DNA from: Ranitomeya imitator
Taxonomy: Eukaryota
Assembly (NCBI RefSeq): GCF_032444005.1
Contig: NC_091291.1
Span: forward strand, 4,154,001 to 4,218,000
Direction of reading: 5' to 3'
DNA length: 64,000 bases
Of this stretch, positions 1 to 64,000 are shown in pieces. The translations under genes and the position numbers were made by a program. Each line of letters starts with the position of its first letter. The first letter of the stretch is position 1. A model generated the notes under the pieces. That model ran no database searches and was not told where the DNA came from. It saw only the letters and a list, made by a program, of their open reading frames with translations.

Positions 1-3000
1 TGCGGGGATAATACAGGAGGTGTAATGTCACACAGGGACCAGCAGAGGGCGGTGCGGGGATAATACAGGAGATGTAATGTCACACAGGGACCAGCAGAGG
101 GCGGTGCGGGGATAATACAGGAGATGTAATGTCACACAGGGACCAGCAGAGGGCGGTGCGGGGATAATACAGGAGGTGTAATGTCACACAGGGACCAGCA
201 GAGGGCGGTGCAGGGATAATACAGGAGGTGTAATGTCACACAGGGACCAGCAGAGGGCGGTGCAGGGATAATACAGGAGATGTAATGTCACACAGGGACC
301 AGCAGAGGGCGGTGCAGGGATAATACAGGAGGTGTAATGTCACACACGGACCAGCAGAGGGCGGTGCGGGGATAATACAGGAGATGTAATGTCACACAGG
401 GACCAGCAGAGGGCGGTGCGGGGATAATACAGGAGGTGTAATGTCACACAGTGACCAGCAGAGGGCGGTGCAGGGATAATACAGGAGATGTAATGTCACA
501 CACGGACCAGCAGAGGGCGGTGCGGGGATAATACAGGAGATGTAATGTCACACAGGGACCAGCAGAGGGCAGTGCGGGGATAATACAGGAGATGTAATGT
601 CACACAGTGACCAGCAGAGGGCAGTGCGGGGATAATACAGGAGATGTAATGTCACACAGGGACCAGCAGAGGGCGGTGCGGGGATAATACAGGAGATGTA
701 ATGTCACACAGTGACCAGCAGAGGGCGGTGCAGGGATAATACAGGAGATGTAATGTCACACACGGACCAGCAGAGGGCGGTGCGGGGATAATACAGGAGA
801 TGTAATGTCACACAGGGACCAGCAGAGGGCAGTGCGGGGATAATACAGGAGATGTAATGTCACACAGTGACCAGCAGAGGGCAGTGCGGGGATAATACAG
901 GAGATGTAATGTCACACAGGGACCAGCAGAGGGCAGTGCAGAAATAATACAGGAGATGTAATGTCACACAGGGACCAGCAGAGGGCGGTGCGGGGATAAT
1001 ACAGATGTAATGTCACACAGGGACCAGCAGAGGGCGGTGCGGGGATAATACAGGAGATGTAATGTCACACAGGGACCAGCAGAGGGCGGTGCGGGGATAA
1101 TACAGGAGGTGTAATGTCACACAGGGACCAGCAGAGGGCGGTGCAGAAATAATACAGGAGATGTAATGTCACACAGGGACCAGCAGAGGGCGGTGCGGGG
1201 ATAATACAGGAGGTGTAATGTCACACAGGGACCAGCAGAGGGCGGTGCAGAAATAATACAGGAGATGTAATGTCACACAGGGACCAGCAGAGGGCGGTGC
1301 GGGGATAATACAGGAGGTGTAATGTCACACAGGGACCAGCAGAGGGCGGTGCGGGGATAATACAGGAGATGTAATGTCACACAGGGACCAGCAGAGGGCA
1401 GTGCGGGGATAATACAGGAGATGTAATGTCACACAGGGACCAGCAGAGGGCGGTGCGGGGATAATACAGGAGGTGTAATGTCACACAGGGACCAGCAGAG
1501 GGCGGTGCGGGGATAATACAGGAGATGTAATGTCACACAGGGACCAGCAGAGAGCAGTGCGGGGATAATACAGGAGATGTAATGTCACACAGGGACCAGC
1601 AGAGGGCGGTGCGGGGATAATACAGGAGATGTAATGTCACACAGGGACCAGCAGAGGGCAGTGCAGAAATAATACAGGAGGTGTAATGTCACACAGGGAC
1701 CAGCAGAGGGCGGTGCGGGGATAATACAGGAGATGTAATGTCACACAGTGACCAGCAGAGGGCAGTGCGGGGATAATACAGGAGATGTAATGTCACACAG
1801 GGACCAGCAGAGGGCGGTGCGGAGATAATACAGGAGATGTAATGTCACACAGGGACCAGCAGAGGGCGGTGCGGGGATAATACAGGAGATGTAATGTCAC
1901 ACAGGGACCAGCAGAGGGCGGTGCGGGGATAATACAGGAGATGTAATGTCACACAGGGACCAGCAGAGGGCGGTGCAGGGATAATACAGGAGGTGTAATG
2001 TCACACAGGGACCAGCAGAGGGCGGTGCAGGGATAATACAGGAGATGTAATGTCACACAGGGACCAGCAGAGGGCGGTGCAGGGATAATACAGGAGGTGT
2101 AATGTCACACAGGGACCAGCAGAGGGCGGTGCAGGGATAATACAGGAGGTGTAATGTCACACACGGACCAGCAGAGGGCGGTGCGGGGATAATACAGGAG
2201 ATGTAATGTCACACAGTGACCAGCAGAGGGCGGTGCAGGGATAATACAGGAGATGTAATGTCACACAGGGACCAGCAGAGGGCGGTGCGGGGATAATACA
2301 GGAGGTGTAATGTCACACAGGGACCAGCAGAGGGCGGTGCGGGGATAATACAGGAGATGTAATGTCACACACGGACCAGCAGAGGGCGGTGCAGGGATAA
2401 TACAGGAGATGTAATGTCACACACGGACCAGCAGAGGGCGGTGCGGGGATAATACAGGAGATGTAATGTCACACAGGGACCAGCAGAGGGCGGTGCGGGG
2501 ATAATACAGGAGATGTCATGTCACACAGGGACCAGCAGAGGGCGGTGCGGGGATAATACAGGAGGTGTAATGTCACACAGTGACCAGCAGAGGGCAGTGC
2601 GGGGATAATACAGGAGATGTAATGTCACACAGTGACCAGCAGAGGGCAGTGCAGAAATAATACAGGAGATGTAATGTCACACAGGGACCAGCAGAGGGCG
2701 GTGCGGGGATAATACAGGAGGTGTAATGTCACACAGGGACCAGCAGAGGGCGGTGCAGAAATAATACAAGAGATGTAATGTCACACAGGGACCAGCAGAG
2801 GGCGGTGCGGGGATAATACAGGAGATGTAATGTCACACAGGGACCAGCAGATGGCGGTGCGGGGATAATACAGGAGGTGTAATGTCACACAGGGACCAGC
2901 AGAGGGCGGTGCGGGGATAATACAGGAGATGTAATGTCACACAGGGACCAGCAGAGGGCGGTGCGGGGATAATACAGGAGATGTAATGTCACACAGTGAC

Positions 3001-6000
3001 CAGCAGAGGGCGGTGCGGGGATAATACAGGAGGTGTAATGTCACACAGGGACCAGCAGAGGGCAGTGCGGGGATAATACAGGAGACGTAATGTCACACAG
3101 GGACCAGCAGAGGGCGGTGCAGAAATAATACAGGAGATGTAATGTCACACAGGGACCAGCAGAGGGCGGTGCAGGGATAATACAGGAGATGTAATGTCAC
3201 ACAGGGACCAGCAGAGGGCGGTGCGGGGATAATACAGGAGGTGTAATGTCACACAGGGACCAGCAGAGGGCGGTGCGGGGATAATACAGGAGATGTAATG
3301 TCACACAGGGACCAGCAGAGGGCGGTGCGGGGATAATACAGGAGATGTAATGTCACACAGGGACCAGCAGAGGGCAGTGCAGAAATAATACAGGAGGTGT
3401 AATGTCACACAGGGACCAGCAGAGGGCGGTGCGGGGATAATACAGGAGACGTAATGTCACACAGGGACCAGCAGAGGGCGGTGCAGAAATAATACAGGAG
3501 ATGTAATGTCACACAGGGACCAGCAGAGGGCGGTGCAGAAATAATACAGGAGATGTAATGTCACACAGGGACCAGCAGAGGGCGGTGCGGGGATAATACA
3601 GGAGGTGTAATGTCACACAGGGACCAGCAGAGGGCGGTGCGGGGATAATACAGGAGATGTAATGTCACACAGGGACCAGCAGAGGGCAGTGCAGAAATAA
3701 TACAGGAGGTGTAATGTCACACAGGGACCAGCAGAGGGCGGTGCGGGGATAATACAGGAGGTGTAATGTCACACAGGGACCAGCAGAGGGCGGTGCGGGG
3801 ATAATACAGGAGATGTAATGTCACACAGGGACCAGCAGAGGGCGGTGCGGGGATAATACAGGAGATGTAATGTCACACAGGGACCAGCAGAGGGCAGTGC
3901 AGAAATAATACAGGAGATGTAATGTCACACACGGACCAGCAGAGGGCAGTGCGGGGATAATACAGGAGGTGTAATGTCACACAGGGACCAGCAGAGGGCG
4001 GTGCAGAAATAATACAGGAGATGTAATGTCACACAGGGACCAGAAGAGGGCGGTGCGGGGATAATACAGGAGATGTAATGTCACACAGGGACCAGCAGAG
4101 GGCGGTGCGGGGATAATACAGGAGATGTAATGTCACACAGGGACCAGCAGAGGGCGGTGCGGAGATAATACAGATGTAATGTCACACAGGGACCAGCAGA
4201 GGGCAGTGCAGAAATAATACAGGAGGTGTAATGTCACACAGGGACCAGCAGAGGGCGGTGCGGGGATAATACAGGAGGTGTAATGTCACACAGGGACCAG
4301 CAGAGGGCGGTGCGGGGATAATACAGGAGGTGTAATGTCACACAGGGACCAGCAGAGGGCGGTGCAGAAATAATACAGGAGATGTAATGTCACACAGGGA
4401 CCAGCAGAGGGCGGTGCGGGGATAATACAGGAGATGTAATGTCACACAGGGACCAGCAGATGGCGGTGCGGGGATAATACAGGAGGTGTAATGTCACACA
4501 GGGACCAGCAGAGGGAGGTGCGGGGATAATACAGGAGATGTAATGTCACACAGGGACCAGCAGAGGGCGGTGCGGGGATAATACAGGAGATGTAATGTCA
4601 CACAGGGACCAGCAGAGGGCGGTGCAGGGATAATACAGGAGATGTAATGTCACACAGGGACCAGCAGAGGGCGGTGCGGGGATAATACAGGAGATGTAAT
4701 GTCACACAGGGACCAGCAGAGGGCGGTGCGGGGATAATACAGGAGATGTAATGTCACACAGGGACCAGCAGAGGGCGGTGCGGGGATAATACAGGAGGTG
4801 TAATGTCACACAGGGACCAGCAGAGGGCGGTGCGGGGATAATACAGGAGATGTAATGTCACACAGGGACCAGCAGAGGGCGGTGCGGGGATAATACAGGA
4901 GATGTAATGTCACACAGGGACCAGCAGAGGGCGGTGCGGGGATAATACAGGAGATGTAATGTCACACAGGGACCAGCAGAGGGCGGTGCGGGGATAATAC
5001 AGGAGATGTAATGTCACACAGGGACCAGCAGAGGGCGGTGCAGAAATAATACAGGAGATGTAATGTCACACAGGGACCAGCAGAGGGCAGTGCAGAAATA
5101 ATACAGGAGGTGTAATGTCACACAGGGACCAGCAGAGGGCGGTGCGGGGATAATACAGGAGACGTAATGTCACACAGGGACCAGCAGAGGGCGGTGCAGA
5201 AATAATACAGGAGATGTAATGTCACACAGGGACCAGCAGAGGGCAGTGCAGAAATAATACAGGAGGTGTAATGTCACACAGGGACCAGCAGAGGGCGGTG
5301 CGGGGATAATACAGGAGGTGTAATGTCACACAGGGACCAGCAGAGGGCGGTGCGGGGATAATACAGGAGATGTAATGTCACACAGGGACCAGCAGAGGGC
5401 AGTGCAGAAATAATACAGGAGATGTAATGTCACACAGGGACCAGCAGAGGGCGGTGCGGGGATAATACAGGAGATGTAATGTCACACAGGGACCAGCAGA
5501 GGGCGGTGCGGGGATAATACAGGAGGTGTAATGTCACACAGGGACCAGCAGAGGGCGGTGCGGGGATAATACAGGAGATGTAATGTCACACAGGGACCAG
5601 CAGAGGGCGGTGCGGGGATAATACAGGAGATGTAATGTCACACAGGGACCAGCAGAGGGCAGTGCAGAAATAATACAGGAGATGTAATGTCACACAGGGA
5701 CCAGCAGAGGGCAGTGCAGAAATAATACAGGAGATGTAATGTCACACAGGGACCAGCAGAGGGCAGTGCAGAAATAATACAGGAGATGTAATGTCACACA
5801 GGGACCAGCAGAGGGCGGTGCGGGGATAATACAGGAGGTGTAATGTCACACAGGGACCAGCAGAGGGCAGTGCGGGGATAATACAGGAGATGTAATGTCA
5901 CACAGGGACCAGCAGAGGGCAGTGCAGAAATAATACAGGAGATGTAATGTCACACAGGGACCAGCAGAGGGCGGTGCGGAGATAATACAGATGTAATGTC

Positions 6001-9000
6001 ACACAGGGACCAGCAGAGGGCAGTGCAGAAATAATACAGGAGATGTAATGTCACACAGGGACCAGCAGAGGGCGGTGCGGGGATAATACAGGAGGTGTAA
6101 TGTCACACAGGGACCAGCAGAGGGCGGTGCGGGGATAATACAGGAGATGTAATGTCACACAGGGACCAGCAGAGGGCAGTGCAGAAATAATACAGGAGAT
6201 GTAATGTCACACAGGGACCAGCAGAGGGCGGTGCAGAAATAATACAGGAGATGTAATGTCACACAGGGACCAGCAGAGGGCGGTGCAGAAATAATACAGG
6301 AGGTGTAATGTCACACAGGGACCAGCAGAGGGCGGTGCGGGGATAATACAGGAGATGTAATGTCACACAGGGACCAGCAGAGGGCGGTGCGGGGATAATA
6401 CAGGAGATGTAATGTCACACAGGGACCAGCAGAGGGCGGTGCGGGGATAATACAGGAGATGTAATGTCACACACGGACCAGCAGAAGGCGGTGCAGAAAT
6501 AATACAGGAGATGTAATGTCACACAGGGACCAGCAGAGGGCGGTGCGGAGATAATACAGGAGGTGTAATGTCACACAGGGACCAGCAGAGGGCGGTGCAG
6601 AAATAATACAGGAGATGTAATGTCACACAGGGACCAGCAGAGGGCGGTGCGGGGATAATACAGGAGGAGTAATGTCACACAGGGACCAGCAGAGGGCGGT
6701 GCAGAAATAATACAGGAGGTGTAATGTCACACAGGGACCAGCAGAGGGCGGTGCGGGGATAATACAGGAGATGTAATGTCACACAGGGACCAGCAGAGGG
6801 CAGTGCGGGGATAATACAGGAGGTGTAATGTCACACAGGGACCAGCAGAGGGCGGTGCGGGGATAATACAGGAGATGTAATGTCACACAGGGACCAGCAG
6901 AGGGCAGTGCGGGGATAATACAGGAGATGTAATGTCACACAGGGACCAGCAGAGGGCAGTGCGGGGATAATACAGGAGGTGTAATGTCACACAGGGACCA
7001 GCAGAGGGCGGTGCGGGGATAATACAGGAGATGTAATGTCACACAGGGACCAGCAGAGGGCGGTGCGGGGATAATACAGGAGACGTAATGTCACACAGGG
7101 ACCAGCAGAGGGCGGTGCAGAAATAATACAGGAGATGTAATGTCACACACGGACCAGCAGAGGGTGGTGCAGAAATAATACAGGAGATGTAATGTCACAC
7201 ACGGACCAGCAGAGGGTGGTGCAGAAATAATACAGGAGATGTAATGTCACACAGGGACCAGCAGAGGGCGGTGCGGGATAATACAGGAGGTGTAATGTCA
7301 CACAGGGACCAGCAGAGGGCAGTGCAGAAATAATACAGGAGATGTAATGTCACACAGGGACCAGAAGAGGGCGGTGCGGGGATAATACAGGAGATGTAAT
7401 GTCACACAGGGACCATCAGAGGGCGGTGCGGGGATAATACAGGAGATGTAATGTCACACAGGGACCAGCAGAGGGCGGTGCAGGGATAATACAGGAGATA
7501 TAATGTCACACAGGGACCAGCAGAGGGCAGTGCGGGGATAATACAGGAGATGTAATGTCACACAGGGACCAGCAGAGGGCGGTGCGGGGATAATACAGGA
7601 GATGTAATGTCACACAGGGACCAGCAGAGGGCGGTGCAGAAATAATACAGGAGGTGTAATGTCACACAGGGACCAGCAGAGGGCGGTGCGGGGATAATAC
7701 AGGAGATGTAATGTCACACAGGGACCAGCAGAGGGCGGTGCGGGGATAATACAGGAGACGTAATGTCACACAGGGACCAGCAGAGGGCGGTGCAGAAATA
7801 ATACAGGAGATGTAATGTCACACAGGGACCAGCAGAGGGCAGTGCAGAAATAATACAGGAGATGTAATGTCACACAGGGACCAGCAGAGGGCGGTGCGGG
7901 GATAATACAGGAGATGTAATGTCACACAGGGACCAGCAGAGGGCAGTGCGGGGATAATACAGGAGATGTAATGTCACACAGGGACCAGCAGAGGGCGGTG
8001 CGGGGATAATACAGGAGATGTAATGTCACACAGTGACCAGCAGAGGGCGGTGCGGGGATAATACAGGAGATGTAATGTCACACAGGGACCAGCAGAGGGC
8101 GGTGCGGGGATAATACAGGAGGTGTAATGTCACACAGGGACCAGCAGAGGGCGGTGCGGGGATAATACAGGAGATGTAATGTCACACAGGGACCAGCAGA
8201 GGGCGGTGCGGGGATAATACAGGAGATGTAATGTCAAACACGGACCAGCAGAGGGCGGTGCAGAAATAATACAGGAGATGTAATGTCACACAGGGACCAG
8301 CAGAGGGCAGTGCAGAAATAATACAGGAGATGTAATGTCACACAGGGACCAGCAGAGGGCGGTGCGGGGATAATACAGGAGATGTAATGTCACACAGGGA
8401 CCAGCAGAGGGCGGTGCAGAAATAATACAGGAGGTGTAATGTCACACAGGGACCAGCAGAGGGCGGTGCGGGGATAATACAGGAGATGTAATGTCACACA
8501 GGGACCAGCAGAGGGCGGTGCGGGGATAATACAGGAGACGTAATGTCACACAGGGACCAGCAGAGGGCGGTGCAGAAATAATACAGGAGATGTAATGTCA
8601 CACAGGGACCAGCAGAGGGCAGTGCAGAAATAATACAGGAGATGTAATGTCACACAGGGACCAGCAGAGGGCGGTGCGGGGATAATACAGGAGATGTAAT
8701 GTCACACAGGGACCAGCAGAGGGCGGTGCGGGGATAATACAGGAGGTGTAATGTCACACAGGGACCAGCAGAGGGCGGTGCGGGGATAATACAGGAGATG
8801 TAATGTCACACAGGGACCAGCAGAGGGCGGTGCGGGGATAATACAGGAGATGTAATGTCACACACGGACCAGCAGAGGGCGGTGCAGAAATAATACAGGA
8901 GATGTAATGTCACACAGGGACCAGCAGAGGGCGGTGCGGGGATAATACAGGAGATGTAATGTCACACACGGACCAGCAGAGGGTGGTGCAGAAATAATAC

Positions 9001-12000
9001 AGGAGATGTAATGTCACACAGGGACCAGCAGAGGGCGGTGCGGGGATAATACAGGAGATGTAATGTCACACAGGGACCAGCAGAGGGCGGTGCGGGAATA
9101 ATACAGGAGATGTAATGTCACACAGGGACCAGCAGAGGGCGGTGCAGAAATAATACAGGAGATGTAATGTCACACAGGGACCAGCAGAGGGCAGTGCAGA
9201 AATAATACAGGAGATGTAATGTCACACAGGGACCAGCAGAGGGCGGTGCGGGGATAATACAGGAGATGTAATGTCACACAGGGACCAGCAGAGGGCGGTG
9301 CGGGGATAATACAGGAGGTGTAATGTCACACAGGGACCAGCAGAGGGCGGTGCGGGGATAATACAGGAGATGTAATGTCACACAGGGACCAGCAGAGGGC
9401 GGTGCGGGGATAATACAGGAGATGTAATGTCACACACGGACCAGCAGAGGGCGGTGCAGAAATAATACAGGAGATGTAATGTCACACAGGGACCAGCAGA
9501 GGGCGGTGCGGGGATAATACAGGAGATGTAATGTCACACAGGGACCAGCAGAGGGCGGTGCAGAAATAATACAGGAGATGTAATGTCACACAGGGACCAG
9601 CAGAGGGCAGTGCAGGGATAATACAGGATATATAATGTCACACAGGGACCAGCAGAGGGCGGTGCAGAAATAATACAGGAGATGTAATGTCACACACGGA
9701 CCAGCAGAGGGCGGTGCAGAAATAATACAGGAGATGTAATGTCACACAGGGACCAGCAGAGGGCGGTGCGGGGATAATACAGGAGATGTAATGTCACACA
9801 GGGACCAGCAGAGGGCGGTGCAGGGATAATACAGGAGATGTAATGTCACACAGGGACCAGCAGAGGGCGGTGCGGGGATAATACAGGAGATGTAATGTCA
9901 CACAGGGACCAGCAGAGGGCGGTGCAGGGATAATACAGGAGATATAATGTCACACAGGGACCAGCAGAGGGCGGTGCAGAAATAATACAGGAGATGTAAT
10001 GTCACACACGGACCAGCAGAGGGCGGTGCAGAAATAATACAGGAGATGTAATGTCACACAGGGACCAGCAGAGGGCGGTGCGGAGATAATACAGGAGGTG
10101 TAATGTCACACAGGGACCAGCAGAGGGCGGTGCGGGGATAATACAGGAGATGTAATGTCACACAGGGACCAGCAGAGGGCGGTGCGGGGATAATACAGGA
10201 GACGTAATGTCACACAGGGACCAGCAGAGGGCGGTGCAGAAATAATACAGGAGATGTAATGTCACACACGGACCAGCAGAGGGCGGTGCAGAAATAATAC
10301 AGGAGATGTAATGTCACACAGGGACCAGCAGAGGGCGGTGCAGAAATAATACAGGAGATGTAATGTCACACAGGGACCAGCAGAGGGCGGTGCGGGGATA
10401 ATACAGGAGATGTAATGTCACACAGGGACCAGCAGAGGGCGGTGCGGGGATAATACAGGAGGTGTAATGTCACACAGGGACCAGCAGAGGGCGGTGCGGG
10501 GATAATACAGGAGACGTAATGTCACACAGGGACCAGCAGAGGGCGGTGCAGAAATAATACAGGAGATGTAATGTCACACACGGACCAGCAGAGGGCGGTG
10601 CAGAAATAATACAGGAGATGTAATGTCACACAGGGACCAGCAGAGGGCGGTGCGGGGATAATACAGGAGATGTAATGTCACACAGGGACCAGCAGAGGGC
10701 GGTGCAGAAATAATACAGGAGATGTAATGTCACACAGGGACCAGCAGAGGGCAGTGCAGAAATAATACAGGAGATGTAATGTCACACAGGGACCAGCAGA
10801 GGGCGGTGCGGGGATAATACAGGAGGTGTAATGTCACACAGGGACCATCAGAGGGCGGTGCGGGGATAATACAGGAGATGTAATGTCACACAGGGACCAG
10901 CAGAGGGCGGTGCGGGGATAATACAGGAGATGTAATGTCACACAGGGACCAGCAGAGGGCGGTGCGGGGATAATACAGGAGATGTAATGTCACACAGGGA
11001 CCAGCAGAGGGCAGTGCAGAAATAATACAGGAGGTGTAATGTCACACAGGGACCAGCAGAGGGCGGTGCGGGGATAATACAGGAGGTGTAATGTCACACA
11101 GGGACCAGCAGAGGGCGGTGCGGGGATAATACAGGAGATGTAATGTCACACAGGGACCAGCAGAGGGCGGTGCGGGGATAATACAGGGGATGTAATGTCA
11201 CACAGGGACCAGCAGAGGGCGGTGCGGGGATAATACAGGAGATGTAATGTCACACAGGGACCAGCAGAGGGCGGTGCGGGGATAATACAGGAGATGTAAT
11301 GTCACACAGGGACCAGCAGAGGGCGGTGCAGAAATAATACAGGAGGTGTAACGTCACACAGGGACCAGCAGAGGGCGGTGCGGGGATAATACAGGAGGTG
11401 TAATGTCACACAGGGACCAGCAGAGGGCGGTGCGGGGATAATACAGGAGATGTAATGTCACACAGGGACCAGCAGAGGGCGGTGCGGGGATAATACAGGA
11501 GGTGTAATGTCACACAGGGACCAGCAGAGGGCAGTGCGGGGATAATACAGGAGATGTAATGTCACACAGGGACCAGCAGAGGGCGGTGCAGGGATAATAC
11601 AGGAGATATAATGTCACACAGGGACCAGCAGAGGGCGGTGCGGGGATAATACAGGAGATGTAATATCACACAGGGACCAGCAGAGGGCGGTGCAGAAATA
11701 ATACAGGAGATGTAATGTCACACAGGGACCAGCAGAGGGCGGTGCAGGGATAATACAGGAGATATAATGTCACACAGGGACCAGCAGAGGGCGGTGCGGG
11801 GATAATACAGGAGATGTAATGTCACACAGGGACCAGCAGAGGGCGGTGCAGAAATAATACAGGAGGTGTAATGTCACACAGGGACCAGCAGAGGGCGGTG
11901 CAGAAATAATACAGGAGATGTAATGTCACACAGGGACCAGCAGAGGGCGGTGCAGGGATAATACAGGAGATATAATGTCACACAGGGACCAGCAGAGGGC

Positions 12001-15000
12001 AGTGCGGGGATAATACAGGAGATGTAATGTCACACACGGACCAGCAGAGGGCGGTGCGGGGATAATACAGATGTAATGTCACACAGGGACCAGCAGAGGG
12101 CGGTGCAGAAATAATACAGGAGGTGTAATATCACACAGGGACCAGCAGAGGGCGGTGCAGAAATAATACAGGAGATGTAATGTCACACAGGGACCAGCAG
12201 AGGGCGGTGCAGGGATAATACAGGAGATATAATGTCACACAGGGACCAGCAGAGGGCAGTGCGGGGATAATACAGGAGATGTAATGTCACACACGGACCA
12301 GCAGAGGGCGGTGCGGGGATAATACAGGAGGTGTAATGTCAGACAGGGACCAGCAGAGGGCGGTGCGGGGATAATACAGGAGATGTAATGTCACACAGGG
12401 ACCAGCAGAGGGCGGTGCGGGGATAATACAGGAGATGTAATGTCACACAGGGACCAGCAGAGGGCGGTGCGGGGATAATACAGGAGATGTAATGTCACAC
12501 AGGGACCAGCAGAGGGCGGGGATAATACAGGAGATGTAATGTCACACAGGGACCAGCTGAGGGCGGTGCAGAAATAATACAGGAGATGTAATGTCACACA
12601 GTGACCAGCAGAGGGCGGTGCGGGGATAATACAGATGTAATGTCACACAGGGACCAGCAGAGGGCGGTGCGGGGATAATACAGGAGATGTAATGTCACAC
12701 AGGGACCAGCAGAGGGCGGTGCGGGGATAAAACAGGAGATGTAATGTCACACATGGACCAGCAGAGGGCAGTGCGGGGATAATACAGGAGGTGTAATGTC
12801 ACACAGGGACCAGCAGAGGGCGGTGCGGGGATAATACAGGAGGTGTAATGTCACACAGGGACCAGCAGAGGGCGGTGCGGGGATAAAACAGGAGGTGTAA
12901 TGTCACACAGGGACCAGCAGAGGGCGGTGCGGGGATAATACAGGAGATGTAATGTCACATAGGGACCAGCAGAGGGCGGTGCGGGGATAATACAGGAGAT
13001 GTAATGTCACACAGGGACCAGCAGAGGGCGGTGCGGGGATAATACAGGAGATGTAATGTCACACAGGGACCAGCAGAGGGCGGTGCAGGGATAATACAGG
13101 AGGTGTAATGTCACACAGGGACCAGCAGAGGGCGGTGCGGGGATAATACAGGAGATGTAATGTCACACAGTGAGCAGCAGAGGGCGGTGCGGGGATAATA
13201 CAGATGTAATATCACACAGGGACCAGCAGAGGGCGGTGCGGGGATAATACAGGAGATGTAATGTCACACAGGGACCAGCAGAGGGCGGTGCAGGGATAAT
13301 ACAGGAGGTGTAATATCACACAGGGACCAGCAGAGGGCGGTGCGGGGATAATACAGATGTAATGTCACACAGGGACCAGCAGAGGGCGGTGCGGGGATAA
13401 TACAGATGTAATGTCACACAGGGACCAGCAGAGGGCAGTGCAGGGATAATACAGGAGATGTAATGTCACACAGGGACCAGCAGAGGGCAGTGCAGGGATA
13501 ATACAGGAGATGTAATGTCACACAGTGACCAGCAGAGGGCGGTGCAGGGATAATACAGGAGATGTAATGTCACACAGTGACCAGCAGAGGGCGGTGCAGG
13601 GATAATACAGGAGATGTAATGTCACACACGGACCAGCAGAGGGCGGTGCGGGGATAATACAGGAGATATAATGTCACACAGGGACCAGCAGAGGGCGGTG
13701 CAGAAATAATACAGGAGATGTAATGTCACACAGGGACCAGCAGAGGGCGGTGCAGAAATAATACAGGAGATGTAATGTCACACAGGGACCAGCAAAGGGC
13801 GGTGCGGAGATAATACAGGAGGTGTAATGTCACACAGGGACCAGCAGAGGGCGGTGCGGAGATAATACAGGAGGTGTAATGTCACACAGGGACCAGCAGA
13901 GGGCGGTGCAGAAATAATACAGGAGGTGTAATGTCACACAGGGACCAGCAGAGGGCGGTGCGGGGATAATACAGGAGATGTAATGTCACACAGGGACCAG
14001 CAGAGGGCGGTGCAGAAATAATACAGGAGGTGTAATGTCACACAGGGACCAGCAGAGGGCGGTGCGGGGATAATACAGGAGATGTAATGTCACACAGGGA
14101 CCAGCAGAGGGCGGTGCAGGGATAATACAGGAGATGTAATGTCACACAGGGACCAGCAGAGGGCGGTGCGGGGATAATACAGGAGATGTAATGTCACACA
14201 GGGACCAGCAGAGGGCGGTGCGGGGATAATACAGGAGGTGTAATGTCACACAGGGACCAGCAGAGGGCGGTGCGGGGATAATACAGGAGATATAATGTCA
14301 CACAGGGACCAGCAGAGGGCGGTGCAGAAATAATACAGGAGATGTAATGTCACACACGGACCAGCAGAGGGCGGTGCAGAAATAATACAGGAGATGTAAT
14401 GTCACACAGGGACCAGCAGAGGGCGGTGCGGAGATAATACAGGAGGTGTAATGTCACACAGGGACCAGCAGAGGGCGGTGCGGAGATAATACAGGAGGTG
14501 TAATGTCACACAGGGACCAGCAGAGGGCGGTGCAGAAATAATACAGGAGATGTAATGTCACACACGGACCAGCAGAGGGCGGTGCAGAAATAATACAGGA
14601 GATGTAATGTCACACACGGACCAGCAGAGGGCGGTGCAGAAATAATACAGGAGATGTAATGTCACACAGGGACCAGCAGAGGGCGGTGCGGAGATAATAC
14701 AGGAGGTGTAATGTCACACAGGGACCAGCAGAGGGCGGTGCGGAGATAATACAGGAGGTGTAATGTCACACAGGGACCAGCAGAGGGCGGTGCGGAGATA
14801 ATACAGGAGGTGTAATGTCACACAGGGACCAGCAGAGGGCGGTGCGGGGATAATACAGGAGATGTAATGTCACACAGGGACCAGCAGACGGCGGTGCGGA
14901 GATAATACAGATGTAATGTCACACAGGGACCAGCAGAGGGCGGTGCGGGGATAATACAGGAGGTGTAATGTCACACAGGGACCAGCAGAGGGCGGTGCAG

Positions 15001-18000
15001 AAATAATACAGGAGGTGTAATGTCACACAGGGACCAGCAGAGGGCGGTGCGGGGATAATACAGGAGATGTAATGTCACACAGGGACCAGCAGAGGGCGGT
15101 GCGGGGATAATACAGGAGATGTAATGTCACACAGGGACCAGCAGAGGGCGGTGCAGAAATAATACAGGAGGTGTAATGTCACACAGGGACCAGCAGAGGG
15201 CGGTGCGGGGATAATACAGGAGATGTAATGTCACACAGGGACCAGCAGAGGGCGGTGCGGGGATAATACAGGAGATGTAATGTCACACAGGGACCAGCAG
15301 AGGGCGGTGCGGGGATAATACAGGAGGTGTAATGTCACACAGGGACCAGCAGAGGGCAGTGCGGGGATAATACAGGAGATGTAATGTCACACAGGGACCA
15401 GCAGAGGGCGGTGCAGAAATAATACAGGAGGTGTAATGTCACACAGGGACCAGCAGAGGGCGGTGCGGGGATAATACAGGAGATGTAATGTCACACAGGG
15501 ACCAGCAGAGGGCGGTGCGGGGATAATACAGGAGGTGTAATGTCACACAGGGACCAGCAGAGGGCGGTGCAGAAATAATACAGGAGGTGTAATGTCACAC
15601 AGGGACCAGCAGAGGGCGGTGCGGGGATAATACAGGAGATGTAATGTCACACAGGGACCAGCAGAGGGCGGTGCGGGGATAATACAGGAGATGTAATGTC
15701 ACACAGGGACCAGCAGAGGGCGGTGCAGGGATAATACAGGAGGTGTAATATCACACAGGGACCAGCAGAGGGCGGTGCGGGGATAATACAGGAGATGTAA
15801 TGTCACACAGGGACCAGCAGAGGGCAGTGCGGGGATAATACAGGAGATGTAATGTCACACAGGGACCAGCAGAGGGCGGTGCGGGGATAATACAGGAGAT
15901 GTAATGTCACACAGGGACCAGCAGAGGGCGGTGCAGGGATAATACAGGAGGTGTAATGTCACACAGGGACCAGCAGAGGGCGGTGCAGAAATAATACAGG
16001 AGGTGTAATGTCACACAGCGACCAGCAGAGGGCGGTGCGGGGATAATACAGGAGATGTAATGTCACACAGGGACCAGCAGAGGGCGGTGCAGAAATAATA
16101 CAGGAGGTGTAATGTCACACAGGGACCAGCAGAGGGCGGTGCGGGGATAATACAGGAGATGTAATGTCACACAGGGACCAGCAGAGGGCGGTGCAGGGAT
16201 AATACAGGAGATGTAATGTCACACAGGGACCAGCAGAGGGCGGTGCAGGGATAATACAGGAGATGTAATGTCACACAGGGACCAGCAGAGGGCGGTGCGG
16301 GGATAATACAGGAGGTGTAATGTCACACAGGGACCAGCAGAGGGCGGTGCAGAAATAATACAGGAGGTGTAATGTCACACAGGGACCAGCAGAGGGCGGT
16401 GCGGGGATAATACAGGAGATGTAATGTCACACAGGGACCAGCAGAGGGCGGTGCAGAAATAATACAGGAGGTGTAATGTCACACAGGGACCAGCAGAGGG
16501 CGGTGCGGGGATAATACAGGAGATGTAATGTCACACAGGGACCAGCAGAGGGCGGTGCAGGGATAATACAGGAGGTGTAATATCACACAGGGACCAGCAG
16601 AGGGCGGTGCGGGGATAATACAGGAGATGTAATGTCACACAGGGACCAGCAGAGGGCAGTGCGGGGATAATACAGGAGATGTAATGTCACACAGGGACCA
16701 GCAGAGGGCAGTGCGGGGATAATACAGGAGATGTAATGTCACACAGGGACCAGCAGAGGGCGGTGCGGGGATAATACAGGAGATGTAATGTCACACAGGG
16801 ACCAGCAGAGGGCGGTGCGGGGATAATACAGGAGGTGTAATGTCACACAGGGACCAGCAGAGGGCGGTGCGGGGATAATACAGGAGATGTAATGTCACAC
16901 AGGGACCAGCAGAGGGCAGTGCGGAGATAATACAGGAGATGTAATGTCACACAGGGACCAGCAGAGGGCGGTGCGGGGATAATACAGGAGATGTAATGTC
17001 ACACAGGGACCAGCAGAGGGCGGTGCGGGGATAATACAGGAGATGTAATGTCACACAGGGACCAGCAGAGGGCGGTGCGGGGATAATACAGGAGATGTAA
17101 TGTCACACAGGGACCAGCAGAGGGCGGTGCGGGGATAATACAGGAGATGTAATGTCACACAGGGACCAGCAGAGGGCGGTGCAGAAATAATACAGGAGAT
17201 ATAATGTCACACAGGGACCAGCAGAGGGCAGTGCGGGGATAATACAGGAGGTGTAATGTCACACAGAGACCAGCAGAGGGCAGTGCAGAAATAATACAGG
17301 AGGTGTAATGTCACACAGGGACCAGCAGAGGGCAGTGCGGGGATAATACAGGAGGTGTAATATCACACAGGGACCAGCAGAGGGCGGTGCGGGGATAATA
17401 CAGGAGGTGTAATGTCACACAGGGACCAGCAGAGGGCGGTGCGGGGATAATACAGGAGGTGTAATGTCACACAGGGACCAGCAGAGGGCGGTGCGGGGAT
17501 AATACAGGAGATATAATGTCACACAGGGACCAGCAGAGGGCAGTGCGGGGATAATACAGGAGGTGTAATGTCACACAGAGACCAGCAGAGGGCGGTGCGG
17601 GGATAATACAGGAGATGTAATGTCACACAGGGACCAGCAGAGGGCGGTGCGGGGATAATACAGGAGATGTAATGTCACACAGAGACCAGCAGAGGGCGGT
17701 GCGGGGATAATACAGGAGATGTAATGTCACACAGTGACCAGCAGAGGGCAGTGCGGGGATAATACAGGAGATGTAATGTCACACAGGGACCAGCAGAGGG
17801 CGGTGCAGAAATAATACAGGAGGTGTAATGTCACACAGGGACCAGCAGAGGGCGGTGCAGGGATAATACAGGAGGTGTAATGTCACACAGAGACCAGCAG
17901 AGGGCGGTGCGGGGATAATACAGGAGATGTAATGTCACACAGGGACCAGCAGAGGGCGGTGCGGGGATAATACAGGAGATGTAATGTCACACAGGGACCA

Positions 18001-18574
18001 GCAGAGGGCGGTGCGGGGATAATACAGGAGGTGTAATGTCACACATGGACCAGCAGAGGGCGGTGCGGGGATAATACAGGAGATGTAATGTCACACAGGG
18101 ACCAGCAGAGGGCGGTGCGGGGATAATACAGGAGATGTAATGTCACACAGGGACCAGCAGAGGGCGGTGCGGGGATAATACAGATGTAATGTCACACAGG
18201 GACCAGCAGAGGGCGGTGCGGGGATAATACAGGAGATGTAATGTCACACAGGGACCAGCAGAGGGCGGTGCGGGGATAATACAGGAGATGTAATGTCACA
18301 CAGGGACCAGCAGAGGGCGGTGCGGGGATAATACAGGAGATGTAATGTCACACAGGGACCAGCAGAGGGCGGGGATAATACAGGAGATGTAATGTCACAC
18401 AGGGACCAGCAGAGGGCGGTGCGGGGATAATACAGGAGATGTAATGTCACACAGGGACCAGCAGAGGGCGGTGCGGGGATAATACAGGAGGTGTAATATC
18501 ACACAGGGACCAGCAGAGGGCGGTGCGGGGATAATACAGATGTAATATCACACAGTGAGCAGCAGAGGGCGGTG
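1..18574 (+). repeat. 52-bp minisatellite, ~355 copies, continuing past the left edge; lies in CPLANE2 intron 1. Consensus TGCGGGGATAATACAGGAGATGTAATGTCACACAGGGACCAGCAGAGGGCGG
   Basis: TGCGGGG recurs at 1, 53 and 105 (period 52). The array is uninterrupted up to ...GGGCGGTG at 18574. Occasional 49-bp (GAG deleted) and 47-bp units. Confidence 0.99.
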
Positions 18575-18584
18575 TCTTAGTTAC

Positions 18585-18702
18585 CGTACGTTCTCCGCTT
18601 CCTCTTGCGCAGGACACAGGTCAGATAGTCGCGGCCTTCCGGTGACTGCAGCCAGTCCGGTGTGATCAGACTGTCGGGTTTGCGCACAGGAATCTTGGAC
18701 AT
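18585..18702 (-). CDS. CPLANE2: First coding exon of CPLANE2/RSG1 (ciliogenesis and planar polarity effector 2, atypical small GTPase)
   Basis: Manual translation gives MSKIPVRKPDSLITPDWLQSPEGRDYLTCVLRKRKRRTY+G. This matches the human RSG1 N-terminus as recalled (VPNWHESAEGKEYLACILRKNRRRVFG). ATG at 18702, donor G|GTAACT at 18585/18584. Position downstream of FBXO42 on the same strand matches human synteny. Not in the ORF track because it is short. Confidence 0.9.
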
Positions 18703-18763
18703 GTTACCGTTCACACATCCGAGACGCTGCTGTATAAGGACTAGGAGAGCTGTCGCAGGAAAA

Positions 18764-18864
18764 TGACGTCAGCAGTAAGACTCACGTGAATAAGCTGCAC
18801 GAGTCACGTGATACGCAGTTGTCCGTTACGGCCACGCCCATTAAAGTAAACGAGCGTTACGTCA
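18764..18864. promoter_or_regulatory. Putative CPLANE2 proximal promoter: CRE palindrome, two CACGTG E-boxes and a CRE-like TTACGTCA
   Basis: TGACGTCA 18764-18771; CACGTG 18783-18788 and 18805-18810 (GTCACGTGAT context); TTACGTCA 18857-18864. These lie 60-160 bp upstream of the ATG in CpG-rich sequence. The TSS is not visible. Confidence 0.6.
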
Positions 18865-19055
18865 GGCGTCCTGTGTCACCTCCATGTTTTTGCTCCCGCT
18901 GTCACCTCATGTCTCCGCACTGGGAGCCGCTAGTAATGTGACCGCCGTGCAGAAATAATGGAGACCACACGCCGCTGGCCCCTCCCCCCATACTCTACTG
19001 CCCGTCACCCCACAGGCTTATGACACACACACCCTGCACCTAACCTCCCGCTATT
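18779..19055. repeat. Upstream module, copy 1 (~277 bp direct repeat)
   Basis: Runs GACTCACGTGAATAAGCTGCACGAG...CTATT. Near-identical to 20977-21257 with only a few substitutions and small indels. Confidence 0.95.
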
Positions 19056-20976
19056 CCCCCCCCCCCTCACACAGTCGATCCTCACAGTCCCCCCTTCACC
19101 CACAGACACACCCTCCCCCTTGCCACACACATACTCCCCCCCACACACCGTCCCATCGCCACACACACCCCCCACAGTCCCCCCTCGACCCAAACCGCCC
19201 CCTCCTCGCCCAACACACTCCCCCTTCACCCCACACACACCGTCCCATACAGTCCCTCCCTCGCCCCACACACACAGTCCCCCTTCACCCCACACACACT
19301 GTCCCATCGGCCCACACAGTCCCTCCCTCGCCCCACACACATCGTCCCCCCCTCGCCCCACACACACAGTCCCATCGCCACATCCTGTTCGACCCACACA
19401 CACTCCCCCTTCCCACACTCACCCCTTACACACGTCCCCCCCACACCTTCCCCCTTTGCCCTGCACACTCCCCCCTCGCCCCACACACACGGTCCCATTG
19501 CCACATCCTGTTCGACCCACACACACTCCCCCTTCCCACACTCACCCCTTACACACAACGTCCCCCCCACACCTTCCCCCTTTGCCCTGCACACTCCCCC
19601 CTCACACACTGTCCCCCCCTCGCCCCGCACACACACACCCCGCACCCCTCGCCACACACCGTCCCCCCCTCACCTCACAAACACTGCCCCTCACACACCA
19701 TCCCCCTCGCCCCGCACTCTCACCCCCTCATCCCACACACTCAACCCTTACACATCATCCCCTCGCCACACCCCCCCCCACACAGTCCCCCCTTGATCCA
19801 AACTGCCCCCTCCTTGCCCAACACACTCCTCCCTCGCCCCACACCCCTTACACACACCGTCCCCCCCTCGCCCACACACACCGTCCTCCCTCACCTACAC
19901 ACACGCCATCCTCCCTCACCCTACACACACTGTTCCCCTCACGCCACACCCCTTACACACATCATCCCCCCTCGCCACTCACCCTTTACACACAACGTCC
20001 CCCCACCCCATCCCCCTGCACACTCTGTCACACACACTGCCCCCTCACACACCATCTCCTCGCTCCGCACACTCCCCCCTCACACACCGTCCACCCCTCG
20101 TCCCACAGTCCCTTCACACACCGTCCCCCTCACAATACCTTCTCACACACCGTCCCCCCTCACAATACCTTCTCACACACCGTCCCCCCTCGCCCCGCAC
20201 TCCCCTCACAATCGCTTCTCACACCGTCCACCCCTGCCCCACACTCCCCCCTCACACCATCCTTCCTCGTCCAGCACACTCCCCCCTCACACACCGTCCC
20301 CCCTCGTCCCACACAAACACCATCCCCCTCGCCCCCACACACACCGTCCCCCCTTGCCCCACAATCACCCCTTACATACACACCATCATCCCTCACAGTC
20401 CCCCCCTCGCCACACACCATCCCATCGCCCCACACCATCCCCCCTTGCCCCGTACATACTCCGTCCCACACACTCCCCCTCACCGTCCCATCGCGACACA
20501 CCCTCTTCGACCCACACACGTCCCCCCTCGCCCCGCACACTGTCCCACCTCGCCCCACACTCCCTCACTGTCCCCCTCGCCCTGTACATACTCCATCCCA
20601 CACACATCATCCCCCCTTACCCTCACACACACTTCCCCCCGCCACACTCACCCCTTACACACGTCACCCCACACTTCCCCCCCCCCTTGCCCCACACTCC
20701 CCCTCGCCCCGCACACTCCCCCGACAAACACCCCGTGCCCCACACTGTCCAATCACCACACCGTCCCCTCGCCCCACACACTGCCCACTCACACACCATC
20801 TCCTTGCCCCGCACACTCCCCCTCACACCATGTCCCCCTCACAATCCCTTCTCACACACCGTCCACCCCTGCCCCACACACCATCCCCCTCGTCCCACAC
20901 ACACACTCAGTCACCCCTTGCCCAACACACCCCCCCTCACATACACACCGTCCCCCCCCTAGCTCCTCACACACTT
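19056..20976. repeat. C/A-rich low-complexity tract (poly-C and CA runs; G-rich on the minus strand) with an internal ~120-bp tandem duplication near 19350-19605
   Basis: Almost entirely C-runs and CACAC motifs. The Pro/His/Thr ORFs here reflect composition only. Confidence 0.9.
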
Positions 20977-21257
20977 GACTCACGTGAATAAGCTGCACGA
21001 GTCACGTGATACGCAGGTGTCCGTTACGGTCACGCCCATTAAAGTAAACGAGCGTTACGTCAGGCGTCCTGTGTCACCTCCATGTTTCTTCTCCCGCTGT
21101 CACCTAATGTCTCCGCACTGGGAGCCGCTAGTAATGTGACCGCCGTGGCAGAACTAATGGAGACCACACGCCGCTGGCCCCTCCCCCCATACTCTACTGC
21201 CCGTCACCCCACAGGCTTATGACACACACACACCCCTGCACATAACCTCCCACTATT
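20977..21257. repeat. Upstream module, copy 2 (offset 2198 bp from copy 1)
   Basis: Starts with the same GACTCACGTGAATAAGC and keeps both E-boxes and TTACGTCA. It lacks the TGACGTCA, which lies just outside the duplicated unit. Confidence 0.95.
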
Positions 21258-22125
21258 TTGCCCCCGCCCCCCCACACATACGCTGCCACCCCCTACACAG
21301 ACACTGCCCCTTCCCACCACACACACTGTTACCACACCGTTCCCCCTCACACCCCCCTTGCATATGCTGTCCCCCCTTGCCCCGCACACACACCATCCCC
21401 CCTCGGCCCGCACCCCTTACACACCGTCCCCCCTCTCCTGCACACACTCCCCTCCATCACACACTCCCCCCTCACCCCACACGTTCCCCCTCACCCACCG
21501 CCCCCTTGCCACTCACCCCTTACACACACACCGCCCCCCCCTCGCCACACCCCCTTTGAGCCACACACCGCCCCCTCACTCCCCCCGCACTCACCCCCTT
21601 GCCCCGTACACACTCCCCCCTCACACGATCCCCCCCTCGCCCCACACACACACCCCCTCTCGCCCAACACTCCCACCCTAACACTCTCCCCCGCCACACT
21701 CACCCCTCACACACACCGTCCCTTCGCCCTGCAAACTCTCCCCCCTCACACACTGTCCCCCCCTCACCCCACACAAACCCCTTTCACACACTCCCCCCCC
21801 CCTTGCCCGGCACACGCCATCTTCTCGCCCCGCACACTCCCCCCTCATTTACAACATCCCCCCCTCGCACCGTCCCGCCCTCACCCCACACACACACCCC
21901 CCACACACACCGTCCAACCCCCAGCCCCTCACACTCCCCCCTCGTCCCACACACCATCCCCCCTTGCCCAACACCCCCCCCTTGCCCCAAACAGTCCCCC
22001 CTCTTCGCCCCACACACCCCTCTCACACACCGTCCCCTCACAGACGGTCCCCCCCCCCCCTTGCCGCACACTCCCTCCTCACACACACATACACCGTCCC
22101 CCCTCACACACACTCTCCCCCGCTC
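21258..22125. repeat. Second C/A-rich low-complexity tract
   Basis: Same composition as 19056-20976. Confidence 0.85.
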
Positions 22126-22315
22126 CTCTGCCTCCTTTGGTTCATCTTCCCCTGAGAACTGAGGGATGTGGTGTTTTTAGTCTGTTGGGGGCGGCCGCTC
22201 CCCTCCGCGGATGTTATTCGGGGGTCTTCGCCTTCCGCCTCCTCAGGGGTCGGCGTTTGTGCTGTTATTTAGACTCATGAAGCAGTGACTGACGGCCGCA
22301 GGAGACAATCGGAAC

Positions 22316-22321
22316 TTTATT
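22316..22321 (-). terminator. Candidate FBXO42 polyadenylation signal AATAAA
   Basis: The plus strand reads TTTATT, ~1 kb past the FBXO42 stop. An alternative ATTAAA lies at 22469-22474. No transcript evidence is available. Confidence 0.5.
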
Positions 22322-23309
22322 GCGATCCGTCCCCTAATTCAGGGGCAGATACCAAGTGTGATAAAGACGCCCCCGAATCCAGGGCTGGCAGCTGCGCTGG
22401 GGGGAGCGGAGACCGGATGGTGGGGGAGGGGCGGACCATGCGGATTGTAGAAAAGAACGTAGCAATAATTTAATGAGCAGCTGGAAAGCGTCTCCCCCCA
22501 ATGATCCGGCTGCAGACCCCCGCAGCATCCAGATGCAAAAGTCGCCGGCCACCGCTGCTCCCGACCACCTCCTCTCTGCAGTTAGAGGCTGCTACACTGC
22601 AAGCGCTGCAGCTGCACGGCGCCGGACAGGACGAGTGGGGGGTTATAGTTTAGGTTTGCGGTGTGGTTACCCACCCCCCTCACCACCTCCAGCCCCCCCT
22701 CACGACCACCGGCCCCCCTCACTGAGAAGCTTTCACCGCTACCAAAATAAACAAATTGTTTTTCCTCAATTTTATGCAACGAAAAACACGGCTCAGATTA
22801 GACACGAAAAATAAAAATTAAAAACAAAATTCTTCCTCCTTCGTTTCCCCAATCGCTTGTATAATGCACGGCAGGGTGGTCCGGGATTAACCCTACAACA
22901 CCCAGGCCCTTCCGTACAGAGGCGATGGCCGAGCTGTGCCCCTTCTGCTCAGCCCCAGCAGCCCCTCAGCACTTGAGCCCCCTGCGCCCAACACCGGCCC
23001 CTCCATCCTCTCTAGGGACAATGGGCTCCGTAGTTTTAGAATCGGTCGTGAGTTGCTGAATATGGGGGGCTGCACCACGATTAGGAGGGTCCCTGGAGGA
23101 TTTAGCACGATGCCCCGATGGCTCCCAGAATACCCCGGGCCCGTAGAGTGGTGTCCATCATAGATTGGGGCTTTGCGCGTGTTGCAGACCATTGCAGAGA
23201 GGGGGTCACATCAGGATGGAGCCGGGGGGCCGCGCGCGCTCATATTATTGGGCACATGGTGTAAAGAGGGGGCAGGAGGGGAACATCTCCGTGAAAAGTG
23301 GCGGCCAGA

Positions 23310-24353
23310 TTATCTCTTGGCTCTTACGAAATACAAGGCGTTGGTTTTGGGGTAATATTTCATGTTCTGTTTTTTGTCCATGAGACCCCCAAAAATAATG
23401 AGTTCCCCTCGGCCTTGCACGACCGTGTGCAGACTGGTCTCGGGGGGTCCCACCACAGAGCTATTGCTGAACACCTTCCATTTTACTCGGCCCCGTTCGC
23501 GGGGCCCCTGAATGTCCAAGGCGTACATCTGCATGGGTTTGCAGTTCATGCTCTGATATAAGGGCTTCCCCACATTCAGCGACTGGGGCGGGTGATGTCC
23601 TAGACGACGGGCGATGGTAGGCAGGGAATGGCCGTCACTCTGGGCCGGGGCGGGCCGTGCTGAGGCGGCTTCCGAGCCGCTGCTGGGAGATCCTGGGGAG
23701 GTGAGGGTGGGAGGGCTGACGGGGTTAGCGGCCACCTGGGATGAGGATGTGACCAGGGCACGAACAGCTTCCAGACCCCGCCGAAGGGCCCCAGGCGACA
23801 CCGCTCCAGACAGCGTGGACGTAATGTGCGGGGGCGTGTGCACGCCATTGGTCAGTTCAGGGGGGTTTCTACTTGCAGGGTCCAGATCTAAGTCCCCCCG
23901 TTTCCATGTGCAATCCTCCGCACCGAGACATAAATCCTTCTGCTCCGGCAGAGACCCCCGGCGTGGAGGAGGAATGGGGGCTGCCTTATGTTCACAGCTG
24001 TCAGCAGCAGAGGGAGAAGTCACCGGCAAGGGGCTGTCCATGGCTGCCGCCGGTGATATACTGCCCCCATTAAGGACAGGAGACAGACCATCGCTCCTGG
24101 CGGGGGAGAGGCTGCCCTCGCGGGAACTACCTCCGGTCTGCCGTGGGGGCCGGGGCCTGAGAGTTCCCCAGCGGCCATTCACACAAGGGGCTTCATCAGG
24201 CGCTCGCACCGGGGAGTGTGATCGGTATTCTCTGGTCTCCGGTGCCAGGGCAGGTGGAGTCGCACTGATCGGGGACGGACGGGAATTCAAGCTTGGACTG
24301 AGAGGAGCGCGGCCGCTGGGCGCCTGGCTGAACACCACCACACACTGGCCGAC
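23310..24353 (-). CDS. FBXO42: FBXO42 last coding exon ([20 protein letters not shown]...[10 protein letters not shown])
   Basis: ORF 23310..24341 matches the FBXO42 C-terminus. Acceptor CAG|GTC at 24354/24353. Length 1044 nt, phase 0. Confidence 0.98.
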
Positions 24354-24431
24354 CTGTGAGGGATGGAGGAAACGTGGTCACCATTCTGGGCTCAGCGAGC
24401 GAGACGTCCTGCAGGCCTCAGGGGCACTTAC

Positions 24432-24548
24432 CCTACAAGCCGGGTGGCACCACAGCTCCGGGGCTCCGTGCTCCTCATTTTCCACCTTCAGCTGCTGCCA
24501 GGTCCAGGGGCTCGTGTTCATGTGCAGGAGCCAGGCGTCCTTAAAGAG
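24432..24548 (-). CDS. FBXO42: FBXO42 coding exon 8 ([39 protein letters not shown])
   Basis: 117 nt, AG acceptor, GTAAGT donor; Kelch-region sequence recognised. Confidence 0.96.
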
Positions 24549-24622
24549 CTGAAACCAGAAACGTTCCTGCAGTCAGTGACACGGACACGGGGTGCTACAC
24601 GGGCCGGGACACGGCCACTCAC

Positions 24623-24679
24623 CGCATTGGGTCCTCCGCAGCCGCCCAGGATCAGGATCGTCTCGCTGTCAATCACTAT
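24623..24679 (-). CDS. FBXO42: FBXO42 coding exon 7 (IVIDSETILILGGCGGPNA)
   Basis: 57 nt, CAG acceptor, GTGAGT donor. Confidence 0.96.
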
Positions 24680-24752
24680 CTGTACGAGGGACAGAATCAG
24701 GTTATGTTCCCGCGTGACCCAATGTGAGGGGAGGACATGACGCCGAGCGTAC

Positions 24753-24849
24753 CTGGGACTGTCCTCCGCGGGGGTGCGGGCAGGGACCCGAGATGTTGGG
24801 CTTGGACCACGACCACTGCTCCATGTCGAGCACCCAGACATCACTACTC
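24753..24849 (-). CDS. FBXO42: FBXO42 coding exon 6 ([32 protein letters not shown])
   Basis: 97 nt, CCTTCCAG acceptor, GTACGC donor; phases 2 to 0 fit the neighbouring exons. Confidence 0.96.
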
Positions 24850-25549
24850 CTGGAAGGCAAGATCATTCTTATGCATCTACGGGTGACATCTTGGGCCACA
24901 TTCACACTAGTGAAGAGCTCCGGTGAGGTCTAATGGACAAACGTCCGACCACTTTCCATCTGTGTCCTTCAGACTTCTCTATTGTGTCCAGTAAAGAAGG
25001 ACTGATGGTAATGAGTGCGCACGTCTCCATCATGGGACCTGGTCGCGGGTGACGTGTACTGGACACCGGCTCCAGGAATGAAGAGAATGGCCCCGTGACG
25101 AGATTCCCAGCGCTCTGCTGCAGTGTGAACGTGGCCTTCCTGTCGCCTCTTTCACCTCCGATCCGTCCTCTGCGAAGAGCCGCTCTTCCCCGGTGAGTCG
25201 TCTCCCTGGAGAGCAGCGGACGGATCGCAGGGGAAAGAACTAAAAGATAAAAACCACGAGAAGCCGTCACATTATGGCCTCCGGTCACATAACAGAGCGC
25301 AACTGGGTGGCTAATGGGGCGAGACAATGTTTGATGGTACGAAGACCACCCATGCAGCCAGGGCCCATGAGGTCTAGGGGGCAAAAGGGCCGACAAATTG
25401 GGGTATCTAAATCCAACAGTATTAAGACAAAGCTAGCAGCGAAAAGGTCCTAAAAACACATGTAGAGGACACCATGGAGGAGGCCTCATGGGCATCGCCA
25501 ACATCCGAGGCCCGGTGACGCGGCTGCTCTGGGCAGGTGTGTGGCGCCG

Positions 25550-25635
25550 GGGCAGTCACGGCGGCTCTGGGTCAGTCAGGTGGTGGCGCTGGGGCAGTCA
25601 CAGTGGCTCTGGGTCAGTCAGGTGGTGGCGCTGGG
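25550..25635 (+). repeat. 42-bp tandem duplication (2 copies), intronic
   Basis: GGGCAGTCAC..GGCTCTGGGTCAGTCAGGTGGTGGCGCTG occurs twice. Confidence 0.8.
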
Positions 25636-25703
25636 CAGGTGCGTGGCCCTGGGAAGGTCACTGCGGCTCTAAATGCGATTGTTCGTGTGGCCGTGGTCTA
25701 TAC

Positions 25704-25865
25704 CAGAGGTCCCCAACTCCAGTCCTCAAGGCCCACCAACAGGTCATGTTTTCAGGATTTCCTTTGCATTGCACAGGTGATGCAATTATTACCTGGGCAA
25801 GACTAAGGAAATCCTGAAAACATGACATGTTGGTGGGCCTTGAGGACTGGAGTTGGGGACCCCTG
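25704..25865. mobile_element. 162-bp non-autonomous hAT-superfamily MITE
   Basis: 61-bp terminal inverted repeats starting CAG(A/G)GGTCCCCAACTCCAGTCCTCAAGG, with 2 mismatches. Perfect 8-bp target-site duplication GTCTATAC at 25696-25703 and 25866-25873; an 8-bp TSD is the hAT hallmark. Confidence 0.92.
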
Positions 25866-26074
25866 GTCTATACTATGAAGACGCCGTCTGGTACAAACTA
25901 TGTGTGTTTTATCCATTAAACCCTATCCACCTACTAGTCCATCCTGATTGTGCGGACCCCTGCGGACCCCACCAGGGAGGGATTTCTGTATGCGCCTCTC
26001 TTGTTTATGTGTCTCCCCCATGCTGTTGGCCACACCCCGACATTGGTATCGTAGGTGAACACAAAGTCATCTTA

Positions 26075-26257
<183 letters not shown>

Positions 26258-26260
26258 TTA

Positions 26261-27771
<1,511 letters not shown>

Positions 27772-27848
27772 TTAACGACGCCAGAATCACAGCACCGCGA
27801 GCAGCTGAGCGAAGGCAATTACATCTACACATCGTGTCCAAGGGAAAT

Positions 27849-27900
27849 CCGGAGCCCACCCACGGCCGGAGCCCACCCGCGGCCGGAGCCCACCCACGGC
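27849..27900 (+). repeat. 17-bp tandem repeat x3 (CCGGAGCCCACCCACGG)
   Basis: Read directly from the sequence. Confidence 0.85.
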
Positions 27901-28296
27901 ACCTCACCTAGGCACAAGTTGCGACAGCGCCTGGGCAGCTTTCCAGAGACAATGAGCTGATGCCTGCGAACCTGCCGGCCGAGTGCTGCCAGCGGAGCAG
28001 GGTGGGACTGTGGCGCTGCCCCTCCCGTGGGATACTGCTCCGCAGCACATTCCCAGGGAGCAGCTCCCTGCTGTAGGGGAAGGGTTAATACTGAAATCTG
28101 CCATCCTGATCCCAGGGGTGTGCACGAGGCCATGTCTGTTCCTGCAATTAGGGTCACCCACAGATTACGCCCCCATTACAGAGGAGCGCGCGGGTGTCAG
28201 ACCTCGGAGGATCGCCTCCTACCCTGCTGCTGATGGTCTCCAGCGTCTACATCCCCAGCTCCCATAGACGGACCCCCAGAAGCAGGGGGCACCCAC

Positions 28297-28431
28297 CTGA
28301 CGCCAGAGGACGGATCCACTCTTTGCTGTTCAGGTCCAGTCGCCACAAGTCATTGAAGGCGGCGTTACAGCTACTCTGCGTGCAGCCGCCGAACACGTAC
28401 ATGGACTGGTTGGGGTCGTAGTAACAAGAAC
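28297..28431 (-). CDS. FBXO42: FBXO42 coding exon 3 ([44 protein letters not shown])
   Basis: 135 nt, CCCCCAG acceptor, GTGGGT donor; phase 1 to 1. Confidence 0.97.
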
Positions 28432-28687
28432 CTGGGGGACAAAGCCTCATAAGTGTGACACCTGGACATTCATCCACAGCAAGAGCAGGAATACTCCCAT
28501 CATCCAGCACGGAGGCCGAGCAGAGGACCCCGACCAATAGTCTCATCCTAACAACCAGCGATGACAGCAGTGGATGGCACATAGTGACGGGGGTCCGGAG
28601 ACCCTCACTGCTGGCAGTGCGATACGGGCTGATCACTGGTCAGATTGCAGTGGTACAGAAGGGACCCTTTAAGAGCAGGAATGTTTA

Positions 28688-29946
<1,259 letters not shown>

Positions 29947-31052
29947 TGCCTAGACACAGACGGTGTCGGCACATCTCACCCACGCTGGCTCTGCTCCCCA
30001 GGATCTGCTACCTCCAGGATGTAAGACACCATTGTCCTTCCAGATAAGTAGTGGCTCTGTTTACCCTGATCCTCAATCTCACCTTCCTTTTCACAGCGCT
30101 AACAATTGCGGATCTCCCAGGGACACTTTACATTACACAGGGACCTTGTAACCTGACATGCTCATAGGCTTAAACAGGAACTACACTCATCCTTTCTAGT
30201 TATATGTAGGCATTCGGCGACACCTTATTACTGGTGTCTTACCCTCTGCTTTCCTCTACAGCCATACGCAATTACCATTCCCAAGCCGGGACTACGCTCA
30301 CAATACCTTGGCAGGTATAACTGTTAGACCACGTCATTTCTACCATGTCTGTAGTAACCTATATTCCAAAATCAAACATAGGAGATAAACCTCTTGCCCC
30401 AGGGTCCACTAATTATGTGTATTCACACCGCATAGTACCATATTGCTCCTATATAGCCTCTGTTTTTTGTCGTACCTTACATTATATTGTTCCTTTCAGG
30501 TACCTCCGACTGGGTCCCCCATCTTAATTTTCCTAACCATCCAACATATTAAGCTATTTACCACAAGTATATCCTCTGGGTATGTTCATTGTTCTTATCC
30601 GTCGGCATGCTTTATACTTTACCTTTGCCCATCCTGACTTGTAAGGACCGCAGGGTTGATACACCCTCCTCTTGCTCCATTGGCGAAAATTCGGTCTATG
30701 TCTTTATGTTGTTGATCGGACCTTCTCAGCAAAACTCCGATGACATGCATTCGTAAAAATGTATATATGCTCTTGTGTCTTGTACATATCTATATTTGTA
30801 TATTTCCTGATTGTTTCCTTTTTTTCTTGATTTACCGCAGCGATATTGTGAACAAGGCCACGAGTTGGCCGAAACGTTATTTTGCCTATCGCTTCAGCAT
30901 GAATTTTCACTTGTGAATAAAACTTTACACTTATTCAAGCAACTTCAATATACGAGTGCAGTGATTACTTCATTATATGGTTTATGGGACTTTTATGACC
31001 CGTTCACTAGCACCGTGACTCACAACTGTCGAGTGCTAGCTTTCGTTATCTA
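29947..31052 (+). mobile_element. 1.1-kb AT-rich insertion splitting the 72-bp array; probable relic of a Penelope-like retroelement 3' end/pseudo-LTR
   Basis: Unique sequence flanked on both sides by the same repeat. Contains a hairpin-GAAACGTT hammerhead-like motif followed by AATAAA (30916-30921). No recognisable RT or GIY-YIG ORF. The family assignment is inference. Confidence 0.45.
30839..30893 (+). ncRNA. Candidate minimal type I hammerhead-like ribozyme with a variant core
   Basis: Core GUGAACA(A), stem II GGCCA/UGGCC with a CGAGU loop, GAAA, palindromic ACGU, then N17=U. AGCGAUA (30839-45) pairs with UAUCGCU (30887-93). Several core deviations, so activity is unknown. Confidence 0.4.
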
Positions 31053-34000
31053 CTGTAGTCACTGAGCACAATCCTGACCACAGGTATCAGTGTAATCATC
31101 GGTATAACGGCACCGACCTGACACTGCCTGTAGTCACTGAGCACAATCCTGATCACAGGTATCAGTGTAATCATCGGTATAACGGCACCAACCTGACACT
31201 GTCTGTAGTCACTGAGCACAATCCTGATCACAGGTATCAGTGTAATCATCAGTATAACGGCACCGACCTGACACTGCCTGTAGTCACTGAGCACAATCCT
31301 GATCACAGGTATCAGTATAACGGCACCGACCTGACACTGCCTGTAGTCACTGAGCACAATCCTGATCACAGGTATCAGTGTAATCATCGGTATAACGGCA
31401 CCGACCTGACACTGTCTGTAGTCACTGAGCACAATCCTGACCACAGGTATCAGTGTAATCATCGGTATAACGGCACTGACCTGACACTGCCTGTAGTCAC
31501 TGAGCACAATCCTGATCACAGGTATCAGTGTAATCATCAGTATAACGGCACCGACCTGACACTGCCTGTAGTCACTGAGCACAATCCTGATCACAGGTAT
31601 CAGTGTAATCATCGGTATAACGGCACCGACCTGACACTGCCTGTAGTCACTGAGCACAATCCTGATCACAGGTATCAGTGTAATCATCAGTATAACGGCA
31701 CCGACCTGACACTGCCTGTAGTCACTGAGCACAATCCTGATCACAGGTATCAGTGTAATCAGTATAACGGCACCGACTTGACACTGCCTGTAGTCACTGA
31801 GCACAATCCTGATCACAGGTATCAGTGTAATCAGTATAACGGCACCGACTTGACACTGCCTGTAGTCACTGAGCACAATCCTGACCACAGGTATCAGTGT
31901 AATCATCAGTATAACGGCACCGACCTGACACTGCCTGTAGTCACTGAGCACAATCCTGATCACAGGTATCAGTGTAATCATCGGTATAACGGCACCGACC
32001 TGACACTGCCTGTAGTCACTGAGCACAATCCTGATCACAGGTATCAGTGTAATCATCGGTATAACGGCACCGACCTGACACTGTCTGTAGTCACTGAGCA
32101 CAATCCTGACCACAGGTATCAGTGTAATCATCGGTATAACGGCACTGACCTGACACTGCCTGTAGTCACTGAGCACAATCCTGATCACAGGTATCAGTGT
32201 AATCATCAGTATAACGGCACCGACCTGACACTGCCTGTAGTCACTGAGCACAATCCTGATCACAGGTATCAGTGTAATCATCGGTATAACGGCACCGACC
32301 TGACACTGCCTGTAGTCACTGAGCACAATCCTGATCACAGGTATCAGTGTAATCATCAGTATAACGGCACCGACCTGACACTGCCTGTAGTCACTGAGCA
32401 CAATCCTGATCACAGGTATCAGTGTAATCAGTATAACGGCACCGACTTGACACTGCCTGTAGTCACTGAGCACAATCCTGATCACAGGTATCAGTGTAAT
32501 CAGTATAACGGCACCGACTTGACACTGCCTGTAGTCACTGAGCACAATCCTGACCACAGGTATCAGTGTAATCATCAGTATAACGGCACCGACCTGACAC
32601 TGCCTGTAGTCACTGAGCACAATCCTGATCACAGGTATCAGTGTAATCATCGGTATAACGGCACCGACCTGACACTGTCTGTAGTCACTGAGCACAATCC
32701 TGATCACAGGTATCAGTGTAATCAGTATAACGGCACCGACCTGACACTGTCTGTAGTCACTGAGCACAATCCTGATCACAGGTATCAGTGTAATCAGTAT
32801 AACGGCACCGACTTGACACTGCCTGTAGTCACTGAGCACAATCCTGATCACAGGTATCAGTGTAATCAGTATAACGGCACCGACTTGACACTACCTGTAG
32901 TCACTGAGCACAATCCTGACCACAGGTATCAGTGTAATCATCAGTATAACGGCACCGACCTGACACTGCCTGTAGTCACTGAGCACAATCCTGATCACAG
33001 GTATCAGTGTAATCATCGGTATAACGGCACCGACCTGACACTGTCTGTAGTCACTGAGCACAATCCTGATCACAGGTATCAGTGTAATCAGTATAACGGC
33101 ACCGACCTGACACTGTCTGTAGTCACTGAGCACAATCCTGATCACAGGTATCAGTGTAATCAGTATAACGGCACCGACTTGACACTGCCTGTAGTCACTG
33201 AGCACAATCCTGACCACAGGTATCAGTGTAATCATCAGTATAACGGCACCGACCTGACACTGCCTGTAGTCACTGAGCACAATCCTGATCACAGGTATCA
33301 GTGTAATCATCGGTATAACGGCACCGACCTGACACTGTCTGTAGTCACTGAGCACAATCCTGACCACAGGTATCAGTGTAATCATCAGTATAACGGCACC
33401 GACCTGACACTGCCTGTAGTCACTGAGCACAATCCTGATCACAGGTATCAGTGTAATCATCGGTATAACGGCACCGACCTGACACTGCCTGTAGTCACTG
33501 AGCACAATCCTGATCACAGGTATCAGTGTAATCATCAGTATAACAGCACTGACCTGACACTGCCTGTAGTCACTGAGCACAATCCTGACCACAGGTATCA
33601 GTGTAATCATCGGTATAACTGCACCGACCTGACACGGTCTGTAGTCACTGAGCACAATCCTGATCACAGGTATCAGTGTAATCATCAGTATAACGGCACC
33701 GACCTGACACTGCCTGTAGTCACTGAGCACAATCCTGATCACAGGTATCAGTGTAATCATCGGTATAACGGCACCGACCTGACACTGCCTGTAGTCACTG
33801 AGCACAATCCTGATCACAGGTATCAGTGTAATCAGTATAACGGCACCGACCTGACACTGTCTGTAGTCACTGAGCACAATCCTGACCACAGGTATCAGTA
33901 TAATCATCGGTATAACGGCACTGACCTGACACTGTCTGTAGTCACTGAGCACAATCCTGATCACAGGTATCAGTGTAATCATCAGTATAACGGCACTGAC

Positions 34001-34777
34001 CTGACACTGCCTGTAGTCACTGAGCACAATCCTGACCACAGGTATCAGTGTAATCATCGGTATAACGGCACCGACCTGACACTGTCTGTAGTCACTGAGC
34101 ACAATCCTGATCACAGGTATCAGTGTAATCATCAGTATAACGGCACCGACCTGACACTGTCTGTAGTCACTGAGCACAATCCTGATCACAGGTATCAGTG
34201 TAATCAGTATAACGGCACCGACCTGACACTGTCTGTAGTCACTGAGCACAATCCTGATCACAGGTATCAGTGTAATCAGTATAACGGCACCGACCTGACA
34301 CTGTCTGTAGTCACTGAGCACAATCCTGATCACAGGTATCAGTGTAATCAGTACAACGGCACCGACCTGACACTGCCTGTAGTCACTGAGCATAATCCTG
34401 ATCACAGGTATCAGTGTAATCAGTATAACGGCACCGACCTGACACTGTCTGTAGTCACTGAGCACAATCCTGACCACAGGTATCAGTGTAATCAGTACAA
34501 CGGCACCGACCTGACACTGCCTGTAGTCACTGAGCACAATCCTGATCACAGGTATCAGTGTAATCAGTACAACGGCACCGACCTGACACTGCCTGTAGTC
34601 ACTGAGCACAATCCTGATCACAGGTATCAGTGTAATCAGTATAACGGCACCGACCTGACACTGTCTGTAGTCACTGAGCACAATCCTGACCACAGGTATC
34701 AGTGTAATCATCGGTATAACGGCACTGACCTGACACTGCCTGTAGTCACTGAGCACAATCCTGATCACAGGTATCAG
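31053..34777 (+). repeat. 72/75-bp minisatellite, right block (~50 copies)
   Basis: Same unit as the left block, with or without a CAT insertion. One 63-bp unit near 31310. A 669-bp higher-order repeat is marked by the GGCACTGAC variant at 31472 and 32141. Confidence 0.98.
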
Positions 34778-35180
34778 ACGTTGAGTCTGGATGACGAGCA
34801 GAAAAGATCTTCTCAATTACTATCAATGGTAATGAGCGGGCAGACACCGGACCTGGAAACCAACCGTCTGCGAGGAGCAATCAGGGAGACGCCGCCACGA
34901 CAGAGACATTTCAGGAAGTTCGGGGTGTGTAAACTTTTGCATCATATCCTTCTATTGTGCTAGATCATCCAGTGGAGAAAATGGAAGGAATTTTACAAAG
35001 TGTCTGGATCAAGCAAAGCTGCCTCTGTCCTGCGCCCGTGCAGAGCTGCGTCTCCATAATGACAGACCACACAAGCCCAGTATGGACCCCTCCCGGCGGT
35101 CCGTCCACACACGGCAGGCACCGACCGGACCCCATTATCACTAGCACAGAGGACATGGCGGCTGCAGGGCTGCACCTTAC

Positions 35181-35421
35181 CCTTGATGAGCCGGTACCAC
35201 TGCTTACACACCAGGGCGGCTGTCTTGTGCTCCTGGTACGGAGACAGGAAGGACAGGATGTATTCCAGGACCTCCTCCGGCAGCTCGCACATGGACCGCT
35301 TGTGCTTGGTCCCCCCAGACGTGGCCTGCGACTCCTCGTCCTGCTCCATGGTCCCGTCTACTGCGTCCTCTCCATCTATGGCCATGAACGCGTCATCTTC
35401 ACTCTCAGAGGAGCCGGCCAT
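35181..35421 (-). CDS. FBXO42: FBXO42 first coding exon, containing the F-box ([10 protein letters not shown]...[35 protein letters not shown])
   Basis: 241 nt of CDS. Kozak GCCATGG; acceptor CTCTCTTGCAG with the exon starting at 35429; donor GTAAGG. The nine exons total 2073 nt = 690 aa + stop. The non-coding first exon was not found in the window. Confidence 0.98.
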
Positions 35422-36371
35422 GGCACGTCCTGCAAGAGAGCGGACGTCAGAGGGTTAATGGGAGAGTGACAGGGGGCAAGAAAAAGGTAAAGCTACAGCT
35501 CAGACCAGTGCAGGGGTCTCCGGACCCGTCCGCCTGAGCAGACCAGGGGCCGACCGCAGGTTGGGGGATCCGGAAGGCTCCATGCCAGACACAGAGCAGC
35601 CCCACACAAAGCCTCATGTGAGGGGACGTCCGACCACCACAGGACAGATGAGAAACAGGCGAGTGGGGGGACAAGAATGGACGGCCTGAAGCCCCCTGTG
35701 GATGGAGCAGTGGAGACCACCACACCTACAGTGTATGGAGAGAGGTCACACAGGGGACATGGGGGGCCAGCAAGTCACTCGGCTCATCTGTGCCAAAGCT
35801 GTGATACACGTTTGTGGGACAACCCCTTTAATGGAAGCCATGGCTAACAGCCGCACACCAGAGCCAATATCCCATGATGCTCTGCAAGACACAGACGTCA
35901 TCTCTACAGGCCGCAGAGAGGGTCACAGGACAGGGGCCGCGTGTGACGTAAAGAGGCTCAGTACCACAGCCACAGGCCCGTTGTGCTGCGGACGATCGCC
36001 CTGGTTGGGTGAAGCCACTGCACAGCTGCAGACAATCAGCGGCGTGTGAAAGGAGGCCGAGCCGCTGGTCAGGACGATAATTAACCCTGATGCTAATGAG
36101 AGCCGCAACATTCACAGCAAACAGAAGCTCGAAAGAGGGGCACAAAGAAAGCCCCCGAGAGTCCCGACAATGACACCTCAATATCCCTGCAACACCGAAT
36201 CAGGGGATCTAATACAACGAGAAGCCCCTCAGACGGGGGTCCGCGCCCCATACACCGCACTGGACAAGGAAAACCTGCGGCAAAATGAGAAGAAGATTCT
36301 CAAACAAAGTAACACTGATCAGTCCCAAAACACAGGGTGAACGAAGAAAAGAAAAATGTACATTCCATCAA

Positions 36372-37071
36372 TAGCCGGCGACCGCCCGTCGGCCCCTTCC
36401 TCGGTAGCCGGGACCGCCCGTCGGCCCCTTCCTCGGTAGCCGGCGGCCGCCCGTCGGCCCCTTCCTCGGTAGCCGGCGGCCGCCCGTCGGCTCCTTCCTC
36501 GGTAGCCGGCGGCCGCCCGTCGGCCCCTTCCTCGGTAGCCGGCGGCCGCCCGTCGGCCCCTTCCTCGGTAGCCGGCGGCCGCCCGTCGGCCCCTTCCTCG
36601 GTAGCCGGCGGCCGCCCGTCGGCCCCTTCCTCGGTAGCCGGCGGCCGCCCGTCGGCCCCTTCCTCGGTAGCCGGCGGCCGCCCGTCGGCCCCTTCCTCGG
36701 TAGCCGGCGGCCGCCCGTCGGCCCCTTCCTCGGTAGCCGGCGGCCGCCCGTCGGCCCCTTCCTCGGTAGCCGGCGGCCGCCCGTCGGCCCCTTCCTCGGT
36801 AGCCGGAGACCGCCCGGCGGCCCCATCCTCGGCAGCCGGGAACCGCCCGTCGGCTCCATCCTCGGTAGCCGGTGACCGCCCGTCGGCTCCATCCTCGGTA
36901 GCCGGGGACCGCCCGTCGTCTCCATCCTCGGTAGCCGGGGACCGCCCGTCGGCCCCTTCCTCGGTAGCTGGGGACCGCCCGTCGGCTCCATCCTCGGTAG
37001 CCGGGGACCGCCCGTCGGCCCCTTCCTCGGTAGCTGGGGACCGCCCGTCGGCTCCATCCTCGGTAGCCGGC
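36372..37071 (+). repeat. 33-bp GC/CpG-rich minisatellite (~21 copies) in the FBXO42 5' intron
   Basis: Unit GGCGGCCGCCCGTCGGCCCCTTCCTCGGTAGCC; 11 NotI sites from 36443 to 36780. Confidence 0.97.
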
Positions 37072-37324
37072 GAACTCAGGGATCTAAGACGTTTTCTCTC
37101 CGTCATTGTTCACATTTGTGTAGATCTGAGCTGTGAGATCATCCGTCCACATCACAGGCGCCTCCTACTGACGCCATTGTGGATGCTCAGATACCGCGAC
37201 GAGATCCTGGGGCCACTCATTCACCATCATCACCTCATGTTACAGCAACGGGATGCACGGTCCCTGCACCCCCCATTGCAGAGAAATGATGCATGGCCCA
37301 CCATGGTGACCCGGCCCGCTCCCC

Positions 37325-40300
37325 CCATACACACTGAGGGGCACCAGGCCCACTCCCCCCATTACCACACACTGAGGGGCACCAGGCCCACTCCCCCCAT
37401 TACCACACACTGAGGGGCACCAGGCCCACTCCCCCCATTACCACACACTGAGGGGCACCAGGCCCACTCCCCCCATTACCACACACTGAGGGGCACCAGG
37501 CCCACTCCCCCCATTACCACACACTGAGGGGCACCAGGCCCACTCCCCCCATTACCACACACTGAGGGGCACCAGGCCCACTCCCCCCATTACCACACAC
37601 TGAGGGGCACCGGGCCCACTCCCCCAGGCCCACTCCCCCTTACCACACAATGAGGGGCATCGGGCCCACTCCCCCCCTTACCACACACTGAGGGGCACCG
37701 GGCCCACTCCCCCAGGCCCACTCCCCCTTACCACACAATGAGGGGCACCGGGCCCACTCCCCCCCTTACCACACACTGAGGGGCACCAGGCCCACTCTCC
37801 CCTTACCACACACTGAGGGGCACCAGGCCCACTCCCCCTTACCACACACTGAGGGGGGCACCAGGCCCACTCCCCCTTACCACACACTGAGGGGGGCACC
37901 AGGCCCACTCCCCCCTTACCACACACTGAGGGGCACCAGGCCCACTCCCCCCATTACCACACACTGAGGGGCACCAGGCCCACTCCCCCCATTACCACAC
38001 ACTGAGGGGCACCAGGCCCACTCCCCCCATTACCACACACTGAGGGGCACCAGGCCCACTCCCCCTTACCACACACTGAGGGGGGCACCAGGCCCACTCC
38101 CCCCATTACCACACACTGAGGGGCACCAGGCCCACTCCCCCCTTACCACACACTGAGGGGCACCAGGCCCACTCCCCCCTTACCACACACTGAGGGGCAC
38201 CAGGCCCACTCCCCCCTTACCACACACTGAGGGGCACCAGGCCCACTCCCCCCCTTACCACACACTGAGGGGCACCGGGCCCACTCCCCCCCCCTTTACC
38301 ACACACTGAGGGGCACCAGGCCCACTCCCCCCTTACCACACACTGAGGGGCACCAGGCCCACTCCCCCCCTTACCACATACTGAGGGGCACCGGGCCCAA
38401 TTCCCCCCCCCCCTTACCACACACTGAGGGGCACCAGGCCCACACCCCCCTTACCACACACTGAGGGGCACCAGGCCCACACCCCCCCCTTACCACACTG
38501 AGGGGCACCAGGCCCACACCCCCCCCCTTACCACACACTGAGGGGCACCGGGCCCACTCCCCCCTTACCACACACTGAGGGGCACCAGGCCCACTCCCCC
38601 TTACCACACAATGAGGGGCACCGGGCCCACTCCCCCAGGCCCACTCCCCCTTACCACACAATGAGGGGCACCGGGCCCACTCCCCCCCTTACCACACACT
38701 GAGGGGCACCAGGCCCACTCCCCCCCTTACCACACACTGAGGGGCACCGGGCCCACTCCCCCCTTACCACACACTGAGGGGCACCGGGCCCACTCCCCCC
38801 CTTACCACACACTGAGGGGCACCAGGCCCACTCCCCCCTTACCACACACTGAGGGGCACCAGGCCCACTCCCCCCTTACCACACACTGAGGGGCACCAGG
38901 CCCACTCCCCCCCTTACCACACACTGAGGGGCACCGGGCCCACTCCCCCCCCCTTTACCACACACTGAGGGGCACCAGGCCCACTCCCCCCTTACCACAC
39001 ACTGAGGGGCACCAGGCCCACTCCCCCCCTTACCACATACTGAGGGGCACCGGGCCCAATTCCCCCCCCCCCCCTTACCACACACTGAGGGGCACCAGGC
39101 CCACACCCCCCTTACCACACACTGAGGGGCACCAGGCCCACACCCCCCCCTTACCACACTGAGGGGCACCAGGCCCACACCCCCCCCCTTACCACACACT
39201 GAGGGGCACCGGGCCCACTCCCCCCTTACCACACACTGAGGGGCACCAGGCCCACTCCCCCTTACCACACAATGAGGGGCACCGGGCCCACTCCCCCAGG
39301 CCCACTCCCCCTTACCACACAATGAGGGGCACCGGGCCCACTCCCCCCCTTACCACACACTGAGGGGCACCGGGCCCACTCCCCCCCTTACCACACACTG
39401 AGGGGCACCGGGCCCACTCCCCCCTTACCACACACTGAGGGGCACCGGGCCCACTCCCCCCCTTACCACACACTGAGGGGCACCGGGCCCACTCCCCCCC
39501 TTACCACACACTGAGGGGCACCGGGCCCACTCCCCCCTTACCACACAATGAGGGGCACCGGGCCCACTCCCCCTTACCACACAATGAGGGGCACCGGGCC
39601 CACTCCCCCTTACCACACAATGAGGGGCACCGGGCCCACTCCCCCCCTTACCACACACTGAGGGGCACCGGGCCCACTCCCCCCCTTACCACACACTGAG
39701 GGGCACCGGGCCCACTCCCCCCCCCTTACTACACACTGAGGGGCACCGGGCCCACTCCCCCCCTTACCACACACTGAGGGGCACCGGGCCCACTCCCCCC
39801 CTTACTACACACTGAGGGGCACCGGGCCCACTCCCCCCCCTTACCACACACTGAGGGGCACCGGGCCCACTCCCCCCCCTTACCACACACTGAGGGGCAC
39901 CGGGCCCACTCCCCCCCCTTACCACACACTGAGGGGCACCGGGCCCACTCCCCCCATTACCACACACTGAGGGGCACCAGGCCCACTCCCCCCATTACCA
40001 CACACTGAGGGGCACCGGGCCCACTCCCCCCCCTTACCACACACTGAGGGGCACCGGGCCCACTCCCCCCCCTTACCACACACTGAGGGGCACCGGGCCC
40101 ACTCCCCCCCCTTACCACACACTGAGGGGCACCAGGCCCACTCCCCCCATTACCACACACTGAGGGGCACCGGGCCCACTCCCCCCCCTTACCACACACT
40201 GAGGGGCACCGGGCCCACTCCCCCCCCTTACCACACACTGAGGGGCACCGGGCCCACTCCCCCCCTTACCACACACTGAGGGGCACCGGGCCCACTCCCC

Positions 40301-40327
40301 CCCCTTACCACACACTGAGGGGCACCG
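37325..40327 (+). repeat. ~38-bp minisatellite (~79 copies) with variable poly-C length
   Basis: Unit CCACACACTGAGGGGCACCAGGCCCACTCCCCCCATTA; CTGAGG at 37334 and 37372. Confidence 0.97.
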
Positions 40328-40780
40328 TTATGGCAACATTAAGTCATGGAACAATCAACCACAGGCTGAAACCAGAGACAACAGCGAGTGCAGCAAAGAC
40401 ATCTGACAACTGCCGGCCTGCAGCACGGAGGAGACCGTCAGCACGGAGGCGGCGCAGAGGATGACACGTCCATAACAACACTCAGCTCTCACCCGGTGAG
40501 ACCGCTCTCTCCCACAGCGCGGCCGGTTCTCCCCGGTCACGGAGCCGCCATCTTCACAAGCAGCGACAGAAGAGGAAGGGCCCGAGCCGACGGGGGCGCG
40601 CACGTATACGACGATGATCACACGCACGTACTACACGCACGACACAAGCCACACGCCATGATGAGAAGGTCATTCTCCTAAAGCGCAGGCGCAGTGCAAC
40701 CGTCGTGACCCGAGACGCCATATTGGGAAGGGAAGAAACAAAAACAGGAAGAGAAACACAACTGATCACATCATGCACTG

Positions 40781-43700
40781 ACATATCCACAGTGCCCCCA
40801 TAATAACAGCCTCAGAGCCCCCAACATATCCACAGTGCCCCATAATAACAGCCTCAGAGCCCCCAACATATCCACAGTGCCCCCATAATAACAGCCTCAG
40901 TGCCCCCAACATATCCACAGTGCCCCAACATATCCACAGTGCCCCCATAATAACAGCCTCAGAGCCCCCAACATATCCACAGTGCCCCATAATAACAGCC
41001 TCAGAGCCCCCAACATATCCACAGTGCCCCATAATAACAGCCTCAGTGCCCCCAACATATCCACAGTGCCCCATAATAACAGCCTCAGAGCCCCCAACAT
41101 ATCCACAGTGCCCCATAATAACAGCCTCAGAGCCCCCAACATATCCACAGTGCCCCATAATAACAGCCTCAGTGCCCCAACATATCCACAGTGCCCCCAT
41201 AATAACAGCCTCAGTGCCCCCAACATATCCACAGTGCCCCCATAATAACAGCCTCAGTGCCCCCAACATATCCACAGTGCCCCATAATAACAGCCTCAGT
41301 GCCCCCAACATATCCACAGTGCCCCCATAATAACAGCCTCAGTGCCCCCAACATATCCACAGTGCCCCATAATAACAGCCTCAGTGCCCCCAACATATCC
41401 ACAGTGCCCCATAATAACAGCCTCAGTGCCCCAACATATCCACAGTGCCCCCATAATAACAGCCTCAGTGCCCCCAACATATCCACAGTGCCCCATAATA
41501 ACAGCCTCAGTGCCCCCAACATATCCACAGTGCCCCATAATAACAGCCTCAGTGCCCCAACATATCCACAGTGCCCCATAATAACAGCCTCAGTGCCCCC
41601 AACATATCCACAGTGCCCCCATAATAACAGCCTCAGTGCCCCCAACATATCCACAGTGCCCCATAATAACAGCCTCAGTGCCCCCAACATATCCACAGTG
41701 CCCCCATAATAACAGCCTCAGTGCCCCCAACATATCCACAGTGCCCCCATAATAACAGCCTCAGTGCCCCCAACATATCCACAGTGCCCCATAATAACAG
41801 CCTCAGTGCCCCCAACATATCCACAGTGCCCCATAATAACAGCCTCAGTGCCCCCAACATATCCACAGTGCCCCATAATAACAGCCTCAGAGCCCCCAAC
41901 ATATCCACAGTGTCCCATAATAACAGCCTCAGAGCCCCAACATATCCACAGTGCCCCATAATAACAGCCTCAGTGCCCCAACATATCCACAGTGTCCCAT
42001 AATAACAGCCTCAGTGCCCCAACATATCCACAGTGCCCCCATAATAACAGCCTCAGTGCCTCCAACATATCCACAGTGCCCCATAATAACAGCCACAGTG
42101 CCCCAACATATCCACAGTGCCCCCATAATAACAGCCACAGTGCCCCAACATATCCACAGTGCCTCCATAATAACAGCCTCAGTGCCCCCAACATATCCAC
42201 AGTGCCCCATAATAACAGCCTCAGAGCCCCAACATATCCACAGTGCCCCATAATAACAGCCTCAGTGCCCCAACATATCCACAGTGCCTCCATAATAACA
42301 GCCTCAGTGCCCCCAACATATCCACAGTGCCCCATAATAACAGCCTCAGTGCCCCAACATATCCACAGTGCCCCCATAATAACAGCCACAGTGCCCCAAC
42401 ATATCCACAGTGCCTCCATAATAACAGCCTCAGTGCCCCCAACATATCCACAGTGCCCCATAATAACAGCCACAGTGCCCCAACATATCCACAGTGCCCC
42501 ATAATAACAGCCTCAGTGCCCCAACATATCCACAGTGCCTCCATAATAACAGCCTCAGTGCCCCCAACATATCCACAGTGCCCCATAATAACAGCCTCAG
42601 TGCCCCCAACATATCCACAGTGCCCCATAATAACAGCCTCAGTGCCCCAACATATCCACAGTGCCCCATAATAACAGCCTCAGTGCCCCAACATATCCAC
42701 AGTGCCTCCATAATAACAGCCTCAGTGCCCCCAACATATCCACAGTGCCCCATAATAACAGCCTCAGTGCCCCCAACATATCCACAGTGCCCCATAATAA
42801 CAGCCTCAGTGCCCCCAACATATCCACAGTGCCCCATAATAACAGCCTCAGTGCCCCCAACATATCCACAGTGCCCCATAATAACAGCCTCAGTGCCCCA
42901 ACATATCCACAGTGCCCCCATAATAACAGCCTCAGTGCCCCCAACATATCCACAGTGCCCCCATAATAACAGCCTCAGAGCCCCCAACATATCCACAGTG
43001 CCCCATAATAACAGCCTCAGAGCCCCCAACATATCCACAGTGCCCCATAATAACAGCCTCAGTGCCCCCAACATATCCACAGTGCCCCATAATAACAGCC
43101 TCAGTGCCCCAACATATCCACAGTGCCTCCATAATAACAGCCTCAGTGCCCCCAACATATCCACAGTTCCCCATAATAACAGCCTCAGTGCCCCCAACAT
43201 ATCCACAGTGCCCCATAATAACAGCCTCAGTGCCCCCAACATATCCACAGTGCCTCCATAATAACAGCCTCAGTGCCCCCAACATATCCACAGTGCCCCA
43301 TAATAACAGCCTCAGTGCCCCCAACATATCCACAGTGCCCCCATAATAACAGCCTCAGTGCCCCCAACATATCCACAGTGCCCCATAATAACAGCCTCAG
43401 TGCCCCCAACATATCCACAGTGCCTCCATAATAACAGCCTCAGTGCCCCCAACATATCCACAGTGCCCCATAATAACAGCCTCAGTGCCCCAACATATCC
43501 ACAGTGCCTCCATAATAACAGCCTCAGTGCCCCCAACATATCCACAGTGCCCCATAATAACAGCCTCAGTGCCCCCAACATATCCACAGTGCCCCATAAT
43601 AACAGCCTCAGTGCCCCCAACATATCCACAGTGCCCCCATAATAACAGCCTCAGTGCCCCAACATATCCACAGTGCCCCCATAATAACAGCCTCAGTGCC

Positions 43701-46700
43701 CCCAACATATCCACAGTGCCCCCATAATAACAGCCTCAGAGCCCCAACATATCCACAGTGCCCCATAATAACAGCCTCAGTGCCCCAACATATCCACAGT
43801 GCCCCCATAATAACAGCCTCAGTGCCCCCAACATATCCACAGTGCCCCATAATAACAGCCACAGTGCCCCAACATATCCACAGTGCCCCCATAATAACAG
43901 CCACAGTGCCCCAACATATCCACAGTGCCTCCATAATAACAGCCTCAGTGCCCCCAACATATCCACAGTGCCCCATAATAACAGCCTCAGTGCCCCCAAC
44001 ATATCCACAGTGCCCCCATAATAACAGCCACAGTGCCCCAACATATCCACAGTGCCTCCATAATAACAGCCTCAGTGCCCCCAACATATCCACAGTGCCC
44101 CATAATAACAGCCACAGTGCCCCAACATATCCACAGTGCCCCCATAATAACAGCCACAGTGCCCCAACATATCCACAGTGCCTCCATAATAACAGCCTCA
44201 GTGCCCCCAACATATCCACAGTGCCCCATAATAACAGCCTCAGAGCCCCAACATATCCACAGTGCCCCATAATAACAGCCTCAGTGCCCCAACATATCCA
44301 CAGTGCCTCCATAATAACAGCCTCAGTGCCCCCAACATATCCACAGTGCCCCATAATAACAGCCTCAGTGCCCCAACATATCCACAGTGCCCCCATAATA
44401 ACAGCCACAGTGCCCCAACATATCCACAGTGCCTCCATAATAACAGCCTCAGTGCCCCCAACATATCCACAGTGCCCCATAATAACAGCCACAGTGCCCC
44501 AACATATCCACAGTGCCCCCATAATAACAGCCACAGTGCCCCAACATATCCACAGTGCCTCCATAATAACAGCCTCAGTGCCCCCAACATATCCACAGTG
44601 CCCCATAATAACAGCCACAGTGCCCCAACATATCCACAGTGCCCCCATAATAACAGCCACAGTGCCCCAACATATCCACAGTGCCTCCATAATAACAGCC
44701 TCAGTGCCCCCAACATATCCACAGTGCCCCATAATAACAGCCTCAGAGCCCCAACATATCCACAGTGCCCCATAATAACAGCCTCAGTGCCCCAACATAT
44801 CCACAGTGCCTCCATAATAACAGCCTCAGTGCCCCCAACATATCCACAGTGCCCCATAATAACAGCCTCAGTGCCCCAACATATCCACAGTGCCCCCATA
44901 ATAACAGCCACAGTGCCCCAACATATCCACAGTGCCTCCATAATAACAGCCTCAGTGCCCCCAACATATCCACAGTGCCCCATAATAACAGCCACAGTGC
45001 CCCAACATATCCACAGTGCCCCATAATAACAGCCTCAGTGCCCCAACATATCCACAGTGCCTCCATAATAACAGCCTCAGTGCCCCCAACATATCCACAG
45101 TGCCCCATAATAACAGCCTCAGTGCCCCCAACATATCCACAGTGCCCCATAATAACAGCCTCAGTGCCCCAACATATCCACAGTGCCCCATAATAACAGC
45201 CTCAGTGCCCCAACATATCCACAGTGCCTCCATAATAACAGCCTCAGTGCCCCCAACATATCCACAGTGCCCCATAATAACAGCCTCAGTGCCCCCAACA
45301 TATCCACAGTGCCCCATAATAACAGCCTCAGTGCCCCCAACATATCCACAGTGCCCCATAATAACAGCCTCAGTGCCCCCAACATATCCACAGTGCCCCC
45401 ATAATAACAGCCTCAGTGCCCCAACATATCCACAGTGCCCCCATAATAACAGCCTCAGTGCCCCCAACATATCCACAGTGCCCCCATAATAACAGCCTCA
45501 GAGCCCCCAACATATCCACAGTGCCCCATAATAACAGCCTCAGAGCCCCCAACATATCCACAGTGCCCCATAATAACAGCCTCAGTGCCCCCAACATATC
45601 CACAGTGCCCCATAATAACAGCCTCAGTGCCCCAACATATCCACAGTGCCTCCATAATAACAGCCTCAGTGCCCCCAACATATCCACAGTTCCCCATAAT
45701 AACAGCCTCAGTGCCCCCAACATATCCACAGTGCCCCATAACAGCCTCAGTGCCCCCAACATATCCACAGTGCCTCCATAATAACAGCCTCAGTGCCCCC
45801 AACATATCCACAGTGCCCCATAATAACAGCCTCAGTGCCCCCAACATATCCACAGTGCCCCCATAATAACAGCCTCAGTGCCCCCAACATATCCACAGTG
45901 CCCCATAATAACAGCCTCAGTGCCCCCAACATATCCACAGTGCCTCCATAATAACAGCCTCAGTGCCCCCAACATATCCACAGTGCCCCATAATAACAGC
46001 CTCAGTGCCCCAACATATCCACAGTGCCTCCATAATAACAGCCTCAGTGCCCCCAACATATCCACAGTGCCCCATAATAACAGCCTCAGTGCCCCCAACA
46101 TATCCACAGTGCCCCATAATAACAGCCTCAGTGCCCCCAACATATCCACAGTGCCCCCATAATAACAGCCTCAGTGCCCCAACATATCCACAGTGCCCCC
46201 ATAATAACAGCCTCAGTGCCCCCAACATATCCACAGTGCCCCCATAATAACAGCCTCAGAGCCCCCAACATATCCACAGTGCCCCATAATAACAGCCTCA
46301 GAGCCCCCAACATATCCACAGTGCCCCATAATAACAGCCTCAGTGCCCCCAACATATCCACAGTGCCCCATAATAACAGCCTCAGTGCCCCCAACATATC
46401 CACAGTGCCTCCATAATAACAGCCTCAGTGCCCCCAACATATCCACAGTGCCCCATAATAACAGCCTCAGTGCCCCCAACATATCCACAGTGCCCCCATA
46501 ATAACAGCCTCAGAGCCCCCAACATATCCACAGTGCCTCCATAATAACAGCCTCAGTGCCCCCAACATATCCACAGTGCCCCATAATAACAGCCTCAGAG
46601 CCCCCAACATATCCACAGTGCCCCATAATAACAGCCTCAGAGCCCCCAACATATCCACAGTGCCCCCATAATAACAGCCTCAGAGCCCCCAACATATCCA

Positions 46701-49700
46701 CAGTGCCCCATAATAACAGCCTCAGAGCCCCCAACATATCCACAGTGCCCCATAATAACAGCCTCAGTGCCCCCAACATATCCACAGTGCCCCATAATAA
46801 CAGCCTCAGAGCCCCCAACATATCCACAGTGCCCCCATAATAACAGCCTCAGAGCCCCCAACATATCCACAGTGCCCCATAATAACAGCCTCAGTGCCCC
46901 CAACATATCCACAGTGCCCCATAATAACAGCCTCAGTGCCCCAACATATCCACAGTGCCCCATAATAACAGCCTCAGTGCCCCCAACATATCCACAGTGC
47001 CCCATAATAACAGCCTCAGTGCCCCAACATATCCACAGTGCCCCCATAATAACAGCCTCAGAGCCCCCAACATATCCACAGTGCCCCCATAATAACAGCC
47101 TCAGAGCCCCCAACATATCCACAGTGCCCCATAATAACAGCCTCAGTGCCCCCAACATATCCACAGTGCCCCCATAATAACAGCCTCAGAGCCCCCAACA
47201 TATCCACAGTGCCCCCATAATAACAGCCTCAGTGCCCCAACATATCCACAGTGCCCCCATAATAACAGCCTCAGTGCCCCCATAATAACAGCCTCAGTGC
47301 CTCCATAATAACAGCCTCAGTGCCCCCAACATATCCACAGTGCCCCCATAATAACAGCCTCAGAGCCCCCAACATATCCACAGTGCCTCCATAATAACAG
47401 CCTCAGTGCCCCCAACATATCCACAGTGCCCCCATAATAACAGCCTCAGTGCCCCCATAATAACAGCCTCAGTGCCTCCATAATAACAGCCTCAGTGCCC
47501 CCAACATATCCACAGTGCCCCCATAATAACAGCCTCAGTGCACCAACATATCCACAGTGCCCCATAATAACAGCCTCAGTGCCCCCAACATATCCACAGT
47601 GCCCCCATAATAACAGCCTCAGTGCCCCCAACATATCCACAGTGCCCCATAATAACAGCCTCAGTGCCCCAACATATCCACAGTGCCCCATAATAACAGC
47701 CACAGTGCCCCCAACATATCCACAGTGCCCCATAATAACAGCCTCAGTGCCCCAACATATCCACAGTGCCTCCATAATAACAGCCTCAGTGCCCCCAACA
47801 TATCCACAGTGCCCCATAATAACAGCCTCAGTGCCCCAACATATCCACAGTGCCTCCATAATAACAGCCTCAGTGCCCCCAACATATCCACAGTGCCCCA
47901 TAATAACAGCCTCAGTGCCCCCAACATATCCACAGTGCCCCCATAATAACAGCCTCAGTGCCCCCAACATATCCACAGTGCCCCATAATAACAGCCTCAG
48001 TGCCCCCAACATATCCACAGTGCCCCATAATAACAGCCTCAGTGCCCCAACATATCCACAGTGCCCCCATAATAACAGCCTCAGTGCCCCCAACATATCC
48101 ACAGTGCCCCATAATAACAGCCTCAGTGCCCCCAACATATCCACAGTGCCCCCATAATAACAGCCTCAGAGCCCCCAACATATCTACAGTGCCCCATAAT
48201 AACAGCCTCAGTGCCCCCAACATATCCACAGTGCCCCATAATAACAGCCTCAGTGCCCCAACATATCCACAGTGCCCCCATAATAACAGCCTCAGTGCCC
48301 CCAACATATCCACAGTGCCCCCATAATAACAGCCTCAGTGCCCCCAACATATCCACAGTGCCCCATAATAACAGCCTCAGTGCCCCAACATATCCACAGT
48401 GCCCCCATAATAACAGCCTCAGTGCCCCCAACATATCCACAGTGCCCCCATAATAACAGCCTCAGTGCCCCCAACATATCCACAGTGCCCCATAATAACA
48501 GCCTCAGTGCCCCCAACATATCCACAGTGCCTCCATAATAACAGCCTCAGTGCCCCCAACATATCCACAGTGCCCCCATAATAACAGCCTCAGTGCCCCC
48601 AACATATCCACAGTGCCCCCATAATAACAGCCTCAGTGCCCCCAACATATCCACAGTGCCCCATAATAACAGCCTCAGTGCCCCCAACATATCCACAGTG
48701 CCCCATAATAACAGCCTCAGTGCCCCCAACATATCCACAGTGCCCCATAATAACAGCCTCAGTGCCCCCAACATATCCACAGTGCCCCATAATAACAGCC
48801 TCAGTGCCCCCAACATATCCACAGTGCCCCCATAATAACAGCCTCAGTGCCCCAACATATCCACAGTGCCCCCATAATAACAGCCTCAGTGCCCCCAATA
48901 TATCCACAGTGCCCCATAATAACAGCCCCAGTGCCCCCAACATATCCACAGTGCCCCATAATAACAGCCTCAGTGCCCCCAACATATCCACAGTGCCCCC
49001 ATAATAACAGCCTCAGTGCCCCAACATATCCAGTGCCCCCATAGTAACAGCCTCAGTGCCCCCAATATATCCACAGTGCCCCATAATAACAGCCTCAGTG
49101 CCCCCAACATATCCACAGTGCCCCATAATAACAGCCTCAGTGCCCCCAACATATCCACAGTGCCCCCATAATAACAGCCTCAGTGCCCCAACATATCCAC
49201 AGTGCCCCCATAATAACAGCCTCAGTGCCCCCAACATATCCACAGTGCCCCATAATAACAGCCTCAGTGCCCCCAACATATCCACAGTGCCCCCATAATA
49301 ACAGCCTCAGTGCCCCAACATATCCACAGTGCCCCCATAATAACAGCCTCAGTGCCCCCAACATATCCACAGTGCCCCCATAATAACAGCCTCAGTGCCC
49401 CCAACATATCCACAGTGCCCCATTATAACAGCCTCAGTGCCCCCAACATATCCACAGTGCCCCATAATAACAGCCTCAGTGCCCCCAACATATCCACAGT
49501 GCCCCATAATAACAGCCTCAGTGCCCCCAACATATCCACAGTGCCCCATAATAACAGCCTCAGTGCCCCAACATATCCACAGTGCCCCCATAATAACAGC
49601 CTCAGTGCCCCCAACATATCCACAGTGCCCCATAATAACAGCCTCAGTGCCCCCAACATATCCACAGTGCCCCCATAATAACAGCCTCAGTGCCCCAACA

Positions 49701-52700
49701 TATCCACAGTGCCCCCATAATAACAGCCTCAGTGCCCCCAACATATCCATAGTGCCCCCATAATAAGAGCCTCAGTGCCCCCATAATAAGAGCCTCAGTG
49801 CCCCCATAATAACAGCCTCAGTGCCCCCAACATATCCATAGTGCCCCCATAATAACAGCCTCAGTGCCCCCATAATAAGAGCCTCAGTGCCCCCATAATA
49901 ACAGCCTCAGTGCCCCCAACATATCCGCAGTGCCCCCATAATAACAGCCTCAGTGCCCCCAACATATCCACAGTGCCCCCATAATAACAGCCTCAGTGCC
50001 CCCAACATATCCACAGTGCCCCATAATAACAGCCTCAGTGCCCCCAACATATCCACAGTGCCCCCATAATAACAGCCTCAGTGCCCCCAACATATCCACA
50101 GTGCCCCATAATAACAGCCTCAGTGCCCCCAACATATCCACAGTGCCCCCATAATAACAGCCTCAGTGCCCCCAACATATCCACAGTGCCCCCATGATAA
50201 CAGCCTCAGTGCCCCCAACATATCCACAGTGCCCCATAATAACAGCCTCAGTGCCCCCAACATATCCACAGTGCCCCATAATAACAGCCTCAGTGCCCCC
50301 AACATATCCACAGTGCCCCAATGATAACAGCCTCAGTGCCCCCAACATATCCACAGTGCCCCATAATAACAGCCTCAGTGCCCCCAACATATCCACAGTG
50401 CCCCATAATAACAGCCTCAGTGCCCCAACATATCCACAGTGCCCCCATGATAACAGCCTCAGTGCCCCCAACATATCCACAGTGCCCCATAATAACAGCC
50501 TCAGTGCCCCCAACATATCCACAGTGCCCCATAATAACAGCCTCAGTGCCCCAACATATCCACAGTGCCCCCATGATAACAGCCTCAGTGCCCCCAACAT
50601 ATCCACAGTGCCCCCATAATAACAGCCTCAGTGCACCAACATATCCACAGTGCCCCATAACAGCCTCAGTGCCCCCAAAATATCCACAGTGCCCCATAAC
50701 AGCCTCAGTGCCCCCAAAATATCCACAGTGCCCCCATAATAACAGCCTCACTGCCCCCAACATGCCCACAGTGCCCCATAATAACAGCCTCAGTGCCCCC
50801 AACATATCCACAATGCCCCATAATAACAGCCTCAGTGCCCCCAACATATCCACAATGCCCCATAACAGCCTCAGTGCCCCAACATATCCACAGTGCCCCC
50901 ATAATAACAGCCTCAGTGCCCCCAACATATCCACAGTGCCCCCATAATAACAGCCTCAGTGCCCCCAACATATCCACAATGCCCCATAATAACAGCCTCA
51001 GTGCCCCCAACATATCCACAATGCCCCATAACAGCCTCAGTGCCCCAACATATCCACAGTGCCCCCATAATAACAGCCTCAGTGCCCCCAACATATCCAC
51101 AGTGCCCCATAATAACAGTCTCAGTGCCCCAACATATCCACAGTGCCCCCATAATAACAGCCTCAGTGCCCCAACATATCTACAGTGCCCCCATAATAAC
51201 AGTCTCAGTGCCCCCAACATATCCACAGTGCCCCATAATAACAGCCTCAGTGCCCCAACATATCCACACTGCCCCATAATAACAGCCTCAGTGCCCCAAC
51301 ATATCCACAGTGCCCCCATAATAACAGCCTCAGTGCCCCAACATATCCACACTGCCCCATAATAACAGCCTCAGTGCCCCAACATATCTACAGTGCCCCA
51401 TAATAACAGCCTCAGTGCCCCAACATATCCACAGTGCCCCATAATAACAGCCTCACTGCCCCCATGTCCACAGTGCCCCATAATAACAGCCTCAGTGCCC
51501 CAACATATACACAGTGCCCCCATGATAACAGCCTCAGTGCCCCAACACATCCACAGTGCCCCATAATAACAGCCTCAGTGCCCCAACATATCCATAGTGC
51601 CCCATAATAACAGCCTCAGTGCCCCCAACATATCCACAGTGCCCCATAATAACAGCCTCAGTGCCCCAACATATCCACAGTGCCCCCATAATTTCAGCCT
51701 CAGTGCCCCAACATATCCACAGTGCCCCATAATAACAGCCTCAGTGCCCCAACATATCCACAGTGCCCCCATGATAACAGCCTCAGTGCCCCAACATATC
51801 CACAGTGCCCCATAATAACAGCCTCAGTGCCCCCAACATATCCACAGTGCCCCATAACAGCCTCAGTGCCCCAACATATCCACAGTGCCCCATAATAACA
51901 GCCTCAGTGCCCCCATAATAACAGCCTCAGAGCCCCCAACATATCCACAGTGCCCCCATAATAACAGCCTCAGTGCCCCCAACATATCCACAGTGCCCCC
52001 ATAATAACAGCCTCAGTGCCCCCAACATATCCACAGTGCCCCCATAATAACAGCCTCAGTGCCCCCAACATATCCACAGTGCCCCATAATAACAGCCTCA
52101 GTGTCCCCAACATATCCACAGTGCCCCCATAATAACAGCCTCAGTGCCCCCATAATAACAGCCTCAGTGCCCCCATAATAACAGCCTCAGTGCCCCCAAC
52201 ATATCCGCAGTGCCCCCATAACAGCCTCAGTGCCCCCAACATATCCACAGTGCCCCATAATAACAGCCTCAGTGCCCCCAACATATCCACAGTGCCCCCA
52301 TAATAACAGCCTCAGTGCCCCCAACATATCCACAGTGCCCCCATAATAACAGCCTCAGTGCCCCCATAATAACAGCCTCAGTGCCCCCATAATAACAGCC
52401 TCAGTGCCCCCAACATATCCGCAGTGCCCCCATAATAACAGCCTCAGTGCCCCCAACATATCCACAGTGCCCCCATAATAACAGCCTCAGTGCCCCCAAC
52501 ATATCCACAGTGCCCCATAACAGCCTCAGTGCCCCCAACATATCCACAGTGCCCCATAATAACAGCCTCAGTGCCCCCAACATATCCACAGTGCCCCCAT
52601 AATAACAGCCTCAGTGCCCCAACATATCCACAGTGCCCCCATAATAACAGCCTCAGTGCCCCAACATATCCACAGTGCCCCCATGATAACAGCCTCAGTG

Positions 52701-55700
52701 CCCCCAACATATCCACAGTGCCCCCATAATAACAGCCTCAGTGCCCCCAACATATCCACAGTGCCCCATAATAACAGCCTCAGAGCCCCCAACATATCCA
52801 CAGTGCCCCATAATAACAGCCTCAGTGCCCCCAAGATATCCACAGTGCCCCATATTAACAGCCTCAGTGCCTCCAACATATCCACAGTGCCCCCATAATA
52901 ACAGCCTCAGTGCCCCCAAGATATCCACAGTGCCCCATAATAACAGCCTCAGTGCCCCCAACATATCCACAGTGCCCCATAATAACAGCCACAGTGCCCC
53001 CAAGATATCCACAGTGCCCCATATTAACAGCCTCAGTGCCCCCAACATATCCACAGTGCCCCATAATAACAGCCTCAGAGCCCCAACATATCCACAGTGC
53101 CCCATAATAACAGCCTCAGTGCCCCCAACATATCCACAGTGCCCCATAATAACAGCCTCAGTGCCCCCAAGATATCCACAGTGCCCCCATAATAACAGCC
53201 TCAGTGCCCCAACATATCCACAGTGCCCCCATGATAACAGCCTCAGTGCCCCCAACATATCCACAGTGCCCCATAATAACAGCCTCAGTGCCCCCAACAT
53301 ATCCACAGTGCCCCATAATAACAGCCTCAGTGCCCCCAACATATCCACAGTGCCCCATAATAACAGCCTGAGTGCCCCAACATATCCACAGTGCCCCCAT
53401 AATAACAGCCTCAGTGCCCCCAACATATCCACAGTGCCCCCATAATAACAGCCTCAGAGCCCCCAACATATCCACAGTGCCCCATAATAACAGCCTCAGA
53501 GCCCCCAACATATCCACAGTGCCCCATAATAACAGCCTCAGTGCCCCCAACATATCCACAGTGCCCCATAATAACAGCCTCAGTGCCCCAACATATCCAC
53601 AGTGCCTCCATAATAACAGCCTCAGTGCCCCCAACATATCCACAGTTCCCCATAATAACAGCCTCAGTGCCCCCAACATATCCACAGTGCCCCATAATAA
53701 CAGCCTCAGTGCCCCCAACATATCCACAGTGCCTCCATAATAACAGCCTCAGTGCCCCCAACATATCCACAGTGCCCCATAATAACAGCCTCAGTGCCCC
53801 CAACATATCCACAGTGCCCCCATAATAACAGCCTCAGTGCCCCCAACATATCCACAGTGCCCCATAATAACAGCCTCAGTGCCCCCAACATATCCACAGT
53901 GCCTCCATAATAACAGCCTCAGTGCCCCCAACATATCCACAGTGCCCCATAATAACAGCCTCAGTGCCCCAACATATCCACAGTGCCTCCATAATAACAG
54001 CCTCAGTGCCCCCAACATATCCACAGTGCCCCATAATAACAGCCTCAGTGCCCCCAACATATCCACAGTGCCCCATAATAACAGCCTCAGTGCCCCCAAC
54101 ATATCCACAGTGCCCCCATAATAACAGCCTCAGTGCCCCAACATATCCACAGTGCCCCCATAATAACAGCCTCAGTGCCCCCAACATATCCACAGTGCCC
54201 CCATAATAACAGCCTCAGAGCCCCAACATATCCACAGTGCCCCATAATAACAGCCTCAGTGCCCCAACATATCCACAGTGCCCCCATAATAACAGCCTCA
54301 GTGCCCCCAACATATCCACAGTGCCCCATAATAACAGCCACAGTGCCCCAACATATCCACAGTGCCCCCATAATAACAGCCACAGTGCCCCAACATATCC
54401 ACAGTGCCTCCATAATAACAGCCTCAGTGCCCCCAACATATCCACAGTGCCCCATAATAACAGCCTCAGTGCCCCCAACATATCCACAGTGCCCCCATAA
54501 TAACAGCCACAGTGCCCCAACATATCCACAGTGCCTCCATAATAACAGCCTCAGTGCCCCCAACATATCCACAGTGCCCCATAATAACAGCCACAGTGCC
54601 CCAACATATCCACAGTGCCCCCATAATAACAGCCACAGTGCCCCAACATATCCACAGTGCCTCCATAATAACAGCCTCAGTGCCCCCAACATATCCACAG
54701 TGCCCCATAATAACAGCCTCAGAGCCCCAACATATCCACAGTGCCCCATAATAACAGCCTCAGTGCCCCAACATATCCACAGTGCCTCCATAATAACAGC
54801 CTCAGTGCCCCCAACATATCCACAGTGCCCCATAATAACAGCCTCAGTGCCCCAACATATCCACAGTGCCCCCATAATAACAGCCACAGTGCCCCAACAT
54901 ATCCACAGTGCCTCCATAATAACAGCCTCAGTGCCCCCAACATATCCACAGTGCCCCATAATAACAGCCACAGTGCCCCAACATATCCACAGTGCCCCCA
55001 TAATAACAGCCACAGTGCCCCAACATATCCACAGTGCCTCCATAATAACAGCCTCAGTGCCCCCAACATATCCACAGTGCCCCATAATAACAGCCACAGT
55101 GCCCCAACATATCCACAGTGCCCCCATAATAACAGCCACAGTGCCCCAACATATCCACAGTGCCTCCATAATAACAGCCTCAGTGCCCCCAACATATCCA
55201 CAGTGCCCCATAATAACAGCCTCAGAGCCCCAACATATCCACAGTGCCCCATAATAACAGCCTCAGTGCCCCAACATATCCACAGTGCCTCCATAATAAC
55301 AGCCTCAGTGCCCCCAACATATCCACAGTGCCCCATAATAACAGCCTCAGTGCCCCAACATATCCACAGTGCCCCCATAATAACAGCCACAGTGCCCCAA
55401 CATATCCACAGTGCCTCCATAATAACAGCCTCAGTGCCCCCAACATATCCACAGTGCCCCATAATAACAGCCACAGTGCCCCAACATATCCACAGTGCCC
55501 CATAATAACAGCCTCAGTGCCCCAACATATCCACAGTGCCTCCATAATAACAGCCTCAGTGCCCCCAACATATCCACAGTGCCCCATAATAACAGCCTCA
55601 GTGCCCCCAACATATCCACAGTGCCCCATAATAACAGCCTCAGTGCCCCAACATATCCACAGTGCCCCATAATAACAGCCTCAGTGCCCCAACATATCCA

Positions 55701-58700
55701 CAGTGCCTCCATAATAACAGCCTCAGTGCCCCCAACATATCCACAGTGCCCCATAATAACAGCCTCAGTGCCCCCAACATATCCACAGTGCCCCATAATA
55801 ACAGCCTCAGTGCCCCCAACATATCCACAGTGCCCCATAATAACAGCCTCAGTGCCCCCAACATATCCACAGTGCCCCCATAATAACAGCCTCAGTGCCC
55901 CAACATATCCACAGTGCCCCCATAATAACAGCCTCAGTGCCCCCAACATATCCACAGTGCCCCCATAATAACAGCCTCAGAGCCCCCAACATATCCACAG
56001 TGCCCCATAATAACAGCCTCAGAGCCCCCAACATATCCACAGTGCCCCATAATAACAGCCTCAGTGCCCCCAACATATCCACAGTGCCCCATAATAACAG
56101 CCTCAGTGCCCCAACATATCCACAGTGCCTCCATAATAACAGCCTCAGTGCCCCCAACATATCCACAGTTCCCCATAATAACAGCCTCAGTGCCCCCAAC
56201 ATATCCACAGTGCCCCATAACAGCCTCAGTGCCCCCAACATATCCACAGTGCCTCCATAATAACAGCCTCAGTGCCCCCAACATATCCACAGTGCCCCAT
56301 AATAACAGCCTCAGTGCCCCCAACATATCCACAGTGCCCCCATAATAACAGCCTCAGTGCCCCCAACATATCCACAGTGCCCCATAATAACAGCCTCAGT
56401 GCCCCCAACATATCCACAGTGCCTCCATAATAACAGCCTCAGTGCCCCCAACATATCCACAGTGCCCCATAATAACAGCCTCAGTGCCCCAACATATCCA
56501 CAGTGCCTCCATAATAACAGCCTCAGTGCCCCCAACATATCCACAGTGCCCCATAATAACAGCCTCAGTGCCCCCAACATATCCACAGTGCCCCATAATA
56601 ACAGCCTCAGTGCCCCCAACATATCCACAGTGCCCCCATAATAACAGCCTCAGTGCCCCAACATATCCACAGTGCCCCCATAATAACAGCCTCAGTGCCC
56701 CCAACATATCCACAGTGCCCCCATAATAACAGCCTCAGAGCCCCCAACATATCCACAGTGCCCCATAATAACAGCCTCAGAGCCCCCAACATATCCACAG
56801 TGCCCCATAATAACAGCCTCAGTGCCCCCAACATATCCACAGTGCCCCATAATAACAGCCTCAGTGCCCCCAACATATCCACAGTGCCTCCATAATAACA
56901 GCCTCAGTGCCCCCAACATATCCACAGTGCCCCATAATAACAGCCTCAGTGCCCCCAACATATCCACAGTGCCCCCATAATAACAGCCTCAGAGCCCCCA
57001 ACATATCCACAGTGCCTCCATAATAACAGCCTCAGTGCCCCCAACATATCCACAGTGCCCCATAATAACAGCCTCAGAGCCCCCAACATATCCACAGTGC
57101 CCCATAATAACAGCCTCAGAGCCCCCAACATATCCACAGTGCCCCCATAATAACAGCCTCAGAGCCCCCAACATATCCACAGTGCCCCATAATAACAGCC
57201 TCAGAGCCCCCAACATATCCACAGTGCCCCATAATAACAGCCTCAGTGCCCCCAACATATCCACAGTGCCCCATAATAACAGCCTCAGAGCCCCCAACAT
57301 ATCCACAGTGCCCCCATAATAACAGCCTCAGAGCCCCCAACATATCCACAGTGCCCCATAATAACAGCCTCAGTGCCCCCAACATATCCACAGTGCCCCA
57401 TAATAACAGCCTCAGTGCCCCAACATATCCACAGTGCCCCATAATAACAGCCTCAGTGCCCCCAACATATCCACAGTGCCCCATAATAACAGCCTCAGTG
57501 CCCCAACATATCCACAGTGCCCCCATAATAACAGCCTCAGAGCCCCCAACATATCCACAGTGCCCCCATAATAACAGCCTCAGAGCCCCCAACATATCCA
57601 CAGTGCCCCATAATAACAGCCTCAGTGCCCCCAACATATCCACAGTGCCCCCATAATAACAGCCTCAGAGCCCCCAACATATCCACAGTGCCCCCATAAT
57701 AACAGCCTCAGTGCCCCAACATATCCACAGTGCCCCCATAATAACAGCCTCAGTGCCCCCATAATAACAGCCTCAGTGCCTCCATAATAACAGCCTCAGT
57801 GCCCCCAACATATCCACAGTGCCCCCATAATAACAGCCTCAGAGCCCCCAACATATCCACAGTGCCTCCATAATAACAGCCTCAGTGCCCCCAACATATC
57901 CACAGTGCCCCCATAATAACAGCCTCAGTGCCCCCATAATAACAGCCTCAGTGCCTCCATAATAACAGCCTCAGTGCCCCCAACATATCCACAGTGCCCC
58001 CATAATAACAGCCTCAGTGCACCAACATATCCACAGTGCCCCATAATAACAGCCTCAGTGCCCCCAACATATCCACAGTGCCCCCATAATAACAGCCTCA
58101 GTGCCCCCAACATATCCACAGTGCCCCATAATAACAGCCTCAGTGCCCCAACATATCCACAGTGCCCCATAATAACAGCCACAGTGCCCCCAACATATCC
58201 ACAGTGCCCCATAATAACAGCCTCAGTGCCCCAACATATCCACAGTGCCTCCATAATAACAGCCTCAGTGCCCCCAACATATCCACAGTGCCCCATAATA
58301 ACAGCCTCAGTGCCCCAACATATCCACAGTGCCTCCATAATAACAGCCTCAGTGCCCCCAACATATCCACAGTGCCCCATAATAACAGCCTCAGTGCCCC
58401 CAACATATCCACAGTGCCCCCATAATAACAGCCTCAGTGCCCCCAACATATCCACAGTGCCCCATAATAACAGCCTCAGTGCCCCCAACATATCCACAGT
58501 GCCCCATAATAACAGCCTCAGTGCCCCAACATATCCACAGTGCCCCCATAATAACAGCCTCAGTGCCCCCAACATATCCACAGTGCCCCATAATAACAGC
58601 CTCAGTGCCCCCAACATATCCACAGTGCCCCCATAATAACAGCCTCAGAGCCCCCAACATATCTACAGTGCCCCATAATAACAGCCTCAGTGCCCCCAAC

Positions 58701-61700
58701 ATATCCACAGTGCCCCATAATAACAGCCTCAGTGCCCCAACATATCCACAGTGCCCCCATAATAACAGCCTCAGTGCCCCCAACATATCCACAGTGCCCC
58801 CATAATAACAGCCTCAGTGCCCCCAACATATCCACAGTGCCCCATAATAACAGCCTCAGTGCCCCAACATATCCACAGTGCCCCCATAATAACAGCCTCA
58901 GTGCCCCCAACATATCCACAGTGCCCCCATAATAACAGCCTCAGTGCCCCCAACATATCCACAGTGCCCCATAATAACAGCCTCAGTGCCCCCAACATAT
59001 CCACAGTGCCTCCATAATAACAGCCTCAGTGCCCCCAACATATCCACAGTGCCCCCATAATAACAGCCTCAGTGCCCCCAACATATCCACAGTGCCCCCA
59101 TAATAACAGCCTCAGTGCCCCCAACATATCCACAGTGCCCCATAATAACAGCCTCAGTGCCCCCAACATATCCACAGTGCCCCATAATAACAGCCTCAGT
59201 GCCCCCAACATATCCACAGTGCCCCATAATAACAGCCTCAGTGCCCCCAACATATCCACAGTGCCCCATAATAACAGCCTCAGTGCCCCCAACATATCCA
59301 CAGTGCCCCCATAATAACAGCCTCAGTGCCCCAACATATCCACAGTGCCCCCATAATAACAGCCTCAGTGCCCCCAATATATCCACAGTGCCCCATAATA
59401 ACAGCCCCAGTGCCCCCAACATATCCACAGTGCCCCATAATAACAGCCTCAGTGCCCCCAACATATCCACAGTGCCCCCATAATAACAGCCTCAGTGCCC
59501 CAACATATCCAGTGCCCCCATAGTAACAGCCTCAGTGCCCCCAATATATCCACAGTGCCCCATAATAACAGCCTCAGTGCCCCCAACATATCCACAGTGC
59601 CCCATAATAACAGCCTCAGTGCCCCCAACATATCCACAGTGCCCCCATAATAACAGCCTCAGTGCCCCAACATATCCACAGTGCCCCCATAATAACAGCC
59701 TCAGTGCCCCCAACATATCCACAGTGCCCCATAATAACAGCCTCAGTGCCCCCAACATATCCACAGTGCCCCCATAATAACAGCCTCAGTGCCCCAACAT
59801 ATCCACAGTGCCCCCATAATAACAGCCTCAGTGCCCCCAACATATCCACAGTGCCCCCATAATAACAGCCTCAGTGCCCCCAACATATCCACAGTGCCCC
59901 ATTATAACAGCCTCAGTGCCCCCAACATATCCACAGTGCCCCATAATAACAGCCTCAGTGCCCCCAACATATCCACAGTGCCCCATAATAACAGCCTCAG
60001 TGCCCCCAACATATCCACAGTGCCCCATAATAACAGCCTCAGTGCCCCAACATATCCACAGTGCCCCCATAATAACAGCCTCAGTGCCCCCAACATATCC
60101 ACAGTGCCCCATAATAACAGCCTCAGTGCCCCCAACATATCCACAGTGCCCCCATAATAACAGCCTCAGTGCCCCAACATATCCACAGTGCCCCCATAAT
60201 AACAGCCTCAGTGCCCCCAACATATCCATAGTGCCCCCATAATAAGAGCCTCAGTGCCCCCATAATAAGAGCCTCAGTGCCCCCATAATAACAGCCTCAG
60301 TGCCCCCAACATATCCATAGTGCCCCCATAATAACAGCCTCAGTGCCCCCATAATAAGAGCCTCAGTGCCCCCATAATAACAGCCTCAGTGCCCCCAACA
60401 TATCCGCAGTGCCCCCATAATAACAGCCTCAGTGCCCCCAACATATCCACAGTGCCCCCATAATAACAGCCTCAGTGCCCCCAACATATCCACAGTGCCC
60501 CATAATAACAGCCTCAGTGCCCCCAACATATCCACAGTGCCCCCATAATAACAGCCTCAGTGCCCCCAACATATCCACAGTGCCCCATAATAACAGCCTC
60601 AGTGCCCCCAACATATCCACAGTGCCCCCATAATAACAGCCTCAGTGCCCCCAACATATCCACAGTGCCCCCATGATAACAGCCTCAGTGCCCCCAACAT
60701 ATCCACAGTGCCCCATAATAACAGCCTCAGTGCCCCCAACATATCCACAGTGCCCCATAATAACAGCCTCAGTGCCCCCAACATATCCACAGTGCCCCAA
60801 TGATAACAGCCTCAGTGCCCCCAACATATCCACAGTGCCCCATAATAACAGCCTCAGTGCCCCCAACATATCCACAGTGCCCCATAATAACAGCCTCAGT
60901 GCCCCAACATATCCACAGTGCCCCCATGATAACAGCCTCAGTGCCCCCAACATATCCACAGTGCCCCATAATAACAGCCTCAGTGCCCCCAACATATCCA
61001 CAGTGCCCCATAATAACAGCCTCAGTGCCCCAACATATCCACAGTGCCCCCATGATAACAGCCTCAGTGCCCCCAACATATCCACAGTGCCCCCATAATA
61101 ACAGCCTCAGTGCACCAACATATCCACAGTGCCCCATAACAGCCTCAGTGCCCCCAAAATATCCACAGTGCCCCATAACAGCCTCAGTGCCCCCAAAATA
61201 TCCACAGTGCCCCCATAATAACAGCCTCACTGCCCCCAACATGCCCACAGTGCCCCATAATAACAGCCTCAGTGCCCCCAACATATCCACAATGCCCCAT
61301 AATAACAGCCTCAGTGCCCCCAACATATCCACAATGCCCCATAACAGCCTCAGTGCCCCAACATATCCACAGTGCCCCCATAATAACAGCCTCAGTGCCC
61401 CCAACATATCCACAGTGCCCCCATAATAACAGCCTCAGTGCCCCCAACATATCCACAATGCCCCATAATAACAGCCTCAGTGCCCCCAACATATCCACAA
61501 TGCCCCATAACAGCCTCAGTGCCCCAACATATCCACAGTGCCCCCATAATAACAGCCTCAGTGCCCCCAACATATCCACAGTGCCCCATAATAACAGTCT
61601 CAGTGCCCCAACATATCCACAGTGCCCCCATAATAACAGCCTCAGTGCCCCAACATATCTACAGTGCCCCCATAATAACAGTCTCAGTGCCCCCAACATA

Positions 61701-64000
61701 TCCACAGTGCCCCATAATAACAGCCTCAGTGCCCCAACATATCCACACTGCCCCATAATAACAGCCTCAGTGCCCCAACATATCCACAGTGCCCCCATAA
61801 TAACAGCCTCAGTGCCCCAACATATCCACACTGCCCCATAATAACAGCCTCAGTGCCCCAACATATCTACAGTGCCCCATAATAACAGCCTCAGTGCCCC
61901 AACATATCCACAGTGCCCCATAATAACAGCCTCACTGCCCCCATGTCCACAGTGCCCCATAATAACAGCCTCAGTGCCCCAACATATACACAGTGCCCCC
62001 ATGATAACAGCCTCAGTGCCCCAACACATCCACAGTGCCCCATAATAACAGCCTCAGTGCCCCAACATATCCATAGTGCCCCATAATAACAGCCTCAGTG
62101 CCCCCAACATATCCACAGTGCCCCATAATAACAGCCTCAGTGCCCCAACATATCCACAGTGCCCCCATAATTTCAGCCTCAGTGCCCCAACATATCCACA
62201 GTGCCCCATAATAACAGCCTCAGTGCCCCAACATATCCACAGTGCCCCCATGATAACAGCCTCAGTGCCCCAACATATCCACAGTGCCCCATAATAACAG
62301 CCTCAGTGCCCCCAACATATCCACAGTGCCCCATAACAGCCTCAGTGCCCCAACATATCCACAGTGCCCCATAATAACAGCCTCAGTGCCCCCATAATAA
62401 CAGCCTCAGAGCCCCCAACATATCCACAGTGCCCCCATAATAACAGCCTCAGTGCCCCCAACATATCCACAGTGCCCCCATAATAACAGCCTCAGTGCCC
62501 CCAACATATCCACAGTGCCCCCATAATAACAGCCTCAGTGCCCCCAACATATCCACAGTGCCCCATAATAACAGCCTCAGTGTCCCCAACATATCCACAG
62601 TGCCCCCATAATAACAGCCTCAGTGCCCCCATAATAACAGCCTCAGTGCCCCCATAATAACAGCCTCAGTGCCCCCAACATATCCGCAGTGCCCCCATAA
62701 CAGCCTCAGTGCCCCCAACATATCCACAGTGCCCCATAATAACAGCCTCAGTGCCCCCAACATATCCACAGTGCCCCCATAATAACAGCCTCAGTGCCCC
62801 CAACATATCCACAGTGCCCCCATAATAACAGCCTCAGTGCCCCCATAATAACAGCCTCAGTGCCCCCATAATAACAGCCTCAGTGCCCCCAACATATCCG
62901 CAGTGCCCCCATAATAACAGCCTCAGTGCCCCCAACATATCCACAGTGCCCCCATAATAACAGCCTCAGTGCCCCCAACATATCCACAGTGCCCCATAAC
63001 AGCCTCAGTGCCCCCAACATATCCACAGTGCCCCATAATAACAGCCTCAGTGCCCCCAACATATCCACAGTGCCCCCATAATAACAGCCTCAGTGCCCCA
63101 ACATATCCACAGTGCCCCCATAATAACAGCCTCAGTGCCCCAACATATCCACAGTGCCCCCATGATAACAGCCTCAGTGCCCCCAACATATCCACAGTGC
63201 CCCCATAATAACAGCCTCAGTGCCCCCAACATATCCACAGTGCCCCATAATAACAGCCTCAGAGCCCCCAACATATCCACAGTGCCCCATAATAACAGCC
63301 TCAGTGCCCCCAAGATATCCACAGTGCCCCATATTAACAGCCTCAGTGCCTCCAACATATCCACAGTGCCCCCATAATAACAGCCTCAGTGCCCCCAAGA
63401 TATCCACAGTGCCCCATAATAACAGCCTCAGTGCCCCCAACATATCCACAGTGCCCCATAATAACAGCCACAGTGCCCCCAAGATATCCACAGTGCCCCA
63501 TATTAACAGCCTCAGTGCCCCCAACATATCCACAGTGCCCCATAATAACAGCCTCAGAGCCCCAACATATCCACAGTGCCCCATAATAACAGCCTCAGTG
63601 CCCCCAACATATCCACAGTGCCCCATAATAACAGCCTCAGTGCCCCCAAGATATCCACAGTGCCCCCATAATAACAGCCTCAGTGCCCCAACATATCCAC
63701 AGTGCCCCCATGATAACAGCCTCAGTGCCCCCAACATATCCACAGTGCCCCATAATAACAGCCTCAGTGCCCCCAACATATCCACAGTGCCCCATAATAA
63801 CAGCCTCAGTGCCCCCAACATATCCACAGTGCCCCATAATAACAGCCTGAGTGCCCGCAACATATCCATAGTGCCCCCATAATAACAGCCTCAGTGCACC
63901 CAACATATCCACAGTGCCCCCATAATAACAGCCTCAGTGCCCCCAACATATCCATAGTGCCCCCATAATAACAGCCTCAGTGCACCCAACATATCCACAG
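40781..64000 (+). repeat. 42/43-bp minisatellite (~545 copies), continuing past the right edge, with higher-order duplications
   Basis: Unit CCCCATAATAACAGCCTCAGTGCCCCCAACATATCCACAGTG; ORF-track entries recur at an exact offset of 10,479 bp. Confidence 0.99.

Follow-up and report, generated by a model that had tools for sequence, protein, structure and literature searches.

The 64-kb window of Ranitomeya imitator DNA analysed here includes the start of a cilia gene, CPLANE2 (RSG1), and a long array of predicted sites for CTCF, a genome-folding protein. Both protein-coding genes considered here lie on the minus strand, with FBXO42 upstream of CPLANE2. The coding exons of FBXO42 span 23313..35421, from the first (35421-35176) to the last (24341-23313), and were assigned from PDB 9o04_C and from the Pfam F-box and Kelch domains. 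The F-box exon at 35421-35176 matched FBXO42 in PDB 9o04_C (E = 4e-20), and the protein is 100% identical to Ranitomeya imitator FBXO42 isoform X1. The coding part of CPLANE2 exon 1 occupies 18585..18702, with the ATG at 18702, and was assigned from PDB 7q3e_D and tblastn orthologues. Its 39 codons at 18702-18586 matched residues 8-36 of PDB 7q3e_D, annotated as "Ciliogenesis and planar polarity effector 2" (E = 2.8e-6), and orthologous CPLANE2 exon 1 sequences were located with tblastn in five frog loci; a protein search with the 41-residue exon-1 peptide returned no candidate. The 5′ flank of CPLANE2 (18703..19032, minus strand) was characterized by CpG counts and by the direct repeats D5 and D6, and part of it (18779-19032) has a second copy at 20977-21231. 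CPLANE2 intron 1 opens with just 10 nt that do not belong to the repeat (18575..18584, minus strand, donor GT at 18584-18583), identified from sequence and translation; the array follows from intron position +11. The array thus lies inside CPLANE2 intron 1, where the original prediction had placed it.

Tandem Repeats Finder called a single array at 1-18574 on the plus strand, antisense to CPLANE2, with a period of 52, 358.0 copies, 95% matches and 0% indels; motif counts and per-position variation delimit the same 358-unit minisatellite. Because the array continues past the left edge of the window, 18.6 kb and 358 copies are lower bounds, in agreement with the expected stretch of at least 18.5 kb of 52-bp monomers with one site per 52 bp. 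One consensus unit lies at 53..104 and, according to the sequence, a gap scan and alignment A1, contains a TGTAAT box at 73-78, where zinc fingers 9-11 of CTCF would be positioned. The 14-nt CTCF core of this unit follows at 91-104, after a 9-nt gap behind the 9-mer at 73-81 (all plus strand). Among 357 units there are 74 distinct unit types, and the variant units are arranged as a mosaic; a search for a higher-order repeat within the R. imitator array found none. Homogeneous units, a mosaic of variants and a copy number that shifts among species and assemblies make this a recombination-driven minisatellite. No relatives of the unit were found elsewhere in the 64-kb window, and scans of the window with Rfam (gathering score) and for tRNAs gave no matches. 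Satellite sequence makes up about 77% of the window.

The core CCASYAGRKGGCRS is exact in 343 of the 358 units, and the other 15 are off by one base. Three variants account for the exact cores: CCAGCAGAGGGCGG (286 units), a form ending in ...GCAG (55 units) and CCAGCAGATGGCGG (two units). All 343 lie on the plus strand, as do the 15 near matches, and no exact core was found on the minus strand or elsewhere in the 64 kb, which bears out the prediction of about 355 co-oriented CTCF-type sites. The flanking bases are also as anticipated, with TG directly after the core in 341 of 343 units and TGA directly before it in 14 units. The chance of an exact core in a random 52-mer on either strand is about 2.5e-5 at uniform base frequencies and about 3.7e-5 at the unit's own base composition, and an exact core arose in 6 of 200,000 shuffles. 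The R. imitator core is identical at 13 of 14 positions to CCAGCAGAGGGCGC, a sequence that CTCF occupies at every human instance and binds in gel-shift assays (PMC6101590). By its match to the core consensus, each such unit would carry a putative CTCF site, and the arrays of four other frog species likewise match CCASYAGRKGGCRS.

Upstream of the core, TGTAATGTC begins at the predicted distance of 18 nt in 313 of 343 units. Of the 8 specified positions of the TGCAGTNCC-type upstream motif it shares 5, and some units of Eleutherodactylus coqui and Pyxicephalus share 6, so that the frog box departs from the TGCAGTNCC consensus at 2-3 positions and is non-canonical. The 9-nt gap between the R. imitator box and the CCA of the core is the best among gaps of 2-13, and was equated with a "6-bp spacing" by calibration on the IL3 +2.9 site in PMC12885311. 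Canonical spacing of the upstream motif is 5-6 bp from the 19-bp core, that is, a gap of 8-9 nt to CCA. Among lineages the gap ranges from 7 to 10 nt and is 7 nt in three species. The claim that these are full-length sites with an upstream motif for zinc fingers 9-11 is favored by the canonical spacing in R. imitator and by the invariance of TGTAAT, but its sequence component is matched at only 5 of 8 positions. A reading in which the upstream box is too distant from the core was dropped after the spacing had been calibrated on the IL3 site. Read on the sense strand of CPLANE2, the core appears as a pyrimidine-rich stretch followed by AUUACA.

CTCF of frogs recognizes the vertebrate motif, with the same convergent orientation at domain borders (PMC8270788, PMC10760524), and the end at which loops are anchored is the 3′ one, on the side of the CTCF N-terminus (PMC10760524). 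In the array this 3′ end is oriented toward both the CPLANE2 promoter and FBXO42, which confirms the unidirectional arrangement originally proposed. A search around FBXO42 in the loci compared found no conserved CTCF site that could serve as a convergent partner. Literature searches found no paper linking CTCF with CPLANE2 (RSG1), and none in the full-text library searched that prints any of four substrings of the unit.

CPLANE2 intron 1 also starts with a homologous array, built of 48-55-bp units, in Eleutherodactylus coqui, Pristimantis, Engystomops and Pyxicephalus, and alignment A1 shows the units of the five frogs to be homologous. Ranitomeya and two Engystomops units are alone in having a period of 52 bp, with 48-55 bp elsewhere; outside the core, the R. 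imitator unit is 84% identical to these two Engystomops units. Promoter-side units are antisense to CPLANE2 in all five array-bearing species. In the four hyloid frogs the first core is reached 7-16 nt into the intron, and in Pyxicephalus at 57 nt. Copy number varies 30-fold among array-bearing species, from about 10 in Pyxicephalus through about 37 in Engystomops and at least 37 in E. coqui to at least 358 in R. imitator, and CPLANE2 intron 1 of Spea bombifrons contains no array. In Engystomops the array makes up 97% of intron 1; a block of 22 units in its middle is inverted and retains the motif, so that orientation is mixed, and two Engystomops assemblies contain 20 and 36 exact cores. Because its relatives have about 10-40 units and the CPLANE2 gene model of Dendrobates tinctorius is only 2.7 kb, the 358-copy state looks like a lineage-specific expansion and not a conserved requirement. 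At a bird locus EPHA2 follows FBXO42 and CPLANE2 exon 1 was not found; in X. laevis and Dendropsophus, exon 1 was not found within 10 kb of FBXO42, and the X. laevis locus examined contained no relatives of the unit. Record coordinates place the locus at a distance of about 1 Mb from the end of a chromosome in Pyxicephalus, Spea and X. laevis.

Conservation between species is concentrated in the two parts of the unit that CTCF would contact. Between-species identity is 90% in the core and 100% in the TGTAAT box, which is invariant across the five frog species, and 53% in the rest of the unit. Ten diverged Pyxicephalus units show a similar pattern (core 0.72, box 0.77, rest 0.44), in which the conservation of the core is partly circular since the units were picked by the core, and not by the box. 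Among the 31 six-column windows upstream of the core in these units, the box ranks first. Relative to the hyloid core, the Pyxicephalus consensus is changed at the degenerate positions S4, K9 and S14 alone, in each case to an allowed base. Within arrays, common-variant positions are absent from the box and from the invariant core positions in three species, with P = 0.094, 0.018 and 0.163 in tests that are individually weak; in the R. imitator array alone the lower variability of the core is not significant (P = 0.094). Taken across species, the conservation supports real constraint on both predicted CTCF modules. Since the conserved parts at this intron position are limited to these two modules, a working CTCF element is probable.

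CpG content bears on whether such sites would be occupied. The only CpG of the core is at positions 12-13, where methylation barely affects CTCF binding, and the core reads CCAGCAG, without a CpG at the methylation-sensitive positions 2-3, so that the site is predicted to be insensitive to methylation. For this reason constitutive methylation, which had been proposed as grounds for rejecting CTCF binding, is a weak refutation. The ratio of observed to expected CpG is 0.48 in the array vs 0.98 over 18575-19032 (exon 1, the 5′ flank and 10 intron nt), and CG-to-CA variants are present at the two CpGs of the unit in 35% and 15% of units, which suggests germline methylation. From the low CpG ratio together with these variants, the array may be methylated or silent. 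Full occupancy is implausible, because nucleosomes could not fit into 18 kb of DNA with CTCF bound every 52 bp. Human alpha-satellite higher-order repeats, which are enriched in CTCF motifs, gave no significant DiMeLo-seq signal (bioRxiv 10.64898/2026.07.18.739380).

The explanation that we favor, and to which we give an about even chance, is that the array belongs to an old cluster of tandem, full-length predicted CTCF sites that fills most of CPLANE2 intron 1 in neobatrachians and has been maintained by selection; judged by its sequence pattern, it probably functions as a CTCF element and did not arise as a repeat by mere chance. Each 48-55-bp unit would offer a 14-nt core to zinc fingers 3-7 and, 7-10 nt upstream, a TGTAAT box to zinc fingers 9-11. 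Unequal exchange and gene conversion would homogenize the units within a species and alter their number, with selection preserving only the two CTCF-contact modules. CTCF may sit on a shifting subset of the units. In the promoter-side block its N-terminus would face the CPLANE2 promoter and FBXO42, so that cohesin arriving from that side would be stalled, giving a redundant one-sided loop anchor or boundary just after exon 1. The tenfold expansion in Ranitomeya would then most likely be neutral overshoot in a satellite-prone genome. The absence of the array in Spea, the 30-fold range of copy number and the mixed orientation in Engystomops count against any function that is essential or fixed.

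A neutral minisatellite would account for many of the same observations. Under this explanation a chance CTCF site was duplicated and kept by unequal crossing-over, the array is mostly methylated and nucleosomal, and CTCF is irrelevant to it. Tandem arrays make up 10.67% of the X. tropicalis genome and correlate with recombination rate (PMC10794172), and the R. imitator window is itself largely satellite. The variation in copy number between species and between the two Engystomops assemblies, the unit mosaic without a higher-order repeat, the visible CpG decay and the unbound state of CTCF-motif-rich human alpha satellite (bioRxiv 10.64898/2026.07.18.739380) would all be expected. However, concerted evolution acts on whole units, and would leave unexplained why only the core and TGTAAT survive in the ten Pyxicephalus units, why two blocks have 90-100% identity against 53% elsewhere, and why changes in the core are confined to degenerate positions and allowed bases. 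The array also persists at one intron across the hyloid-ranoid split. On this balance we consider a purely neutral origin and maintenance unlikely, if still a serious contender.

Two other explanations concern the source of the unit and the factor that reads it. The unit could derive from a dispersed transposon or SINE family carrying a CTCF site, which would concern its origin only and would be compatible with CTCF binding; the array at CPLANE2 would then be one among many expansions of that family. A candidate is the 52-bp minisatellite derived from the 3′ tail of SINE2-1_XT, which has 41,014 copies in X. tropicalis and gave 46 BLAST hits in E. pustulosus (PMC10794172); the CPLANE2 array of Engystomops has about 37 units, and the density of CTCF motifs in X. 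tropicalis correlates with recombination rate (r = 0.54). The comparison is by period alone, though, and 52 bp is not the general period of these arrays; relatives of the unit are absent from the rest of the window and from the X. laevis locus, and the intron, start and orientation shared by five species point to a single origin at the CPLANE2 locus, which makes a dispersed source improbable. Even less probable, in our estimation, is that the conserved blocks serve a role other than CTCF binding, as an intronic RNA signal on the sense strand of CPLANE2 or as a site for a different zinc-finger protein. Such a role would fit an array that begins beside the splice donor and fills nearly all of intron 1, as in Engystomops, and whose sense-strand RNA in R. 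imitator has one AG in 18.5 kb. The scarcity of AG follows from a unit without CT, however, with a chance near 0.3 by rough estimate. The tolerated substitutions track the degeneracy of CTCF itself, the second conserved block is at the position of zinc fingers 9-11, and a chicken 5′HS4 EMSA probe has ATGTAT at the matching place (PMC12885311). The 22-unit inversion in Engystomops would destroy a strand-specific RNA signal and spare a DNA site, and its retention of the motif fits a DNA-binding factor better.

As a predicted tandem array of CTCF sites, the frog locus can be compared with several known systems. DXZ4, FIRRE and ICCE on the mammalian X are likewise tandem and variable in copy number, with a CTCF motif in each unit, and ICCE and DXZ4 are described as related through conserved CTCF motifs (PMC6125249). 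Between species their motif stays conserved and the remainder of the unit changes, a pattern that the frog array follows. Their units, however, measure hundreds to thousands of bases and have a single site, whereas the frog unit of 48-55 bp contains little beyond its site. The frog array is autosomal in context, intronic and at most 16 nt from a splice donor, and CTCF binding to it is predicted, unlike that of the bound DXZ4-type repeats. With 343 sites in 18.6 kb, or about 18,500 per Mb, it is denser than the densest human repeat class reported, which has 5,023 per Mb (bioRxiv 10.64898/2026.07.18.739380). The human subtelomeric 61-mer forms short tandem arrays of minisatellite scale with CTCF and cohesin peaks (PMC4032850), and the frog locus resembles it in lying near a chromosome end in Pyxicephalus, Spea and X. 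laevis. These have 2-7 copies, compared with 10 to at least 358 in frogs, and they adjoin telomere repeats and TERRA promoters, whereas the frog array is in a first intron; the two sequences are unrelated.

The two-part layout of the frog unit is that of sites of the chicken beta-globin 5′HS4 (FII) type, in which a core and an upstream element for zinc fingers 9-11 are joined by a linker bridged by zinc finger 8. The HS4 probe has ATGTAT from 18 nt before the core (PMC12885311), and the frog units have (A/G)TGTAAT at -16 to -19. Insulation is better with CTCF sites that carry an upstream motif and with sites repeated in tandem. Sites of the 5′HS4 type are single or engineered in 2-4 copies, however, and the frog array is natural, with tens to hundreds. 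Clusters at mammalian boundaries and waves of rodent SINE B2 likewise gain sites by copying motif-bearing sequence, and the redundancy of clustered sites has been proposed to stabilize boundaries (PMC6945661, PMC10982698). SINE B2 spreads by retrotransposition to new loci, whereas the frog array would have grown by tandem amplification in place, with concerted evolution of its units.

A broader possibility, which we regard as rather doubtful, is that the array is a CTCF minisatellite kept by selection for more than 100 million years, an age that we take from anuran timetrees, and that it is maybe the best anchored of a genome-wide set of frog "CTCF satellites", perhaps including the 41,014-copy 52-mer of X. 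tropicalis. If such a class existed, tandem amplification, and not retrotransposition, would be a main route to new CTCF sites in frogs. Known tandem repeats bearing CTCF sites have large units and occupy few mammalian loci. The array differs in that its repeat unit is essentially one complete predicted CTCF site and fills nearly a whole intron beside a promoter. It is also held at one place across distant frog families, with conservation limited to bases that CTCF would contact. Standard ChIP-seq pipelines discard multi-mapping reads, so that existing CTCF maps of frogs would lack such arrays. Work on how site number and orientation affect boundary strength has until now relied on engineered arrays of 2-4 sites, and frogs offer a natural copy series at one orthologous position, with 0, about 10, about 37 (including an inverted block) and at least 358 units.

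The tandem array at window positions 1-18574 has a period of 52 bp and comprises 358.0 copies (95% matches, 0 indels), with the motif on the + strand. Because the window opens mid-array at base 1, 18574 bp and 358 copies are lower bounds, and the true array may be longer. Scanning the whole 64 kb for the exact 14-nt CTCF core consensus CCASYAGRKGGCRS returned 343 matches, every one on the + strand, with none on the - strand and none outside the array. Fifteen other units carry a core that is one base off the consensus, in line with the roughly 355 co-oriented cores of the original prediction. The flanks it described were also recovered: TG lies directly 3' of the core in 341/343 units, TGA directly 5' in 14, and TGTAATGTC begins 18 nt 5' in 313/343. 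An exact core is expected on either strand of a random 52-mer with P ~3e-5, and was present in 6 of 200,000 shuffled units. Core density in the array is ~18,500 per Mb, versus 5,023 CTCF sites per Mb in the densest repeat class of a human telomere-to-telomere survey (bioRxiv 10.64898/2026.07.18.739380). The array, its position and its orientation are real.

Placement in CPLANE2 intron 1, near FBXO42, was likewise borne out. The coding part of CPLANE2 exon 1 (18702-18586, minus strand) comprises 39 codons, and their translation matches CPLANE2 residues 8-36 (PDB 7q3e_D, E = 2.8e-6). The exon ends at 18585 and is followed by a donor GT at 18584-18583, which makes the first array base intron position +11. 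Upstream on the same strand lies FBXO42, encoding F-box and Kelch domains, whose first exon matches PDB 9o04_C (E = 4e-20). Two FBXO42 exons tested were 100% identical to the R. imitator FBXO42 isoform X1 protein, and 94% and 80% identical to that of Dendrobates tinctorius, which identifies the sequence as R. imitator DNA. The CpG observed/expected ratio is 0.98 across exon 1 and its 5' flank (18575-19032) versus 0.48 in the array. The 255 bp just 5' of exon 1 (18779-19032), which hold two CACGTG boxes, recur 2.2 kb upstream at 20977-21231 (97-99% identity) without exon 1; C-rich low-complexity repeats separate the two copies, and a second such block lies beyond the upstream one. The + strand of the array contains CT once and TT never, so over 18.5 kb the CPLANE2-sense intron RNA lacks AA and has a single AG, leaving cryptic 3' splice sites nearly absent. 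Their scarcity is probably just a by-product of unit composition.

Searches with the last FBXO42 exon and then with a full-length match recovered frog FBXO42 proteins, whose loci were taken with 10-kb flanks; CPLANE2 sits just downstream of FBXO42. In Eleutherodactylus coqui (L002, exon 1 at 34393-34503), 55-bp units begin at 34519, with at least 37 units continuing past the locus end. An inserted 515-bp element (L002:36223-36736), bounded by ~16-nt terminal inverted repeats, splits this array in two. In Pristimantis euphronides (L003, exon 1 to 34819), the first core lies 7 nt into the intron, and four diverged units are in view before the locus ends. Engystomops pustulosus (L008, exon 1 to 28593; second assembly L007) has 48-bp units, of which 7 are antisense, 22 inverted and 8 antisense; exon 2 follows ~45 nt past the last unit, and the array makes up 97% of the intron. 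Its inverted middle block (motifs antisense, sense, antisense relative to the gene) is seen at L008:28935-29966 and L007:47273-48483. Exact cores number 36 in one assembly versus 20 in the other, which could be copy-number polymorphism or assembly quality. The ranoid Pyxicephalus adspersus (L005, exon 1 to 24315) has ten diverged units, all antisense, in a 905-bp intron, including three exact cores and four with one mismatch. Intron 1 of Spea bombifrons (L006, exon 1 to 18855) is ~157 bp long and contains no array, and the annotated CPLANE2 model of D. tinctorius spans just 2.7 kb. Promoter-side units are antisense to CPLANE2 in every array-bearing species, R. imitator included. By record coordinates, FBXO42-CPLANE2 lies ~1 Mb from the chromosome end in Pyxicephalus, Spea and X. 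laevis (L004), a position within the long, recombination-rich subtelomeres described in frogs.

An alignment of 11 units from the five array-bearing species could be made along the full unit length. Outside the core, the R. imitator unit shares 84% identity with two distal 52-bp Engystomops units, which in turn share just 76% with the predominant 48-bp type of that species. The 52-bp subtype is therefore older than the split of these lineages, and the array was inherited rather than reinvented; it is orthologous across five neobatrachian frogs. The hyloid-ranoid split dates to more than 100 million years ago. Invariant columns are confined to the core, the part of a CTCF site contacted by zinc fingers 3-7, and to a TG.AA box (TGTAAT) at the position of zinc fingers 9-11. 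When each species is represented by a single unit, the core is 90% identical (126/140), the box 100% (60/60) and the remainder of the unit 53% (153/289). Among the Pyxicephalus units, which are no longer homogenised and were chosen by their core, without use of the box, mean pairwise identity is 0.72 in the core, 0.77 in the box and 0.44 in the rest, and the box is the best conserved of 31 six-column windows 5' of the core. Their consensus core reads CCACCAGATGGCGC and departs from the hyloid CCAGCAGAGGGCRG at degenerate positions 4, 9 and 14 alone, where each change is to the alternative permitted base. In the arrays of R. imitator, E. coqui and Engystomops, variants above 5% are absent from the box and from all eight core positions that are invariant (P = 0.094, 0.018 and 0.163, respectively; ~0.01 combined in our own calculation by Fisher's method). 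Conservation follows both modules through which CTCF contacts DNA, and the degeneracy of the CTCF motif.

The array core differs only at its last base, a degenerate position, from CCAGCAGAGGGCGC, which gives a CTCF gel shift in vitro and is occupied by CTCF at every human instance (PMC6101590). The spacing of the upstream element was calibrated on a published site. The IL3 +2.9 site is printed as CTGCAGTTTC, an 8-nt gap and CCACTAG (PMC12885311), so the published "5-bp" and "6-bp" spacings leave 8 nt and 9 nt, respectively, before CCA. The R. imitator upstream 9-mer has a 9-nt gap to CCA, the top match among gaps of 2-13, and agrees with the consensus at just 5/8 specified positions. Since we estimate such a match to be a ~5% chance event, the R. 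imitator sequence alone makes an unconvincing case for this element. The chicken 5'HS4 probe has ATGTAT at the place matching the frog box (PMC12885311). Box start positions are -18 or -19 for Ranitomeya and Pyxicephalus and -16 for the remaining three species, all covered by the reported range of CTCF linker lengths.

CTCF is predicted to bind the array units, and the cluster may provide redundant, one-sided blocking of cohesin that approaches from the direction of the promoter and FBXO42. Insulation in reporter systems is stronger with tandem copies and with the upstream motif. It is implausible that every site would be filled at a spacing of 52 bp, and occupancy is expected to be partial and variable. 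Human alpha satellites rich in CTCF motifs show no detectable CTCF binding (bioRxiv 10.64898/2026.07.18.739380). Absence of the array in Spea and the presence of both orientations in Engystomops also call for caution, and no conserved convergent partner CTCF site was found in the fetched frog loci. A CTCF-like site with two mismatches (TCAGTAGGAGGCGC, 37158-37171, minus strand) lies upstream of the FBXO42 promoter and is convergent with the array; no equivalent is conserved in the other frogs looked at. CG-to-CA variants at the two unit CpGs (35% and 15% of units), together with the intermediate CpG ratio, suggest that the array is methylated in the germline. CTCF is sensitive to methylation at core positions 2-3 only and insensitive at position 12 (PMC6222495, PMC5694663). 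The sole CpG of the array core is at positions 12-13, so methylation would not alone block binding. Satellites abound in the R. imitator genome. The array's 358 copies are most readily interpreted as the product of expansion through unequal exchange.

The array would work in the manner of DXZ4, FIRRE and ICCE, tandem repeats that carry CTCF sites, and of the human subtelomeric 61-mer and clustered boundary CTCF sites. It differs from all of these in unit size and density, the unit itself being the site, in its intronic position adjoining a promoter, and in being traceable by orthology through frog families, among which copy number varies widely. Our literature search found no paper on the CPLANE2 intron-1 array. 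A link to the Xenopus SINE2-1_XT 52-mer is conceivable. For that repeat, PMC10794172 gives 41,014 copies in X. tropicalis and 46 hits in E. pustulosus; the latter figure is close to the ~37 CPLANE2 units.

Rfam reported no family at gathering score across the whole window, which holds several other repeats. A 42-bp satellite, C-rich on the + strand, covers at least 23 kb (40781-64000) and continues past the right edge; it is nearly CpG-free (observed/expected 0.01) and contains no CTCF-like core. Directly upstream of FBXO42 exon 1 is a 33-bp array (36372-37072; 79% GC, CpG observed/expected 1.1), followed by a 38-bp C-rich array of ~77 copies (37329-40326). FBXO42 introns hold two arrays of a 72/75-bp unit, at 28971-29946 (13.6 copies) and 31053-34777 (50.5 copies).
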